DNA from: Antechinus flavipes
Taxonomy: Eukaryota
Direction: 5' to 3'
Length of the DNA stretch: 64,000 nt
NCBI RefSeq assembly: GCF_016432865.1
Contig: NC_067403.1
Span: 262,756,001 to 262,820,000 of the forward strand
In this document: positions 1 through 64,000 of the stretch, piece by piece
Position numbering within the stretch: the first letter of the stretch is position 1
How the letters are laid out: each line of letters begins with the position of its first letter
The notes under the pieces: model-generated
Told to the model about the DNA's origin: nothing
The model's input: the letters and a program-made list of their open reading frames with translations, nothing else
Database searches by the model: none
Translations under genes and position numbers: made by a program

Positions 1-375
1 AATTCCAGATTGCTCACCAGAGAATATTTTCAACAATAATAGCAGAACTGTGGGTTGAACAACTGAGAATGATTTCCCTATTTTCAGTAACCCAATGATT
101 TTGGAGAATCACAAAGGATTCTTGATGTAGCAGACTCTCCACCCCAGAGAAAGAATTTCAAGCATCTCAATAATGATCAAANNNNNNNNNNNNNNNNNNN
201 NNNNNNNNNNNNNNNNNNNNNNNNNNNNNNNNNNNNNNNNNNNNNNNNNNNNNNNNNNNNNNNNNNNNNNNNNNNNNNNNNNNNNNNNNNNNNNNNNNNN
301 NNNNNNNNNNNNNNNNNNNNNNNNNNNNNNNNNNNNNNNNNNNNNNNNNNNNNNNNNNNNNNNNNNCTTTTTTCT

Positions 376-1180
376 GTTTTTTTTTTAAATAACTCTTTAT
401 TGACAGAAACCATGCCAGGGTAATTTTTTTTACAACATTATCCCTTGCACTCACTTCTGTTCCGATTTTCCCCCTCCCTCCCTCCCTCCACCCCCTCTCC
501 CAGATGGCACAGTCCTATACATGTTAAATAGGTCACAGTCTATCTTAGATACAGAAGTTAGAAATAACCCGGGAAGAAAAACCAAAATGCAAACAGTTTA
601 CATTCATTTCCCAGTGTTCTTTCTTTGGGTGTAGCTGCTTCTGTCCATCATTGATCAATTGAAACTGAGTTAGATCTCTCTGTCAAAGATGTCCACTTCC
701 ATCAGAATACATTCTCATACGATATCATTGTTGAAGTATATAATGATCTCCTGGTTCTGCTCATTTCACTTAACATCAGTTCATGTAAGTCTCTCCAAGC
801 CTCTCTGTACATCCTGCTGGTCATTTCTTACACAACAATAATATTCCATAACGTTAATATACCACAATTTACCCAATTATTTTCCAATTGATGGGCATCC
901 ATTCATTTTCCAGCTTCTAGCCACTACAAACAGAGCTGCCACAAACATTTTGGCGCATACAGGTCCCTTTCCCTTCTTGAAAAGTATCTCTTTGGGGTGT
1001 AAGCCCAATAGTAGCACTGCTGGATCAAAGGGTAGGCATAGTTTGATAACTTTTTGGGCATAATTCCAGCTTGCTCTCCAGAATGGTTAGATTCATTCAC
1101 AACTCCACCAACAATGTATCAGTGTCTGAGTTTTCCCGCATCCCCTCCAACATTCATCATTATTTCTTCCTGTCATCTTA
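376..1180 (-). mobile_element. 5'-truncated LINE-1 3' fragment (about 805 bp), copy 1
   Basis: Poly-T head with reverse-complement AATAAA. It is the reverse complement of the L1 3' end at 17170-17960. Right TSD TATGCTTCCTTTTTTCT at 1181-1197; the left TSD is cut by an N-run. Confidence 0.9.
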
Positions 1181-1289
1181 TATGCTTCCTTTTTTCTTGC
1201 CTTCTTTCTCTCTTTCATCCTCTTTCTGTTTTTTCTATCTCTTTCTCTCTATCCCTTTTTGTTCAAGAATTTTTTTTCCACACAAATAG

Positions 1290-1691
1290 TGTTGGAATCC
1301 TTACTAACTGCTAACTAATTAGAGTTGATCTAATCTTACAAGAAGATGTTTTGGGCAGAACCTGAAACAAGGTACTAAGTAGAACTACCCATAATCCCTC
1401 TCTCTGGAAGGAGCATAAATAGGCCAATGGGCCAGTCGGAGAGTTCTTGAGAGGAAGATGCTACAAGTCGAGATTTCACCGGAATGACATGAAGACTGGA
1501 GCTGGCTGGAGGCTGAAGAAAGCAGAGGCAGAGGCTGAAGGACAAGACCTTTGGATTTAAAGACATTCGGAGAGAGCTCTTGGAACCAAGCAGAGAGATA
1601 GGCCTCTAAGCTAACCGGGCTATATTGGAGATAATAAAAGATCTGAACTTTTATCACCTGGCTGCGTTTTGAGAAGAAGAAGATCACAACA
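1290..1691 (+). mobile_element. Solo LTR (402 bp), copy 1
   Basis: TGTTG...CAACA termini, 5-bp TSD AATAG (1285-1289, 1692-1696) and internal AATAAA. The empty site CACAAATATGAATGTTG is seen in unit 2 (about 8390). Confidence 0.9.
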
Positions 1692-2496
1692 AATAGGAAT
1701 GTTGAAATGTGTTATATATTTATATATGCTTATGCTACAGCAAACTCTGTTCCTTTTCTGTGAGGTGAGAGGGAAATAAGGGCGGAAGAGACTTGAGAAC
1801 TCAAAACGTCAAGCAGGAAATATCAGGCATGGTTCTACATATACTTGAGGGAAAACCAATATTATTTTACAAATAGCCACAGTGAATACTGTCCCTTGCC
1901 AGCCACTGGATTAGAACCAGGGCACACCATGGCCCAAGGTGGGTGAGTTCCTGGTGTTCAGGGCCCTGCCCATTTCTTTCTTTATCAAAGGATAAAAGTC
2001 CTCTACCTTCCTACAGATTTTTCTTCACGTCAAGGTCTGGGTGAGCCTTTCCTGCTTTGTACCCCAATCTCTATAGTACCTGGACTCATGCACACAATGC
2101 TCCCCATCTTTGTTCCTAATTCCATCTGAAGTGCAAGCCCCACCTCACTGACCCCTGATCCTTGACCTGTTTTCCCCTCCTGCTGTGCTCTTTTGCTTGG
2201 AAAGGGGCAAGCCAGGATCCATCTCCCCACAGGAAGACAGCAATGAGCCCCAAGTCTCATGGATGGATTCCCAGGAAACTGCCTCCCCTGGCCTTAGTCC
2301 CCTCAGGATCCTGCTCCCTAGTCCAGCTCCTTCATCTCTGCTGGGTCAGGCACTCTTTGCCCAGCTGGCCCTTTGGGCTGGGCCCCCTTTTCCCTCCCTC
2401 CCTTCTCTCTCTCTCTCTCTCTGACTCTCTTCCTTCCTTCCTTCCTTCCTTCTTTCTTTTTTCTTTCCTTCCTCTACTTTATGCTTCCTTTTTTCT

Positions 2497-3301
2497 GTTT
2501 TTTTTTTAAATAACTCTTTATTGACAGAAACCATGCCAGGGTAATTTTTTTTACAACATTATCCCTTGCACTCACTTCTGTTCCGATTTTCCCCCTCCCT
2601 CCCTCCCTCCACCCCCTCTCCCAGATGGCACAGTCCTATACATGTTAAATAGGTCACAGTCTATCTTAGATACAGAAGTTAGAAATAACCCGGGAAGAAA
2701 AACCAAAATGCAAACAGTTTACATTCATTTCCCAGTGTTCTTTCTTTGGGTGTAGCTGCTTCTGTCCATCATTGATCAATTGAAACTGAGTTAGATCTCT
2801 CTGTCAAAGATGTCCACTTCCATCAGAATACATTCTCATACGATATCATTGTTGAAGTATATAATGATCTCCTGGTTCTGCTCATTTCACTTAACATCAG
2901 TTCATGTAAGTCTCTCCAAGCCTCTCTGTACATCCTGCTGGTCATTTCTTACACAACAATAATATTCCATAACGTTAATATACCACAATTTACCCAATTA
3001 TTTTCCAATTGATGGGCATCCATTCATTTTCCAGCTTCTAGCCACTACAAACAGAGCTGCCACAAACATTTTGGCGCATACAGGTCCCTTTCCCTTCTTG
3101 AAAAGTATCTCTTTGGGGTGTAAGCCCAATAGTAGCACTGCTGGATCAAAGGGTAGGCATAGTTTGATAACTTTTTGGGCATAATTCCAGCTTGCTCTCC
3201 AGAATGGTTAGATTCATTCACAACTCCACCAACAATGTATCAGTGTCTGAGTTTTCCCGCATCCCCTCCAACATTCATCATTATTTCTTCCTGTCATCTT
3301 A
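2497..3301 (-). mobile_element. 5'-truncated LINE-1 3' fragment, copy 2, with 17-bp TSD
   Basis: TSD TATGCTTCCTTTTTTCT at 2480-2496 and 3302-3318. Paralogous units (e.g. about 8285, 18410) show the empty site. Confidence 0.92.
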
Positions 3302-3410
3302 TATGCTTCCTTTTTTCTTGCCTTCTTTCTCTCTTTCATCCTCTTTCTGTTTTTTCTATCTCTTTCTCTCTATCCCTTTTTGTTCAAGAATTTTTTTTCC
3401 ACACAAATAG

Positions 3411-3812
3411 TGTTGGAATCCTTACTAACTGCTAACTAATTAGAGTTGATCTAATCTTACAAGAAGATGTTTTGGGCAGAACCTGAAACAAGGTACTAAG
3501 TAGAACTACCCATAATCCCTCTCTCTGGAAGGAGCATAAATAGGCCAATGGGCCAGTCGGAGAGTTCTTGAGAGGAAGATGCTACAAGTCGAGATTTCAC
3601 CGGAATGACATGAAGACTGGAGCTGGCTGGAGGCTGAAGAAAGCAGAGGCAGAGGCTGAAGGACAAGACCTTTGGATTTAAAGACATTCGGAGAGAGCTC
3701 TTGGAACCAAGCAGAGAGATAGGCCTCTAAGCTAACCGGGCTATATTGGAGATAATAAAAGATCTGAACTTTTATCACCTGGCTGCGTTTTGAGAAGAAG
3801 AAGATCACAACA
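3411..3812 (+). mobile_element. Solo LTR (402 bp), copy 2
   Basis: Identical to 1290-1691 at offset 2121. Confidence 0.9.
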
Positions 3813-4924
3813 AATAGGAATGTTGAAATGTGTTATATATTTATATATGCTTATGCTACAGCAAACTCTGTTCCTTTTCTGTGAGGTGAGAGGGAAATAA
3901 GGGCGGAAGAGACTTGAGAACTCAAAACGTCAAGCAGGAAATATCAGGCATGGTTCTACATATACTTGAGGGAAAACCAATATTATTTTACAAATAGCCA
4001 CAGTGAATACTGTCCCTTGCCAGCCACTGGATTAGAACCAGGGCACACCATGGCCCAAGGTGGGTGAGTTCCTGGTGTTCAGGGCCCTGCCCATTTCTTT
4101 CTTTATCAAAGGATAAAAGTCCTCTACCTTCCTACAGATTTTTCTTCACGTCAAGGTCTGGGTGAGCCTTTCCTGCTTTGTACCCCAATCTCTATAGTAC
4201 CTGGACTCATGCACACAATGCTCCCCATCTTTGTTCCTAATTCCATCTGAAGTGCAAGCCCCACCTCACTGACCCCTGATCCTTGACCTGTTTTCCCCTC
4301 CTGCTGTGCTCTTTTGCTTGGAAAGGGGCAAGCCAGGATCCATCTCCCCACAGGAAGACAGCAATGAGCCCCAAGTCTCATGGATGGATTCCCAGGAAAC
4401 TGCCTCCCCTGGCCTTAGTCCCCTCAGGATCCTGCTCCCTAGTCCAGCTCCTTCATCTCTGCTGGGTCAGGCACTCTTTGCCCAGCTGGCCCTTTGGGCT
4501 GGGCCCCCTTTTCCCTCCCTCCCTTCTCTGGGCAGCCACTCCCTGGTCCCCTCTCACCTGACACAGCACAGGACCATGGTCCCTGGAGCCCTCCTGTGGT
4601 CTTGCCCCCTTCATCCTTGGGTCATGGTTCCTTTGCCTTGTCTGCAGCAGCTTTCTCAGCCCTGCCTTGAGCCTGACTCCTCCCTCAGCCTGTTGCCTTA
4701 GGCATGGCCATGGGGCTCGGGAGCCTACCACCTTCTGCCAGGCACGTGCCTGCTGGCACCTGCTCCCAGATCTCCAGGAAGCTCCTGCTTCTTCCCTGGC
4801 TCTCGCCATCTCCTTGTCAGCTGGGGCTGATGTCGGGGAGTCTAGGAAAGAGAGGGCTTTTATCCTTTGCCTTGACCTCCCAGAGCCCCAGGTCCCTGTG
4901 ACCAGGGCCAAACAAGCCCGTTTG

Positions 4925-5134
4925 CCAATCTAGGCACCTGGTGCTTCCAGGTGAGTCATGGCCACAAGGCCTGCTCCCAAACAAACCAAAGGCTGACCCT
5001 GTAGCAGCCGGAGGCCAGTGTCCAACAACAGCCCAGGGAGCCAGGGGGCCTGCTCCTGCTTCTGCAGGGTGTCTGCCAGAGAGGCTGTGGGCATGTGCCC
5101 AGGCCTGCCCCCGGGACTGCACCACAGTATAAAA
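4925..5134 (+). promoter_or_regulatory. KRTAP5 gene 1 proximal promoter: CCAAT (4925), AP-1 TGAGTCA (4952), TATAAAA (5128)
   Basis: Motifs read directly; the same order and similar spacing recur in all five units. Confidence 0.8.
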
Positions 5135-5232
5135 GCTGAGAGCTGAGAGGGGCTTCCACAACCCACTGAATCCTCTCTCTCTTGAGACCTTCCTCCCCTG
5201 TGGAGACCAATCTCTTCCAATCTTTCAACATC

Positions 5233-5943
5233 ATGAGCTGCTGTGGCTGTTCAGGAGGCTGTGGTTCCAGCTGTGGGGGCTGTGGCTCCAGCTGCTGTGT
5301 GCCCGTCTGCTGCTGCAAACCTGTGTGCTGCTGTGTGCCAGCCTGCTCCTGCTCTAGCTGTGGTGGAGGCTGCAAGGGGGGTTGTGGCTCCAGCTGTGGG
5401 GGCTGCTGTCAGTCCAGCTGCTGCAAACCCTGCTGCAGCCAGTCCAGCTGTTGCCAGTCCAGCTGCTGCAAGCCTGTCTGCTGCTGTGTGCCAGCCTGCT
5501 CCTGTTCCAGCTGTGATGGAGGCTGTGGGGGTTGTTGCCAATCCAGCTGCTGCAAACCCTGCTGCAGTCAATCCAGCTGCTGCAAGCCTGTCTGCTGCTG
5601 TGTGCCAGCCTGCTCCTGCTCCAGCTGTGGTGGAGGCTGTGGGAGTTGTTGCCAATCCAGCTGTTGCAAACCTTGCTGCAGCCAGTCCAGTTGCTGCAAG
5701 CCTGTCTGCTGCTGTGTGCCAGCATGTTCCTGCTCCAGCTGTGGGGGAGGCTGTGGGGGTTGTTGCCAGTCCAGCTGCTGCAAGCCAGTCTGCTGCTGTG
5801 TGCCTGCTTGCTCCTGCTCCAGCTGTGGGGGAGGCTGTGGGGGTTGTTGCCAGTCCAGCTGCTGCAAGCCCTGCTGTAGTCAGTCCAGCTGCTGCAAGCC
5901 CTGCTGTAGTCAGTCCAGCTGCTGCAAGCCCTGCTGCTGCTAG
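5233..5943 (+). CDS. KRTAP5: Ultra-high-sulfur keratin-associated protein, KRTAP5 family, gene 1 (type A, 236 aa; ends at a CAG>TAG-derived stop)
   Basis: Intronless [46 protein letters not shown] with repeated CCQSSCCKP motifs. TATAAAA lies 105 nt upstream and AATAAA is at 6480. The ORF-track start at 5182 is a TTG; the true ATG is 5233. The exact paralogue number cannot be assigned. Confidence 0.9.
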
Positions 5944-6479
5944 TCCAACTGTTGTACCCTTTTTGCTACAAGTTTAGTATCTGCTGCTCACTCCATTCCC
6001 TTCCCTTCGACCTTAATTTAAAGCAGGCTGCCTTCAGTAAGTTCCCTCCTCCACTCCCAGCTGCCACCCACAGCTCCTATCTCAGCATCATTGCAGATTA
6101 CCCAGGACCCAGGACTCAGGACCATTTAGGAACCCTGATTCTGGGATTTCCTGATCTCCTTAGTCTGAAAACCACTGAGTCACAGGACTGCTCCCTATCC
6201 CCTTCTCCCCAACCTCCTTGCCAAAAGGGACATCACCCTGCCAAGAACATCTGGCAAAGGGCTGCCCAGTATACCATGCAGACCCCCAGTGGAACCTCTG
6301 GATCATCTCCAAAGGATCATCTGCCCTGCTCCCAGATGTGAGGCCATCACTGCTGATTGCTGAGCTGCCTCTCAACAGTCTTCATTCCTGGATGCCCCAA
6401 CTCTCTCCTCCAAAGGGTCTTATTGCTTATCTTGGGCTCCTTTGACTATCCCTGGAAACCAGGGAAATCATTTTGTTTC

Positions 6480-6485
6480 AATAAA
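6480..6485 (+). terminator. Poly(A) signal of KRTAP5 gene 1 (paralogous signals at 10909, 21338, 28649, 36006)
   Basis: AATAAA in a conserved TTCAATAAAA context about 0.5 kb after each CDS. Confidence 0.75.
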
Positions 6486-7419
6486 ACCCTTAACACTGAA
6501 AATATCTTTCTTTCCTTCACAAATTTCTTGGGGAGATCTGTTTTCTGTGCCTGATCACTTAGCCCTTTTCACAGACAGGTACATTCAGGGTTCTTGAGCT
6601 CTGGGTCTGGCCCATTGTTAGATTGGGGACTTTGGCCCAGAACTGATCCCTTTGCGATGTTATTCTTGCCTTTGATCAACACTGAGTGACTTCTCTGGGG
6701 GGTGATCTCAATTCCAAGAACTCAAGCTTTTAGAGCCCATTCTGGGCACACTGCACTTGACTGCCAATGGAGCTGGGCCTCCATTTTCCAAGGGAAACAC
6801 TCAATGTCTAGGGCTTAAGTGATAGTCCCATTATCTCCTGCCTGCCCTTCTCCAGTCAGACTGGGCTTCAGAAGGACGCATGTAGAGGAATGGCCGCCCC
6901 ATTCATCAGCTGACTCCAAATGCTCTCGCATTCCCTGAACAGACCTAGCCCCTGACCAATCACACAGGAGCCATGCTCCCTCCACCTTGAAGCAGGGAGA
7001 CACAGATTTCTACTGATCTCTACTGAATTGGAGCTACTTACATCCATTTGGGTGTTGGCTCTGCATGTGTTGGGGAATGGCCTGACTGAGACTCTCTTCC
7101 AGGTGATTAATTGTGCTACCCTCATTTCAGTTCTCAGAAACCAGAAAAATAAACAGAAAAATCTCTCATGTTGGGGGAAATGCACATATTGTGAGTTAGA
7201 CAAGAAAAAGAACACACAGATAACCACAGAAACACAGATACGCACACAGGGTGTGAGTGACACAGACTGACACAGAGGGACAGAGAGAGACAAAGAGTTA
7301 GTTGGGGGTTTGCATTTCAGCAAATTGTTTCATCAAAGATTACTGTTATGGTAGTGATAACAAAACCTGGGAGGGATAAGACAGAAAAGTATTGAAAAAC
7401 TCCAGGAAGGAACCATCAA

Positions 7420-7547
7420 AAATCCAGCAGAAATAAAATGGAAACCCAAAGAAGCAGGCAGTCTTTCATAAATATGCCGTGACAAATCCAGCAGAAATAA
7501 AATGGAAACCCAAAGAAGCAGGCAGTCTTTCATAAATATGCCGTGAC
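7420..7547. repeat. Perfect 64-bp tandem duplication (2 copies)
   Basis: AAATCCAGCAG...ATATGCCGTGAC at 7420-7483 and 7484-7547; single copy in the paralogous units. Confidence 0.9.
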
Positions 7548-7639
7548 CCCATTTTGCAGAATTCCTTGAGCATTTTGTCCATGGTCTGGAAAGATAGAAA
7601 ATCTCATGAATACATTTTGAGGGAAGGAAGGTGTGAATT

Positions 7640-8080
7640 GATCCAGCCATTTTGGAATTATTTTTAAAACTATGCCCAAAGGGCCAGGATACTCAGAATA
7701 CACTTTGAGGTAGCAAAGTTCTGTATTCCAAAGAGATTTCAGAAAGGACTTCTGTCTAACCAGCATTTGTAGGAGCTCTTTGTGGAGAGGCTCAGAATGA
7801 GCAATGAAGGGAATGTAAACCTTGGGGATCAGTTCAACAAGCTGTGCTATTAGATTAGGGGAAACTCTCAGTGTGCTCTAAGACATAATCAGCAGGATGA
7901 TTTCAGAACAGCCTGGAATCATGTACAACCAATGCAAAGACACAGAACATTTTCAACTGTAACAGTGGAATGGTGGGTTGAACAACTGGAAATGACTGCC
8001 CTGATCTCCACAACACAATGATTTTCAAGAATCTCCAAGAACTCATGTTGCCACCAGAGAAAGAATTACAGGCCTCACAA
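7640..8080 (+). mobile_element. Ancient degenerate L1 ORF2/3'UTR remnant co-amplified with each KRTAP5 unit (also 1-165, 16460-16965 plus 18099-18330, 25730-26460, 31860-33160)
   Basis: Decayed similarity to the L1 3' region (e.g. CCAACTGACCAATGGTCAAA, ATCAGAGAAATGCAAGTT, CCCATCAGATTGG) compared with the young L1 at 16972. It recurs upstream of every gene. Confidence 0.65.
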
Positions 8081-9473
8081 TAATGACCAAAGCAAATGAT
8101 TGGAACGTCCCTCCCCCTCTGTCTTCCTTCCTTCTTCCCTTCCTTCTTCCTCCTTCCTCCTTCCTCCTTCCCTTATTCATTTATTTGTTCCTTCTTTTTT
8201 TCTTCCTTCTTCCCCTTCTCTTTCCTTCCTTCCTTCCTTCCTTCCTTCCTTCCTTCCTTCCTTCCTTCCTTCCTTTTTCTTCTTTATGCTTCTATCTTTT
8301 TTCTTGCTTTCTTTCTCTCATTTATCCTGTTTCCTTCTTTCTATCTTTTTCTCTTTCTTTCTGTCTTTTTTTGTTCAAGGACTTTTCCCACACAAATATG
8401 AATGTTGAAATCTGTTATATATTTATATATGCTTATGCTGCAGCAAACTCTGTTCCTTTTCTGTGAGGTGAGAGGGAAATAACGGCAGAAGAGACTTGGG
8501 AACTCAAAACTTCAAGCAGGAAATTTCAGGCATGGTTTTACATGTAGGGGGAAAAACCAATATTATTTTACAAAAAGCCACAGTAAATACATTCTCCCTT
8601 GTCAGCCACTGGGTCAGGACAAGGGGGCTCCTTGGCCCAAAGTGGGTGAGTGCTTGGTCTTCAGGGTCCTGTCCATTTTTTTCTTTATCAAATGATAAAT
8701 GTCCTCTACTTCCCTGAAGATTTTTCCTCCTATCAAGGTCCGGGTCTTACCTCAATCTCCTTGAGTGTCAGGAGTCATGGACAAAATGCTCCCCATCTTT
8801 GCTCCTAATTCCACCAGAGGTCCAGGCCTCTGACCACTGATCCCTGATCCCTGACTGGTTTCCCCCTCCTTGTTCTTTTGCTTGGAAGGCACAAGCCAGG
8901 ATCCATCTCTGCACAGGAAGGCAGAAATGAGCCCCAAATAGCATGGATGGACTCCCAGGAAACTGCTGCCCCTGGCCTTGGTCCCCTCAGGAGACTGCTG
9001 CCCAGCCCAGCTCCTTCATCTCTGCTGGATCAGGCACTTTTTGCCCAGCTGGCCATTTGGGCTGGGCCTCCTTCTCTCTCCCTCCCTTCTCTGAGCACCC
9101 ACTCCCTGGTCCCCTCTCACCTGACACAGCACAGGACCATGGTCCCTGCATCCCACCTATGGTCTTGCTCCCTTCATCCTTGGGTCATGGCTCCTTTGCC
9201 TTGTCTGCAACAGCTTTCTCAGCTTTGCCTTGGGCCTGACTCCTCCCTCAGCCTGTTGCCTTGGGCACGGCCATGGGGCTCAGGAGCCCACCACCTTCTG
9301 CCAGGCACGTGCCTGCTGGCACCTGCTCCCAGATCTCCAGGAAGCTCCTGCTTCTTCCCTGGGCTCTCACCATCTCCTTGTCAGCAGAGGCTGATGTCGG
9401 AGAGCCTGGAGGCTTCTGCCCTGAGCTCCCAGAGCCCCAGGTCCCTGTGACCAGGGCCAAACAAGCCTGTTTG

Positions 9474-9683
9474 CCAATCTAGGTACCTGGTGCTTCCAGG
9501 TGAGTCATGGCCACAAGGCCTGCTCCCAAACAAATCAAAGCCTGATTCTGTGGCAGTCAGGGGCCAGTGTCCAACAACAGCCCAGGGAGCCAGGGGGCCT
9601 GCTCCTGCTTCTGCAGGGTGTCTGCCAGAGGGGCTGTGGGCACGTGCCCAGGCCTGCCCCTGAGGCTGAACCACAGTATAAAA
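9474..9683 (+). promoter_or_regulatory. KRTAP5 gene 2 promoter: CCAAT 9474, TGAGTCA 9501, TATAAAA 9677
   Basis: Motifs read directly; paralogous to the gene 1 promoter. Confidence 0.8.
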
Positions 9684-9781
9684 GCTGGGAGCAGAGAGGG
9701 GCTTCCACAACCCACGGATTCCTCTCTCTCTTGAGACCTTCCTCCCCTGTGGACACCAATCTCTTCCAATCTCTCAACATC

Positions 9782-10442
9782 ATGAGCTNNNNNNNNNNNN
9801 NNNNNNNNNNNNNNNNNNNNNNNNNNNNNNNNNNNNNNNNNNNNNNNNNNNNNNNNNNNNNNNNNNNNNNNNNNNNNNNNNNNNNNNNNNNNNNNNNNNN
9901 NNNNNNNNNNNNNNNNNNNNNNNNNNGCTGTGGTGGAGGCTGCAAGGGAGGCTGTGGCTCCAGCTGTGGAGGCTGCAAGGGAGGCTGTGGCTCCAGCTGT
10001 GGAGGCTGCAAGGGAGGCTGTGGCTCCAGCTGTGGGGGCTGCAAGGGTGGCTGTGGCTCCAGCTGTGGGGGCTGCAAGGGAGGCTGTGGCTCCAGCTGTG
10101 GGGGCTGCAAGGGAGGCTGTGGCTCTAGCTGTGGGGGCTGCTGTCAGTCCAGCTGCTGCAAGCCTGTCTGCTGCTGTGTGCCTGCTTGCTCCTGCTCCAG
10201 CTGTGGTGGAGNNNNNNNNNNNNNNNNNNNNNNNNNNNNNNNNNNNNNNNNNNNNNNNNNNNNNNNNNNNNNNNNNNNNNNNNNNNNNNNNNNNNNNNNN
10301 NNNNNNNNNNNNNNNNNNNNNNNNNNNNNNNNNNNNNNNNNNNNNNNNNNNNNNNNNNNNNNNNNNNNNNNNNNNNNNNNNNNNNNNNNNNNNNNNNNNN
10401 NNNNNNNNNNNNNNNNNNNNNNNNNNNNNNNNNNNNNNNNNN
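9782..10442 (+). CDS. KRTAP5: KRTAP5-family gene 2 (type B, 6 [11 protein letters not shown] repeats); partial, stop codon lies inside an N-run
   Basis: ATG at 9782 follows the conserved leader, with TATA at 9677. The frame is open across N-run 9789-9926. 3'UTR-homologous sequence resumes at 10443, so the end coordinate is an upper bound. AATAAA at 10909. Confidence 0.8.
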
Positions 10443-13400
10443 CCATTTGACTGTGAGGAAAACTTGCCCTGCCTCAGCAAGACTCCTCCTCCACTCCTAG
10501 CTCCCACACAGCATCCTTGCTGATGACCCAGGACCCAAGATCATCAAGGAACCCTGAGTCTGGGATTTCCTGATCTCCTTTCTTAGCCAGGAAATAGCAG
10601 TGTCATAGGAGCCTTCTCAACCCTCATCCTCCCATCCTTCACAAATTCTTCTACCTACTCTACCAAGGGGTCATCACCCTGCCAAGAACACCCAGCAAAG
10701 GGCTGCCCAACACATTATGCAGACCCGCAGTGCAACCTCTGGTAATCTCCAAAAGATCATCTGTCCTGACCCCAGATGTGGGGCCAGCGCTGGGGATTGC
10801 TGAGCTGCCTCATTCCTGGACTCCCCAAGTCTCTCCTTCTGAAGTGTCTCTTTGCTTTTCTTGGGTACCTTTAACTGAACCTGGAAATCCAGAAAATCAT
10901 TTTCTTTCAATAAAAGCTACTCTTAACCCTGAAAATGTCTTGCTTTCCTTCACAAAACTCTTGGGGTGATCTGCTGCCTGTGCCTTGAGTACTTAGTCAG
11001 CCCTTTTCACAGGCAGATACATTCGGGGCTCTTGGGTTCTTGGCCTGGCACATTGGGTGATCAGGGGACATTGGCGGAGACTTGATCCCTTTGACATATT
11101 TCTCTTGCCTTAAGTCAACACCGAGAGACTTCTCAGGAGGAGGAGCTCAATTCCAAAAGCTCAAGCTTTTAGAACCCATTCTGGGCACAAAGCAGTTGAC
11201 TTTGAGGGAGTTGAGCCTCCATTTTCCAAAGGAAACAGTCAATGTCTAGGGCTTAAGGGGCTGCCCTAATGTCTCCTGCCTGCCCTTCTCCAGTCAGCCT
11301 GGGCTTCACAAGGATGCTGGTAGAGGCATGGCTGCCCCATTCTCCAAATGCTCTTGCTTTCCCTGAGCAGACCCAGCCCCTGGTCAAACACACAAGAGCC
11401 ATGCTCCCTTTATCTTGAACCAGTGTACTTGAGTATGAGCACCTTAGGGAGACCACAGCTTTCTACTGATCTCTACTGAACTGGATCTGTTTACATTCAT
11501 TCAGGTGTTGGCTCTGCATGTGTTGGGAAACTGATTGAGACTCTCTTCCAGGCGACTAATTGCACTGCTCTCCTTTATGTTCTCAAAAAACAAAACAAAA
11601 AACAACAACAGTAATTTAAAAAACCAGAAAAATCTATCATGTTGAGAGAAATGTATATATTGTGAGTTAGACCAAAAAAAAGGACACACAGACACACAGA
11701 AACTGAGAGACAGAGACTGACTGAGAGGCACAGAGAGAGACACACAATTAAATGGGGGTGTGTCTTTCACCAAAGTATTTCCTCCAGAAGATTATTGCTA
11801 TGGTAGTGATAACAAAACCTGGGAGGGATAAGACAAACAGAGAAGTATTGAAAAATTCCAGGAAGGAACTGTCAAAAATCAAGCAGAAATAAAATGGAAA
11901 ACCAAAGGAGCAGCCATTCTTTCATAAATATGCAGTGACCCCTTTTTACAAATTGCAAAAAACAATTCTCTGAACATTTTGCCCATGATCTGGAAAAAAA
12001 GAAAATCTCTTTGCATCAACTATCAGTTGGGAAGAAAAGCACCACCAAGAATATATAGTCATGCAGATGAGAATGTCCTTGGCTAAGAGATCCCACCTGC
12101 TTCTATAGTTTGGTAGAGCACCTAAAAAGGAAAGAAAGAAGGTCTCTCCCCTATGCTTTATCCTGTTACTCAGAAAGGTCTGCACCTACTCAGAGAAGGA
12201 GAGGAGTGTTTCTATCTGGCCCATGCCAATTTTCAGAAAAAAAGTTGCTACTCAAGTGGCTAGAAAGCTGGTATCCCATCTCTCTGAAGAGCAAGAAAAA
12301 CCTTGGAGCTGTAGGCACAAGACGCTTTTGAAGAACACCAAAAGATCACCAGGATCAGGGTTAGATTGAAAGAAGATGGGAGGAGGTGGGAGAGAGGGGG
12401 AGAAGAGGCTATCATGTCTGCAAGAATGGTTCACCTGACAACCTGGTAGTGCACAAAACAGTAGAACAGCAGATGAAGCAAATAGATGAGCAGGGCAAGA
12501 CCTCATTGTATCCAGACCATGGAGCCCCTGGCTTTTCAAGAAGCCCAGTTCATGGAGAAAGGACTGTTCTCATCCCTTTCATGACAAAAGGCTTCAGTGG
12601 ATTGTGGCTGGAGGGATAGAAAGAAACGAGTTAGGTTCCATCTCTTTGGGAAGTTTGCCTTCCAGGTGAGCCTAGGCTTGAATTGATGAGGAGCCAGGGG
12701 GCTTAGCAAGGAGAAGGTGGCCACGGGGTAAGATGGGCCACAATGAGCTTGGGTCAGTGGCCAAAGGTCTTTTTTTGAAGGGTTAGTGGATGCAGATGGT
12801 AAGGCAAAGATGGTGGTCAGGTGAGCCTTGGTGAGGAGATTCAAAAGTGGCAAAGGCAGAGGCAGCTTCTGGGGACAGGAAGGTGGTGCCAAGAGCACAG
12901 CATTTGAGTGAAGAAAGGAGCAAATCTTCCTGGGGATCTTTCCTTTCAAAGGCATATGGGGTCTCACCTGACTGGCTGAGTTAGGGACCTTTGGCTGGGA
13001 AACGAATCCTTTCCAAGCTTCCTATTGGCTGCAGGCCCTGTTCTCAATCCTGACCAGTCCAAGATGGAAAGCTCAACCTGGCAGGGCCAAAGCAGCACAA
13101 GGAACATAGAGAGGAGCTTTCCAGCCAGGGGAGAGATGCAAGAATCCAGTCACTAAGTACTATGGGACCAGGTATCAATATGCATCATAAAGTGCTAAGT
13201 ATCCAAACAATCTCTTCATCCCTAGGAGCCAAAGAGGAGCACTAGGGCAAAGGAAGAGACTGGGGACATAGGACACTAGGAACAGTATGATTTGCTAAAC
13301 ACAAAGACACAAGCTTTGGGGACAAAACACATCCTTTGAGAAAAACTGCTAGGAAACATGGAAAACAGGAAGGAAGAATGAAAGTGTAGACCAACCTCTC

Positions 13401-14599
13401 ACACCACATGACAAGAGAAGATCCATACATCATTTACACCTAAAAGATGATATCTCCAATAAATGCTTGAACTGGGGTAGGGAGATTATTTACTACCCAA
13501 CAGGATTCAGGGAGCATGCTGAAATGCAATAGGGGACATTCTGATTAGGTGACATTCAAAGAAATTTGCCCAAAAGTGGAGGTGGGGCTAGGCCTATGGC
13601 TCAGCCCCTATTTCTCCAATAGACAGAGAAATGGGTCAAAGGGATGATAATTTGGACTTCCGGTGCGGAGCCAAGATGGCGGAGCAGGCACACACAACTC
13701 TCTAAGCTCCTCTCATTCCCCTCATAACCAACTACTTAATCCAGCCTCAAAAATAGCTCTTCACTGCTTAAATTCATGAAGATGAGAAGCACTACAACTT
13801 ACCAGCCGAAGTCAATCCGGAAGCTCGCCAGGAAAGGTTTGTCCTGTGGGGCCAGGAACAGACTAGCACAGGTAGTGAGAGACTAGTGTCCTGAGCAGAC
13901 CAGGGGCGGGGGTGATCTCTGTGGCTAGAGAAGTTATAGAGACGACTCTGCTATAGGCTAACTGCTCTGCCTTGATTACAGAGCAGTAAACTGGCAGAGA
14001 AATTAAAGCCTAAAACAGAGGGAACTCTAAAAAACGCCAGAACCTAACGAGATCTGGCTGTAACCCCTCAAACCTGGAAGTGACTTAGGCAGACTGTAAG
14101 GCAGCCCTGCAGCCACGTCCTGCAGTTCGGGGCTTTTGCGAGGGCAGTTACAAATCTGCACGGCAAGGAGGCACAGCCTGGGCAGCCTCTAATCGGCAGA
14201 GTGGGGGGCTCAACCTGGGGCAATAGAACTTCCCCAGCTGACTGTGCTTCGGGGCAGACACTTCCAGTCCCAGCAAATCCATTCACTGCTCAGCTGCTAA
14301 TACCCACAGTCCCAGGGCGGGATTTGGCTTGGGAAGTAAAACTCTCACTGCTCAGTGTCTAGCCCCAGGGCAGTCGTTATCTCACACAGCGGGGGTTCTT
14401 TGCAGGGCACTTTCCCAGCTCTGCCCTGCAGGCCTGAGTTACTCCGGGGTGGGGAACTCTTTCCCAGAGCACTCCAGTACCTCGCTGCTTTTTGGAGCCG
14501 GCTGGCAGGACAGCTACCCATCCATATACCTTTCACTGCTCTGCAGAGGAAGCTGGTAATCTCCTGGCCCTGAAGGCAGACCTTACAGTCTTTAACAAA

Positions 14600-15693
14600 A
14601 TGAGTAAAAAAAATCAAAAGAACGATTGATAGTTTCTATACAGAAAAAGAACAGCTTTTCAACCCTGAAGAGACTAATAGCAGACAGTCTCCAGACAATT
14701 GGTCTCCAATACAAAAGGCTCTCCTAGAAGAGACTATTAAAAACCTTAAAAGAGAGCTAGAAGAGAAATGGGGAAAGGAAAGAGAAGCTATGCAAGAGAG
14801 CAACAACTTCCTGAAATGTGAATTGGAAAAGATAAAAAACTCCCAAGAAGTGCAGGGAAACAGAATTTGCGAATTGGAAAAAGAAAATAACTCACTAAAA
14901 AAAAAAAAAAAATTAGTGAAATGGAAAAAAATTCCATAGAGCAAAACAACTCAATTGGACATATACAAAAAGAAGTAAAAAAAGCTAATGAAGAAAATAA
15001 CTCATTAAAAATCAGAACTGAACAAATAGAAATGACTGATTCATTGAGACATCAAGAATCAGTCCAGCAAAACCAAAAAAAATGAAAGATCGGGGAAAAA
15101 TGTCAAAGATTTACTTGGAAAAACAACAGACCTGGAAAATAGATCTAGGAGAGATAACCTGAGGATCATCGGACTACTAGAAAATTATGACGAAAAAAAG
15201 AGCCTAGATACTATTTTACAGGAAATCATCAAAGAGAACTGCCCAGAAGTAATAGAACCGGAATGGAAAATAGGCATTGAAAGAATTCATCAAACACCTT
15301 CTGAAAAAGACCCTAAAATAAAGACTCCGAGGAATATTGTGGCCAAACTTCAGAATTTTCAGACTAAAGAAAAAATTTTACAAGCAGCCAGGAAAAAACA
15401 GTTCAAATACCGAGATGCCACAATAAGGGCTGCCTCAGCATTAAAGGATCGAAGGGCCTGGAATCAGATATTCTGAAAGGCAAAAGAACTTGGAATGCAG
15501 CCAAGAATAAACTACCCAGCTAAGCTGAGTATTTTTTTTCCACGGAAGAAGATGGACATTTAGTGAAACCGAGGAATTTCATCTGTTTCTAAGGAAAAAA
15601 CCAGACTTAAACAAAAAATTTGATCTCCAACAACAGGAATCAAGAGAAGTAGAAAAAGGAGAAACTAGACAACATAGTAAAGTAAGAGAATAG
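14600..15693 (+). pseudogene. Disrupted L1 ORF1p (coiled coil, RRM, CTD)
   Basis: Hand translation gives DLENRSRRDNLRIIGL (15129-15176), IERIHQ, PRNIVAK and PRINYPAKLS motifs typical of L1 ORF1p. Frameshifts occur in A-runs and there is an in-frame TGA at 15474. Confidence 0.88.
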
Positions 15694-15938
15694 AGTTCAA
15701 CACAACTCCTCCTACAAGTACTTCAACAAAGATGAGAAACTGAAGGATACACTGCAAGACTCAAGTGTTTCATTCAAGTCCTCTATCTTCAGAGTCGATG
15801 TTCTTTTTACTTGCCATTGTGCTTCCCATGGTCAGGCACACTGTAACATGCCCTTGACTCCTGTGTCTCCAAATGCTGTATTTGGAGTGACCAAATAAAT
15901 GTCTCCTCCCCAACCCACTCACAAAAAAAAAAAAAAAA

Positions 15939-16137
15939 GATGGAGCACAGGACCTGGAGTCAAGAAGAACTGAATTCAAATCTAGCCTCACATCCTGCCT
16001 AGCCCTGGACAAGTCATTTTACCTCCGACTATCTGACAAAATGGATCCACTGGATCCACTAGGGAAGATCTCTGTCAAGAAAAGGCCAAATGGGGACAAC
16101 AAGGGCTGGACATGGCTGTCACAATTGAGCAACAACC
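15939..16137 (+). mobile_element. CORE-SINE with RTE-like tail (MAR1-type), inside the transduced segment
   Basis: GACCTGGAGTCAAGAAGAACTGAATTCAAATCTAGCC head and CAAGAAAAGGCCAAATGGGG...CAACAAC tail. Confidence 0.7.
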
Positions 16138-16189
16138 AGAGAGAAGTTTTCCTGATGCCAGGCCCAGCCTTCTAGCCACTGTGCCACCC

Positions 16190-16410
16190 AAAATGCCCTT
16201 ATTAATATGCCTATTAGCAACCTTTGTGTTATATATGTTTATTTTAATATGTGCCTATTAACACTTTTGTGTTATATATTATGTGTTAATTTTAATATGT
16301 GCCTATTAACAATCTTTGTGTTATATGTTATATATTAATTTTAATGTGTGCCTATTAACAATTTTGTATTATCTTAATTTTTAACATATACCTATTACAA
16401 TTTTTTGTTT
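16190..16410. repeat. AT-rich minisatellite (about 40-bp unit TTAATATGTGCCTATTAACA..TTTGTGTTATAT, about 5 copies)
   Basis: The CCTATTA core recurs at about 40-bp intervals. Confidence 0.8.
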
Positions 16411-16971
16411 TATTAAAAAAATTCATATGATCAAAAAAAAAAAAAAGGGATGATAATTCTAGCTATTCTCCAACTGACCAATGGTCAAACAACAGGAAGA
16501 AGCTATTTTGAGACAAAAAAAACAAAAAAAGTTCTAATCTTACATCAAAATACTCTAAATCAGCCTAGATCAGAGAAATGCAAGTTAAATACTTTGGAGC
16601 TCCCATCTCAGACCCATCAGATTGGTCCTTGGGAAGAAAAAAGGAAAACAATAGCTTTTGGAGGACCTCTGCAAAAATTGGGATATGGATGCACTCTGAG
16701 TAAAGCTGTGCATTGATCCACACATTTGGGAAAACCATTTAAAACTATGCCCAAGGGCCAGGACACTCAGAATACATTTTGAGGTAGCAGAACCATGATT
16801 TGGTCTATATTCCAAAGAGATTTCAGAAAGAACCTCTCAGTACTCAATGTTTGTAGGAGCTGTTTGTGGCATGGCTCAGAATGAGCAATGAAGGGAATGC
16901 ACCTCGTTGGGGACCAGCTCAACAAGCGGTGCCATTCCATTAGGGGGAACTCTCAGTGTGCTCTAAGACAT

Positions 16972-18091
16972 TCAAAGGATATGAACAGACAATTTTCAGA
17001 TGATGAAATTGAAACTATTTCCACTCATATGAAAGAGTGTTCCAAATCACTATTGATCAGAGAAATGCAAATTAAGACAATTCTGAGATACCACTACACA
17101 CCTGTCAGATTGGCTAAGATGACAGGAAAAAATAATGTTGTATGTTGGAGGGGATGCAGGAAAACTGGGATACTGATGCATTGTTGGTGGAGTTGTGAAC
17201 GAATCCAACCATTCTGGAGAGCAATCTGGAATTATGTCCAAAAAGTTATCAAACTGTGCATACTCTTTGATCCAGCAGTGCTACTATTGGGTTTATACCC
17301 CAAAGAGATACCTTTTCAAGAAGAGAAAGGGACCTGTATGTGCCAAAATGTTTGTGGCAGCCCTGTTCGTAGTGGCTAGAAGCTGGAAAATGAATGGATA
17401 CCCATCAATTGGAGAATGGCTGGGTAAATTGTGGCATATGAATGTTATGGAATATTATTGTTCTGTAAGGAATGACCAGCGGGATAAATACAGAGAGGCT
17501 TGGAGAGACTTACATGAACTCATGCTAAGTGAAATGAGCAGAACCAGGAGATCATTATACACTTCAACAACGATACTGTATGAGGATGTATTCTGATGGA
17601 AGTGGAATTCTTCGACAAAGAGACCTAACTCAGTTTCAATTGATCAATGATGGACAGAAGCAGCTACACTGGGAAATGAACGTAAACTATTTGCATTTTT
17701 GTTTTTCTTCCTGGGTTATTTTTACCTTCTGAATCCAATTCTCCCTGTGCAACAAAAGAAGTGTTCAGTTCTGCAAACATATATTGTATCTAGGATATAC
17801 TGCAACATATTTAACATATATAAGACTGCTTGCCATCTAGGGGAAGGGGTGGAGGGAGGGAGGGGAAAAAATCAGAACAGAAGCAAGTGCAAGGGATAAT
17901 GTTGTAAAAAAAAATTACCCTGGCATGAGTTCTGTCAATAAAAAGTTATTATAAAATTTTAAAAAAAGAATAAAAGAAATGTGTTTTTCAAGCAAAAAAA
18001 AAGTTTTAAAGTTTGAAACACAGTTTTGCAGGGATGAATGTTGAGAGCTATCTATGCATGTATTTAAAAAATAAAAAGCTAAAAAAAACTA
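16972..18091 (+). mobile_element. 5'-truncated young L1 (ORF2 C-terminus and 3'UTR) plus about 110 bp of extra 3' sequence
   Basis: ORF track shows L1 ORF2 C-terminal peptides (KDMNRQFS, LLIREMQIKT, HCWW). AATAAA at 17937. TSD AAGACAT at 16965-16971 and 18092-18098. The empty site CTAAGACATAATC is seen in unit 1. Confidence 0.88.
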
Positions 18092-19775
18092 AAGACATAA
18101 CCAGCAGGATGATTTCAGAACAACCTGGAAACATGGACAACAACTGATGCAAAGACACAGGCCCAGCATCAGAGAACATTTTCAACAGTAACAGCTGAAC
18201 TGTGGTTTGAACAACTGGAAATGACTTCCCTGATCTCAGCAATCCAGTGATTTTAGAGAATCCCAAAGAACTCATGATGTAGCAGACTCTCTACCACCAG
18301 TGAAAATTCCAGACATCAGAATAATGACCAAAGCATTTGATTGGAACCTCTCTCCCTCCCTCTGTTCTTTCCTTCGTTCCTCCTTTTCTTCTCCTTTTTC
18401 TTTCCTTCCTTTATGCTTCCTTTTTTTGCCTTCTNNNNNNNNNNNNNNNNNNNNNNNNNNNNNNNNNNNNNNNNNNNNNNNNNNNNNNNNNNNNNNNNNN
18501 NNNNNNNNNNNNNNNNNNNNNNNNNNNNNNNNNNNNNNNNNNNNNNNNNNNNNNNNNNNNNNNNNNNNNNNNNNNNNNNNNNNNNNNNNNNNNNNNNNNN
18601 NNNNNNNNNNNNNNNNNNNNCTATGCTTCCTTTTTTCTTGCCTTCTTTCTCTCATTCATCCTCTTTCCTTCTTTCTATCTTTTTTTATTTTTCTCTATCC
18701 TTCTTTGTTGTTCAAGGATTTTTTCCCACACAATTATGGATATTGAAACGTGTTGTATATTTTACGTGTGCTTATGCTACAGCAAACTCTGTTCCTTGTC
18801 TGTGAGGTCAGAGAGAAATAACGGCGGAAGAGACTTAGGAACTCAAAACTTCAAGCAGGAAACGTGAGGCATGGTTTTACGTGTAATTGAGGGAAAACCA
18901 ATATTATTTTACAAATAGCCACAGTGAATACCATCCTTTGCCAGCCCCCTGGTTAGGACCAGGGGACACCAGGGTCCTTAGTGGGTGAGTTCCTGGTCTT
19001 CAAGGCTCTGCCCATTTTTTCTTTATCCAAGCATAAAATCCTCTCCATCCCTGCAGGTTTTTCCCCATAAAAGGCCCTGGTGAGCCCTTCTTCCCTGCCT
19101 TTCCCCAACCTTCATGAGTGCCAAGAATCAAGGACACAATCCTTAGCATATTTGCTCCTGATTCCACCAGAGGTGCAGCCACCTGACATCTGACCCCTGA
19201 CCCTCAATCCCTGACCAATTTCCCCCTCCTGCTTTGCTCTTTTGCCGGGAATGGAGCAGGCCAGGATTCATCTTCCCACAGGAAGGCAGCTTATAGATGG
19301 ACTCCCAGGAAACTGTCTCCTCTGGCCTTGGTCCCCTCAGGAGGCTGCTCCCCAGCCCAGTTCCTTCATCTCTGCTGGATCAAGCACTCTGCCTAGCTGG
19401 CCATTTGGGCTGGGCCTCCTTCTCCCTCCCTCCCCTCTCTAGGCATCCATTCCCTGATCCCCTCTCACCTGACACAGCACAGGACCATGGTCCCTGGAGC
19501 CCTCCTGTGGTCTTGCTCCCTTCATCCTTGGGTCATGGCTCCTTTGCCTTGTCTGCAACAGCTTTCTCAGCTTTGCCTTGGGCCTGACTCCTCCCTCAGC
19601 CTGTTGCCTTGGGCACGGCCATGGGGCTCAGGAACCCACCACCTTTTGCCAGGCACGTGCCTGTTGGCACCTGTTCCCAGATCTCCAGGAAGCTCCTGCT
19701 TCTTCCCTGGCTCTCGCCATCTTGTCAGCTGGGGCTGATGTCGGGGAGCCTGGAGGCTCCTGCCCTGAGCTCTCA

Positions 19776-19812
19776 GAGTGTGTGTGTGTGTGAGTGTGAG
19801 TGTGTGAGTGAG
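19776..19812. repeat. (TG)n/TGAG microsatellite private to the gene 3 promoter
   Basis: Replaces the short CCCC motif found at the homologous position of the other four promoters. Confidence 0.85.
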
Positions 19813-19845
19813 GTCCCTGTGACCAGAAAGAAACAAGTCCATTTG

Positions 19846-20055
19846 CCAATCCAGGCGCCTGGTGCTTCCAGGTGAGTCATGGCCACAAGGCCTGCTTCCA
19901 AACAAACCAAAGGCTGACCCTGTAGCAGCTGGAGGCCAGTGTCCAATAACAGCTCAGGGAGCCAGGGGGCCTGCGCCTGCTTCTGCAGGGTGTCTGCCAG
20001 AGGGGCTGTGGGCACGTGCCCAGGCCTGCCCCCGGGGCTGCACCACAGTATAAAA
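19846..20055 (+). promoter_or_regulatory. KRTAP5 gene 3 promoter: CCAAT, TGAGTCA 19873, TATAAAA 20049
   Basis: Motifs read directly. Confidence 0.8.
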
Positions 20056-20153
20056 GCTGGGAGCTGAGAGGGGCTTCCACAACCCACTGACTCCTCTCTC
20101 TCTTGAGACCTTCCTCCCCTGTGGACACCAATCTCTTTCAATCTCTCAGCATC

Positions 20154-20828
20154 ATGAGCTGCTGTGGNNNNNNNNNNNNNNNNNNNNNNNNNNNNNNNNN
20201 NNNNNNNNNNNNNNNNNNNNNNNNNNNNNNNNNNNNNNNNNNNNNNNNNNNNNNNNNNNNNNNNNNNNNNNNNNNNNNNNNNNNNNNNNNNNNNNNNNGC
20301 TGTGGTGGAGGCTGCAAGGGAGGCTGTGGCTCCAGCTGTGGAGGCTGCAAGGGAGGCTGTGGCTCCAGCTGTGGAGGCTGCAAGGGAGGCTGTGGCTCCA
20401 GCTGTGGGGGCTGCAAGGGAGGTTGTGGCTCCAGCTGTGGGGGCTGCAAGGGAGGCTGTGGTTCCAGCTGTGGGGGCTGCAAGGGAGGCTGTGGCTCCAG
20501 CTGTGGGGGCTGCAAGGGAGGCTGTGGCTCCAGCTGTGGGGGCTGCTGTCAGTCCAGCTGCTGCAAGCCTGTCTGCTGTTGTGTGCCTGCTTGCTGCTGC
20601 TCCAGCTGTGGTGGAGNNNNNNNNNNNNNNNNNNNNNNNNNNNNNNNNNNNNNNNNNNNNNNNNNNNNNNNNNNNNNNNNNNNNNNNNNNNNNNNNNNNN
20701 NNNNNNNNNNNNNNNNNNNNNNNNNNNNNNNNNNNNNNNNNNNNNNNNNNNNNNNNNNNNNNNNNNNNNNNNNNNNNNNNNNNNNNNNNNNCTGCTGTGC
20801 ACCCATTTGCTGCCAGTGTAAGATCTGA
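20154..20828 (+). CDS. KRTAP5: KRTAP5-family gene 3 (type B, 7 [11 protein letters not shown] repeats, ends [11 protein letters not shown])
   Basis: ATG 20154, TGA 20826-20828, TATA 20049, AATAAA 21338. Two internal N-runs (20168-20298, 20617-20791). Confidence 0.85.
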
Positions 20829-22580
20829 GGCTCACTTCATCCATTCCCCATTTGACTGTGAGGAAAACTTGCCCTGCCTCAGCAAGACTTCTCCTCCACT
20901 CCCATCTCCCACCCACAGCTCTTGTCTCAGCATCCTTGCTGATGACCCAGGACCCAGCACCATCAGGGAACCCTGAGTCTGGGATTTCCTGATCTCTTTA
21001 CTTATCCTTACAACAGCCCTTCCAGAGGAACCCTCTTTATCCCCTTCTCCCCATCCTTCCCAGGCTCTCCAACTTCCCCGGTCAAGGGGACATCACCCTG
21101 CCAAGAACAACCGGCAAAGGGCTGCCCAGCAAACCATGCAGACCCCCAGGGGAACCTCTGGTCATCTCCAAGGATCATCTGCCCTTCTCCCAGATGTGAG
21201 GCCATCACTGGGGATTGCTGCACTGCCTCCCAACAGCCTTCATTCCTGGATTCCCCAACTCTCTCCTCCAAAGGGTCTCTTTGCTTATCTTGGGCTCCTT
21301 TGGCTGTCCCTGGAAACCAGGGAAACAATTTTGTTTCAATAAAAGCTACCCTTAACCCTGAAAATGTTTTGCTTTCCTTCATAAATCTCTTAGGGTGATC
21401 TGCTACCAGGCCCCTGAGCACTTAGTCAGCCCTTTTCATAGGCAGGTACATTTGGGGTTCTTGGGATCTTGGTCTGGCCCATTGGGAGATCAGCATACAT
21501 TGACCTAGAACTGGTTCCTTTGCCACATTCCTCTTGCCTTCGATCAACACTGAGTGACTTCTCCAGGGGATGAGCTCAATTCCAAGTGCTCAAGCTTTTA
21601 GAGCCCATTCTGAGTACACAGCACTTGGCTTCGAGGAAGTTGGGCCTCCATTTTCCAAGGGAAACACTCAATGTCTAGGGCTTAAGGCTCCTGCCTGCCC
21701 TTCTCCAGTCAGCTTGGGCTTCAGAAGGATGCATGTAGAAGAATGACTGCCCATTCTCCAGCTGACTCCAAATGCTCTTGCATTCCCTAAGCAGACCCAG
21801 CCCCTGGCCAACCACACAGAAGCCATGCTCCCTAAATGTGTAAGCAGTGCACTTGAGTATTAGCACCTCTGGGAGGCCTGTGCTTTCTACTGATCTCTGC
21901 TGAATTGGATCTGCTTACATCCATTCGGGTGTTGGCTCTCCATGTGTTGGGGAACAGTCTTACTCAGACTCTCTTCCAGGGGTTTAATTGCGCTGATCTT
22001 AGAAAACAGGCCTACCTAACATGATTCTGGGAAATGCACATATTGTGAGTTAGAGAAGAAAAGGACACACAGAAACTGAGAGACAGAAACTGACACAGAG
22101 GGACAGAGAGAGACACAGAGTTAGTTAGGGGTTTGCATTTCTCCAAATTATTTTATCAAGAAGATGATTGTTATGGTAGTGATAACAAAACTTGAAAGGG
22201 ATAAGACAGAAAAGTATCAAATACCTCCAGGAAGGAACCATCAAAAATAAAGCAAAAATAAAATGAAAGCCATAAGAAGCAGCCATTCTGTCATAAATAT
22301 GCATTGGCTCCTGTTTATAGAATACAAAAACAGTTCTCTGAACATTTTGTGCAAGATCTGGAATGATAGAAAATCTCTTTGCATCAACTATCAGTTGGAA
22401 AGAGAAGCACCACCGAAAATATATGGTTATACAGAGGAGAATGGCCGTGGCTAAGAGAGCGCACCTGCTTCTAAAGTTAGTTGGAGCCCCAAAAAGAGAG
22501 GAAAGAAAGCTCTTTTCTAGAATGTTTTCAACAGCACCCACCTGAGACCAAGTGCCAGCACCACTGGGAATGGGGAAAGA

Positions 22581-23055
22581 TGTAATGATCCAGAACTCTG
22601 GAGAAGTGTACTTAAAACAATGTGTTAACCCAGTGGAATTGAAAAGGATTATCTAGTTTAGCATGGTGTTCATGGTGATTAGTTATCTAATTTAGCATGG
22701 TGATGAATAGTTCTCTAGTTCAGTACATGTAATTAGTACTTAACATAGTTCTACAAGATTCACACCTATGATGATATAATTATAATAGAGTGTATAAAAG
22801 CCAACAAGGACTGGGAGAGAGACATTCACTCCATCTCCCAACACCGTGGTGGCTGGCCTGTCCTGCCTTTCTCCACTGAGACCAAGGCCCATCTGAAGGG
22901 CCTCCAGAAAGCTAGCCTGGGTCCCTGGCAAGGACACAGACTGTGAAGGAGACAATAAAAAATTAATACTTTATCCCTGGCTATTCTCGTGGTGATCACT
23001 CTGCTGAAATGCAGGCTGGTCCAGAGACCTCCAGAAAGCTAACCAGAACATTACA
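22581..23055 (+). mobile_element. Solo LTR (475 bp)
   Basis: TGTAATG...CATTACA terminal inverted repeat and GAAAGA/GAAAGG TSD (1 mismatch). U3-like repeats TTATCTAGTTTAGCATGGTG, TATAAAA at about 22794, AATAAA at about 22954. Absent at the paralogous site near 29900. Confidence 0.88.
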
Positions 23056-23295
23056 GAAAGGCTGGGAGACTTCCCCATCAGCTATGTCAGTGTGCCTCTT
23101 CGCTCCTATCTTAGAAAGGCTAGCTATCTATAGCAACCAGAAAAGGGAAAGTCAGTGAGGGAAGAAGAAAGGAAAGGGGAGGCAAAGTCACCTCTCCAGA
23201 GAAGGAGGTCATGGCTTCTCCAGCCCATAGCCTAGGATCTCTCAAGTCATGAATGGGGCCAAGTATAGGCTAGCAGGCCAAGAAGAAAAACTTTA

Positions 23296-25195
23296 TCCAC
23301 TTTGCCTTACTATTTGGGGCCACTTCCCACCTTTTCTTTTGTTCATTAGGAGAGAAAGTAGACAATCTTAGCATGCCTTGAACAGGCCAAGGTTTTTAGG
23401 ACCCTAAAAACTAAATTAATCTTCTGCTTGGAATTTTTTACACCATACATTGATGGAAAGCAAGCTTAGGTCCTAGGCATCTCTGAACCCTATCCTAGAC
23501 TCCTTGCTTACTTCTCAAAGATCTGTACTGACTTCAAATACATTTTTCATGTTTTGCCTGATCATGGGACTACATGGAAAGGAAGGGGGATTCATTTCAG
23601 GTGAAAGGAAACAGGCTACAGATCAGCTGCCTGTGTGGCTACCTGTTTGCCCTTGACCATGACAACTTTAGTTCCCCAACTCCTGACTCCTGCATTTCCT
23701 CATATAGCTCCTAGGCAAGTAAATTTTGAAAGGATTGTGTAAAAAGCCTGGACATGTGCCCCCTTGCAGGAGCTTCAAACTGCTTTTGGTTTTGTTGACA
23801 CCTGTAATAGCTGGGTAAAAGCCTTCCCTGTTAAACTAAGTGCCCTAGGATTTTTGCTGGGGGAAATCATACTCACTGAAAGGCACAGTGTTCCCCCCAT
23901 TGCCCTAGTTCTTTGAGGAAACAAAGCAAGAATTTGGGGAAAACATTCTTTGGTTTTATCCTAGGAAAAGCTGCTTGGATGAGGCATTCATGATTGACTC
24001 ATCTCCCCCACCCCAGCCTTCCTCTGGGTGAGATTCCTGCTTCCTGTCCCTAGTAATCTCCCTATTAACTCCACTTTTGTTTATTGTTTTTCTTTTGCTC
24101 ATGTCTGGGCCTTATATTTTTAATCTACTTGTGAAAGTAGCTTCTTCCAGACTCTGTCATCAAATTCCAACCACCTGGTCAACCCGAAATCACCTGAGTC
24201 CTGATTCTGACATTCAGGACCAGAGGCTGCTGCTGCCATCTATGAGTCACTTGTCTCACCTGCTCAGTCTGGATCCCACTGGGCAGGGACGGCTCTACCC
24301 CCCTGGTCAGCCTGAAGCCGCTCCTGAAGAGGAGACCTTCATCCCGCTGTCCCAAATGAGCCTGGGTCCGGACTGCTTGAGTGGAGATGCAGTGACAATG
24401 GCCATGAGGCCCCGGCCCTCCACAGTGCTGCAGTTCTGTGTTTGCTGCTCTGTTGGTCTGTGATGATGCGGTTTCTAAGACAGATAGTGGGAGTTGGTGA
24501 ACGTGGAGTCTCTGCCTCCTGCTTATTGTTTTAAGCAACAATACACATCCTTAGAATAGTTCAAGATTTCTTAACTAAAAAGGGATTCCTGAAAGCTTCC
24601 ACTGATGTGCTGGTTGGTTCTAAGTGGCGGAGGGCAGAATACTGAAGAGAGCAAGCAGCTCACAGGCCTAGGTAACAAAGATGCTCGAGTGGAAGAAATA
24701 CATGAGAACTGTGGCAAGAAATCATCCAATGTAGGAGAAAAAGAGGATTGAGTGAGATCACATGACATTTTCTCAGAGTCCATGAGAGCATCGGTGAGAA
24801 TAATCTCTCTTCTCTGAAGAGCCTGAAGATCAGACCTTGGGCCCAGGTTACAGGAATCACATGATCTCTGGGCCTAGAGGTCTCTAGAGGGCAAATCCTA
24901 AGTCAGCTTTAGGAAGTGACTTGACCCACAGGAAGCAGACAATATTGGTGAACTTTGATCAATAATAGTTACTTCCTTTTTAATCCATCCAATGTAAAGA
25001 TATGAGTCTTTGCTATTTAACCAGCTTTGCTAATTCCTGTTTGCCGGATCAGGCACATTTTGGGAATTTAGATGCCTCCCTGATGTGCTTGGGTGTCTCC
25101 CTGAAGGGACTAAATAAATGTTTACTCTTGGTACCTGAAGATGTCTTTGATTACTTTCTTTGGCGAAGAGGGTCTAGCACCCATCCCACACATGG
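23296..25195 (+). mobile_element. Internally deleted ERV1/gamma-like provirus remnant (integrase, env C-terminus, probable 3' LTR)
   Basis: 23777-23829 gives LLLV-VDTCNSWVKAFP (one-base deletion), resembling the gammaretroviral integrase motif LLVFVDTFSGWVEAFP. 24061-24155 gives LLFIVFLLLMSGPYIFNLLVKVASSRL, resembling the env TM tail GPCIFNLLVKFVSSRI. AATAAA at 25113. Absent from paralogous units; boundaries are approximate. Confidence 0.65.
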
Positions 25196-27098
25196 AGACC
25201 AAGATATCCCACCACTCCACTGAGCAAGAGAGACCTTGGAGCTATAGGCAATAGAGCCACAAGACACTATTGAAGATCAACAAAAGGTCATGAGGATCAG
25301 GATAAATTAATAAAAGATGGCAGAAGGTGGGGAAGAGGGGAAGAAGAGACTATCATGTCTGCAAGGTTGTCCACCCAACAGCCTGGTAATGACAAAAATG
25401 TGGAACACAGGAAGGCAGAATAAAAGTGTAGACCAACCTCTCACACCACATGCCAAGAGAAGGTCCAAGTGGATGCACCGTTCACACCAAAAGACTGAGA
25501 TCTCTAGCCAGTTTTAGAGCTGCCTGATCTAGGGAAATGACTGACTACCCAACAGGATCCAGGGAGCATGCTGACATGCAAGAGAGAGTGTTCGGATTAG
25601 GTGACATTCAAAGGGATTTGCCCAAAGAAAACCAAATCCGCACTAGTTGGAACAAAACACACAAATGAAGATGGGGCTGGGCATATACCTCAGCCCCTAT
25701 TTCTCCAATAGACAGAGAAATGGGTTGTCATTCCCCAACTGACCAATGGTCAAATGATAAGAAGAAGCAGTTTTGAGATAAAGAAATGCAAGGAGGCTCA
25801 TGTCTTATGACAAAATGGCCTAAATCGGCTGGATCAGAGAAGTGCAAGTCGAACACTTTGGAGCTCCCATCTCAGACCCATCAGATTGGTCTTTGGGAAG
25901 TAAGGAAAAACAGTGGATTTCAAAGGACCCCTGGGAAAACTGGGACATGGATACACATTGAGTGAACTGATCCACACATTTTGGAAAGACATTTAAAATT
26001 ATGCCCAAAGGGTCAGGACACTCAGAATACACTGTGAGGTAACAGAACCATGATTTGTTCTGTATTCCAAAGAGATTTCAGAAAGAACCTCTCAGTACCC
26101 AGCATTTGTAGGAGCTCTTTGTGGCGTGGCTCAGAATGAGCAATGAAGGGAATGCATCTCATTGGGGGCCAGCTCAACAAGCGGTGCCATTCCATTAGGG
26201 GGAACTCTCAGTGTGCTCTGAGACATAACCAGCAGGATGATTTCAGAACAACCTGGAAACATGGACAACAACTGATGCAGACACAGGCCCAGAATCAGAG
26301 AACATTTTCGACAGTAACAGTTGAACTGTGTGTTGAACAACTGGAAATGATTTCCCTGATCTCAGCAACACCTTTTAGAGACTCCCAAAGGACTCATGAT
26401 GTAGCAGACTCTCCACCAACAGAGAAAGAATCCCGGGCATCAGAGTAATGACTAAAGCATATGATTGGTACCTCCTTCCTTCCTTCTCCCGCTGTGCTCT
26501 TTTGCCTGGAAAGGGGCAACCCAGGATCCATCTCCCTACAGGAAGACAGCAATGAGCCCCAAGTCTCATGGATGGACTCACAGGAATCTGCCTCCCCTGG
26601 CCTTGGTCCCCTCAGGATCCTGCTCCCCAGCCCAGCTCCTTCATCTCTGCTGGGTCAGGCACTCTTTGCCCAGCTGGCCCTTTGGGCTGGGCCTCCTTCT
26701 CCCTCCCTCCCTTCTCTGGGCACCCACTCCCTGGTCCCCTCTCACCTTACACAGCACAGGACCATGGTCCCTGGAGCTTGCCTGTGGTCTTGCCCCCTTC
26801 ATCCTTGGGTCATGGCTCCTTTGCCTTGTCTGCAGCAGCTTTCTCAGCCCTGCCTTGGGCCTGACTCCTCCCTCAGCCTGTTGCCTTGGGCACGGCCATG
26901 GGGCTCAGGAGCCCACCACCTTCTGCCAGGCACGTGCCTGCTGGCACCTGTTCCCAGATCTCCAGGAAGCTCCTGCTTCTTCCCTGGGCTCTCACCATCT
27001 CCTTGTCAGCTGGGGCTGATGTCGGGGAGCCTGGAGACTCCTGCCCTGAGCTCCCAGAGCCCCAGGTCCCTGTGACCAGGGCCAAACATGCCCATTTG

Positions 27099-27300
27099 CC
27101 AATCCAGGCACCTGGTGCTTCCAGGTGAGTCATGGCCACAAGGTCTGCTCCCAAACAAACCAAAGCCTGACCCAGAGGCAGCCAGTGTCCAACAACAGCC
27201 CAGGGAGCCAGGGGGCCTGCTCCTGCTTCTGCAGGGTGTCTGCAGAGGGGCTGTGGGCACGTGCCCAGGCCTGCCCCCGGGGCTGCACCACAGTATAAAA
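27099..27300 (+). promoter_or_regulatory. KRTAP5 gene 4 promoter: CCAAT, TGAGTCA 27126, TATAAAA 27294
   Basis: Motifs read directly. Confidence 0.8.
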
Positions 27301-27398
27301 ACTGGGAGCTGAGAGGGGCTTCCACAACCCACTGTCTCCTCTCTCTCTTGAGACCTTCCTCCCCTGTGGACACAAATCTCTTCCAATCTCTCAACATC

Positions 27399-28148
27399 AT
27401 GAGCTGCTGTGGCTGTTCAGGAGGCTGTGGCTCCAGCTGTGGAGGCTGTGGCTCCAGCTGCTGTGTGCCCGTCTGCTGCTGCAAACCTGTGTGCTGCTGT
27501 GTGCCAGCCTGCTCCTGCTCTAGCTGTGGTGGAGGCTGCAAGGGAGGCTGTGGCTCTAGCTGTGGGGGCTGCAAAGGAGGCTGTGGTTCCAGCTGTGGGG
27601 GCTGCAAGGGAGGCTGTGGTTCCAGCTGTGGGGGCTGCAAGGGAGGGTGTGGCTCCAGCTGTGGGGGCTGCAAGGGGGGCTGTGGCTCCAGCTGTGGGGG
27701 CTGCAAGGGGGGCTGTGGTTCCAGCTGTGGGGGCTGCAAGGGAGGGTGTGGCTCCAGCTGTGGGGGCTGCAAGGGGGGCTGTAGCTCCAGCTGTGGGTGC
27801 TGCAAGGGAGGCTGTGGCTCTAGCTGTGGGGGCTGCTGTCAGTCCAGCTGCTGCAAACCTTGCTGCTGCCAGTCCAGCTGCTGCAAGCCTGTCTGCTGTT
27901 GTGTGCCTGCTTGCTGCTGCTCCAGCTGTGGTGGAGNNNNNNNNNNNNNNNNNNNNNNNNNNNNNNNNNNNNNNNNNNNNNNNNNNNNNNNNNNNNNNNN
28001 NNNNNNNNNNNNNNNNNNNNNNNNNNNNNNNNNNNNNNNNNNNNNNNNNNNNNNNNNNNNNNNNNNNNNNNNNNNNNNNNNNNNNNNNNNNNNNNNNNNN
28101 NNNNNNNNNNNNNNNNNNNNNNNNNNNNNNNNCCAGTGTAAGATCTGA
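27399..28148 (+). CDS. KRTAP5: KRTAP5-family gene 4 (type B, 9 [11 protein letters not shown] repeats, ends QCKI*)
   Basis: ATG 27399, TGA 28146-28148, TATA 27294, AATAAA 28649. One internal N-run (27937-28132). Confidence 0.88.
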
Positions 28149-31100
28149 AGCTCACATCATCCCTTTCCCATTCGACTGTGAGGAAAACTTGCCCCTCATC
28201 ACCAAAATCCCTCCTCCACTTCCAGCTCCCATCCCCAGCTCCTGTCTCAGCATCCTTGCTGATGTCTCAGGCCCCAGGACCATCAAGGAACCCTGAGTCT
28301 GGGATTTCCTGATCTCGTTATTTAGCCAAGAGTTAACTGGGTCGTCACAGGAGCACCTCCTATCCTCATCTCCCCCATCCTTCACACACTCTGCCAAATG
28401 GACATCACCCTGCCAAGAACACTCGGCAAAGGGCTGCCCAGTACATCATGCAGACCTCCAGGGGAACCTCTAGTTCATCTCCAAGGATCATCTGCCCTGC
28501 CTCCAAATGTGGAGCCAGTGCTGGGTATTGCTGAGCTGCCTCCCAACAATCTTTGTTCCCAGACTCCCCAACTCTCTCCTCCAAAGGGTCTCTGCTTATC
28601 TTGGCTACCTTGGGCTGTCCCTGAAAACCCAGGAAATCATTTTGTTTCAATAAAAGCTACTCTTAACCCTGAAAATGTCTTGCTTGTCTTCATAAATCTC
28701 TTAGGGTGGTCTTAAGGCCAGGGCCTTGAGCACTTAGTCAGCCCTTTTCACAGGCAGGTGCATCAGGGGCTCTTGATCTGGCACATTGGGAGATCGGGGA
28801 GCACTGGTCCAGAACTGGTCCCTTTGCCACATTTCTCTTGCCTTCGATCAACACTGAGTGACTTCTCCAGGGATGAGCTCAATTCCAAGAGCTCAAGCTT
28901 TTAGAGCCCATTCTGGGCACTTGGCTTCGAGGGATTTGGGCCTCCATTTTCCAAGGGAAATACTCAATGTGTAGGGCTTAAGGGGCTGCCCCATTATCTC
29001 CTGCCTGCCCTTCTCCAGTCAGACTGGGCTTCAGAAGAATGCATGTAGAGGAATGGCCGCCCCATTCTCCAGCTGACTCCAAATGCTTTTGGATTCCCTG
29101 AACAGACCCAGCCCCTGACCAACCACACAGGAGCCATACTTCCTCAACCTAGAAGGAGTGCTCTTGAGTATTAGCACCTCAGGGAGCCTTTCTACTAACT
29201 TCTCATGAACTAGATCTGGTTACATCCATTCGGATGTTGACTCTGCATGTGCTGGGGAATAGTCTGACTCAGAGCCTCTTCCAGGCTTCTAATTGTGGTG
29301 CCCTCCTTGGGCAGGCCTTCCAGGCCTACCTACCATGTTTGGGGGAAATGCACATATTGTGTTAGACAAGAAAAGGGCACACAGAGACACACAGAAACTG
29401 AGAGAGAGAGACTGACCCAGAGGGATAGAGACACAGAATTAGTTGGGGGTTTGTATTTCACAAATTATTTCATCAAGAAGATGATTGTTATAGTAGTGAT
29501 AACAAAACCTGAGTGGGATAAGATAGGCTGAGAAAAATATTGACAACCTCCAGGAAGGAACCATCAAAAATTAAGCAGAAATAAAATGGAAAACCAAAGG
29601 AGCAGCCACTTTTTCATAAATATGTAGTGACCAGTTTGCAGAATGCAAAATTGGTTCCTTGAACTTTTTTCCATGATCTGAAAAGATAGAAAATGTCTTT
29701 GCATCAACTATCAGTTGGGCAGAGAAGCCCCACTGAGAATATATGGTTATACAGAGAAGAATGGCCTTAGCCAAGAGATCCCGCCTGCTTCTGCAGTTTG
29801 GTAGAGCCCCCAAAAGGGAAGGAAAACAAGCTCTTTTCTGGAATGTTTTTGACAGACCCCCACCTCGGACCAAGTGCCAGCACCATTGGGAATGGGGAAA
29901 ACCTCATGACTTCCTTATCAGCGGTGGGCCTGTGGGCCTGGGCCTCTGTTCTCCTAGGGCAGGTGTCTTAGAAAGGCTAATCATAGCAACCAGAAAAGGG
30001 AAAGCAAGGGAGGGAAGAAGAAAGGAAAGGGGAGGCAAAGTCACTCTCCAGAGAAGGAGTTCATGGCTTCTCTAGCCCATGGCCTAGGATCCCTCAAGCC
30101 ATGAATGGGCCCAAGTCACAGCTCCAATAGGCTAGTAGGCCAAGAAGAAAAACTTCCAGCCTGCCAAGGCCTAAGAGCAAACACTCTTTCCACTCTTCCC
30201 TGAGGCAGACAAAGAAGCAACAGTTTCTCTTCAGGTAACAATGAAACCCCAAGAAGGGCTGGGCAGCAAGTAGCTCTGCAGGCAGCAGGTCTCTCCCCTA
30301 AGCTCTGTCCTCATTTCCCCAGCCAGGGCTGCACCCACTCAGACACAGAGAACAAGCACAGGAGTGTTCCTGTCTGGCCCACGCCACTTTTGGGAAAGGA
30401 AGTTGCTACTCAAGTGGCTGGAGAGCTGGGTATCCCACCTGTCCAATGAGCAAGAGAGACCTTGGAGTTGTGGGCAATGGAGTCACAAGCCACCTTTGAA
30501 TCATACCAAGAAATCACCAGGATCAGGGCTAGATAGAAAGAAGATGGGAGCAGGTGGGGGAGAGGGGAAGGAGGGGCTAACATGTCTGCAAGAGTGGTCC
30601 ACTGACAACCTGGTAGTGCACAAGTAGAAAAGCAGATGAAGCAAAGTGAGGAGAGGGACAAGTCCTCATTGTATCCACACCATGAAGCCCCTGGGATTTT
30701 AAGAAGCCCAGTTCATGAAAAGGACTCCTCCCATCCCTTTCATGCCAGAACGCTTCTGGGGATTGTGACTAGAGGGATGGAAGATTTGGGCTCCATCTCT
30801 TTGGGAAGCGCCCTTTCCATCTTGGCCTAGGATTGAATTCAACAAGGAACCATGGGCTTGGCTGGAAGAAGGTGGCCATCGGGTAAGATGGGCAGTAGGG
30901 CTTGGGCCTGTGGCCAAGGGTCTCTTTGTGAAGGGTTAGTGGATGCAGATGATAAAGCAAAGATGGTGGTCAGGTGAGCCATGATGAGGGGAGAGAAAGG
31001 TGGCAGGGATACAGACAGCTTCTTGGGGGCAAGTAGGTGGTACCAAGGGCAGAGCAACAGAGTGAAAAAAAGGAGGAAATCTTCCTGGGGATATTTACTC

Positions 31101-32158
31101 TCAAAGACAGGTGAGGTCTGGCCTTCCTGGCTGAGCTAGGGACCTTTGGCTGGGGAGCTAATCCTCTCCAACCTTCCTATTAGTTGCAGGCCCTGTCCTC
31201 AATCCTGCCCAATCCAAGAGGGAAAGCCCCACCTGCAGGGCCAAAGCAGCACAAAGAACAAAGAGAAGAGCCTCCCTGCCTGGGGTGGGATGCAAGAATG
31301 CAGCCACAAGACTCCTATGGGACCAGGTGTCAATGTGCATCATAAGGTGCTAAGTATCCAAACCAGCTCTTCCTCCAAAGGAAACAAAGGGGAGAGCTAG
31401 AGCAGGGGAAGAGACTCGGGACACAGGACACTAGGAACTGTACAGTTTGCTGAACCCAAAGACCCAAGCTTTAGGGATAAAACTCATTCATTGACAAAAA
31501 CTGCTGGGAAACATGGAACACAGGAAGGCAGAATGAAGGTGTAGACCAGCCTCTCTCACCACATGCCAAGAGAAGATGGATCCATCATTTAGACCTAAAA
31601 GCTGATATCTCCAATCCATGCTAGAGCTGGCTGATCTATGGATCGGGATATGACTGAGTACCCAACAGGATCCAGGGAGCATGCTGACATGCAAGAGGGA
31701 GCATTTGGATTAAGTGACATTCAAGGGATTTGCCCAAAGAAAACCAAATCCGCACTAGTTGGAACAAAAGCAGGTTGGAGGTAGGGCTGGGCCTGTGTGT
31801 ATTACCCAAAGTAGCTCTGCTTCAGCCCCCATTTCTCCAGTAGAGGGTGAATTGGGTCAAAGGCATGAGAATCCTTGCTATTCACCAACTAACCAATGGT
31901 CAAACAATAGGAAGAAGCAATTTTGAGACAAAGAAATCCAAGGAGACTCATGTCTTATGCCAAAATGGCCTAAATTGGCTGGATCAGAGAAGTGCAAGTC
32001 GAACACTTTGGAGCTCCCACCTCAGACCCATCAGATTGGTCTTTGGGAAGTAAGGAAAAACAGTGGATTTCAAAGGACCCCTGGGAAAACTGGGACATGG
32101 ATACACATTGAGTGAACTGATCCACACATTTAGGAAAGACATTTAAAACTATGCCCAA

Positions 32159-32693
32159 CAACCCTTTTTGAAGTGGCTAGAAAGTGGAAACTGAATGGAT
32201 GCCCATCAATTGGAGAATGGTTGAATAAGTGATGGAATGTGAATGTTATGGAATACTATGGTTCTGTAAGAAAGGACCAGCAGGATCATTTCAGAGAGGC
32301 CAGAACAGACTTACAGGAACCAATGCTGAGTGAAGTGAGCAGGACCAGGACATCATTATACATGGCAACAACAATTCTGATGGACTTGGCTCTTTCTGTT
32401 ACTGTTTGCTTGTATTTTTGTTTTCCTCCTCAGTTTTTTTTCTTTCTAAATCCAAATTTTCTTGTGCAGCAAAATAAGTGTATAAATATGTATACATATG
32501 TTGGATTTAATATATATTATAACATATCTAACAAGTATTGGACTACCTGCCAGCTAGGGGATGGGGTGGAAGGAAGGAGGGGAAAAGTTAGAACAGAAGG
32601 TTTTGCAAGGGTCAATGTTGAAAAACTACCCATGCATATGTTTTGTAAATAAAAAGCCATCACAATAATAAAAACTGAAATAAAAAAATAAAA
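32159..32693 (+). mobile_element. 5'-truncated L1 3' fragment (535 bp), different subfamily
   Basis: 14-bp TSD AAAACTATGCC(C/T)AA at 32145-32158 and 32694-32707, an A-rich tail, and an empty site at about 26000. Confidence 0.85.
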
Positions 32694-34479
32694 AAAACTA
32701 TGCCTAAATGGCCATGGAACTCAGAATACACTTTGAGGTGTCAGAACCATGATTTGGTCTATAATCCAAAGAGATTTCAGAAAGAACCTCTCAGTACCCA
32801 GCATTTGTAGGAGCTCTTTGTGGCGCGACTCAGAATGAGTAATGAAGGGAATGCACCTCATTGGGGGCCAGCTCAACAAGCGGTGCCATTCCATTAGGGG
32901 GAACTCTCAGTGCGCTCTGAGACATAACCAGCAGGACGATTTCAGAACAACCTGGAAACATGGACAACAACTGATGCAGACACAGGCCCAGAACCAGAGA
33001 ACATTTTCAACAGTAACAGCAGAACTGTGGGTTGAACATCTAGAAATGATTTCCCTGATCTCAGCAACACCTTTTAGAGACTCCCAAAGGACTCATGATG
33101 TAGCAGACTCTCCACCAACAGAGAAAGAAAATCCAGGAATCTGAATAGTGACCAAAGCATACCTCCCTCCCTCCCTCTCTTCCTTGCTTCTGCCCTTGTT
33201 CCTTCCTTCATTCCCCCCTTCCTCTCTCCCTCCCTTTTTCTTTCTTTTTTATTTTCTTACTCTGCTTTATGTTTCATTTTTTCTTGCCTTCTTTCTTTCA
33301 TCCGCTTTCCTTTTTTAAATTTTTTTCAGTTTTTCTCTTTCCTTATTTCTTGTTCAAGGACATTTCCCACACAATTATGGATATTGAAACATGTTATATA
33401 TTTGTATTTGCTTACGCTACAGCAAACCCTGTTCCTTTTCTGTGAGGTGAGAGGGAAATTGGGGCAGAAGATACCTGTGGAACTCAAAGCTTCAAGCAGG
33501 AAATGTCAGGCATGGTTTTACATGTAATTAAGGGAAAACCAACATTATTTTACAAATAGCCACAGTGAATACCCTCTCCCTTACTAGCCACTGCTTTAGG
33601 ACCTGGGGCACCATGGCCCAAAGTGGGTGAATTCCTGGCCTTCAGGCCCTGCCCATTTTTTTCTTTATCCAATGATAAAAGTTCTCTCCGTCCCTGCAGG
33701 TTTTTCTCCCATAAAAGCCCTAGTGAGCCCAAGTCTTCCCTGCTTTTCCCCAACCTCCATGAGTGCCAGGAGTCAAGGACATACTCCTTGGCATATTTGC
33801 TCCTGATTCCACCAGAGATGCAGCCCCCTAACATCTGACTCCTGACCCCCGATCTCTGACCTGTTCCCCCTCCTGCTTTGCTCTTTTGCCTGGAATGGGG
33901 AAAGCCAGGATCCATCTCCCCACAGGAAGGCAGCAATGAGCCCTAAGTCTCATAAATGGATTCCCAGGAATCTGCCTCCTCTGGCCTTGGTCCCCTCAGG
34001 ATCCTGCTCCCTAGCCCAGCTCCTTCATTTCTGCTGGGTCAGGCACTCTGCCCAGCTGGCCCTTTGGGCTGGACCTCCTTCTCCCTCCCTCCCCTCTCTA
34101 GGCATCCATTCCCTGATCCCCTCTCACCTGACACAGCACAGGACCATGGTCCCTGGAGCCCGCCTGTGGTCTTGCCCCCTTCATCCTTGGGTCATGGCTC
34201 CTTTGCCTTGTCTGCAGCAGCTTTCTCAGCCCTGCCTTGGGCCTGACTCCTCCCTCAGCCTGTTGCCTTGGGCACGGCCATGGGGCTCAGGAGCCCACCA
34301 CCTTCTGCCAGGCACGTGCCTGCTGGCACCTGCTCCCAGATCTCCAGGAAGCTCCTGCTTCTTCCCTGGCTCTCGCCATCTCCTTGTCAGCAGGGGCTGA
34401 CGTCGGGGAGCCTGGAGGCTCCTGCCCTGAGCTCCCAGAGCCCCAGGTCCCTGTGACCAAGGCCAAACAAGCCCATTTG

Positions 34480-34689
34480 CCAATCTAGGCACCTGGTGCT
34501 TCCAGGTGAGTCATGGCCACAAGGCCTGCTCCCAAACAAACCAAAGCCTGATTCTGTGGCAGTCAGGGGCCAGTGTCCAACAACAGCCCAGGGAGCCAAG
34601 GGGCCTGCTCCTGCTTCTGCAGGGGATCTGCCAGAGAGGCTGTGGGCATGTGCCCAGGCCTGTCCCCGGGACTGCACCACAGTATAAAA
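34480..34689 (+). promoter_or_regulatory. KRTAP5 gene 5 promoter: CCAAT, TGAGTCA 34507, TATAAAA 34683
   Basis: Motifs read directly. Confidence 0.8.
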
Positions 34690-34785
34690 GCTGGGAGCAG
34701 AGAGGGGCTTCCACAACCCACTGACTCCTCTCTCTTGAGACCTTCCTCCCCTGTGGACACCAATCTCTTCCAATCTCTCAGCATC

Positions 34786-35427
34786 ATGAGCTGCTGTGGC
34801 TGTTCAGGAGGCTGTGGCTCCAGCTGTGGGGGCTGTGGCTCCAGCTGCTGTGTGCCCGTCTGCTGCTGCAAACCTGTGTGCTGCTGTGTGCCAGCCTGCT
34901 CCTGCTCTAGCTGTGGTGGAGGCTGCAAGGGGGGTTGTGGCTCCAGCTGTGGGGGCTGCTGCAAGCCCTGCTGTAGTCAATCCAGCTGCTGCCAGTCCAG
35001 CTGCTGCAAGCCTGTCTGCTGCTGTGTGCCTGCTTGCTCCTGCTCCAGCTGTGGTGGAGGCTGTGGGGGTTGTTGCCAGTCCAGTTGCTGCAAGCCCTGC
35101 TGCTGCCAGTCCAGCTGCTGCAAGCCCTGCTGCTGCCAGTCCAGCTGCTGCAAGCCCTGCTGTAGTCAATCCAGCTGCTGTCAGTCCAGCTGCTGCAAGC
35201 CAGTTTGCTGCTGTGTGCCTGCTTGCTCCTGCTCCAGCTGTGGTGGAGGCTGTGGGGGTTGTTGCCAATCCAGCTGCTGCAAGCCCTGCTGCTGCCAGTC
35301 CAGCTGCTGTAAGCCCTGCTGTAGCCAATCCAGCTGCTGTCAGTCCAGCTGCTGCAAGCCTGTCTGCTGCTGTGTGCCTGCTTGCTCCTGCTCCAGCTGT
35401 GGTGGAGGCTGTGGAGGTTGTTGCTAG
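34786..35427 (+). CDS. KRTAP5: KRTAP5-family gene 5 (type A, 213 aa; ends at a CAG>TAG-derived stop)
   Basis: ATG 34786, TAG 35425-35427, TATA 34683, AATAAA 36006. Ungapped Cys/Ser/Gly-rich ORF. Confidence 0.88.
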
Positions 35428-37106
35428 TCCAGCTGCTGCAAGCCCGGCTGCTGCTAGTCCGGCTTATGTGCTCTTCTTCCTACCAGTTTAAGATCTGCTG
35501 CTCACCCCATTCCCTTCCCTTCGACCTTAATTTAAAGCAGTTGGCCTTCAGCAGGACCCCTCCTCCACTCCCAGCTCCCACCCATACAGCCCCTTTCTCA
35601 GCATCCTTTTGATGACCCAGGATCAGGATTATCTGGGAACCCCGAGTCAGGGATTTCCTGATCTCCTTACTTAGCTAAAAAGCAGCCCTGCCATAGGAGT
35701 GCTCCCTATCCCCTTCCCCCCATCCTTCACACACTTCCCAACCTCCTCAGGCCAAGGGGACATCGCCCTGCCAGGAATACCCAGCAAAGGGTGCCCAGCA
35801 CACCATGCAGACCCCCGGGGAATCTCTTGTTATCTCCAAGGATCATCTGCCCTGCCCCTAGAGGTGGGGCCATCACTGGGGATTGCTGAGTTGCCTCCCA
35901 ACAGCCTTCATTCCTGGATTCCCCAACTCTCTCCTCCAAAGGGTCTCTTTGCTTATCTTGCCTACTTTGGGCTAACCCTGGAAACCCAGGCAATCATTTT
36001 GATTCAATAAAAACTACCCTTAATCCTGAAAATGTCTTGCTTTCCTTCACAAATCTCAGAGTGATCTGCCGCCTGTGCTCTGAGCACTTAGTCAGCCTTT
36101 TTCACAGGCAGGTACATTCTGGGATCTTGGGCTCTGGGTCTGGCCCATTGGGAGATTGGGGGACACTGGCCCAGAACTGGTCCCTTTGCCACATTCCTCT
36201 TAATCAACACTGAGTGACTTCTCTGGGCGGGAGGGTGGGGGCTAATCTCAATTCCAAGAGTTCAAGCTTTTAGAGCCCATTCTGGGAACACAGCACTTGG
36301 CTGTCCAGGGAGTTGGGCTTACATTTTCCAAGGGAAACTCTCAATGTCTAGGGCTTAAGGGGCTGTCCCGATGTCTCCTGCCTGCCCTTCTCCAGTCAGA
36401 CTGGGCTTTGGAAGGATGCAAGTAGAGGAATGGCCTCCCCATTCTCCAGCTGATTCCAAATGCTCTTGCTTTCCCTGAGCAGACGCAGCCCCTGGCCAAC
36501 CACATGGGAGCCATGCTCCCTTCATCTTGAAGCAGTGTACTTGAGTATGAGCACCTCAGGGAGACCCCAGCTTTCTACTGATCTCTACTGAACTGGATCT
36601 GCTTACATCCTCTGCATGTGTTAGGGACTGGTCTGACTGAGACTCTGTTCCAGGGACCAATTGTGCTGTCCTCCTTGGTGTCCTTAGAATTCAGTCCTAT
36701 TTACCATTTTGGGAGGAAAAGGACACATACCGAGCTACACACAGACTGGGAGAAAGAGATTGAGTTTTAGGGACAGAGAGCTATTTTGGGGTCTTAGTGC
36801 TTCACCAAAATATTTCAACAAGAATATGATTAGTAGTGATAAGAAACCCTCAATGGAAAAGGAGAGAGAGAAAAGCTTTGAAAACCATTTCGAAGGAAAA
36901 ACAACAAAAAGCTAAAATAATGTGNNNNNNNNNNNNNNNNNNNNNNNNNNNNNNNNNNNNNNNNNNNNNNNNNNNNNNNNNNNNNNNNNNNNNNNNNNNN
37001 NNNNNNNNNNNNNNNNNNNNNNNNNNNNNNNNNNNNNNNNNNNNNNNNNNNNNNNNNNNNNNNNNNNNNNNNNNNNNNNNNCACCTTGCCCAGATGTGTG
37101 TAACAT

Positions 37107-37290
37107 TTTTTTAATTTTAGCTTTTTATTGACAAAACATATTCATGGGTAATTTTTCAACATTGACCTTTGCAAAAACTTCTGTTCCAACTTTTCCCCTC
37201 CTTCCCCTCCTCTAGATGGCAGGCAGTCCCATACATGTTAAATGCGTTAAAGTACATGTTAAATACAATATATGTATACATATTTATACA
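37107..37290 (-). mobile_element. L1 3' terminal fragment
   Basis: Reverse-complement similarity to the 32560-32660 L1 3' end, with a poly-T head. Confidence 0.7.
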
Positions 37291-38269
37291 ATTTATACTC
37301 TTTTATTTATGTTTTCAACATAACCTACCCTAGACCAAGGGCAAGGATCACTGGTAATGGGAATTACCTAGAAGAGTTTCCTACTAGTTCAGATTCAGTG
37401 CCTCTGTTCTCATCTAGCAGAGATCTAAAACAGCTAGCTAAGGAAATAAGCAAGAGAAAGAAATTGAGGCAATAAGCAAAGGTCAGAGGGATCCCAAGTC
37501 ATTTTTTGCAGAAGGGGATGGGATGGTTTCCCTAAGCTATGACTTAGGATCAGTAAGGCCATGAATAGGGATAAGTCACAGCTTTAAAGAGGTAGCCAGG
37601 GGAAAAAAAGAAATCCATCCTGCCCAGCATTAGCAGCAAGTTCTCTCTCATCCCTACCCTGGGGAAGACAATGAAGCAGCAATTCCATCGGAGGTACAAC
37701 AGAACCCCTTCAGATCCGGAATGTTCCTAGCTTCCTTTTTCACATTTAGAATGCCCACGTCCAGATTTTCAGGGTTTCCTTAGAAACTTCCCAGTCCTCT
37801 CCAGGACAAAGTGTCAACTCTTTGTTCTTTCTACTTTCTTTGCCATTTGCTTCTAACTCTCATTGACTCTGACCATATTTTCAGACTTGCTGTGCACAGG
37901 TAGTTAGCTGCCTGGGCTTAGAAGATGATATCAATTAAAGTGAAACAAAATAAGTGCCATAATCACTCCTGAGTCAATATTAGAACTGAGGCTCTAGTTA
38001 ATGTCCTCCCTTGGAGTCTTATAAGAAGCTGAAACCTTCAGCATGGTTTAAGAAATGGTGAGAAACAGTCAGTGCTTTCCTGGAATGCTTATCTAATACC
38101 ACCAAATCCACAAAGGTTGAAATGCTCTTCATTGAGGAATGATTCTATCCTATCACTTTCAGTAGTAAATGAAAAAAATCTTGTTTCCTATTCAAGCCCC
38201 TCATAACTTCACCCTCTTTCTTTTCCAGCCTTCTTACAACTCCTCTAGGATCCGGTGACAGAAACTGAG

Positions 38270-38600
38270 TTCTCTGCTGTTCCTTAAACAAGACATGCCC
38301 TCTCCAGCCTTCCCTCCCCCCAGGTCCAGAACTCGTTAGTTCTTTCTGCTTTGCCTCCTAATATTTTGGGGATTTGATTTCTTAAATCTCAACTAAAAAC
38401 CCACCTTACATGGAAAATCTTTGATAATTCGCTGTCCTTCAGCACCTCCCTTCTTCAGGCTGGGCCTCCCTTCATAGATCATCACCCATTTACCTGATCT
38501 CCGTTGAATCAGGTTGTTTGCCTCTTTCCCTCTCTATTAGACTGGAAACTCCCTGAGGCCAGAGTCTAGCCTCACTACTCTTTAGATCTCCTTCCTTTTG
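38270..38600 (+). mobile_element. Probable degenerate L2 3' fragment
   Basis: CTGTTCCTTAAACAAGACATG and CTCAACTAAAAACCCACCTT resemble L2 3' consensus as I recall it; not verified by search. Confidence 0.4.
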
Positions 38601-39484
38601 GAGAATGACTTTCTAAATGCTTCAGGACTAACTTCCCAGACCAGTGAGTGAATGAGCTTTAACTCAGGCTGTGGCTGATGGCTTCTGAGCTTGGTTCCTC
38701 CCTCCCCCGGCTCCTCCATGCCCTCCCTCCTGGCTACTTCTGGAATATTTTCTATCCAAAGGTTCTGGCAGTTTCATCTCGGGACAGCAGCCAGTAATGG
38801 CCTGATGGGCAGACCCCTTGAAGTTCCACATTCAGACAGCAGAGGGCAGCCTTGTCCCACATATTCAAGCCAGTTTCCCCAGCAAACACCTGTTTCTGGA
38901 GAGCCAAGTCAGCCCTGGCAGGACCCCACCCACCTATAGATCCTCCCCCTTAGGCAAAGTGGCACTGCGCTGTCCCCTCCCCCAGACTGCCGCCCCCGCC
39001 CAGGCGGCCTTGCTCTTTGCCCAATTCCTCCCTGTTGAAAAGGTGCCAGTCGTGCTGGAGTGCACAGGTGTCTGTAGTGAGGCAAGGGGCAGAGCCCAGA
39101 GCAGAGGAGGCTGGTTTCCTCATACGTAGGGGGAGCAGGTCTCAGTCCGTGTCCAGACTGGGCCTAGGGCCTGGCCTTGCAATCTGCCCCCAGATGGGCC
39201 CAGGCAGTGGAGCTCCAAGCCTCAGGCTAAGGAGACATGAGGATCCGAGCCAGCATGAAGGCAGGTGATCTTTACCAGCACCCAAGGGGGCCTCAGCTAA
39301 GAAGCATATGAGAAGTCACATCAGAGGGCTTCTGGGCCTGAGGTGAGCTCAGAGATCCCTGTTCAGAGCCTGCATAAACATCCCTGTGACTTCCTCCTGA
39401 TGGCTGCTGAGGTCCTGGACTGGGCTAGAGGACCGCTAAATGGCTCCTGATAGATCCAACACTCAGCACAGGGCCTGACCCGCG

Positions 39485-39732
39485 CTGTTCAGTCAATTCT
39501 ATCACATGAAACTCTTTGTGGCCCCTTTGGGGTTTTCTTGGTAGAGATCTTAGAGTGGTTGGCCATTTCCTTCTCTGGCTTGTTTGCAGATGGGGAAACT
39601 GAGGCAGGTAGAGTGAAGTGACTTGTCCAGGGTCCCATAGCTGGTAAGTGTGTGAAGCTGGATTTGAACTCAGGAATATGTTTTTGATTCCAGGTCTGGT
39701 GCTCTGGGCTCTGGGGAGCCACCTGGCTGCCC
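39485..39732 (-). mobile_element. CORE-SINE with RTE-like tail (MAR1-type)
   Basis: Minus strand reads GAGTTCAAATCCAGC...CTGCCTCAGTTTCCCCATCTG...GAGAAGGAAATGGCCAACCACTC...CCAAGAAAACCCCA. Confidence 0.8.
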
Positions 39733-40384
39733 TTGCCCGGCACATAGTAGATGTTTTCTAGAGGGATCCTCTGGCTGGGTAGGTCTAGACTCTGAGCAGC
39801 CTCACCTCCCCTGGAGGCTCATGGACCGGAAGTACAGACAAATGCTCCCATGTCCTCCTGCCCCTCAGTCCCCCTCAGATCCCAGCTTGCAAGATGATCC
39901 CCTCAGAAGGCCCTGGATTGCCCAGAAAGGCAGGACCTCTAAGAACTAGCTTTACCTAGGATTGGGAAATGAGATCTAAGGGCCCATATTGGGGGGACAG
40001 GAAGAGGCCCCAGGGGTTTGTTTGGGCTGCTTGGGGGGGAGCAGCCTACCTGCCCACAGATGCCGAGCTCCCCTCCCCCGTACCCTTCTTCCCTCCCCCC
40101 CCCCAGTCCCCAACAACAAGATCGTGTGCCTGTGGCTCTCCCCAGGCTGGGCCCTTCCCAGAGGAGCTCCAAGCACTCAAAGGCACTGACTGACTCACCC
40201 AAGTTGACTGAGGGCCAATAGACTATGAGGCACCAGCCAGGGCAGCAGCCTCGGCAAAGTAGCAGAGCTTGCCCAGCCCAGCCTGCCCAGTCAAGAGTTG
40301 TGCCCCCCCTCCCCCTGCCCAAGGGGAGAAGCCAGGCGGCCAGGCTCCAGGCCGTCCCCGAGGGCACATCAAGAAGTAGATGGA

Positions 40385-40985
40385 AGTGATGGGAGGGAGG
40401 AGAGAGAAGGCAGAGGAGAAAGGAGGAGGGAGAAGGAGGCGGGAGGAGGGAGAAGGAAGAGGGCAAAGGCTGGAGGGAAAAGGCAGGGGAGAGAAGCCAG
40501 TGGGAGAAGGAAGGAAAAGGAAGAGGGCAAAGGCTGGAGGGAGAAAGGAGGAGAGAGAAGCCAGTGGGAGAAGGAAGGAGGGAGAAGGAAGAGGGCAAAG
40601 GCTGGAGGGACAAAGGAGGAGAGAGAAGCCAGTGGGAGAAGGAAGGAGGGAGAAAGAAGAGGGCAAAGGCTGGAGGGAGAAGGCAGGGGAGAGAAGCCAG
40701 TGGGAGAAGGAAGGAAGGAGAAGGAAGAGGGCAAAGGCTGGAGGGAGAAGTCAGGGGAGAGAAGCCAGTGGGAGAAGGAAGGAAGGAGAAGGAAGAGGGC
40801 AAAGGCTGGAGGGAGAAAGGAAGAGAGAGAAGACAGTGAGAGAAGGAAGAGGGCAAAGGATGGAGGGAGAAGGCAAGGGAGAGAAGGCAGGGGGAGAAGG
40901 AAGGAAGGTTAGAAGGAAGAGGGCAAAGGCTGGAGGGAGAAAGGAGGAGAGAGAAGCCAGTGGGAGAAGGAAGGAGGGAGAAGTT
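40385..40985. repeat. Purine-rich minisatellite (about 60-70-bp unit, about 9 copies)
   Basis: Recurring GAAGAGGGCAAAGGCTGGAGGG and GAGAGAAGCCAGTGGGAGAAGG blocks. Confidence 0.85.
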
Positions 40986-41767
40986 GCTGGACTCCCTACC
41001 TCTAGAAGGGGCCACACGTACCTAAAGCCCTATTGGACACACTAGAAAGCAGCTTCCCAGGCCCAGAGGAAGGCATGGGTCTAGCCCCTGGGGTACCTGC
41101 TGCTCAGGCACTCTTTTGCGGCCTCTTCCTAGTCTCTCACAGCTTTCCAGAGAACATCCAGCCTCCTTTGGGGCCCCAGAAGGGCCTGGCCCTGGCCCTC
41201 AAGCACCTCACGGGCTCTCAGACCACTGGGGCCCTCCTGGGGAACCCCAACTCCTCCCCCTATTTGTTTCCTCTTGATTTCTTCACTACAAATTGGAGGC
41301 TGCCAGGCTGGGCTGCTCCTTGTGACGCTCAGAGACACAGCTCAACAAATAGCAATTAGGCACCTACTCTGTGCTGCTCTAGGAATGGCAGGCGGGCCCA
41401 GGGCTTTCCAGGCTTCCGAGCCTGGCAGGCAGGGGGTGTAGCCCACCTACCCAGAAAGGAGAAGAGCCCTCGCCCCTTAGACCAGCTCCCAGGGCACCAG
41501 AGCCCCAGAACCGAGAGGGCGTGGGAGGCAAAAGCAGTTTGTAAATTTGGTTTTTACTTATTTTCAGTTCCAAATTCTCTCCTTCCCCACTGAAAAGGCA
41601 AGAAAACCAAAATCTGCTAAAAACATGCATGTGGGCAGCTCGATGGCCACGCGCAGGGGAGGGCACCCCCACCTTCGAGTCAGGAGGACCGGAGTTCAAA
41701 GGCTGGCTGTGTGACTTAACCCTGATTTCCTCCCCCCCAAAATGCCGCACCTGACTTTCATGACCTT

Positions 41768-41860
41768 ATTTGGGGTTTTCTTGGCAAAGATACGGGAAGA
41801 GTTGGCCATTTCCTTCTCCAGTTCATTTTACAGATGAGGAAACTAAGGCAAACAGGGCAG
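41768..41860 (-). mobile_element. MAR1/MIR-type SINE fragment
   Basis: GGGGTTTTCTTGGCAAAGATAC...GCCATTTCCTTCTCCAG...ACAGATGAGGAAACTAAGGCA. Confidence 0.65.
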
Positions 41861-42454
41861 CCCCAAGCACAGCGGGAGCCCAGCTGGGGCTCCGATCAGC
41901 AGGCCGGTCATGGGGAGCACTGACACCCCCCCCCCAGCGGGCCTCAAGGGCAGTGGGAGCCGGGCGGTGGTGGAGGAAGGGGGGTCTTGCTGAAGGAAGG
42001 GCAGAAGGGCTGGTGAGCCGATGTGGGAGGGAATGGAGGGGGAGACTCAGGTGCTTTGCAAAGGGAATTCCGGTGATCACTGGGGCGGGGTATGGTGGGA
42101 GGGGGTGAAGAATACAGACCCGACAGTCCCCACCCAACAGCCGGGGAACAGGGTCAGGGCTCCCCTCCCCTTCCCCCGGTGCGACAGGAGGCCAGACTGA
42201 GTGATTGTGAGGAAGGCGGGGCCGGGCCTTAGGAAGAGCCTGAGGTGAGAGGCTGGAGGAGGCCCCCGTGGCTGCATGGAGGAGGAGAGGAAGTGCAGGT
42301 AGACAGTGAAGACCCGGGGCGCCCAGGCTAGGAAGAGCTTGGAACGCCGGGCCAAACGGAGGCTTAGAGCCAGTCCCGGAGAGCCCCCGGAGCAGGCGGT
42401 GACCAGAACGAACCTGCCTCCACTGGCCCCTGCGACTGAGGAAGGGACACCCCT

Positions 42455-42603
42455 AACCGGCCCCGATGAGGCAGGAACCGGCCCCGATGAGGCAGGAACC
42501 GGCCCCCATGAGGCAGGAACCGGCCCCCATGAGGCAGGAACCGGCCCCCATGAGGCAGGAACCGGCCCCCATGAGGCAGGAACCGGCCCCCATGAGGCAG
42601 GAA
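42455..42603. repeat. 21-bp minisatellite AACCGGCCCC(C/G)ATGAGGCAGG x7
   Basis: Read directly. Confidence 0.92.
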
Positions 42604-44176
42604 GTCCCAATGAAGAGACTATTAAAAGGGGCCGGCATTGTGTTGAATGCTTTACAGCCGTCCTGGGAGGGAGGCGCTGTCATTACCCCCATTTTATAGC
42701 TCAGGGAACCGAGGCGGGCAGAAAAGAAAAGAACTGACCAGGGTTCCACTGGGGCAAATTTTGAACAAAGATCTTCTGCACTCCACCGTGGCGCCACCTA
42801 GCGGCCTCCTTTGGGACGTGTCCCGTCGTGCCCCAGAAGCCTGGCCCGCAGCTGGAAGTAGAACCTTCTGCCCTCGCCCCTCCTCGGATCGGAGGCTTCT
42901 CCCCAAACGTGCCCTTCCCGAGGGCGCTCTGGCACCCGCTGCCGTGCGAACTCCCCCAGCTTGCCCCTCCCCCCAGCTCCTTTTCGGGGTTGGCTGTTTC
43001 CTTAGTCATCTCGGGGTCCCGGGGACCCTTTGGGGGGTTTCCTGGCAGCGCCCCTGGCGGGGTTTGCCCTCTCCTCCCGTCTGAGGACTTGGCCAGGATC
43101 TCCCAACTAGGAGGTATCTGAGGCTGGCTGCGGATCTTCGGCCCGGCGCCGGGGCGCTGTGGCGCCGCCTAGCGTCGCTTGTACGCGTGGTTTCTCCCAA
43201 TTCGAATGGAAGCTCTCGGAAGACCAGGACGGCCTTTCCCGGGGTTCTATGCCCGGGCTTGTAGCACTCCTGGCCAGCTAAGTCGGGGCTCACGAGACTC
43301 TCTGGAGACAAGGGGGCTCGTGGGGGCAGCTGGTCTGGCAGCGGCTTGAGCCGCGCCGGCGCAAATAGGGGCGGGCTGGCCGCGATCCAGAGTTCCCTGG
43401 CTCGGGTCTTTGACACGCTGCCCCTTGGGGGCGGAGGGCAGAAGCGTCGCCTTCCAGAGGCCGCTCAGCCACCCAGGGGGCGCCTCTGGCGATACTTTGT
43501 CTCCACGTTACGGCTACTTTGTGTCGGGGTTTTCCTGCGGTCGCCTTCCCTCATCCTGCCCCCCGGAGGCAGCTCCCCGCCGGTTGTCCCTAGTCCCCTT
43601 CCCAGGGCCGGCCCGAGCAGGCGCCTAATCCTGCTGCTCGTTCAATGAATGAATAACCGAACGAATGAATCTCGAGTGTTAGCACTAGACTTCGGGGAGA
43701 GCCGGCGGCAGGAGGGAGGCTTGGGAAGACTTGGGGAGGAGGGGCAGCAGACCCGGTCCGAGCGGAGGGGACTCCCCGGAGGGCCACCGTGCCCTCCCCT
43801 CCCCTTCCCCCCCCTCCCCTAGATGGCTGCTTTCTCTCTCTCTGGGCCTGCCTGGTCCGCAACCTAATTTCCTCTTTGTCAGCGGCGAGAAGAGCCAGCC
43901 TCCCAGGCTCACAATAAACACCCAATCAGTGCGGGCCCTCCCCCTCTCCTCCCCCTCCCCCCTCGGGCGGCCTCACGGAGAGGCCCGAGCCGGCGGCCAG
44001 AGGAACCGGGGCCCCATAGAAACCCCCGCGCCCTCCTCCACCCCCCCACCCCGCAGCTCCGACCCACCCCGGCCCCCTCCCTCCACTGCCTCTCGTACCC
44101 CAAGCCCTCCCCTCCCTCCCGGGTGCCGGCTCTCTCTCTTTTGCTCTCTCTCTCTCTCTCTTGCTGGCTCGCAGGC

Positions 44177-44228
44177 TGACGTCACCTGCCCCTGAGCCGC
44201 CCGCGCTGATTGGCTGCGGGTGACGTCA
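44177..44228. promoter_or_regulatory. Two perfect CREs (TGACGTCA 44177 and 44221) flanking an inverted CCAAT (ATTGG 44209)
   Basis: Read directly. Confidence 0.8.
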
Positions 44229-44299
44229 GGGCTCTTTTTCTCTAGGCATGACCTCATCCTCTAAGCTCTCCCCCTCCCTCCCTGTTCCCCCTCCCCCTG

Positions 44300-44369
44300 T
44301 GTCCCCCCTCCCCCCGCGGCCGCCGCAGTCCTCGCTGTTCCGAGCCAGAGCCGGAGCCCCGCAGCCCGG
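44300..44369 (+). other. DUSP8: Candidate DUSP8 non-coding exon 1 (start approximate)
   Basis: Just downstream of the CRE/CCAAT module, ending at donor CGG|GTAAGG. Alternative donors at 44695 and 44855. Confidence 0.5.
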
Positions 44370-47300
44370 GTAAGGCGAGGCAGGCCCCTCGGGGCCCGGC
44401 CTCAACCGTCAGTCAGTCTGTCCGTGGGCACCCGGGGGTGCGGGGGAGGGGCGGCGCGTGGCTGTGCTGGGGGGGGCGCGTGGGCGCGCGCCAGGCTGGA
44501 CTGGGGGGGGGTGCGCGCGCCGAGCGGAGCGGAGCCGGGGCGCTCCCGGCGGCTGTGCGGGGCGGTGCGGGGCGGGGCGGGCTGCGCACCCAGCGGCCCA
44601 GCCACCCAATTCTCCCTTTGACCTTGGCCGGCCCGTCCCGGCGGCGGCTACAGCGGGGCTGAGCAGCGGGCCTGGGCCGGAGGCGGCGGCACGAGGTGAG
44701 TGCGGGGCTCCCTGCGGCTGCCGCCGGCGGCCTCTGGAGGACTGCCGAGTCCCGACTGACTGACGGCCGCACGGACGGGCCCGGGCTGGGAACTGGGGCC
44801 AGGCTGGCCGGGCTTACTGCGCCCAGCCCCGGCTCCGGGGCGCACCTCGGGGCAGGTGAGCCGCCCGGCCTGGGGGAAGGGGCCGCGGGGGGAGGGGGGT
44901 GGCAGGGGGCAGGGGGGGGGCCGCTGAGGATTAAAGGCAGGGCGGGGCTTCAGGTGCAGTCTTCCTACTCTGCTGCTTTCCCCCCCTTCCCCGGGGCCGG
45001 CCCGAGCGGGGCTGCGCTGTGGACTGGCGGGCCAAGGCGGGGATTCCATTGGGGGGCCCGAAAGGAGTGGCCCACCCAGCCCGCCAGCCCCCCCCCCCAC
45101 CCCGGGCGGCGACATTGTGTGGCTGTAGGGAGCCGAGCGCACCTTTGTGTGGGGGGCCCCCTCCCCAGCACACACCTTGGGCTTCCTGTCTGCGCAGTGG
45201 GAACCTGGGCCCAGGGCTCTGGCTGTGCACCAGCCCCTCCCCTTATCTGTCTTCTTAAATAGTGGGGGGGGGGGGCGCTGTCAAGCGGCGGGCATCCGCT
45301 CCCTTCCGCGGTCCCCACACTCTCGCCTCCTGGGCCTTGGCGGCTGCCCCCAGAACCCAGGTGTTTCCCACTTGGGAAAGAGTGGGGGGCAGTGGGAGAG
45401 CCCGGTCTGGCTGGGCAGCCTGCAACTCCTCAGCCGGGTTTCGGGGCTCCCGGGCTGTGAGAGGCCTGATGAGGTTGCCTGCCCAGCTGGAGGGGAGAAG
45501 AGGGAGGGGGCAGTGGGGGGGGGCGCTGGACCGTTCCTTAGGGCCTGGGATTGCCAGAGGTAAACTTGAACTCCGGCAGGATTTGGGGCCATCTGCTTTG
45601 GGAGGTTTGGACTAGAGAAGCAGGGACAGTGCCCACCCCTTCCCCTCCCCACACATTGAGGACTGGGATCAACAGCTCTTCTTGTAAGTTGCCTGGCCCA
45701 TCTGGGAAGGGAGAGGGAAGGAGGCTGCTGACCCCTGCCCTGCCCCCCTTTCCTCTTCTCTTCTTTCCCTTCCTCCCCGTCTGGTCTCAGTGGAAGCCCC
45801 AAGAGGTGTTCTTGTTCCTCGGTCCTCCCCCCAATGCCCTCCCTTTGCTGATGTCCAGCACCCCGGGTCCTCCTGCTTATTGGCAGCTCCTCCTGACACA
45901 GAGCTTCTCCCTGCTCTAGGATGCAGCCACAGAGAGGCTGGGGGAGCACGCCGCCCCCTTTGTCCACCCCCACCTCCCAGGAGGGAATGAGCATTGGTTC
46001 TGCTGGGCTAAGGCCCAGAACAAGGGATTCCAGACTGGAACCTCGAACCCGTGTCCCCGGTGCTCAGGGAAGGCTGATCTGTCACTGACCACACACACAT
46101 TTATTGTCAGAATAAACAAATGAGTGCTGGGTGGTAGCGGCAGCTGCTCCGCTCCCCTTCTCCCCATGATTCTTAGCGATAAGGCAGGTGAGGCAGGGGA
46201 AATCCTCAGCAGACAAGCCGGGTGGGCGAAAGCCAGTCGCTGCCAGGCTGACGAGGAGACAGCATGCAGACCCATGGGTGCCAAAGAGCTCTGGGCGGGC
46301 CCTACTAGGGTAAAATGCAGAAGGAAAGTGCTGGGGCTAAGGGAGAAGGGCTCTGCCTTCTGGGATTCTCGGGCCTGCAGCAGTGAGCAGAGCCATTTTC
46401 AAGTCTGGCTGCGGTGGAACAAGGGAAAGAGGGGAACAGATAAAGGTGTCCTGGCCCAGCCTCCACCAGGTGCGCCCTAAGGAGGGTGAAAGGCAGGAGG
46501 GAGCATCTGAAGGTGACTCAGCTCAGAATTCAGCTAAGTTGATAAGCTTTATGAACTGCCTACTGTATGCCAGGTACTTTGACTACAAAGACAAAAATGA
46601 AACTGCTTACCCTCCAAGACTTCTGGGGAAAACCAGCTTGGTTATATGGGGAAGCAGCAAGATACAGGGGACTCAGGGCCTTTCTTTAGCTCAGAAAGAA
46701 ACCCTAGCAGCTCCTGCCCCAGCCTCAGCCTCAGCAGGGTCTTCACCAGCAGCATGTTACCCAGAATCCTGGGCAGGCTGGTCCAGGGGCCACTTTAAGG
46801 CCAGGCTCTGACACCTGACAGCCCTATGATCTTGGGCAAGTTGCTTTACTTTTGAAGTCCTTGATGTACCCATCTATAAAATGGGGCTACTCATCCATTA
46901 AAATAATTACCTGGTAATCTTAACGTAAAAATAGGAATAATCATTTGTGGCAAAGCTCGTAGGAGGACTTGACTGCACCCTCGTTCTCCTAAGATCTGAC
47001 AAGTAGCCCCCATTGTCCTGTAGCTGGGGAGATGTCAGGGAAGTCCCCTTTTAGAGGAGAGGAATTTTTTGATGAATTGGCCCAGGGTTCCCCTTGAGAA
47101 GGAGCTCAGCTGGGACTCTAGTTTGATTCTCAGCGCCCTCTCTGGCATCTGATAGCTTTTGGATTAAGGAGCAGAGATATCTTGCCCTCCCTTTGCCTCC
47201 TGAAGTACCATAGGGTGAGGGGGGGGGGGGTGAAGAAGTGGAGGAGACCAGGCTTGTCAATGAATCATTAATGATGAGTTCATCTTGTTTGACCTGGACT

Positions 47301-48529
47301 TCCCCAGCAGGGTGAGAGGGTTGGGGCAGAACTGAGGAAGGAGAACTTGGGGAAGGAGAGGGCATGTGGACTTCTGGGGAGGCAGGACGGTGTCCTCTGT
47401 GCCTTTAGGCCTTTCCCAACTCTGGCAGAGATTTGCTGAATCACCTTGGCCAAGGACCTTCCCCCGGCCTCAGTTTCCCCACCTCTAAAGTGAAGTCAGA
47501 CAAGAGGATCCCTGGGGGATATCCCACAAATGTCTTAGGCAATGGGCCCGGCTTTGCCTGTACCAGTGATTGTGTACTCTAAGGCTGTACTTGGGACCGG
47601 GGGAGGGGGGATTCTAGATTAGGACAGCTCACTTCCTGAAGACCTCCGAGCTTCCCTAGCACTGCCCAGATCAGGTTGGGAAGCGTTTGGAAGTCCTCCC
47701 GCTTTGCAGCCCAGATACCTTTGGCCCACCTAAGCTACTCTTCCCCCCTTTCTGAGCAGCCCCTCCCCCCAATCCATCCTGCCTCCATGCCAGCCTTCTC
47801 CACATTACATTAAAGCATCTTGTCCCCCATCCCAACCTCGCCCCCACCCTGCGGGCAGAACCTTGGAGGTCGATTTGTTTTGAAAAAACATTTATTTAGT
47901 ACCCACTATGTACCAAGTCCAGTATGGGATGCCAGGGATATAAGTCTGACCGGCCCTGTCTTCCGGAAGTTTAAGGGGAAGCACCGGTCTCCAGTGGAAC
48001 AGTGGCAAAGAAACGGGAGGGGCTGAAGGGCCTCAGTGAGAGGCGGAAGGTGGGGGGGGGGTCACAAAGTGGAATGTCACAGCTCCCAGAGTCCTCCCTG
48101 CCTTCTTCCAAGGCAGTGCAGCCGTGGCTGGACGGCTCCAGGGAAGGAGCAACTTCCTTCTACTGAGCCCCCCACTTTGCCTCCTGCAACTTGGTTCTGA
48201 CTTCACTCATGTAGGACAAGACCCCTCCCCCTGCCAAGTTTCTCTCCCTTAGCAATCTTGGAGATTGGGACTGTGGCCTCAGAGCTCGCCCCGCAAAGCC
48301 TTCTGGACAAGAAAGGCCTGTCCTGTCTTGACTTCCTCTAGGACAGTGAGCTCAGGGTCCGGGTAAAGTCAGGGCATAAGGGGGAGGGCACTTTCCTTCC
48401 TTTTGTTCTCTCCCCCTTCCCCCAGCTCCGACCACTGCCAGCTCCTCACTGTGACCTGGCTGAGGGCCCCAGATGGGCAGAGATGCTGGAGGGGTGTGTA
48501 GGTACCTGCGTGTGTGCATGTGATGCAGG

Positions 48530-49060
48530 CTTGTGCACAGTGTGAGTGTGAGTGTGTGTATGTATGTATGTGAGTGTGTATGTATGTATGAGTGGCTCTT
48601 GTGTGTGCCCGGGTGAGAAAGTATAAGAGTGTGTGAGTGTGTATGTATGTGTGTGTGTAAGTGTGAGTGTGTGTGAGAAAGTGTAAGAGTGTGTGAGTGT
48701 GTATGTGTGTGGGTGTAAGTGAGAAAGTGTAAGAGTGTGTACGTGTGTGTGTAAGTGTGAGTGTGTGTGAGAAAGTGTGTGTATGTATGTGTGTGNNNNN
48801 NNNNNNNNNNNNNNNNNNNNNNNNNNNNNNNNNNNNNNNNNNNNNNNNNNNNNNNNNNNNNNNNNNNNNNNNNNNNNNNNNNNNNNNNNNNNNNNNNNNN
48901 NNNNNNNNNNNNNNNNNNNNNNNNNNNNNNNNNNNNNNNNNNNNNNNNNNNNNNNNNNNNNNNNNNNNNNNNNNNNNNNNNNNNNNNNNNNNNNNNNNNN
49001 NNNNNNNNNNNNNNNNNNNNNNNNNNNNNAGAGTGCATGTGAGTATGAGTGAGGTGTGAG
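48530..49060. repeat. Compound (TG)n/TGAG/TATG microsatellite with internal N-run 48796-49029
   Basis: Read directly. Confidence 0.9.
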
Positions 49061-50970
49061 AGACCCTTCTGCTGCCGTGGGGGTTGCCGAGTCCGAATTG
49101 CGGCCGGGTCCCTCTCTGGTGCGTGACCCTGGCCCGGCCCAGCTGGGAGCCCCTTTCCCTGGGGTGAGGGTTGGACAGCTGGAAGCCCCTGCCCGGCTCT
49201 CCGTGGGGGCGGGGCTGAAGTGGCCAGCGGGGGCGGGGCTGGGGTAATCTGGAGCTTGCTAAAAAGTGGGTGTAGCTTATTATCCGATATATAAGCCTGG
49301 GGGCCGTTCATTGTCTGCCTTGGGCTGGGTGATTCTGGGCCCCCTGGAGGCGAGGGGCTCCTCCCTGCCCCGGCCCTCAGGGCCCCTCCAGAGATACCCT
49401 TTTTTCCTGCCCTTTCCTCCTGGGCGGCCGAGCCAGGCCCACCCCGCCTCTTGTGCTGAAAGGTGCAGGGGCTGAGAAAGGGGCACGCGCCCGCTGGGAA
49501 CCTGGAGTCTGTTCTCTTTGGCCCTTTGTTTGGGGTAGAAGCTGTGGCTTCACAGCCCCCGGTCTCTGGGCTCCTGCAGGGGCGAGGGAGGTATGAGAAC
49601 CAGAGAAGGCTTCTGATCCAGAGGCGCCCCCACCCTGCAGGGCTGGCGAGGAGGGGCTGGGGGGGAGTTCCGAGTGCTCTTGGGGGGGGCTCCGAGGGCT
49701 CTGGGGGGCTTCTGAGCGCTCCTGGAGCCCCCGGGTCTCTGGCAGGCTCAGGATTTCACAGTACTGTGTCCTGAGGAGCACCAAGAGCTGGGGCCAGGGC
49801 TGTTTTCCAGAAGGTGAAACTGAGGCTGGTCCCAGCCAGCAAACAGGAGGTCGGCTCTGCTCCCTCCTCCCCCCCCCCCCCCCATCCAGGACTGGCCCGG
49901 GTGGGACACGCTGGGGAGGCTGTCACCGCTGGACCAGGAAGCAGCTGAATGGGGGAAGGTCCGCGTGGGGTTGCGGGCCCTGGAATTCCGCAGGGACCTT
50001 TCCCGCACTCTGAGCCCCTCCGGCCTTAGCTCAGGCTTCCTTCTCTGCATCCCCGCCCCCTCCCCAGATCCCAGGGCCAGCTCAGGGGCTTCATCGTCAT
50101 CGGGGCCAGTCATGTTATTACAGGGAGTCCGAGGGGCCTCCTCCAGCCTCCACCTTAGTCTCGGAGTAGTCACCCCCAGGCTCGCTGACCACCAAGGTCT
50201 CTCCTTGTGTCGTCCTCCACCTGCCAGTAGAGCAGAAGCTTCGGGAGGTCAGGGACACCTCTTCCCCTTGGCTTTGTACACCCCGAGAGCGGCTCAAGGT
50301 GCTTGGTGCACCTAACGGCCGCCTGTGACACTGGGACGGCAGTCGGAGGATGGGGCAGTAGGGAGCCATGGAGCGCCCTGCAGCAGAGAAGAGGCTCCCA
50401 GAAACTTGGACATTTGCATCCTGTGTTGTATCCCAGCAGCTCCTCTAGTATGGCCTGGCAGGTGGATGGAGGGCCCCCCCTGCTCCCCCCCTGCTTCAGC
50501 TCCAAGATTTTCCCCTTTTGTGAGTCTCACTGGGTGCAGCCCCTGTGCTCCCGCGGGGCCTGGCGCCCGCTCTGTCTCCAGGGGGCAGAGCTTGTTCTCC
50601 ACTGGAGTCAGGCGGCAGAGGACCCGGCAGCGGTGCCGAGGTCTGAGCTGTCAGGGAGGCGGGGCCGGGCTCCGGGCCCCTCCCTCCCGCGGCCCCCACG
50701 GGGGCCATTGACAGAGGAGGCCCCAGAAATCAAGGCGCCCCCTGGAGGTGAGAGCTGCTGCCACGGTCCCTCGGGTCCCCACCTGGGAGCGTGAGGAAGC
50801 GCCAGGTCGGGGAGCGGCGCACGGGCCCCAGCACAGCCAGGACCAGAGGGCGGGTGGGGGGCCCCGGGGGCCCCACCCCCAAGGGATCTCCAGCCGGCTC
50901 CTGGAGGAGTCCGCCCGGCAGCCGGAGGCGGAAAGCTGGACGTTTGAGGCACGTGGAAGGGGCCGGGAGG

Positions 50971-51160
50971 GAGGCTGCAGCAATGGGGGGTGGGAGCCCA
51001 CAATAAGGGGGGGAGGCTGTGGCAATGGGAGGGAGGGAGCCCACAATAAGGGGGGGGAAGGCTGTGGCAATGGCGGGGAGGGAGGCCGCAACATGGGGGG
51101 GAGGCTGTGGCAATGGGAGGGAGGGAGCCCACAATAATGGGGGGGAGGCTGTGGCAGTGT
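50971..51160. repeat. G-rich minisatellite, about 44-bp unit (GGCTGTGGCAATGGGAGGGAGGGAGCCCACAATAAGGGGGG), about 4.5 copies
   Basis: The core recurs at about 50973, 51014, 51060, 51103 and 51147. Confidence 0.8.
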
Positions 51161-54100
51161 CGGGGAGCTGGGACTGGGCTGGTGGCTGTGGGAGGGAGCC
51201 AGATGAGAGAGCGCTGCCTAGAAGCCCCATGTGTGGGGGCCGGGAAGGGGCGGGAGAAGCTGAGACGCCCCCTGCCTCCTGCCGCCTGGGGGAGGGCCGG
51301 AGCTGAGGAGAGTTGTCTCTGGTCTCCCACCTGGAGCTGTCCAGCAGGAGGGCTGGGGGAGGGGACGCGGGCTGGCAAAGGCTCCCTTTTGGGGGGGCTG
51401 CCAGTGACCCCCCCACCTCGAGGCCCCCTCCCGCTGTCACCAGGAGGCCTCTGCCACAGCTGTTGCCGTGACTGCTGCTGTTGCTATGGCAACCGCAGAG
51501 GTGCTAACTTGCTAATGAGTCCCCTTGGGCCACAAATAACAATAATATCCTGGTTAATGGGCCCAGGGAAGGTTCCTGGACTCCGCTGGAGGCAAGGAGG
51601 GAGCCGGGGCAATGGGGGAGACGGGCTTGGGATCAGGATGCCCAGTGACCCTGGAGCCCTCTTCATTTTACAGAAGAGCTGACTGGGGGGGGGGGGGGTA
51701 GGGGAAGGGGAGCTTTCTTGGGAGTCACAAAGGCCGAATTCAAATCCAGACCCTGTGGGGGGGCGAGAGCAGGAGAGTGCTGGAGCTCAGCTCCACCTGC
51801 CCACGTGGGCACTCCTTAGTGTGCTGCCACCATCATGGAAGTTTCAGGGCCCGGAGCAGGTTCTCGGGGAGAAGAGAAGCCCCGGGGAGTCCCCGGCAGA
51901 GGTTCTCTAGTCAAACCCCAGAAGTGCTGCTGACTCATAGGAACTCCCGTGGAATTCTACAGCAATTCCAGGTTTCCCAGAAGGGGCAGCGGGTGCAGGA
52001 GAGCAGGGCGGGGAGGGCCCACTGCCCCTGTCCTGGGGGCGAGGCGGGCAGACATTCTCTCACAATTTGTTCTGTGGAAATGGATGAGAAAGCAGGAGGG
52101 AAGAGTGGCCCACGAAAGGGATTCCCTGCGGCCCAGGGTGCAGAAGCGGCCGGGGGGGGGGGGGGTTCGGGGGAGTGCAGCCGGCTGTGGAATAAGCTTG
52201 GCAAGACCAGCGGATGTGAGACTGGGAGGGGCTTTACAGGGGGGCCGGTAGGGAACCAGTTTAGTTTGAGCTGGAGGGTGATCTGCTCTGCAGCTGAGCT
52301 GTGGGAAGACCTTTGGGGCAGCTGTGAAGGATGCAGGGAGCCAAGAAGGGGCAGGAGTCCAGGGAAAGTGGGACCCAGGGCCTGACTGCGCAGGAAGGGC
52401 TGCAGCAGGGGAGGGGCAGGGGGTGGTCGGGCCGCTGGGCTCAGGAAGGCTGAAGCCATTGGCCGGCTCCTGAGGAGCAGCCCCAGCTTGGGCGCCTCGG
52501 GTGGAGAGGAGGCCTCTGGGAGCTGGAGTGAATGGGGCAGGGTGCTGACGGACTTGTGTTGTTTTGTTTGTTTTTATTTTTTTCTCTAACGAGGCTCTAT
52601 TCTACCTTTTCCCTCAGTTCCCCCCCACCCCCCCCAAGCTCCTTTTGCCTCTCCTTGTAAGCCCTAGGGTTTGTCACGGTGCCTGGCACACTGTAGGTGC
52701 TTAATAAATGTTTATCTATTGATTGACTTCTCCAGAGTCACCAGACTCGACTAGGAGGTGTCAAAGCTGGATTTGAACTCGGGGCTCCCGGTCTCCCTCT
52801 GCCTCCCCTTCCGCTGTCCTCTTTTACAGGGTCAGGCCCATGTCTTGGCTCTTTCTGGGCCCTTTCTTCCCCTCCAAAATGAGAGGATTGAATGCATGAT
52901 TCTGAGCCCGTCCAGCTCGTCCCTCTGGTCACCCGGGGTCACTCGGGAGGGCAGGACGAGTCTTGTGGTAGTGAGCTCCCCGTCACCGTGAGTGCTCCCA
53001 CAGATAGCCTCTGTGGACTCCCTGGCCTTGCCCCGATTCCTCTGTGCCCTCCGCTCCGCCCTCGGAGGAGAGGAGCTTTCTTTTTGCCTCCAACCTCATG
53101 GGCCTCCATTTCCTCATCTGTAAAGTAGGCATAAGAATAGCACCTTCATCGTGGGATTGTTGGGGAGCAGGCAGAGATGGGAGGTGGTGCTCCTTTCGAG
53201 GCAGTGCCGTGCAGTGGGTAGAGCCAGACTTGCTGTGAGGAAGACTTGGCCCTAACCCTAACCCTAAATTTGCCTTGCCATCCTCCAAGCCACCCAGGCT
53301 GCCTCAGTTCAAGGGCAAAGCTTCTGTCTGGATAAAAGCCCCCCTCCCCTGCTTTCTCCACCCCCAGACATGATCTAAGAGGTGGCTTGAGTTCAGACCT
53401 GGCCTAAGACATGCCTTTGAGAAGGCTCTCAACTGTTGCCTGCCTCAGTTTCCTCAGTTGCAAAATGGGAATGTGAGAGCACTTCCTCTGCGGGTGGCTG
53501 GGAGCACCCGGTAATCTGGTAAACTTAACCCGTGCTTGGCGCACGGTGGGCACCCGCTAAATGCACACTATTGTGAGCTTGTGGAGGCGAGAGCCGGAAA
53601 GTCCCTGAGGGGTCATCTGTCTTCCAGTGGGAGGCCCCTCACCTCTACCTTGGCTGTGCTCCATCCCTAATGTGCTCTCCCCATCACTTCTTCCCTAGCA
53701 GTGCCCCCCCCCCACGCCTCTACACTGGCAGTCCTCCCCTCCTCCCCACTTCTACACTGGCTCCATCCCTGCAGTGCTCCCCCTCCTCATCGTGTTTGCA
53801 GGTGACACAGGGCTCTGCTTTGAAGGAACTGCCCTGGGAGTTCCCAGCATGCTCCCTGCGAGCCCGCATCACGTGGTGGGCGGCCCCGCTGCGGCCCTGT
53901 CGCGACATTCCCGCCGCCTTTCTGCACTCCCGGCCCATTATCCCTCGCTCCCGGGAAGGAAACAGGCAGAGAGCATGGGAGGGGCGGCCTCCACCACACC
54001 AGGGCCTCCAAACCAAACCTAACTCCTAGCCCCGCCGCAGCGCGCGCTCTCTGGCCATCTCCCCACTTTCCGGAGGGAGTGACCCAGGCTCCAGGGCAGT

Positions 54101-55149
54101 AGCGGGGCCTGGGCCACAGCCAGGCCGCCCGCCCGCTCGCTGCCCCGCCCCCCTTGTCTGCACTGGCTCAGTTCCCTTCTCGAACCTTTATGCTCCTTGG
54201 GGCTCCTCCTCCTGCCCTGGCCCCCCTCCCCACCTCGAATAGCTGGACATCGGAGGGATGGGTGTGAGAAAGCCCTGAGAGAGACACACAGAAGGGGAGG
54301 GGGGGCAGCTCAAGAGCTGGACCCTATGTGGCGGGAGAGCCTGGCCACGAGCTCCAGAGCCGGCTGACTCCCCTCATGTGCTCTGGCCGGCGGGGTGGGC
54401 TGCAGGGGCGTGGGGATTGGGCTGTGGGGAGGAGGGGGAGAAAGATTGGGGGATGGGCTCTGCCTCCCAGAGGGAGGGGCCCCAGGCCCACCACTCCCCC
54501 AGATTTGAGGAGGAGCCCCCCCTCCCGCCGGCGCCCCGGGCAGTGCCCGCCAGCCTTGTCTGCTGGGAGGCTGAGCATCTGCCCCTGAGCGTCAGGCGGG
54601 GGATTAGAGATTTGTGCTAATGCCCAGCCTGCCGCCCCAGGAAGATTACGCGTTGCATTAACAGCCGACCCCAGGGGGATCTTGGGAGTCAAAAGCGGGA
54701 GGGGGGGGGCAGCTTGCCCTCATTTCCTGTCCCCACCTCGGGGTTTAAGGCAAGAGAGCTCGGCTCATCACCAGGCCGGGTGGGCTTGGGCTCCTCCAGC
54801 TCTCTGCCGACGGTCGGCGCCATCAGACCAGGCTCTGCGCCGTGGTGGCCTTCTTTCCCGGCCTGGGGCTCGGGGAGCCTCCCGGAGGTGGGCAGCCGCT
54901 GGAGCGCCCGGTGGTCTCCTCTCGGCGCCCCTCACCCATCTCCCCTTGCGCCCCCCCAGTCTCCCCTCTCCCCGGTCTCTCCTCACACCCGTCTCCCCTC
55001 GCCCCCCTTCCCTCATGACCCGTGGCCGGCGAAGAGCGCCCCCCGGGGGCCGGCCGCTGACGGCGCCCTCTCTTCCCTCTCCGCAGGTCCGGCACCATGC
55101 GCGGGCGCCCTGGCCTCTAGCCGCCCCTCGCCCACGCCCCCGCGGCAGC

Positions 55150-55380
55150 ATGGCTGGGGACCGGCTCCCTCGGAAAGTCATGGACGCCAAGAAGCTGGCC
55201 AGCCTCCTGCGGCGGGGGGCCGGGGGGCCCCTGGTCATCGACAGCCGCTCCTTCGTGGAGTACAACAGCGGTCACGTGCTCAGCTCCGTGAACATCTGCT
55301 GCTCCAAGCTGGTGAAGCGGAGGCTGCAGCAGGACAAGGTGTCCATCGCCGAGCTCATCCAGCCCGCGTCCAGGATGAAG
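55150..55380 (+). CDS. DUSP8: DUSP8 coding exon 1 (exon starts 55087; rhodanese/KIM domain)
   Basis: MAGDRLPRKVMDAKKLASLLRRGAGGPLVIDSRSFVEYNS...; 231 nt; acceptor CGCAG|G at 55086 and donor AAG|GT. Confidence 0.97.
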
Positions 55381-56652
55381 GTGGGGGGGCGGGGCTGGGG
55401 GCGGGGCTGGGATGGGGAGACTGAGGGGAGGGGGCTGAGGAGACCGAGGCCTGGAGGGGCCTCCCTGGGCCCAGGGCGGTGTGATAGATCCTTAGCCTGG
55501 GGGCCTCCCTGCCTCTCAGGGTTGGCTGGGGCCAGCCTGGCTGCGTTTTCCCTCCGCCTTCCGGCTGGGTCACTGAGGGACCTTGGGCTTGTGGCTTGGT
55601 CTCAGCTTGGGCCCTTTGCCCCCTGCCCTCCCCGTGCCCTAATTTCCATCCTTCCGGAGGCCAGCACGCTGGTGTGCCGGGTGCTCTGGTTGCCCTGTGC
55701 CCCCCCCCCTCCGCCGTCGAGGTCACCCCTCCCTCGGGAAGGGCCGTCCCTGGCTGCAGAACAAGAGCCTGGGGACGGGCCTCTCTCATGCAAAGCCGGG
55801 AGGGGGGCTGGTAGATGCTGAAGAAGGGCGCCCCTCTCCCCTCCCCCCCACCCCCCAAGCTTGAGCCCTGCCCGGGCCTCTTGGAGTCAGCCCAGAGCTC
55901 CCGGAGTCCTCCGTCCCCCCTCCCTTTTCTGCGTGGACTGGGATAGCCCACGGGCTTGGGGTAGCCTCTGCTAGACAGGGACGCTGAGGGGGCGGGAATG
56001 GAGTCCCAGTGATTGATTGGGGGTAGGGGGGCCCAGGAGCTTGCTGAACCCGGGCGGCCATGATGGGAAAGCGAGCTCAAAAAAGGAAGAGCCCATTCCC
56101 CATCCCCGCCAGCTGGGGCCATCTGCCACCTCCCCCCAGCCCATGCGATGAGCTGTGATTGGCTGCCGGTGACCTCACCCTGAGGACTGGCCTGGGGGGC
56201 ACCTGGGGCCCTCCCCCTCCCTCTGCCTTCAGCTGGCAAAAGAGAGAATTCAGCTCATCGCCTGGCCTGGTGGGCGTGGGATCCATGGGAGCAACCGCTG
56301 CCCCTTCCTCTTCCCATCACAGAGCCCCTGCCCCAGGAGCCGGCCGGCCTCCATCCTGGCCGGCAGCCGGGCGATCCGTGGGCGCACACGTGCTTGTGCC
56401 CGCGGACGGATCTGCGTGTGCTTGGTCCGGAAGGAGGGGGGCCTTTGGGCAGAAGAGGGAAGGGCCAGATGGTAGGACCGGGGCCGGCTTCAGTCCCCAG
56501 GGCCCGAGTTGGCTCCCCCGGCCCGTGCGTGGGGGCCAGGCTTCGGCCCCCCGGCCCACGTCGGCTCCCCCGGCCTGCATCGGCTCCCCCGGCCCGGCCC
56601 GTGTCTCCAGGAGGCGGCGCTGGCCCGGCCCTGACTGCAGCCTGTCCCCCAG

Positions 56653-56791
56653 GTGGAGGCCGAGGAGAGGCAGGACGTGGTGGTGTACGACCAGAGCACC
56701 CGGGACGCCAGCGTCCTGGCGGCCGACAGCTTCCTGTCCATCCTGCTCAGCAAGCTGGACGGCTGCTTCCACAGCGTCTCCATCCTCACAG
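56653..56791 (+). CDS. DUSP8: DUSP8 coding exon 2
   Basis: VEAEERQDVVVYDQSTRDASVLAADSFLSILLSKLDGCFHSVSILT; 139 nt; AG/GT boundaries. Confidence 0.97.
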
Positions 56792-58554
56792 GTAGGACGG
56801 CCGGGAGGGCGGCTCGTGCGGCTGCCCAGTGCGCTCGGGGAGGGGCCGAGACCCCCCCTCCCCCCAGAGCTGGGCCCTCCCCTTCCCGCGGAGGCCTGGG
56901 GGAATCTCAGAGAGCCCTCTTGTCCCTTCCCTCCCCGAGTGTCCTCCTCACAGCACAGCCTCTCCCCCTCCCCCCCAGGATGGCCCCTGCGGAGCCCCTT
57001 GCCCTTTGGGAAGCCAGGGAGGAGCTGGGCCCGGCTCTGCTGGCGGGGGGGGGTGGGGGGGGGAAGGGGAGAGGAGGGGCGCGCCGCCATCCTGTCGGTC
57101 CACAGATGGATTTTCATTCGTTCTCAGTGGACGAGAACTTTTCTCCCCAGAGAAAGGAGCAGAGGATGGCTGCAGCCGGTCTCCACACCCGCCAGCCAGG
57201 CTTGCTGTGCCCAGTGTCCGGGGCCCCCCGGGGCCCTCTTGGCTCTGGCCGGCCCTCGGCCCCGGTCTCTGCGCCGGCCTCTCTGAGGCTCCCGGCTCTG
57301 ACGTAGTCCCCTCGTTGGCTGCCGTGGCCTCCCCTGGGGAAGGGCCGTGGGCGCCCGTGGGCCACGCCAGGAGGCCGGGCTTTGGGCTCACCTGCATTTT
57401 GTTGTGCATGTTGAAACTAGGGGTGTGTGTGTGTGTGTGGGGGTATCAGCCCAGCTGATGCTCTTGTCGTCCCCCAATGAAAAGCACCCAGCACTGGGCC
57501 GGGGTCAGGGACTGGGCCTCTGGCCGGTCCTGGAAGGGCTCAGACCAAGGCCTCGGTGTGGCATTTGAGACCCCACCCCCACCCCCGCTGCTTCTCCCAT
57601 TTCCTACGGTCAGAGCAGATGAGTCTCTGGGGGAGAGCTCGGTTTCTGGTGCTTCCTCAGTCTCCTGGGCTGTTCCTCCCTGAGCCCGTGGCCGGTGGTG
57701 GCTCGCCTCCTTGTGGCCTGGGGCCGTAATGGTGGCTCACCAGCACCCTGGCCTCTCAGGGCCGCTGTGGCGCTCGGGGGTGGGGAGGGTGGGGGGTGCC
57801 GGTCAGGGCAGGCGGGCCTGCTTCTGCAGAACAGGGAACCGTGGCCCAGAGTGGGCTGCAGGCCGTCGCCCCCGCGTCCCTTTCTCAGCTCTGGCTGTGT
57901 CAGGGGCTCCTGCCATTGTATCCCAAGCTTGTGGCCGGGCCTTGTTAGGCCCGAGGGCCTTAATGCTGACTGGACCTGACCAAGGCCCCTTGGGGAGGTC
58001 ATTCCCACGCTGCCTCTTTCCCTGGAAAGGCGGAGATGCCGGAGCCTGCGCGCCCTCCCTGGGGCCCTCAGTTGCTCCCAGGCCTGGGTGTGGGGCCAGG
58101 TGACCCTCTGCTGGGGGTCAGTTGCAGACAATGACGTCATTCCCAGGGGCCCTCTGAGCTGCTGCTCTCCTGGGCACCTGATGAGGGTCAGGGCCCCGAG
58201 GTGGGCAGCGTGAGCCGGCTCGGAGGGGAGGAGGCCCGTGCAAGCAGAAGGGGGCAGCGGGAGGGCCCTCTCCCTGCTCCCCTCCCCTGGCCCCCTAGTG
58301 CCCGCAGGACTGGCGGCGCTTCCTCCCGTCTGCTTCCGCTTGGCTGGGCGTCGCTCCTCAGCGTGCCGTGGCCCCTAATTAGCCGGTGGTTTGTGGGTGG
58401 GGAGCCCTATAAATCTGAGCTGGGACAGGCTCTGGGAGGGGGGCGGGAGGCTTCTGGAGACTCCGGGACCCGAGGGGGAGGGGGGACGGCCGCCCGCAGC
58501 AGGGCAGCTGCCCATCGCCCGGCCCCGCCGACCACTGGCCCCTTCCGCCCACAG

Positions 58555-58721
58555 GGGGCTTCGCTGCCTTCTCCTCCTGTTTCCCCGGCCTCTGTGAGGG
58601 CAAACCGGCGGCCAGCCTGCCCATGAGCCTGTCCCAGCCCTGCCTGCCCGTGGCCAGCGTCGCCCTGACCCGCATCCTTCCTCACCTCTACCTGGGCTCC
58701 CAGAAGGACGTCCTTAACCAG
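58555..58721 (+). CDS. DUSP8: DUSP8 coding exon 3
   Basis: GGFAAFSSCFPGLCEGKP...TRILPHLYLGSQKDVLNQ; 167 nt; AG/GT boundaries. Confidence 0.97.
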
Positions 58722-59010
58722 GTGGGTGTGGGCCTTGCCCGGCGGGGGCGGCCTCCTTCCTGCTCACTGTGAGTCAGAGTGATAATTGCGGGGTCTCCGG
58801 ACAACCCTGGGAGAGGGCACTGTTGTTATCCCACTTCCCAGATGAGGAACTGAGGCAGAGGGAGCCGCCCAGAGTGGCGCGGCTGTTAGGGCTCAGAGGC
58901 TTGAGTCCTTCCCCCAGGGGCCTCTGTGACCCGGCAGGGTAGGAGGGGGACAGTGCAGGGGTAGGGGGGACGGCCCCGGACCCCCCCCCCCCACCGAGCC
59001 CAGACCTCGG

Positions 59011-59186
59011 CTTTGCTAAGACCCGCCTCCTCCCCGCCCCTTTGCTAAGGCCCGCCTCCTCCCCGCCCCTTTGCTAAAGCCCGCCTCCTCCCCGCCCCTT
59101 TGCTAAGGCCCACCTCCTCCCCACCCCTTTGCTAAGGCACGCCTCCTCCCCGCCCCTTTGCTAAGACCCGCCTCCTCCCCGCCCCC
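59011..59186. repeat. 29-bp intronic minisatellite CTTTGCTAAG(A/G)CCCGCCTCCTCCCCGCCC x6
   Basis: Read directly; period 29. Confidence 0.92.
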
Positions 59187-59412
59187 CAGCAAGGTGGCGG
59201 GCTTGAGGGCCAAAGCACCGAGGGCAGGTGGTCCCAGTGCTCTGGGGCCCAGGGGGAGGAAGGGGGGGCCCTTCCTTGGAGTTCCATCCACCCCCGTGGG
59301 CCTCCCTGCACGGGCCCGGCCCTGTCGCAGCCAGGAACCTCGGTTTGCTCCTCTGGAAGTCAGAGGGCCCCGCGGTCCCTGGCGCCCCCTCAGCCCGAGC
59401 TCTGCTCCACAG

Positions 59413-59572
59413 GACCTGATGACCCGCAACGGGATAAGCTACGTCCTCAACGCCAGCAACTCGTGCCCCAAGCCGGACTTCATCTGCGAGAGCCGCTTCA
59501 TGCGCATCCCCGTCAACGACAGCTACTGCGAGAAGCTGCTGCCCTGGCTCGACAAGTCCATCGAGTTCATTG
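59413..59572 (+). CDS. DUSP8: DUSP8 coding exon 4
   Basis: DLMTRNGISYVLNASNSCPKPDFICESRFMRIPVNDSYCEKLLPWLDKSIEFI; 160 nt. Confidence 0.97.
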
Positions 59573-59589
59573 GTGAGGGGCAGGGGCGG

Positions 59590-59745
59590 CCTGGTGGGCA
59601 GGGGGAGGGTGAGAGGTCGGGGCCTGGCCGGGCAGGGGGAGGGTGAGAGGTCGGGGCCTGGCCGGGCAGGGGGAGGGTGAGAGGTCGGGGCCTGGCCGGG
59701 CAGGGGGAGGGTGAGAGGTCGGGGCCTGGTGGGCAGGGGGAGGCA
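59590..59745. repeat. 34-bp intronic minisatellite GGCAGGGGGAGGGTGAGAGGTCGGGGCCTGGCCG, about 4.3 copies
   Basis: Read directly; period 34. Confidence 0.9.
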
Positions 59746-59816
59746 GGGAGGCCCCGGGACTCCCCCATAGCAGGGCCGTTCCCAGCACGATGACCCCCGT
59801 CCCCTGCCGCCCCCAG

Positions 59817-59940
59817 ACAAGGCCAAGCTGTCCAGCTGCCAGGTGATCGTGCACTGCCTGGCCGGCATCTCCCGCTCGGCCACCATCGCCATCGCGTACA
59901 TCATGAAGACCATGGGCATGTCCTCGGACGACGCCTATAG
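59817..59940 (+). CDS. DUSP8: DUSP8 coding exon 5 (catalytic loop VHCLAGISRS)
   Basis: DKAKLSSCQVIVHCLAGISRSATIAIAYIMKTMGMSSDDAYR; 124 nt; intact HCX5R motif. Confidence 0.97.
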
Positions 59941-60441
59941 GTGAGCGCTACTTCCGGGGCAGAGCCAGGCTGAGGTGGAGCTCTGGCCTGGGGGCGGGGC
60001 CATGGGACAGGGCTCTGGGTTGTGGGCGGAGCTCCAGGGCGTGGGGGGGGGGGTTCCAGGTTGCGGGTGGAGATGTGGGGCGGGGCTCTGGGTTGTGGGC
60101 GGAGCTAGGGAGGGGCTGGCAGGGCTAGGGAGGAAGGGAAGGTTTCCAGGCTCCTCCCCCGGCCTTTCGGGGCGGGGCCGCCCCCGCTGGCCCCAGCTGT
60201 CTGTGAGACCTTGGGCCCCGAGTCTCTCCGTCTGTAACACGGACTCGGCCTCGGTGCCCCCGCAGCCCCCCCTTCGGGCCCCTGCCCTTGCTCTCCTTCC
60301 CCAGGTTTCCTTGTCTGTGCTCGGGCTGCAGGGGTCCCAGGGCTGGGGGGAACATCCCCCCTCAGGGCACTTTGTGCGGCTTCCTGGGCTTTGGGGGGGG
60401 GGCAGAGGGAGTCCTGACCCGTCCCATGGGGCCCTCTGCAG

Positions 60442-61462
60442 GTTTGTGAAGGACCGGCGCCCGTCCATCTCCCCCAACTTCAACTTCCTGGGCCAGCTGC
60501 TGGAATACGAGCGCAGCCTGAAGCTGCTGAAGGCCTTGAAGGCCGAAGGCGAGCCCGCGGCCCCGGGGCCGGCCGAGCCCCCGCCCGCCCCAGCCCCGCC
60601 GTTGCCGCCGCCGCCGCCATCTACCTCAGAGCCCAGCGGGGAAGGCAGCCCCCTGGCGCCCGCCGCCAAGCCCCTGTGTGCCAGCGCTCTCCAGCAGGGC
60701 CTGCGCGGCCTCCACCTGTCCTCCGAGCGCATCCAGGACACCAACCGCCTCAAGCGCTCCTTCTCCCTGGACATCAAGTCGGCGTACGCCCCCAGCAGGC
60801 GGCCCGAGGCCCCGGGACCCCCCGACCCGGGCGAAGCCCCCAAGCTCTGCAAGCTGGACAGCCCGTCCGGGGCGTCCTCCAGCCCGGACAGTCCCGACCG
60901 GCCGGGAGCCGGGGCCGAGCTGCCCCCCGAGGTCAAGCCCCGCTTGAGGAGGAAGCACAGGCATTCAGCCACGTCCCCGGGCCACGGCCTCAGCCTGAAC
61001 TTCGCCGCTACTCCCAAGTCGGGACCGGTGTCCGGCGCAGGGGAGGACAGCAGGCTCGGCCTCTCTGTCCACGGCCTACCCGGCCCCGGCCCGGGCGGCT
61101 GGGCCTTGCCCCTGGACTCCCCCGGGACGCCCTCCCCTGAGGGCCCCTGGTACTTGAACCCAGAGGGGGCCGGGGGCAACGGGGGGCCCCCGGCCCTCTT
61201 CCCCTCGGCGGCCTCCTTCGGCCTGGCGGGCCTCCAGGGCGGTGGCGCCGCGGACCTGAGACTGAGGGACAAGGCCCGAGCGGAGCCCCGGGACGGCAGG
61301 CACAGCTGGCACGAGGACCCGGGGCCCGACAAGGCCTTCAAGCGCAGGAGCTGCCAGATGGAGTTTGAGGAGGGCATGGAGGGCCGGGCGCGGGAGGACC
61401 TCGGGAACATCGGCAAGCAGGCCAGCTTCTCAGGAAGCATGGAGATCATCGAGGTGTCCTGA
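60442..61462 (+). CDS. DUSP8: DUSP8 last coding exon (end of the phosphatase domain and Pro-rich C-terminus)
   Basis: FVKDRRPSISPNFNFLGQLLEYE...KRRSCQMEFEEG...SFSGSMEIIEVS*. The six exons total 1842 nt = 613 aa plus stop. Confidence 0.97.
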
Positions 61463-63212
61463 CAGCTACGGGCAGGGGGGCCGAGGTGGGGGGTGGGCGG
61501 GGCGGGGGGAGGGGTTATTTATGAGTCGGGCGGGCTGTGCCCGGAGCACCCCGCCTTCGGAGGAGCCGCTCAGGGCCTCCCCTGTGGCCTCCCGTGGCCT
61601 GCCTCCGGGCAGGTGGGTCCTCCAGGGGGCGTGTGGGCTAGGAAGGCCGAGGAGGGCCCCTCGCCGCCACGGGCGCCCCGGGACGGCCGCCGGGGGCTTT
61701 TTTATTTATTGAAGCTGTTCATTCTGGCAATGACTCGCCGCTCACAGGGCCCCGCGCCCTGTTTTTACTGTACGGTATTTAAATCGAAACACACGTTTCT
61801 AAGCAATACGAGGCCGCCACCTGGTTCCCTTTGGTAGCACCTGGGGCAGAAGGCACATGGGGCCCAGCTCCCCAGAACCCCCCCCCCCCAGAGGCTGCTT
61901 TCATGCACTTTTTACATAAGAAAAAGGAAAAAGGAAAAAAAATCTTGCCACAAACTGAGCCGCGGAACCTCCCGCTCCCCCCACCCAACCCCGTACCTCC
62001 CTGCCGTCTTTCCTTCTCCCCTCCATCTTTTTTGCCGTCAGGCTGTAGCAGAGCCCAGGCCCGGCACGCGGGCAGGCCCAGGGGCCGCAGGAGGGGGAAG
62101 GGGGGCGCCGGGGGCGTTAGCCCAGGTGACAGGTGGGAAGCCCTGGGGGGGCAATGCTGGGGGGTGGTGGTTCCTGAGCCCCCGGGGCCCCTCCTGTTTC
62201 AGGCCTGGAGTGGGGCTGCTGAGTGTGAGTGTGAGTGTGTGAGTGTGAGTGAGAGTGAGTGTGTGAGACAAGGCCGGCCCAGGGCTCCCTCTTCTGCTCT
62301 GTCTCTCCCCCCACCCCCCCAGCCAGCCCAGCAGCCTTTGGGAAGGACTGATCTCAGGTTTACATGGGGGGGGGCAGGCAGCTGCTCCTGGGCTGCTCTC
62401 CCACCGACACACTGGTTGGGCCCCTCCTCACCCCCCTCCGCCCTCCTTCCCCCTCCCGGGCCACAGGCTGGGGACAGTGTCTCCCCGTGTTCTCTGCCCC
62501 CCGCCGCATGGAAGTCTCTCTGCTCCTCTGCAGAGCCCCGGCCCTTCCCCCAGCTGGCTCTCAGCCGTCGGGGGCGGTCCGGGAGAGCCCCCCCCTGCCG
62601 TGTGACCCTAAGGAAAGCGTTTCCTCTCCCCGGAGCCTCAGTTTCCTTATCTCTGAAAGGAGAGTTTGGAGCTTCTGGCCTCTGGACCTGTAGTGCTTGG
62701 GGTTGGAGGTCTCAGTGGACCCTGGCTGTGAAGGGAGAAGGGTACTCTTGGACTGTGGAGGGAAGGAGGCTTCCAGACTCCCCGGCCTCTCTCCCTTGCC
62801 AGGACTGTGCTCAGAGGGATCCAGCAGGTGCCGGGGTCCGGCTCCCGGCCCGCTTTGGCCCTTCCCCCCACTTCTTGTTCTGTGTGCCCGGTAGTTCCGG
62901 GAGTCCCTGCCCCGTGGTGATGGGCAGCCGGGAGCGGGCCCCTCATGGCCCTCCCGGGTGGGGCTGGAGAACAGCGGGGTGGGGCGGGCGTGGCCTCGGC
63001 TCTGGGGGCCTCCCGGGCGGCGGGCTCTTCTGCTCCCCATGGAGGGCATTCTCCCACGGAGGGCGTTCTCCCGCGGCCTCCTCTGCCCGTCCCTCTGCTG
63101 GCTCCTCTCCCAGCTCATCCCACCCGGCTCCCCCTTTCCTCCATCTCTTCCCCCTGTAACTGTCCCTGCCCCCTTCTTTCACTCCCCCCCAGTCTCGCTC
63201 CCAGATAAGAAG

Positions 63213-63220
63213 ATAAGCTA
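63213..63220 (+). promoter_or_regulatory. miR-21 8-mer seed match (ATAAGCTA) in the DUSP8 3'UTR
   Basis: GATAAGCTA complements miR-21-5p nt 1-9 (UAGCUUAUC) and lies next to an AU-rich block at 63258-63295. Confidence 0.6.
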
Positions 63221-63902
63221 TCATGGTTGTATTTGCAATCCACGGATTAGAGAATTAAGTATTTATTATTAATTATTATTAATTATGTAAATTTGCCTCC
63301 TGATCTTTGTTGACTTGAGTTTCTCGGGCCCCGGCCCCTCCCATCTTGTCCCCCTTCTCTCCCCGAGGTCCCCTCCCCCCTCTGAGCCACTGCCTTGTGG
63401 CCAGATCCCCTCGGTCCGGCGCTTGGAGACTGGCGCTGTCCCTCTCCCAGGCTGGGGAGCTCTGAGGGCAGAGCTGGCCGAGGGGGCGGTGCCAGGGACC
63501 TGCTCGGGGATCTCTGGGCGGAGAAACGCGAGGCTCCCTGGGGCGGGGGCTGGGGCTTGGCTCCTCATGCCCAGTTCTGGGGGGCTCTGGGCTGGGCCCT
63601 CCCCCTCCTCAGAACCACACCCCCGCCAGCCCCTCTCGTTCCCCCTGGGCTCGCTGCCCTCCCCTCCCACCATGGGCAGCCCAGCCTGGCCCCGGACTCT
63701 TGGGCCTCCTGCCTGAGGGTCCCCGCCCCCTCCAGGTCACGGCTCCCCCCATCCCCTTCCCTCCCCCCAGGTCACGGCTGATTGGGAGGGGCCCGGCTGC
63801 CCCCCCACCTGGTGGAGTTATTTATTAGTACCCGGCGGCGGCCGGCCTTCCCCCTCCCCCACTTTCCGTTCCTTTCTTTTGTATTTGGAGACAACGTGTT
63901 GT

Positions 63903-63908
63903 AATAAA
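63903..63908 (+). terminator. DUSP8 poly(A) signal
   Basis: AATAAA about 2.44 kb after the stop, followed by U-rich sequence. Confidence 0.75.
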
Positions 63909-64000
63909 GACTCCTAGATGTTTCCTCGCGGCCTCAGTTTGCCTTTTTTTTCAGTGGCTGAGTAGAGGGCCCAGTGTCAGGGGTGGGGGGAGGCGGACCC

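What the first reader, a model, noticed from the sequence alone, without database searches (positions are those of the whole stretch)
13638..16458. TSD-bounded ORF1-only L1 retroelement (HAL1-like) carrying non-L1 cargo
Seen in sequence: an intact L1 5' start, a 0.95-kb 5'UTR and a full-length (now disrupted) ORF1, then no ORF2 at all. About 0.8 kb of unrelated sequence and a poly(A) tail follow, all enclosed by a perfect 15-bp TSD. The paralogous unit at 31854-31905 shows the colinear empty site, so this was a single target-primed insertion rather than an L1 that lost its 3' end at this locus. Known: half-L1 (HAL1) non-autonomous elements encoding only ORF1p exist in mammals, including marsupials. 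Inference: this may be an unnamed HAL1-like family, or a chimeric retrocopy mobilised in trans by L1 ORF2p.
Basis: partly seen in the sequence, partly recalled or inferred. Interest (0 to 1): 0.75.

Follow-up and report, generated by a model that had tools for sequence, protein, structure and literature searches.

The report
ORF1-only L1 with borrowed tail
A 2.8-kb jumping-gene copy in a marsupial hair-keratin gene cluster has an L1 promoter and first gene but, instead of the L1 copying enzyme, the end of a host transcript plus carried-along flanking DNA. That borrowed tail is present hundreds of times in this species and two relatives but only once in a more distant one, so it looks like a young L1-dependent parasite family rather than a one-off accident.

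Summary
A perfect 15-bp duplication (13638-13652 and 16444-16458) encloses a 947-nt L1 5'UTR, a broken full-length ORF1 and 785 nt of non-L1 sequence ending in poly(A). There is no ORF2. Two window paralogs, and a contig from a related species that joins 13651 directly to 16458, show the empty site. It is therefore one young target-primed insertion.

L1 homology stops at 15657-15660, at the end of ORF1. What follows has two parts:
- A 266-nt piece with AATAAA and A16.
- A decayed MIR-like fragment plus 49-bp AT-rich repeats, ending in ATTAAA and a poly(A) tail.

In Logan contigs of three related organisms, both parts reach several hundred times single-copy depth. In a fourth organism the first part is one single-copy contig and the AT-rich part is absent, although L1 ORF1 is equally abundant there.

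My best reading (confidence 0.55) is a lineage-specific, HAL1-like composite family. L1 5'UTR-ORF1 fused to a host transcript end, was extended by 3' transduction, and is moved in trans by L1 ORF2p.

No other copy carrying the L1/cargo junction could be fetched, and Repbase/Dfam could not be queried. Another note in this scan (s1-204833, unchecked) reports a similar ORF1-only element elsewhere in this genome.

The parts
13638..13652 (+). Left target-site duplication, AAAGGGATGATAATT
   Evidence: Exact 15/15 match to 16444-16458. The site occurs once in the paralog at 31.86 kb.
13653..14599 (+). L1 5'UTR (947 nt) with a YY1-box-like AAGATGGCGG at 13673-13682
   Evidence: Summed contig depth jumps from about 2e2 to 5e5 in the bin that starts at 13651, in all four runs. 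The YY1 reading rests on my memory of the human L1 promoter.
14600..15660 (+). L1 ORF1, full length but broken: frame changes at homopolymer runs, stops at 14627 and 15474, and an in-frame 5-codon gap at 15439
   Evidence: Frame tracing is. Pfam gives PF02994 at E=1.4e-11 and PF17490 at E=5e-4. Homology runs to ...SREVEKG at nt 15660. The 5-residue gap is shown and by the loose ends at 15439/15441.
14897..14912 (+). A16 run inside ORF1, the site of a frame change
   Evidence: Tandem Repeats Finder and frame tracing.
15657..15660 (+). L1/cargo junction, with a 2-4 nt overlap (AGGA)
   Evidence: ORF1p homology ends at 15660. The single-copy contig of organism F aligns from 15657 (record 29). The L1-level depth ends within the first 10-20 nt of bin 15640-15756.
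15657..15922 (+). Cargo 1: 266 nt that look like the 3' end of a polyadenylated host transcript, with AATAAA at 15894-15899. The ORF1 frame runs on to a stop at 15691-15693.
   Evidence: Organism F has one contig (1467 nt, depth 29) matching 15657-15908 with 19 differences and unrelated sequence on both sides. In X1/X2/X6 the depth is 13852/25196/37859, against single-copy depths of about 30-42. No Pfam, Rfam or tRNA match was found.
15923..15938 (+). Internal poly(A), A16, starting 23 nt after AATAAA
15939..16207 (+). Decayed, 5'-truncated MIR/CORE-SINE-like genomic fragment
   Evidence: It aligns to another MIR-like copy at about 39.5-39.7 kb over about 85 nt. About 390 contigs per run match 15940-15990 and then continue as ...CTTACTAGCTGTGTGACCCTGGGCAA (loose ends at 15990). 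Bins 15991-16224 read 1.8-4.9e4 in X1/X2/X6 against about 880 in X9.
16208..16432 (+). AT-rich tail with 3.5 copies of a 49-bp unit (16208-16372) and ATTAAA at 16412-16417
   Evidence: Tandem Repeats Finder, GC 19%, signal position. Depth is 32663/21078/56846 in X1/X2/X6 and 0 in X9.
16433..16443 (+). Terminal poly(A). The run extends to 16446 if the first three A's of the duplication are counted.
16444..16458 (+). Right target-site duplication
   Evidence: The contig of organism C joins 13651 directly to 16458 (record 17).
31854..31905 (+). Empty site in a paralogous unit that runs straight across the insertion point
   Evidence: Alignments A1 and A2.

Best explanation
This is one copy of a lineage-specific, non-autonomous composite retrotransposon of the HAL1 type.

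Proposed mechanism:
1. Transcription starts at the internal promoter in the L1 5'UTR and runs through ORF1.
2. ORF2 and the L1 3'UTR are replaced. At 15657-15660 the L1 RNA is joined to the last 266 nt of a host Pol II transcript (AATAAA plus A16). The join arose either by splicing from a donor at the end of ORF1 into a terminal exon, or by template switching of the reverse transcriptase.
3. A founder copy was read through its weak first poly(A) site into about 490 nt of downstream genomic DNA. This DNA is an old MIR-like fragment plus 49-bp AT-rich repeats. Transcription ended at ATTAAA, which is a classic 3' transduction.
4. The polyadenylated RNA is copied into new sites by ORF2p supplied in trans by autonomous L1s. 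The copying is target-primed reverse transcription at a TC/AAAG nick, which makes the 15-bp duplication.

What is shown and what is inferred:
- Shown: the anatomy, the single insertion, and absence of the insertion at the same site in a related species.
- Shown: amplification of the 3' module in three related genomes, and its single-copy state in a fourth.
- Inferred: the module amplified as part of the promoter-bearing L1-ORF1 composite.
- Inferred: the way the junction arose, and the dependence on ORF2p.
For: Single insertion event:
- Perfect duplication, poly(A) tail, and empty sites in two paralogs.
- The single-copy contig of organism C (depth 30.7) joins 13651 to 16458, with flanks about 3% diverged (record 17).
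- The flank contigs of organism A (0 differences) and organism B (2 differences) both stop at 13629, next to the repeat.

L1 part and junction:
- PF02994 and PF17490 hits and marsupial ORF1p homology run to nt 15660.
- L1-level depth (about 1e6) ends at about 15650-15658.

The 3' module is a repeat only in the A/B/C lineage:
- Cargo 1 equals about 450/590/1230 single-copy depths in X1/X2/X6, against 1.3 in X9 (one contig with unique flanks).
- The AT-rich tail equals about 1070/500/1850 single-copy depths, against 0 in X9.
- X9 carries L1 ORF1 at the same depth as the other three.

Cargo 1 and the tail behave as one unit:
- Their depths are similar and vary together across the three species.
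- In X1, depth falls steadily towards the 5' end across the A16 (32.7k, 26.7k, 17.8k, about 14k, 8k). That is what 5'-truncated retrocopies would give.

Other points:
- The MIR-like piece is more than 20% diverged from the abundant SINE (loose ends at 15990). It is therefore old genomic DNA, not a fresh SINE insertion.
- Neither 3' part carries a promoter. The L1 5'UTR is the only promoter-bearing module seen.
- This copy differs from all other copies at only 6 of 266 cargo positions (table 3), which fits a recent copy of a family.
- Unchecked notes in the same genome report another ORF1-only element (s1-204833) and a 'host-transcript end carrying a MIR' between target-site duplications (s1-215357).
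Against: - No second copy with the L1/cargo junction was retrieved. The poly(A) runs were skipped by the read tool, so no contig is shown to bridge 15909-15948.
- Only about 1-6 single-copy equivalents of contigs span this copy's distinctive ORF1 stretch at 15427-15428 (table 3). That is far fewer than the hundreds seen for the cargo. So either full-length siblings are rare, the 5-codon gap belongs to a small sub-lineage, or the cargo family does not carry this ORF1.
- The tool warns that summed contig depth is not a copy number.
- This copy's ORF1 is broken in at least six places. Coding capacity of the family is unknown.
Confidence: 0.55

Rival explanations
1. One-off chimera. The 3' module (cargo 1, A16, MIR-like piece, AT-rich tail) is a separate multi-copy retroposon or other repeat of this lineage. 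In this single event the reverse transcriptase switched from that RNA onto an L1 RNA at the end of ORF1. Alternatively, an L1 transcript was spliced into one copy of the module. Either way, the L1/cargo junction would exist only here.
For: Very few contigs span this copy's distinctive ORF1 stretch at 15427-15428: depth 186/32/40 in X1/X2/X6, against thousands for the cargo. No junction-bearing sibling was found by any route. Chimeras made by template switching fit the layout of an RNA 5' end joined to another RNA's 3' end.
Against: The module has no recognisable promoter: no tRNA or Rfam match, and a 5'-truncated, decayed MIR head. Amplification to hundreds of copies without a promoter-bearing partner is therefore hard to explain. 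An internal A16 shows that the module's founder was itself a retrocopy. Another ORF1-only element is reported in the same genome (s1-204833, unchecked).
Confidence: 0.25
2. Two nested insertions. First, an ORF1-plus-cargo 1 retrocopy ending in poly(A) inserted. Later, an independent A-tailed retroposon (15939-16443) landed in that poly(A) tail, so its own target-site duplication is hidden among the A's.
For: There are two poly(A) runs of similar length (A16 and A11-14), each 10-23 nt after its own signal. L1 endonuclease prefers A/T-rich targets.
Against: The whole 2.8 kb is missing from the orthologous contig of organism C, so both hits would have to fall on the same 16 bp within about 3% of divergence. 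The MIR-like piece is old and decayed, not a fresh SINE (loose ends at 15990). Cargo and tail depths track each other across species, and in X1 they form one 5'-ward gradient.
Confidence: 0.12
3. Internally deleted L1. The tail 15657-16443 is the 3'UTR of a young, lineage-specific autonomous L1 subfamily, and this copy has simply lost ORF2. That would make it a classic bipartite HAL1.
For: PMC5786205 describes HAL1 as an internal-deletion derivative. L1 lineages do sometimes replace their untranslated regions (PMC5753468).
Against: Tail depth is 20-100 times lower than ORF1 or 5'UTR depth. In a 5'-truncating family the 3' end should be the most abundant part. The tail shows no similarity to the L1 ORF2/3' fragment at 16.7-18.1 kb or to anything else in the window. 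Cargo 1 is single-copy with non-L1 flanks in organism F.
Confidence: 0.06
4. Assembly artefact: a false join of L1 and unrelated repeats.
For: No single Logan contig spans the element. Several frame changes lie in homopolymer runs, where long-read assemblies make errors.
Against: A perfect 15-bp duplication at exactly the L1 5' end and just after the poly(A) run, together with a precise empty site in a relative and in paralogs, is the signature of real retrotransposition.
Confidence: 0.02

Closest known systems
HAL1 (half-L1) non-autonomous L1 derivatives (Smit 1999; Bao & Jurka 2010, as summarised in PMC5322556, PMC5753468 and PMC5786205)
   Same: L1 5'UTR plus ORF1 only, no ORF2, poly(A) tail, target-site duplications, and presumed dependence on L1 ORF2p. 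HAL1s are said to have arisen several times independently in mammals.
   Different: PMC5786205 describes HAL1 as a bipartite internal-deletion derivative that keeps the L1 3' part. Here the 3' end is not L1. It is a host-transcript end plus transduced flank. Sharing of the structure by many copies, and an intact ORF1 in source copies, are not shown.
SVA/LAVA-type composite retrotransposons of hominoids and gibbons (assembled by splicing and transduction; PMC4859970)
   Same: A mosaic of unrelated modules joined at the RNA level, lineage-specific amplification to 10^2-10^3 copies, and mobilisation in trans by L1 with poly(A) tail and target-site duplication.
   Different: SVA and LAVA carry no L1 promoter or ORF1. 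This element begins with a complete L1 5'UTR and ORF1. It is a marsupial element, not a primate one.
L1 3' transduction
   Same: A first poly(A) signal is bypassed, downstream genomic DNA is carried along, a second signal and poly(A) follow, and one target-site duplication encloses everything. Other notes report many such events in this genome.
   Different: The unit upstream of the transduced DNA is not an L1 3' end. It is an L1-ORF1/host-transcript chimera. The source locus was not identified.
Template-switch chimeric retrocopies (U6-L1 type) and spliced L1 retrocopies (SpIREs). From my own knowledge; not checked in a paper here.
   Same: The 5' part starts at an RNA's true 5' end, the 3' part is another RNA's polyadenylated 3' end, there is no A-run at the junction, and a short overlap (AG/AGGA) sits at the join.
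   Different: Those are normally single events. Here the 3' partner is amplified several hundred-fold in the lineage.

Membership tests
HAL1 (half-L1) | L1-derived 5'UTR and ORF1 (coiled coil, RRM, C-terminal domain) | tested here: met
   PF02994 at E=1.4e-11 and PF17490 at E=5e-4. Identity to marsupial L1 ORF1p is 57-71%. The 5'UTR and ORF1 share L1-level depth.
HAL1 (half-L1) | No ORF2 (endonuclease/reverse transcriptase) | tested here: met
   Only 785 nt follow ORF1, with no L1-like ORF. Depth drops 20-100-fold after 15657.
HAL1 (half-L1) | 3' part derived from the L1 3' end (bipartite internal-deletion derivative, PMC5786205) | tested here: not met
   This test is indirect. The tail is far rarer than L1, and it is absent or single-copy in organism F, which has abundant L1. 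It shows no similarity to the L1 3' fragment in the window. No L1 consensus was available for a direct comparison.
HAL1 (half-L1) | Poly(A) tail and target-site duplication at an L1-endonuclease-like site | tested here: met
   A11-14 tail, 15-bp perfect duplication, and a TC/AAAG target.
HAL1 (half-L1) | A family: many copies sharing the ORF1-to-3'-end structure, each with its own target-site duplication | tested here: inconclusive
   The 3' module is at several hundred single-copy depths in three genomes. No other copy with the junction was retrieved (look-up of encoding contigs closed). Few contigs span the distinctive ORF1 stretch at 15427-15428.
HAL1 (half-L1) | Source copies encode an intact ORF1p | not testable with these tools
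   This copy is broken in at least six places. Other copies could not be read.
L1 3' transduction | Bypassed upstream poly(A) signal, downstream non-element DNA, second signal plus poly(A), and one target-site duplication around everything | tested here: met
   AATAAA at 15894 with A16, then 494 nt, then ATTAAA at 16412 with a poly(A) tail. The duplication is at 13638 and 16444.
L1 3' transduction | An identifiable source locus whose downstream flank equals the transduced segment | not testable with these tools
   Only the 64-kb window is readable, and it holds no second copy.
Chimeric retrocopy (template switch or splicing) | 3' partner derives from a single-copy transcribed host locus | tested here: inconclusive
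   Organism F has one contig (depth 29) matching 15657-15908 inside unrelated sequence. Transcription, gene identity and a splice acceptor at 15657-15658 could not be checked.

The most novel reading that the evidence does not exclude
This would be a marsupial counterpart of the birth of SVA or LAVA. An L1 promoter plus ORF1 captured the terminal exon of a host gene by splicing at the end of ORF1, then picked up flanking DNA by 3' transduction. The composite spread to hundreds of copies within one marsupial clade after it split from a relative that still has only the single-copy progenitor. That would give a datable, step-by-step record of how a new L1 parasite forms. It would also show that ORF2p was recently active in a group where L1 activity is reported to be declining (PMC4408412, PMC5010896), if this genome belongs to that group.
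Probability: 0.4. Interest if true: 0.6.

Novelty: new variant of a known kind. Interest (0 to 1): 0.45.

Why it matters
ORF1-only L1 derivatives are known and are said to arise repeatedly, but how they form is rarely visible. Here the intermediate steps can still be read:
- an exact L1/host junction at the end of ORF1;
- an internal poly(A) scar;
- a transduced flank;
- an apparent single-copy progenitor in an outgroup species;
- an empty orthologous site in a sister species.

If the junction is shared by many copies, this is a young, datable composite family. It could serve as a phylogenetic marker and as a read-out of recent L1 ORF2p activity in this marsupial lineage. If it is not shared, this is an ordinary one-off chimera.

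Tried and rejected
Attempts to fetch sibling copies all failed:
- A word-based protein search with the minus-strand ORF that spans cargo 1, A16 and the MIR-like piece found no candidates.
- Exact 24-mer scans of JGI metagenome contigs, one for the junction and one for cargo 1, found 0 matches.
- Scan notes searched by sequence gave blanks.
- The window itself has no second copy of any part of the element.

The cargo could not be identified. Rfam gave only one chance-level match, to a miRNA model inside the 5'UTR (E=0.64). ARAGORN found no tRNA. Pfam gave nothing for the 70-codon open frame at 15686-15895. I treat the cargo as non-coding.

A possible inverted SINE-head fragment at about 16150-16195 scored too weakly to claim.

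Steps not possible or not taken:
- Bao & Jurka 2010 is not held, so HAL1 features are taken from papers that cite it.
- An ORF1p tree against HAL1 consensus sequences was not possible, because no such sequences were available.
- I did not use the large protein search or the third word search. Pfam already settles the protein, and the length limits exclude full-length ORF1p.

Full report
**1. The observation**

The stretch 13638-16458 is bounded by the perfect 15-bp direct repeat AAAGGGATGATAATT, at 13638-13652 and 16444-16458. The window holds a tandem array of about 7-8-kb units that are 71-94% alike.
- The unit at 31.86 kb runs straight across a single, diverged copy of the target.
- The unit at 25.72 kb has matching flanks with an 18-bp deletion over the target.

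The 2.8 kb was therefore inserted into one unit after the units had diverged. The pre-insertion site reads GGGTC/AAAGGG, a loose version of the TT/AAAA target of L1 endonuclease (from my own knowledge).

**2. Anatomy**

- 13653-14599 is a 947-nt 5'UTR with 53% GC. It carries AAGATGGCGG at 13673, which resembles the YY1 box near the start of human L1 (the resemblance is from memory).
- ORF1 starts at ATG 14600 and can be followed through three frames to 15660.
- The piece 15048-15473 hits the L1 RRM domain PF02994 at E=1.4e-11. The piece 15477-15560 hits the C-terminal domain PF17490 at E=5e-4.
- The best relatives are marsupial L1 ORF1 proteins: unnamed ENA contigs at 68-71% identity, wombat at 65%, and Monodelphis at 57-61%.
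- Homology runs to ...SREVEKG, which is nt 15660, where the Monodelphis proteins also end.
- The frame is broken at A/T runs (about 14606, the A16 at 14897-14912, about 15075, about 15532) and by stops at 14627, 15474 and 15691. An in-frame 5-codon gap lies at 15439 (loose ends).

Nothing after 15660 resembles L1. The rest is made of:
- 15657-15922, with AATAAA at 15894 and an A16 at 15923-15938.
- A 5'-truncated, decayed MIR/CORE-SINE-like fragment at 15939 to about 16207.
- AT-rich sequence with 3.5 copies of a 49-bp unit.
- ATTAAA at 16412, then poly(A) from 16433.

**3. Evidence from other genomes**

One search found runs of several coded organisms that hold the stretch. I laid Logan contigs of four of them on 13300-16800 at 80% likeness or more. 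Single-copy flank contigs have depth of about 30-42.

(a) State of the site in each organism:
- Organism A's flank contig is identical (0 differences in 330 nt) and stops at 13629.
- Organism B's flank contig has 2 differences and stops at the same place.
- Organism C has one contig (record 17, depth 30.7) that joins 13651 directly to 16458. This is a precise empty site, with flanks about 3% diverged.

The insertion is therefore younger than the A/C split.

(b) Summed depth across the element:

| Segment | X1 | X2 | X6 | X9 (organism F) |
|---|---|---|---|---|
| 5'UTR | 2-7e5 | 2-7e5 | 2-7e5 | 0.7-3e5 |
| ORF1 | about 1e6 | about 1e6 | about 1e6 | about 1e6 |
| Cargo bin 15757-15873 | 13852 | 25196 | 37859 | 38.5 |
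| MIR-like bins 15991-16224 | 1.8-2.7e4 | 2.0-2.2e4 | 3.8-4.9e4 | about 880 |
| AT-rich bin 16225-16341 | 32663 | 21078 | 56846 | 0 |

- Depth collapses within the first 10-20 nt of bin 15640-15756.
- In X9 the cargo is one contig of 1467 nt (depth 29). It matches 15657-15908 with 19 differences and has unrelated sequence on both sides.
- Divided by single-copy depth, the 3' module stands at roughly 450-1850 equivalents in A, B and C. It is single-copy or absent in F.
- The tool warns that this is not a copy number, so I use it only as an order of magnitude.

(c) All other copies, and F's single-copy locus, differ from this copy at 15693, 15702, 15718, 15740, 15808 and 15866. This copy therefore carries about 2.3% private change in the cargo, including the letter that makes its stop at 15691-15693.

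(d) In X1, depth declines steadily towards the 5' end across the A16 (32.7k, 26.7k, 17.8k, about 14k, about 8k). A family of 5'-truncated retrocopies with cargo and tail as one unit would give this pattern.

(e) Against a large full-length family: contigs that span this copy's distinctive ORF1 stretch at 15427-15428 sum to only 186/32/40 in X1/X2/X6.

**4. Interpretation**

The cargo has three properties:
- It starts exactly where ORF1 homology ends.
- It ends with a poly(A) signal and an A-run at the right distance.
- It is single-copy inside unique DNA in the outgroup.

It therefore looks like the 3' end of a host Pol II transcript joined to L1 RNA. The overlap at the join (AG/AGGA at 15657-15660) fits either of two routes:
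- Splicing, in which exon 1 ends ...AAAAAG and the AG is the acceptor in the genomic copy.
- Template switching with microhomology.

I could not read F's contig to decide between them.

The internal A16 followed by old genomic DNA, and then a second signal and tail, is the structure of a 3' transduction from a founder copy. The MIR-like piece is more than 20% diverged from the abundant SINE, because those contigs lose alignment at 15990. It is therefore not a fresh SINE insertion.

None of the 3' parts has a promoter, yet they reached hundreds of copies after the split from F. The most economical driver is the L1 5'UTR that this copy carries. That is why I prefer a HAL1-like composite family moved in trans by L1 ORF2p (confidence 0.55).

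The main rival (0.25) is that the 3' module is a separate repeat and that this locus is a one-off L1/module chimera. Point 3(e) favours that rival. The lack of a promoter, and the unchecked notes s1-204833 and s1-215357 in the same genome, weigh against it.

The remaining rivals:
- Two nested insertions (0.12). This is unlikely, because both would have to hit the same 16 bp after the A/C split.
- An internally deleted L1 with a subfamily-specific 3'UTR (0.06). This is unlikely, because the tail is 20-100 times rarer than the 5' parts.
- An assembly artefact (0.02).

**5. Comparison with known elements**

HAL1 elements encode only ORF1, have a poly(A) tail and target-site duplications, depend on L1, and are said to have arisen several times in mammals (PMC5322556, PMC5753468, PMC4859970, PMC3183009). 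PMC5786205 classes them as bipartite derivatives that keep the L1 5' and 3' parts.

This element works like a HAL1 but fails the '3' part from L1' feature. In how it was assembled it is closer to SVA/LAVA-type composites (PMC4859970). No paper in the held library describes a HAL1 in Australian marsupials. That is not evidence that none is in Repbase or Dfam.

If the genome is a dasyurid, a family that inserted after a species split would bear on the reported decline of L1 activity there (PMC4408412, PMC5010896). The only hint for this is an unchecked note about an OC1 transposon.

**6. Limits**

- No sibling copy was read.
- Repbase and Dfam were not available.
- The poly(A) runs were skipped by the read tool, so bridging of 15909-15948 in other copies is not shown.
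- No RNA run was laid, so expression is untested.

**7. Verdict**

I rate it a new variant of a known kind, of moderate interest (0.45).

Noticed in passing
window 4900-5950, 9500-10450, 20100-20830, 27260-28150, 34570-35430: A tandem array of cysteine-rich CCx[10 protein letters not shown]-repeat ORFs that look like KRTAP5-type ultra-high-sulphur keratin-associated protein genes (my reading from composition; no Pfam hit). Several are partly N-masked. The element sits in a spacer of this array.
   Followed up: partly
window 367-2408 versus 2488-4529: A 2042-bp direct duplication at 100% identity, separated by only 80 bp. The other units are 71-94% alike. It is either a very recent duplication or an assembly artefact.
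   Followed up: no
window 55150-55389, 59416-59580, about 59975-61462 (+): Exons of a dual-specificity phosphatase gene, with Rhodanese at E=3.9e-5 and DSPc at E=6.7e-8, and a long proline/serine-rich last exon. From memory, the neighbourhood with KRTAP5-like genes recalls DUSP8 at human 11p15.5.
   Followed up: partly
window 16888-17596 (+): An older L1 ORF2 C-terminal fragment (...MQIKTILRYHYTPVRLAKM...CWRGC...HCWWSCE...) just downstream of the element. It is part of the duplicated unit, with paralogs at about 26.0 and 32.7 kb. It shows no similarity to the element's tail. There was no Pfam hit at 1e-3, so the identification is from memory.
   Followed up: partly
window 13673-13682: AAGATGGCGG lies 21 nt from the L1 5' end and resembles the YY1 site that fixes transcription initiation in human L1. 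This would be a conserved feature between a marsupial and a primate L1 5'UTR, if it is real.
   Followed up: no
same genome, other windows (notes s1-192130, s1-192152, s1-180326, s1-183244): Several first-stage notes describe L1 copies that have an intact 5' end but stop inside ORF1 and lack a poly(A) tail, yet have perfect 15-17-bp target-site duplications. Together with the high 5'UTR depth relative to ORF1, this suggests an unusual abundance of 5'-end-only L1 copies in this genome.
   Followed up: no
window 15427-15441: Next to its 5-codon gap, this copy's ORF1 differs from the majority L1 sequence mostly at third codon positions (GCT GCC TCA GCA against GCA GCT TCC ACx in the loose-end consensus). 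This hints at a separate ORF1 lineage that diverged while still coding.
   Followed up: partly
runs X16 and X17 (organism F, RNA): Two RNA-seq runs hold about 16% of the sampled words of 13300-16800, presumably from the L1 part.
   Followed up: no
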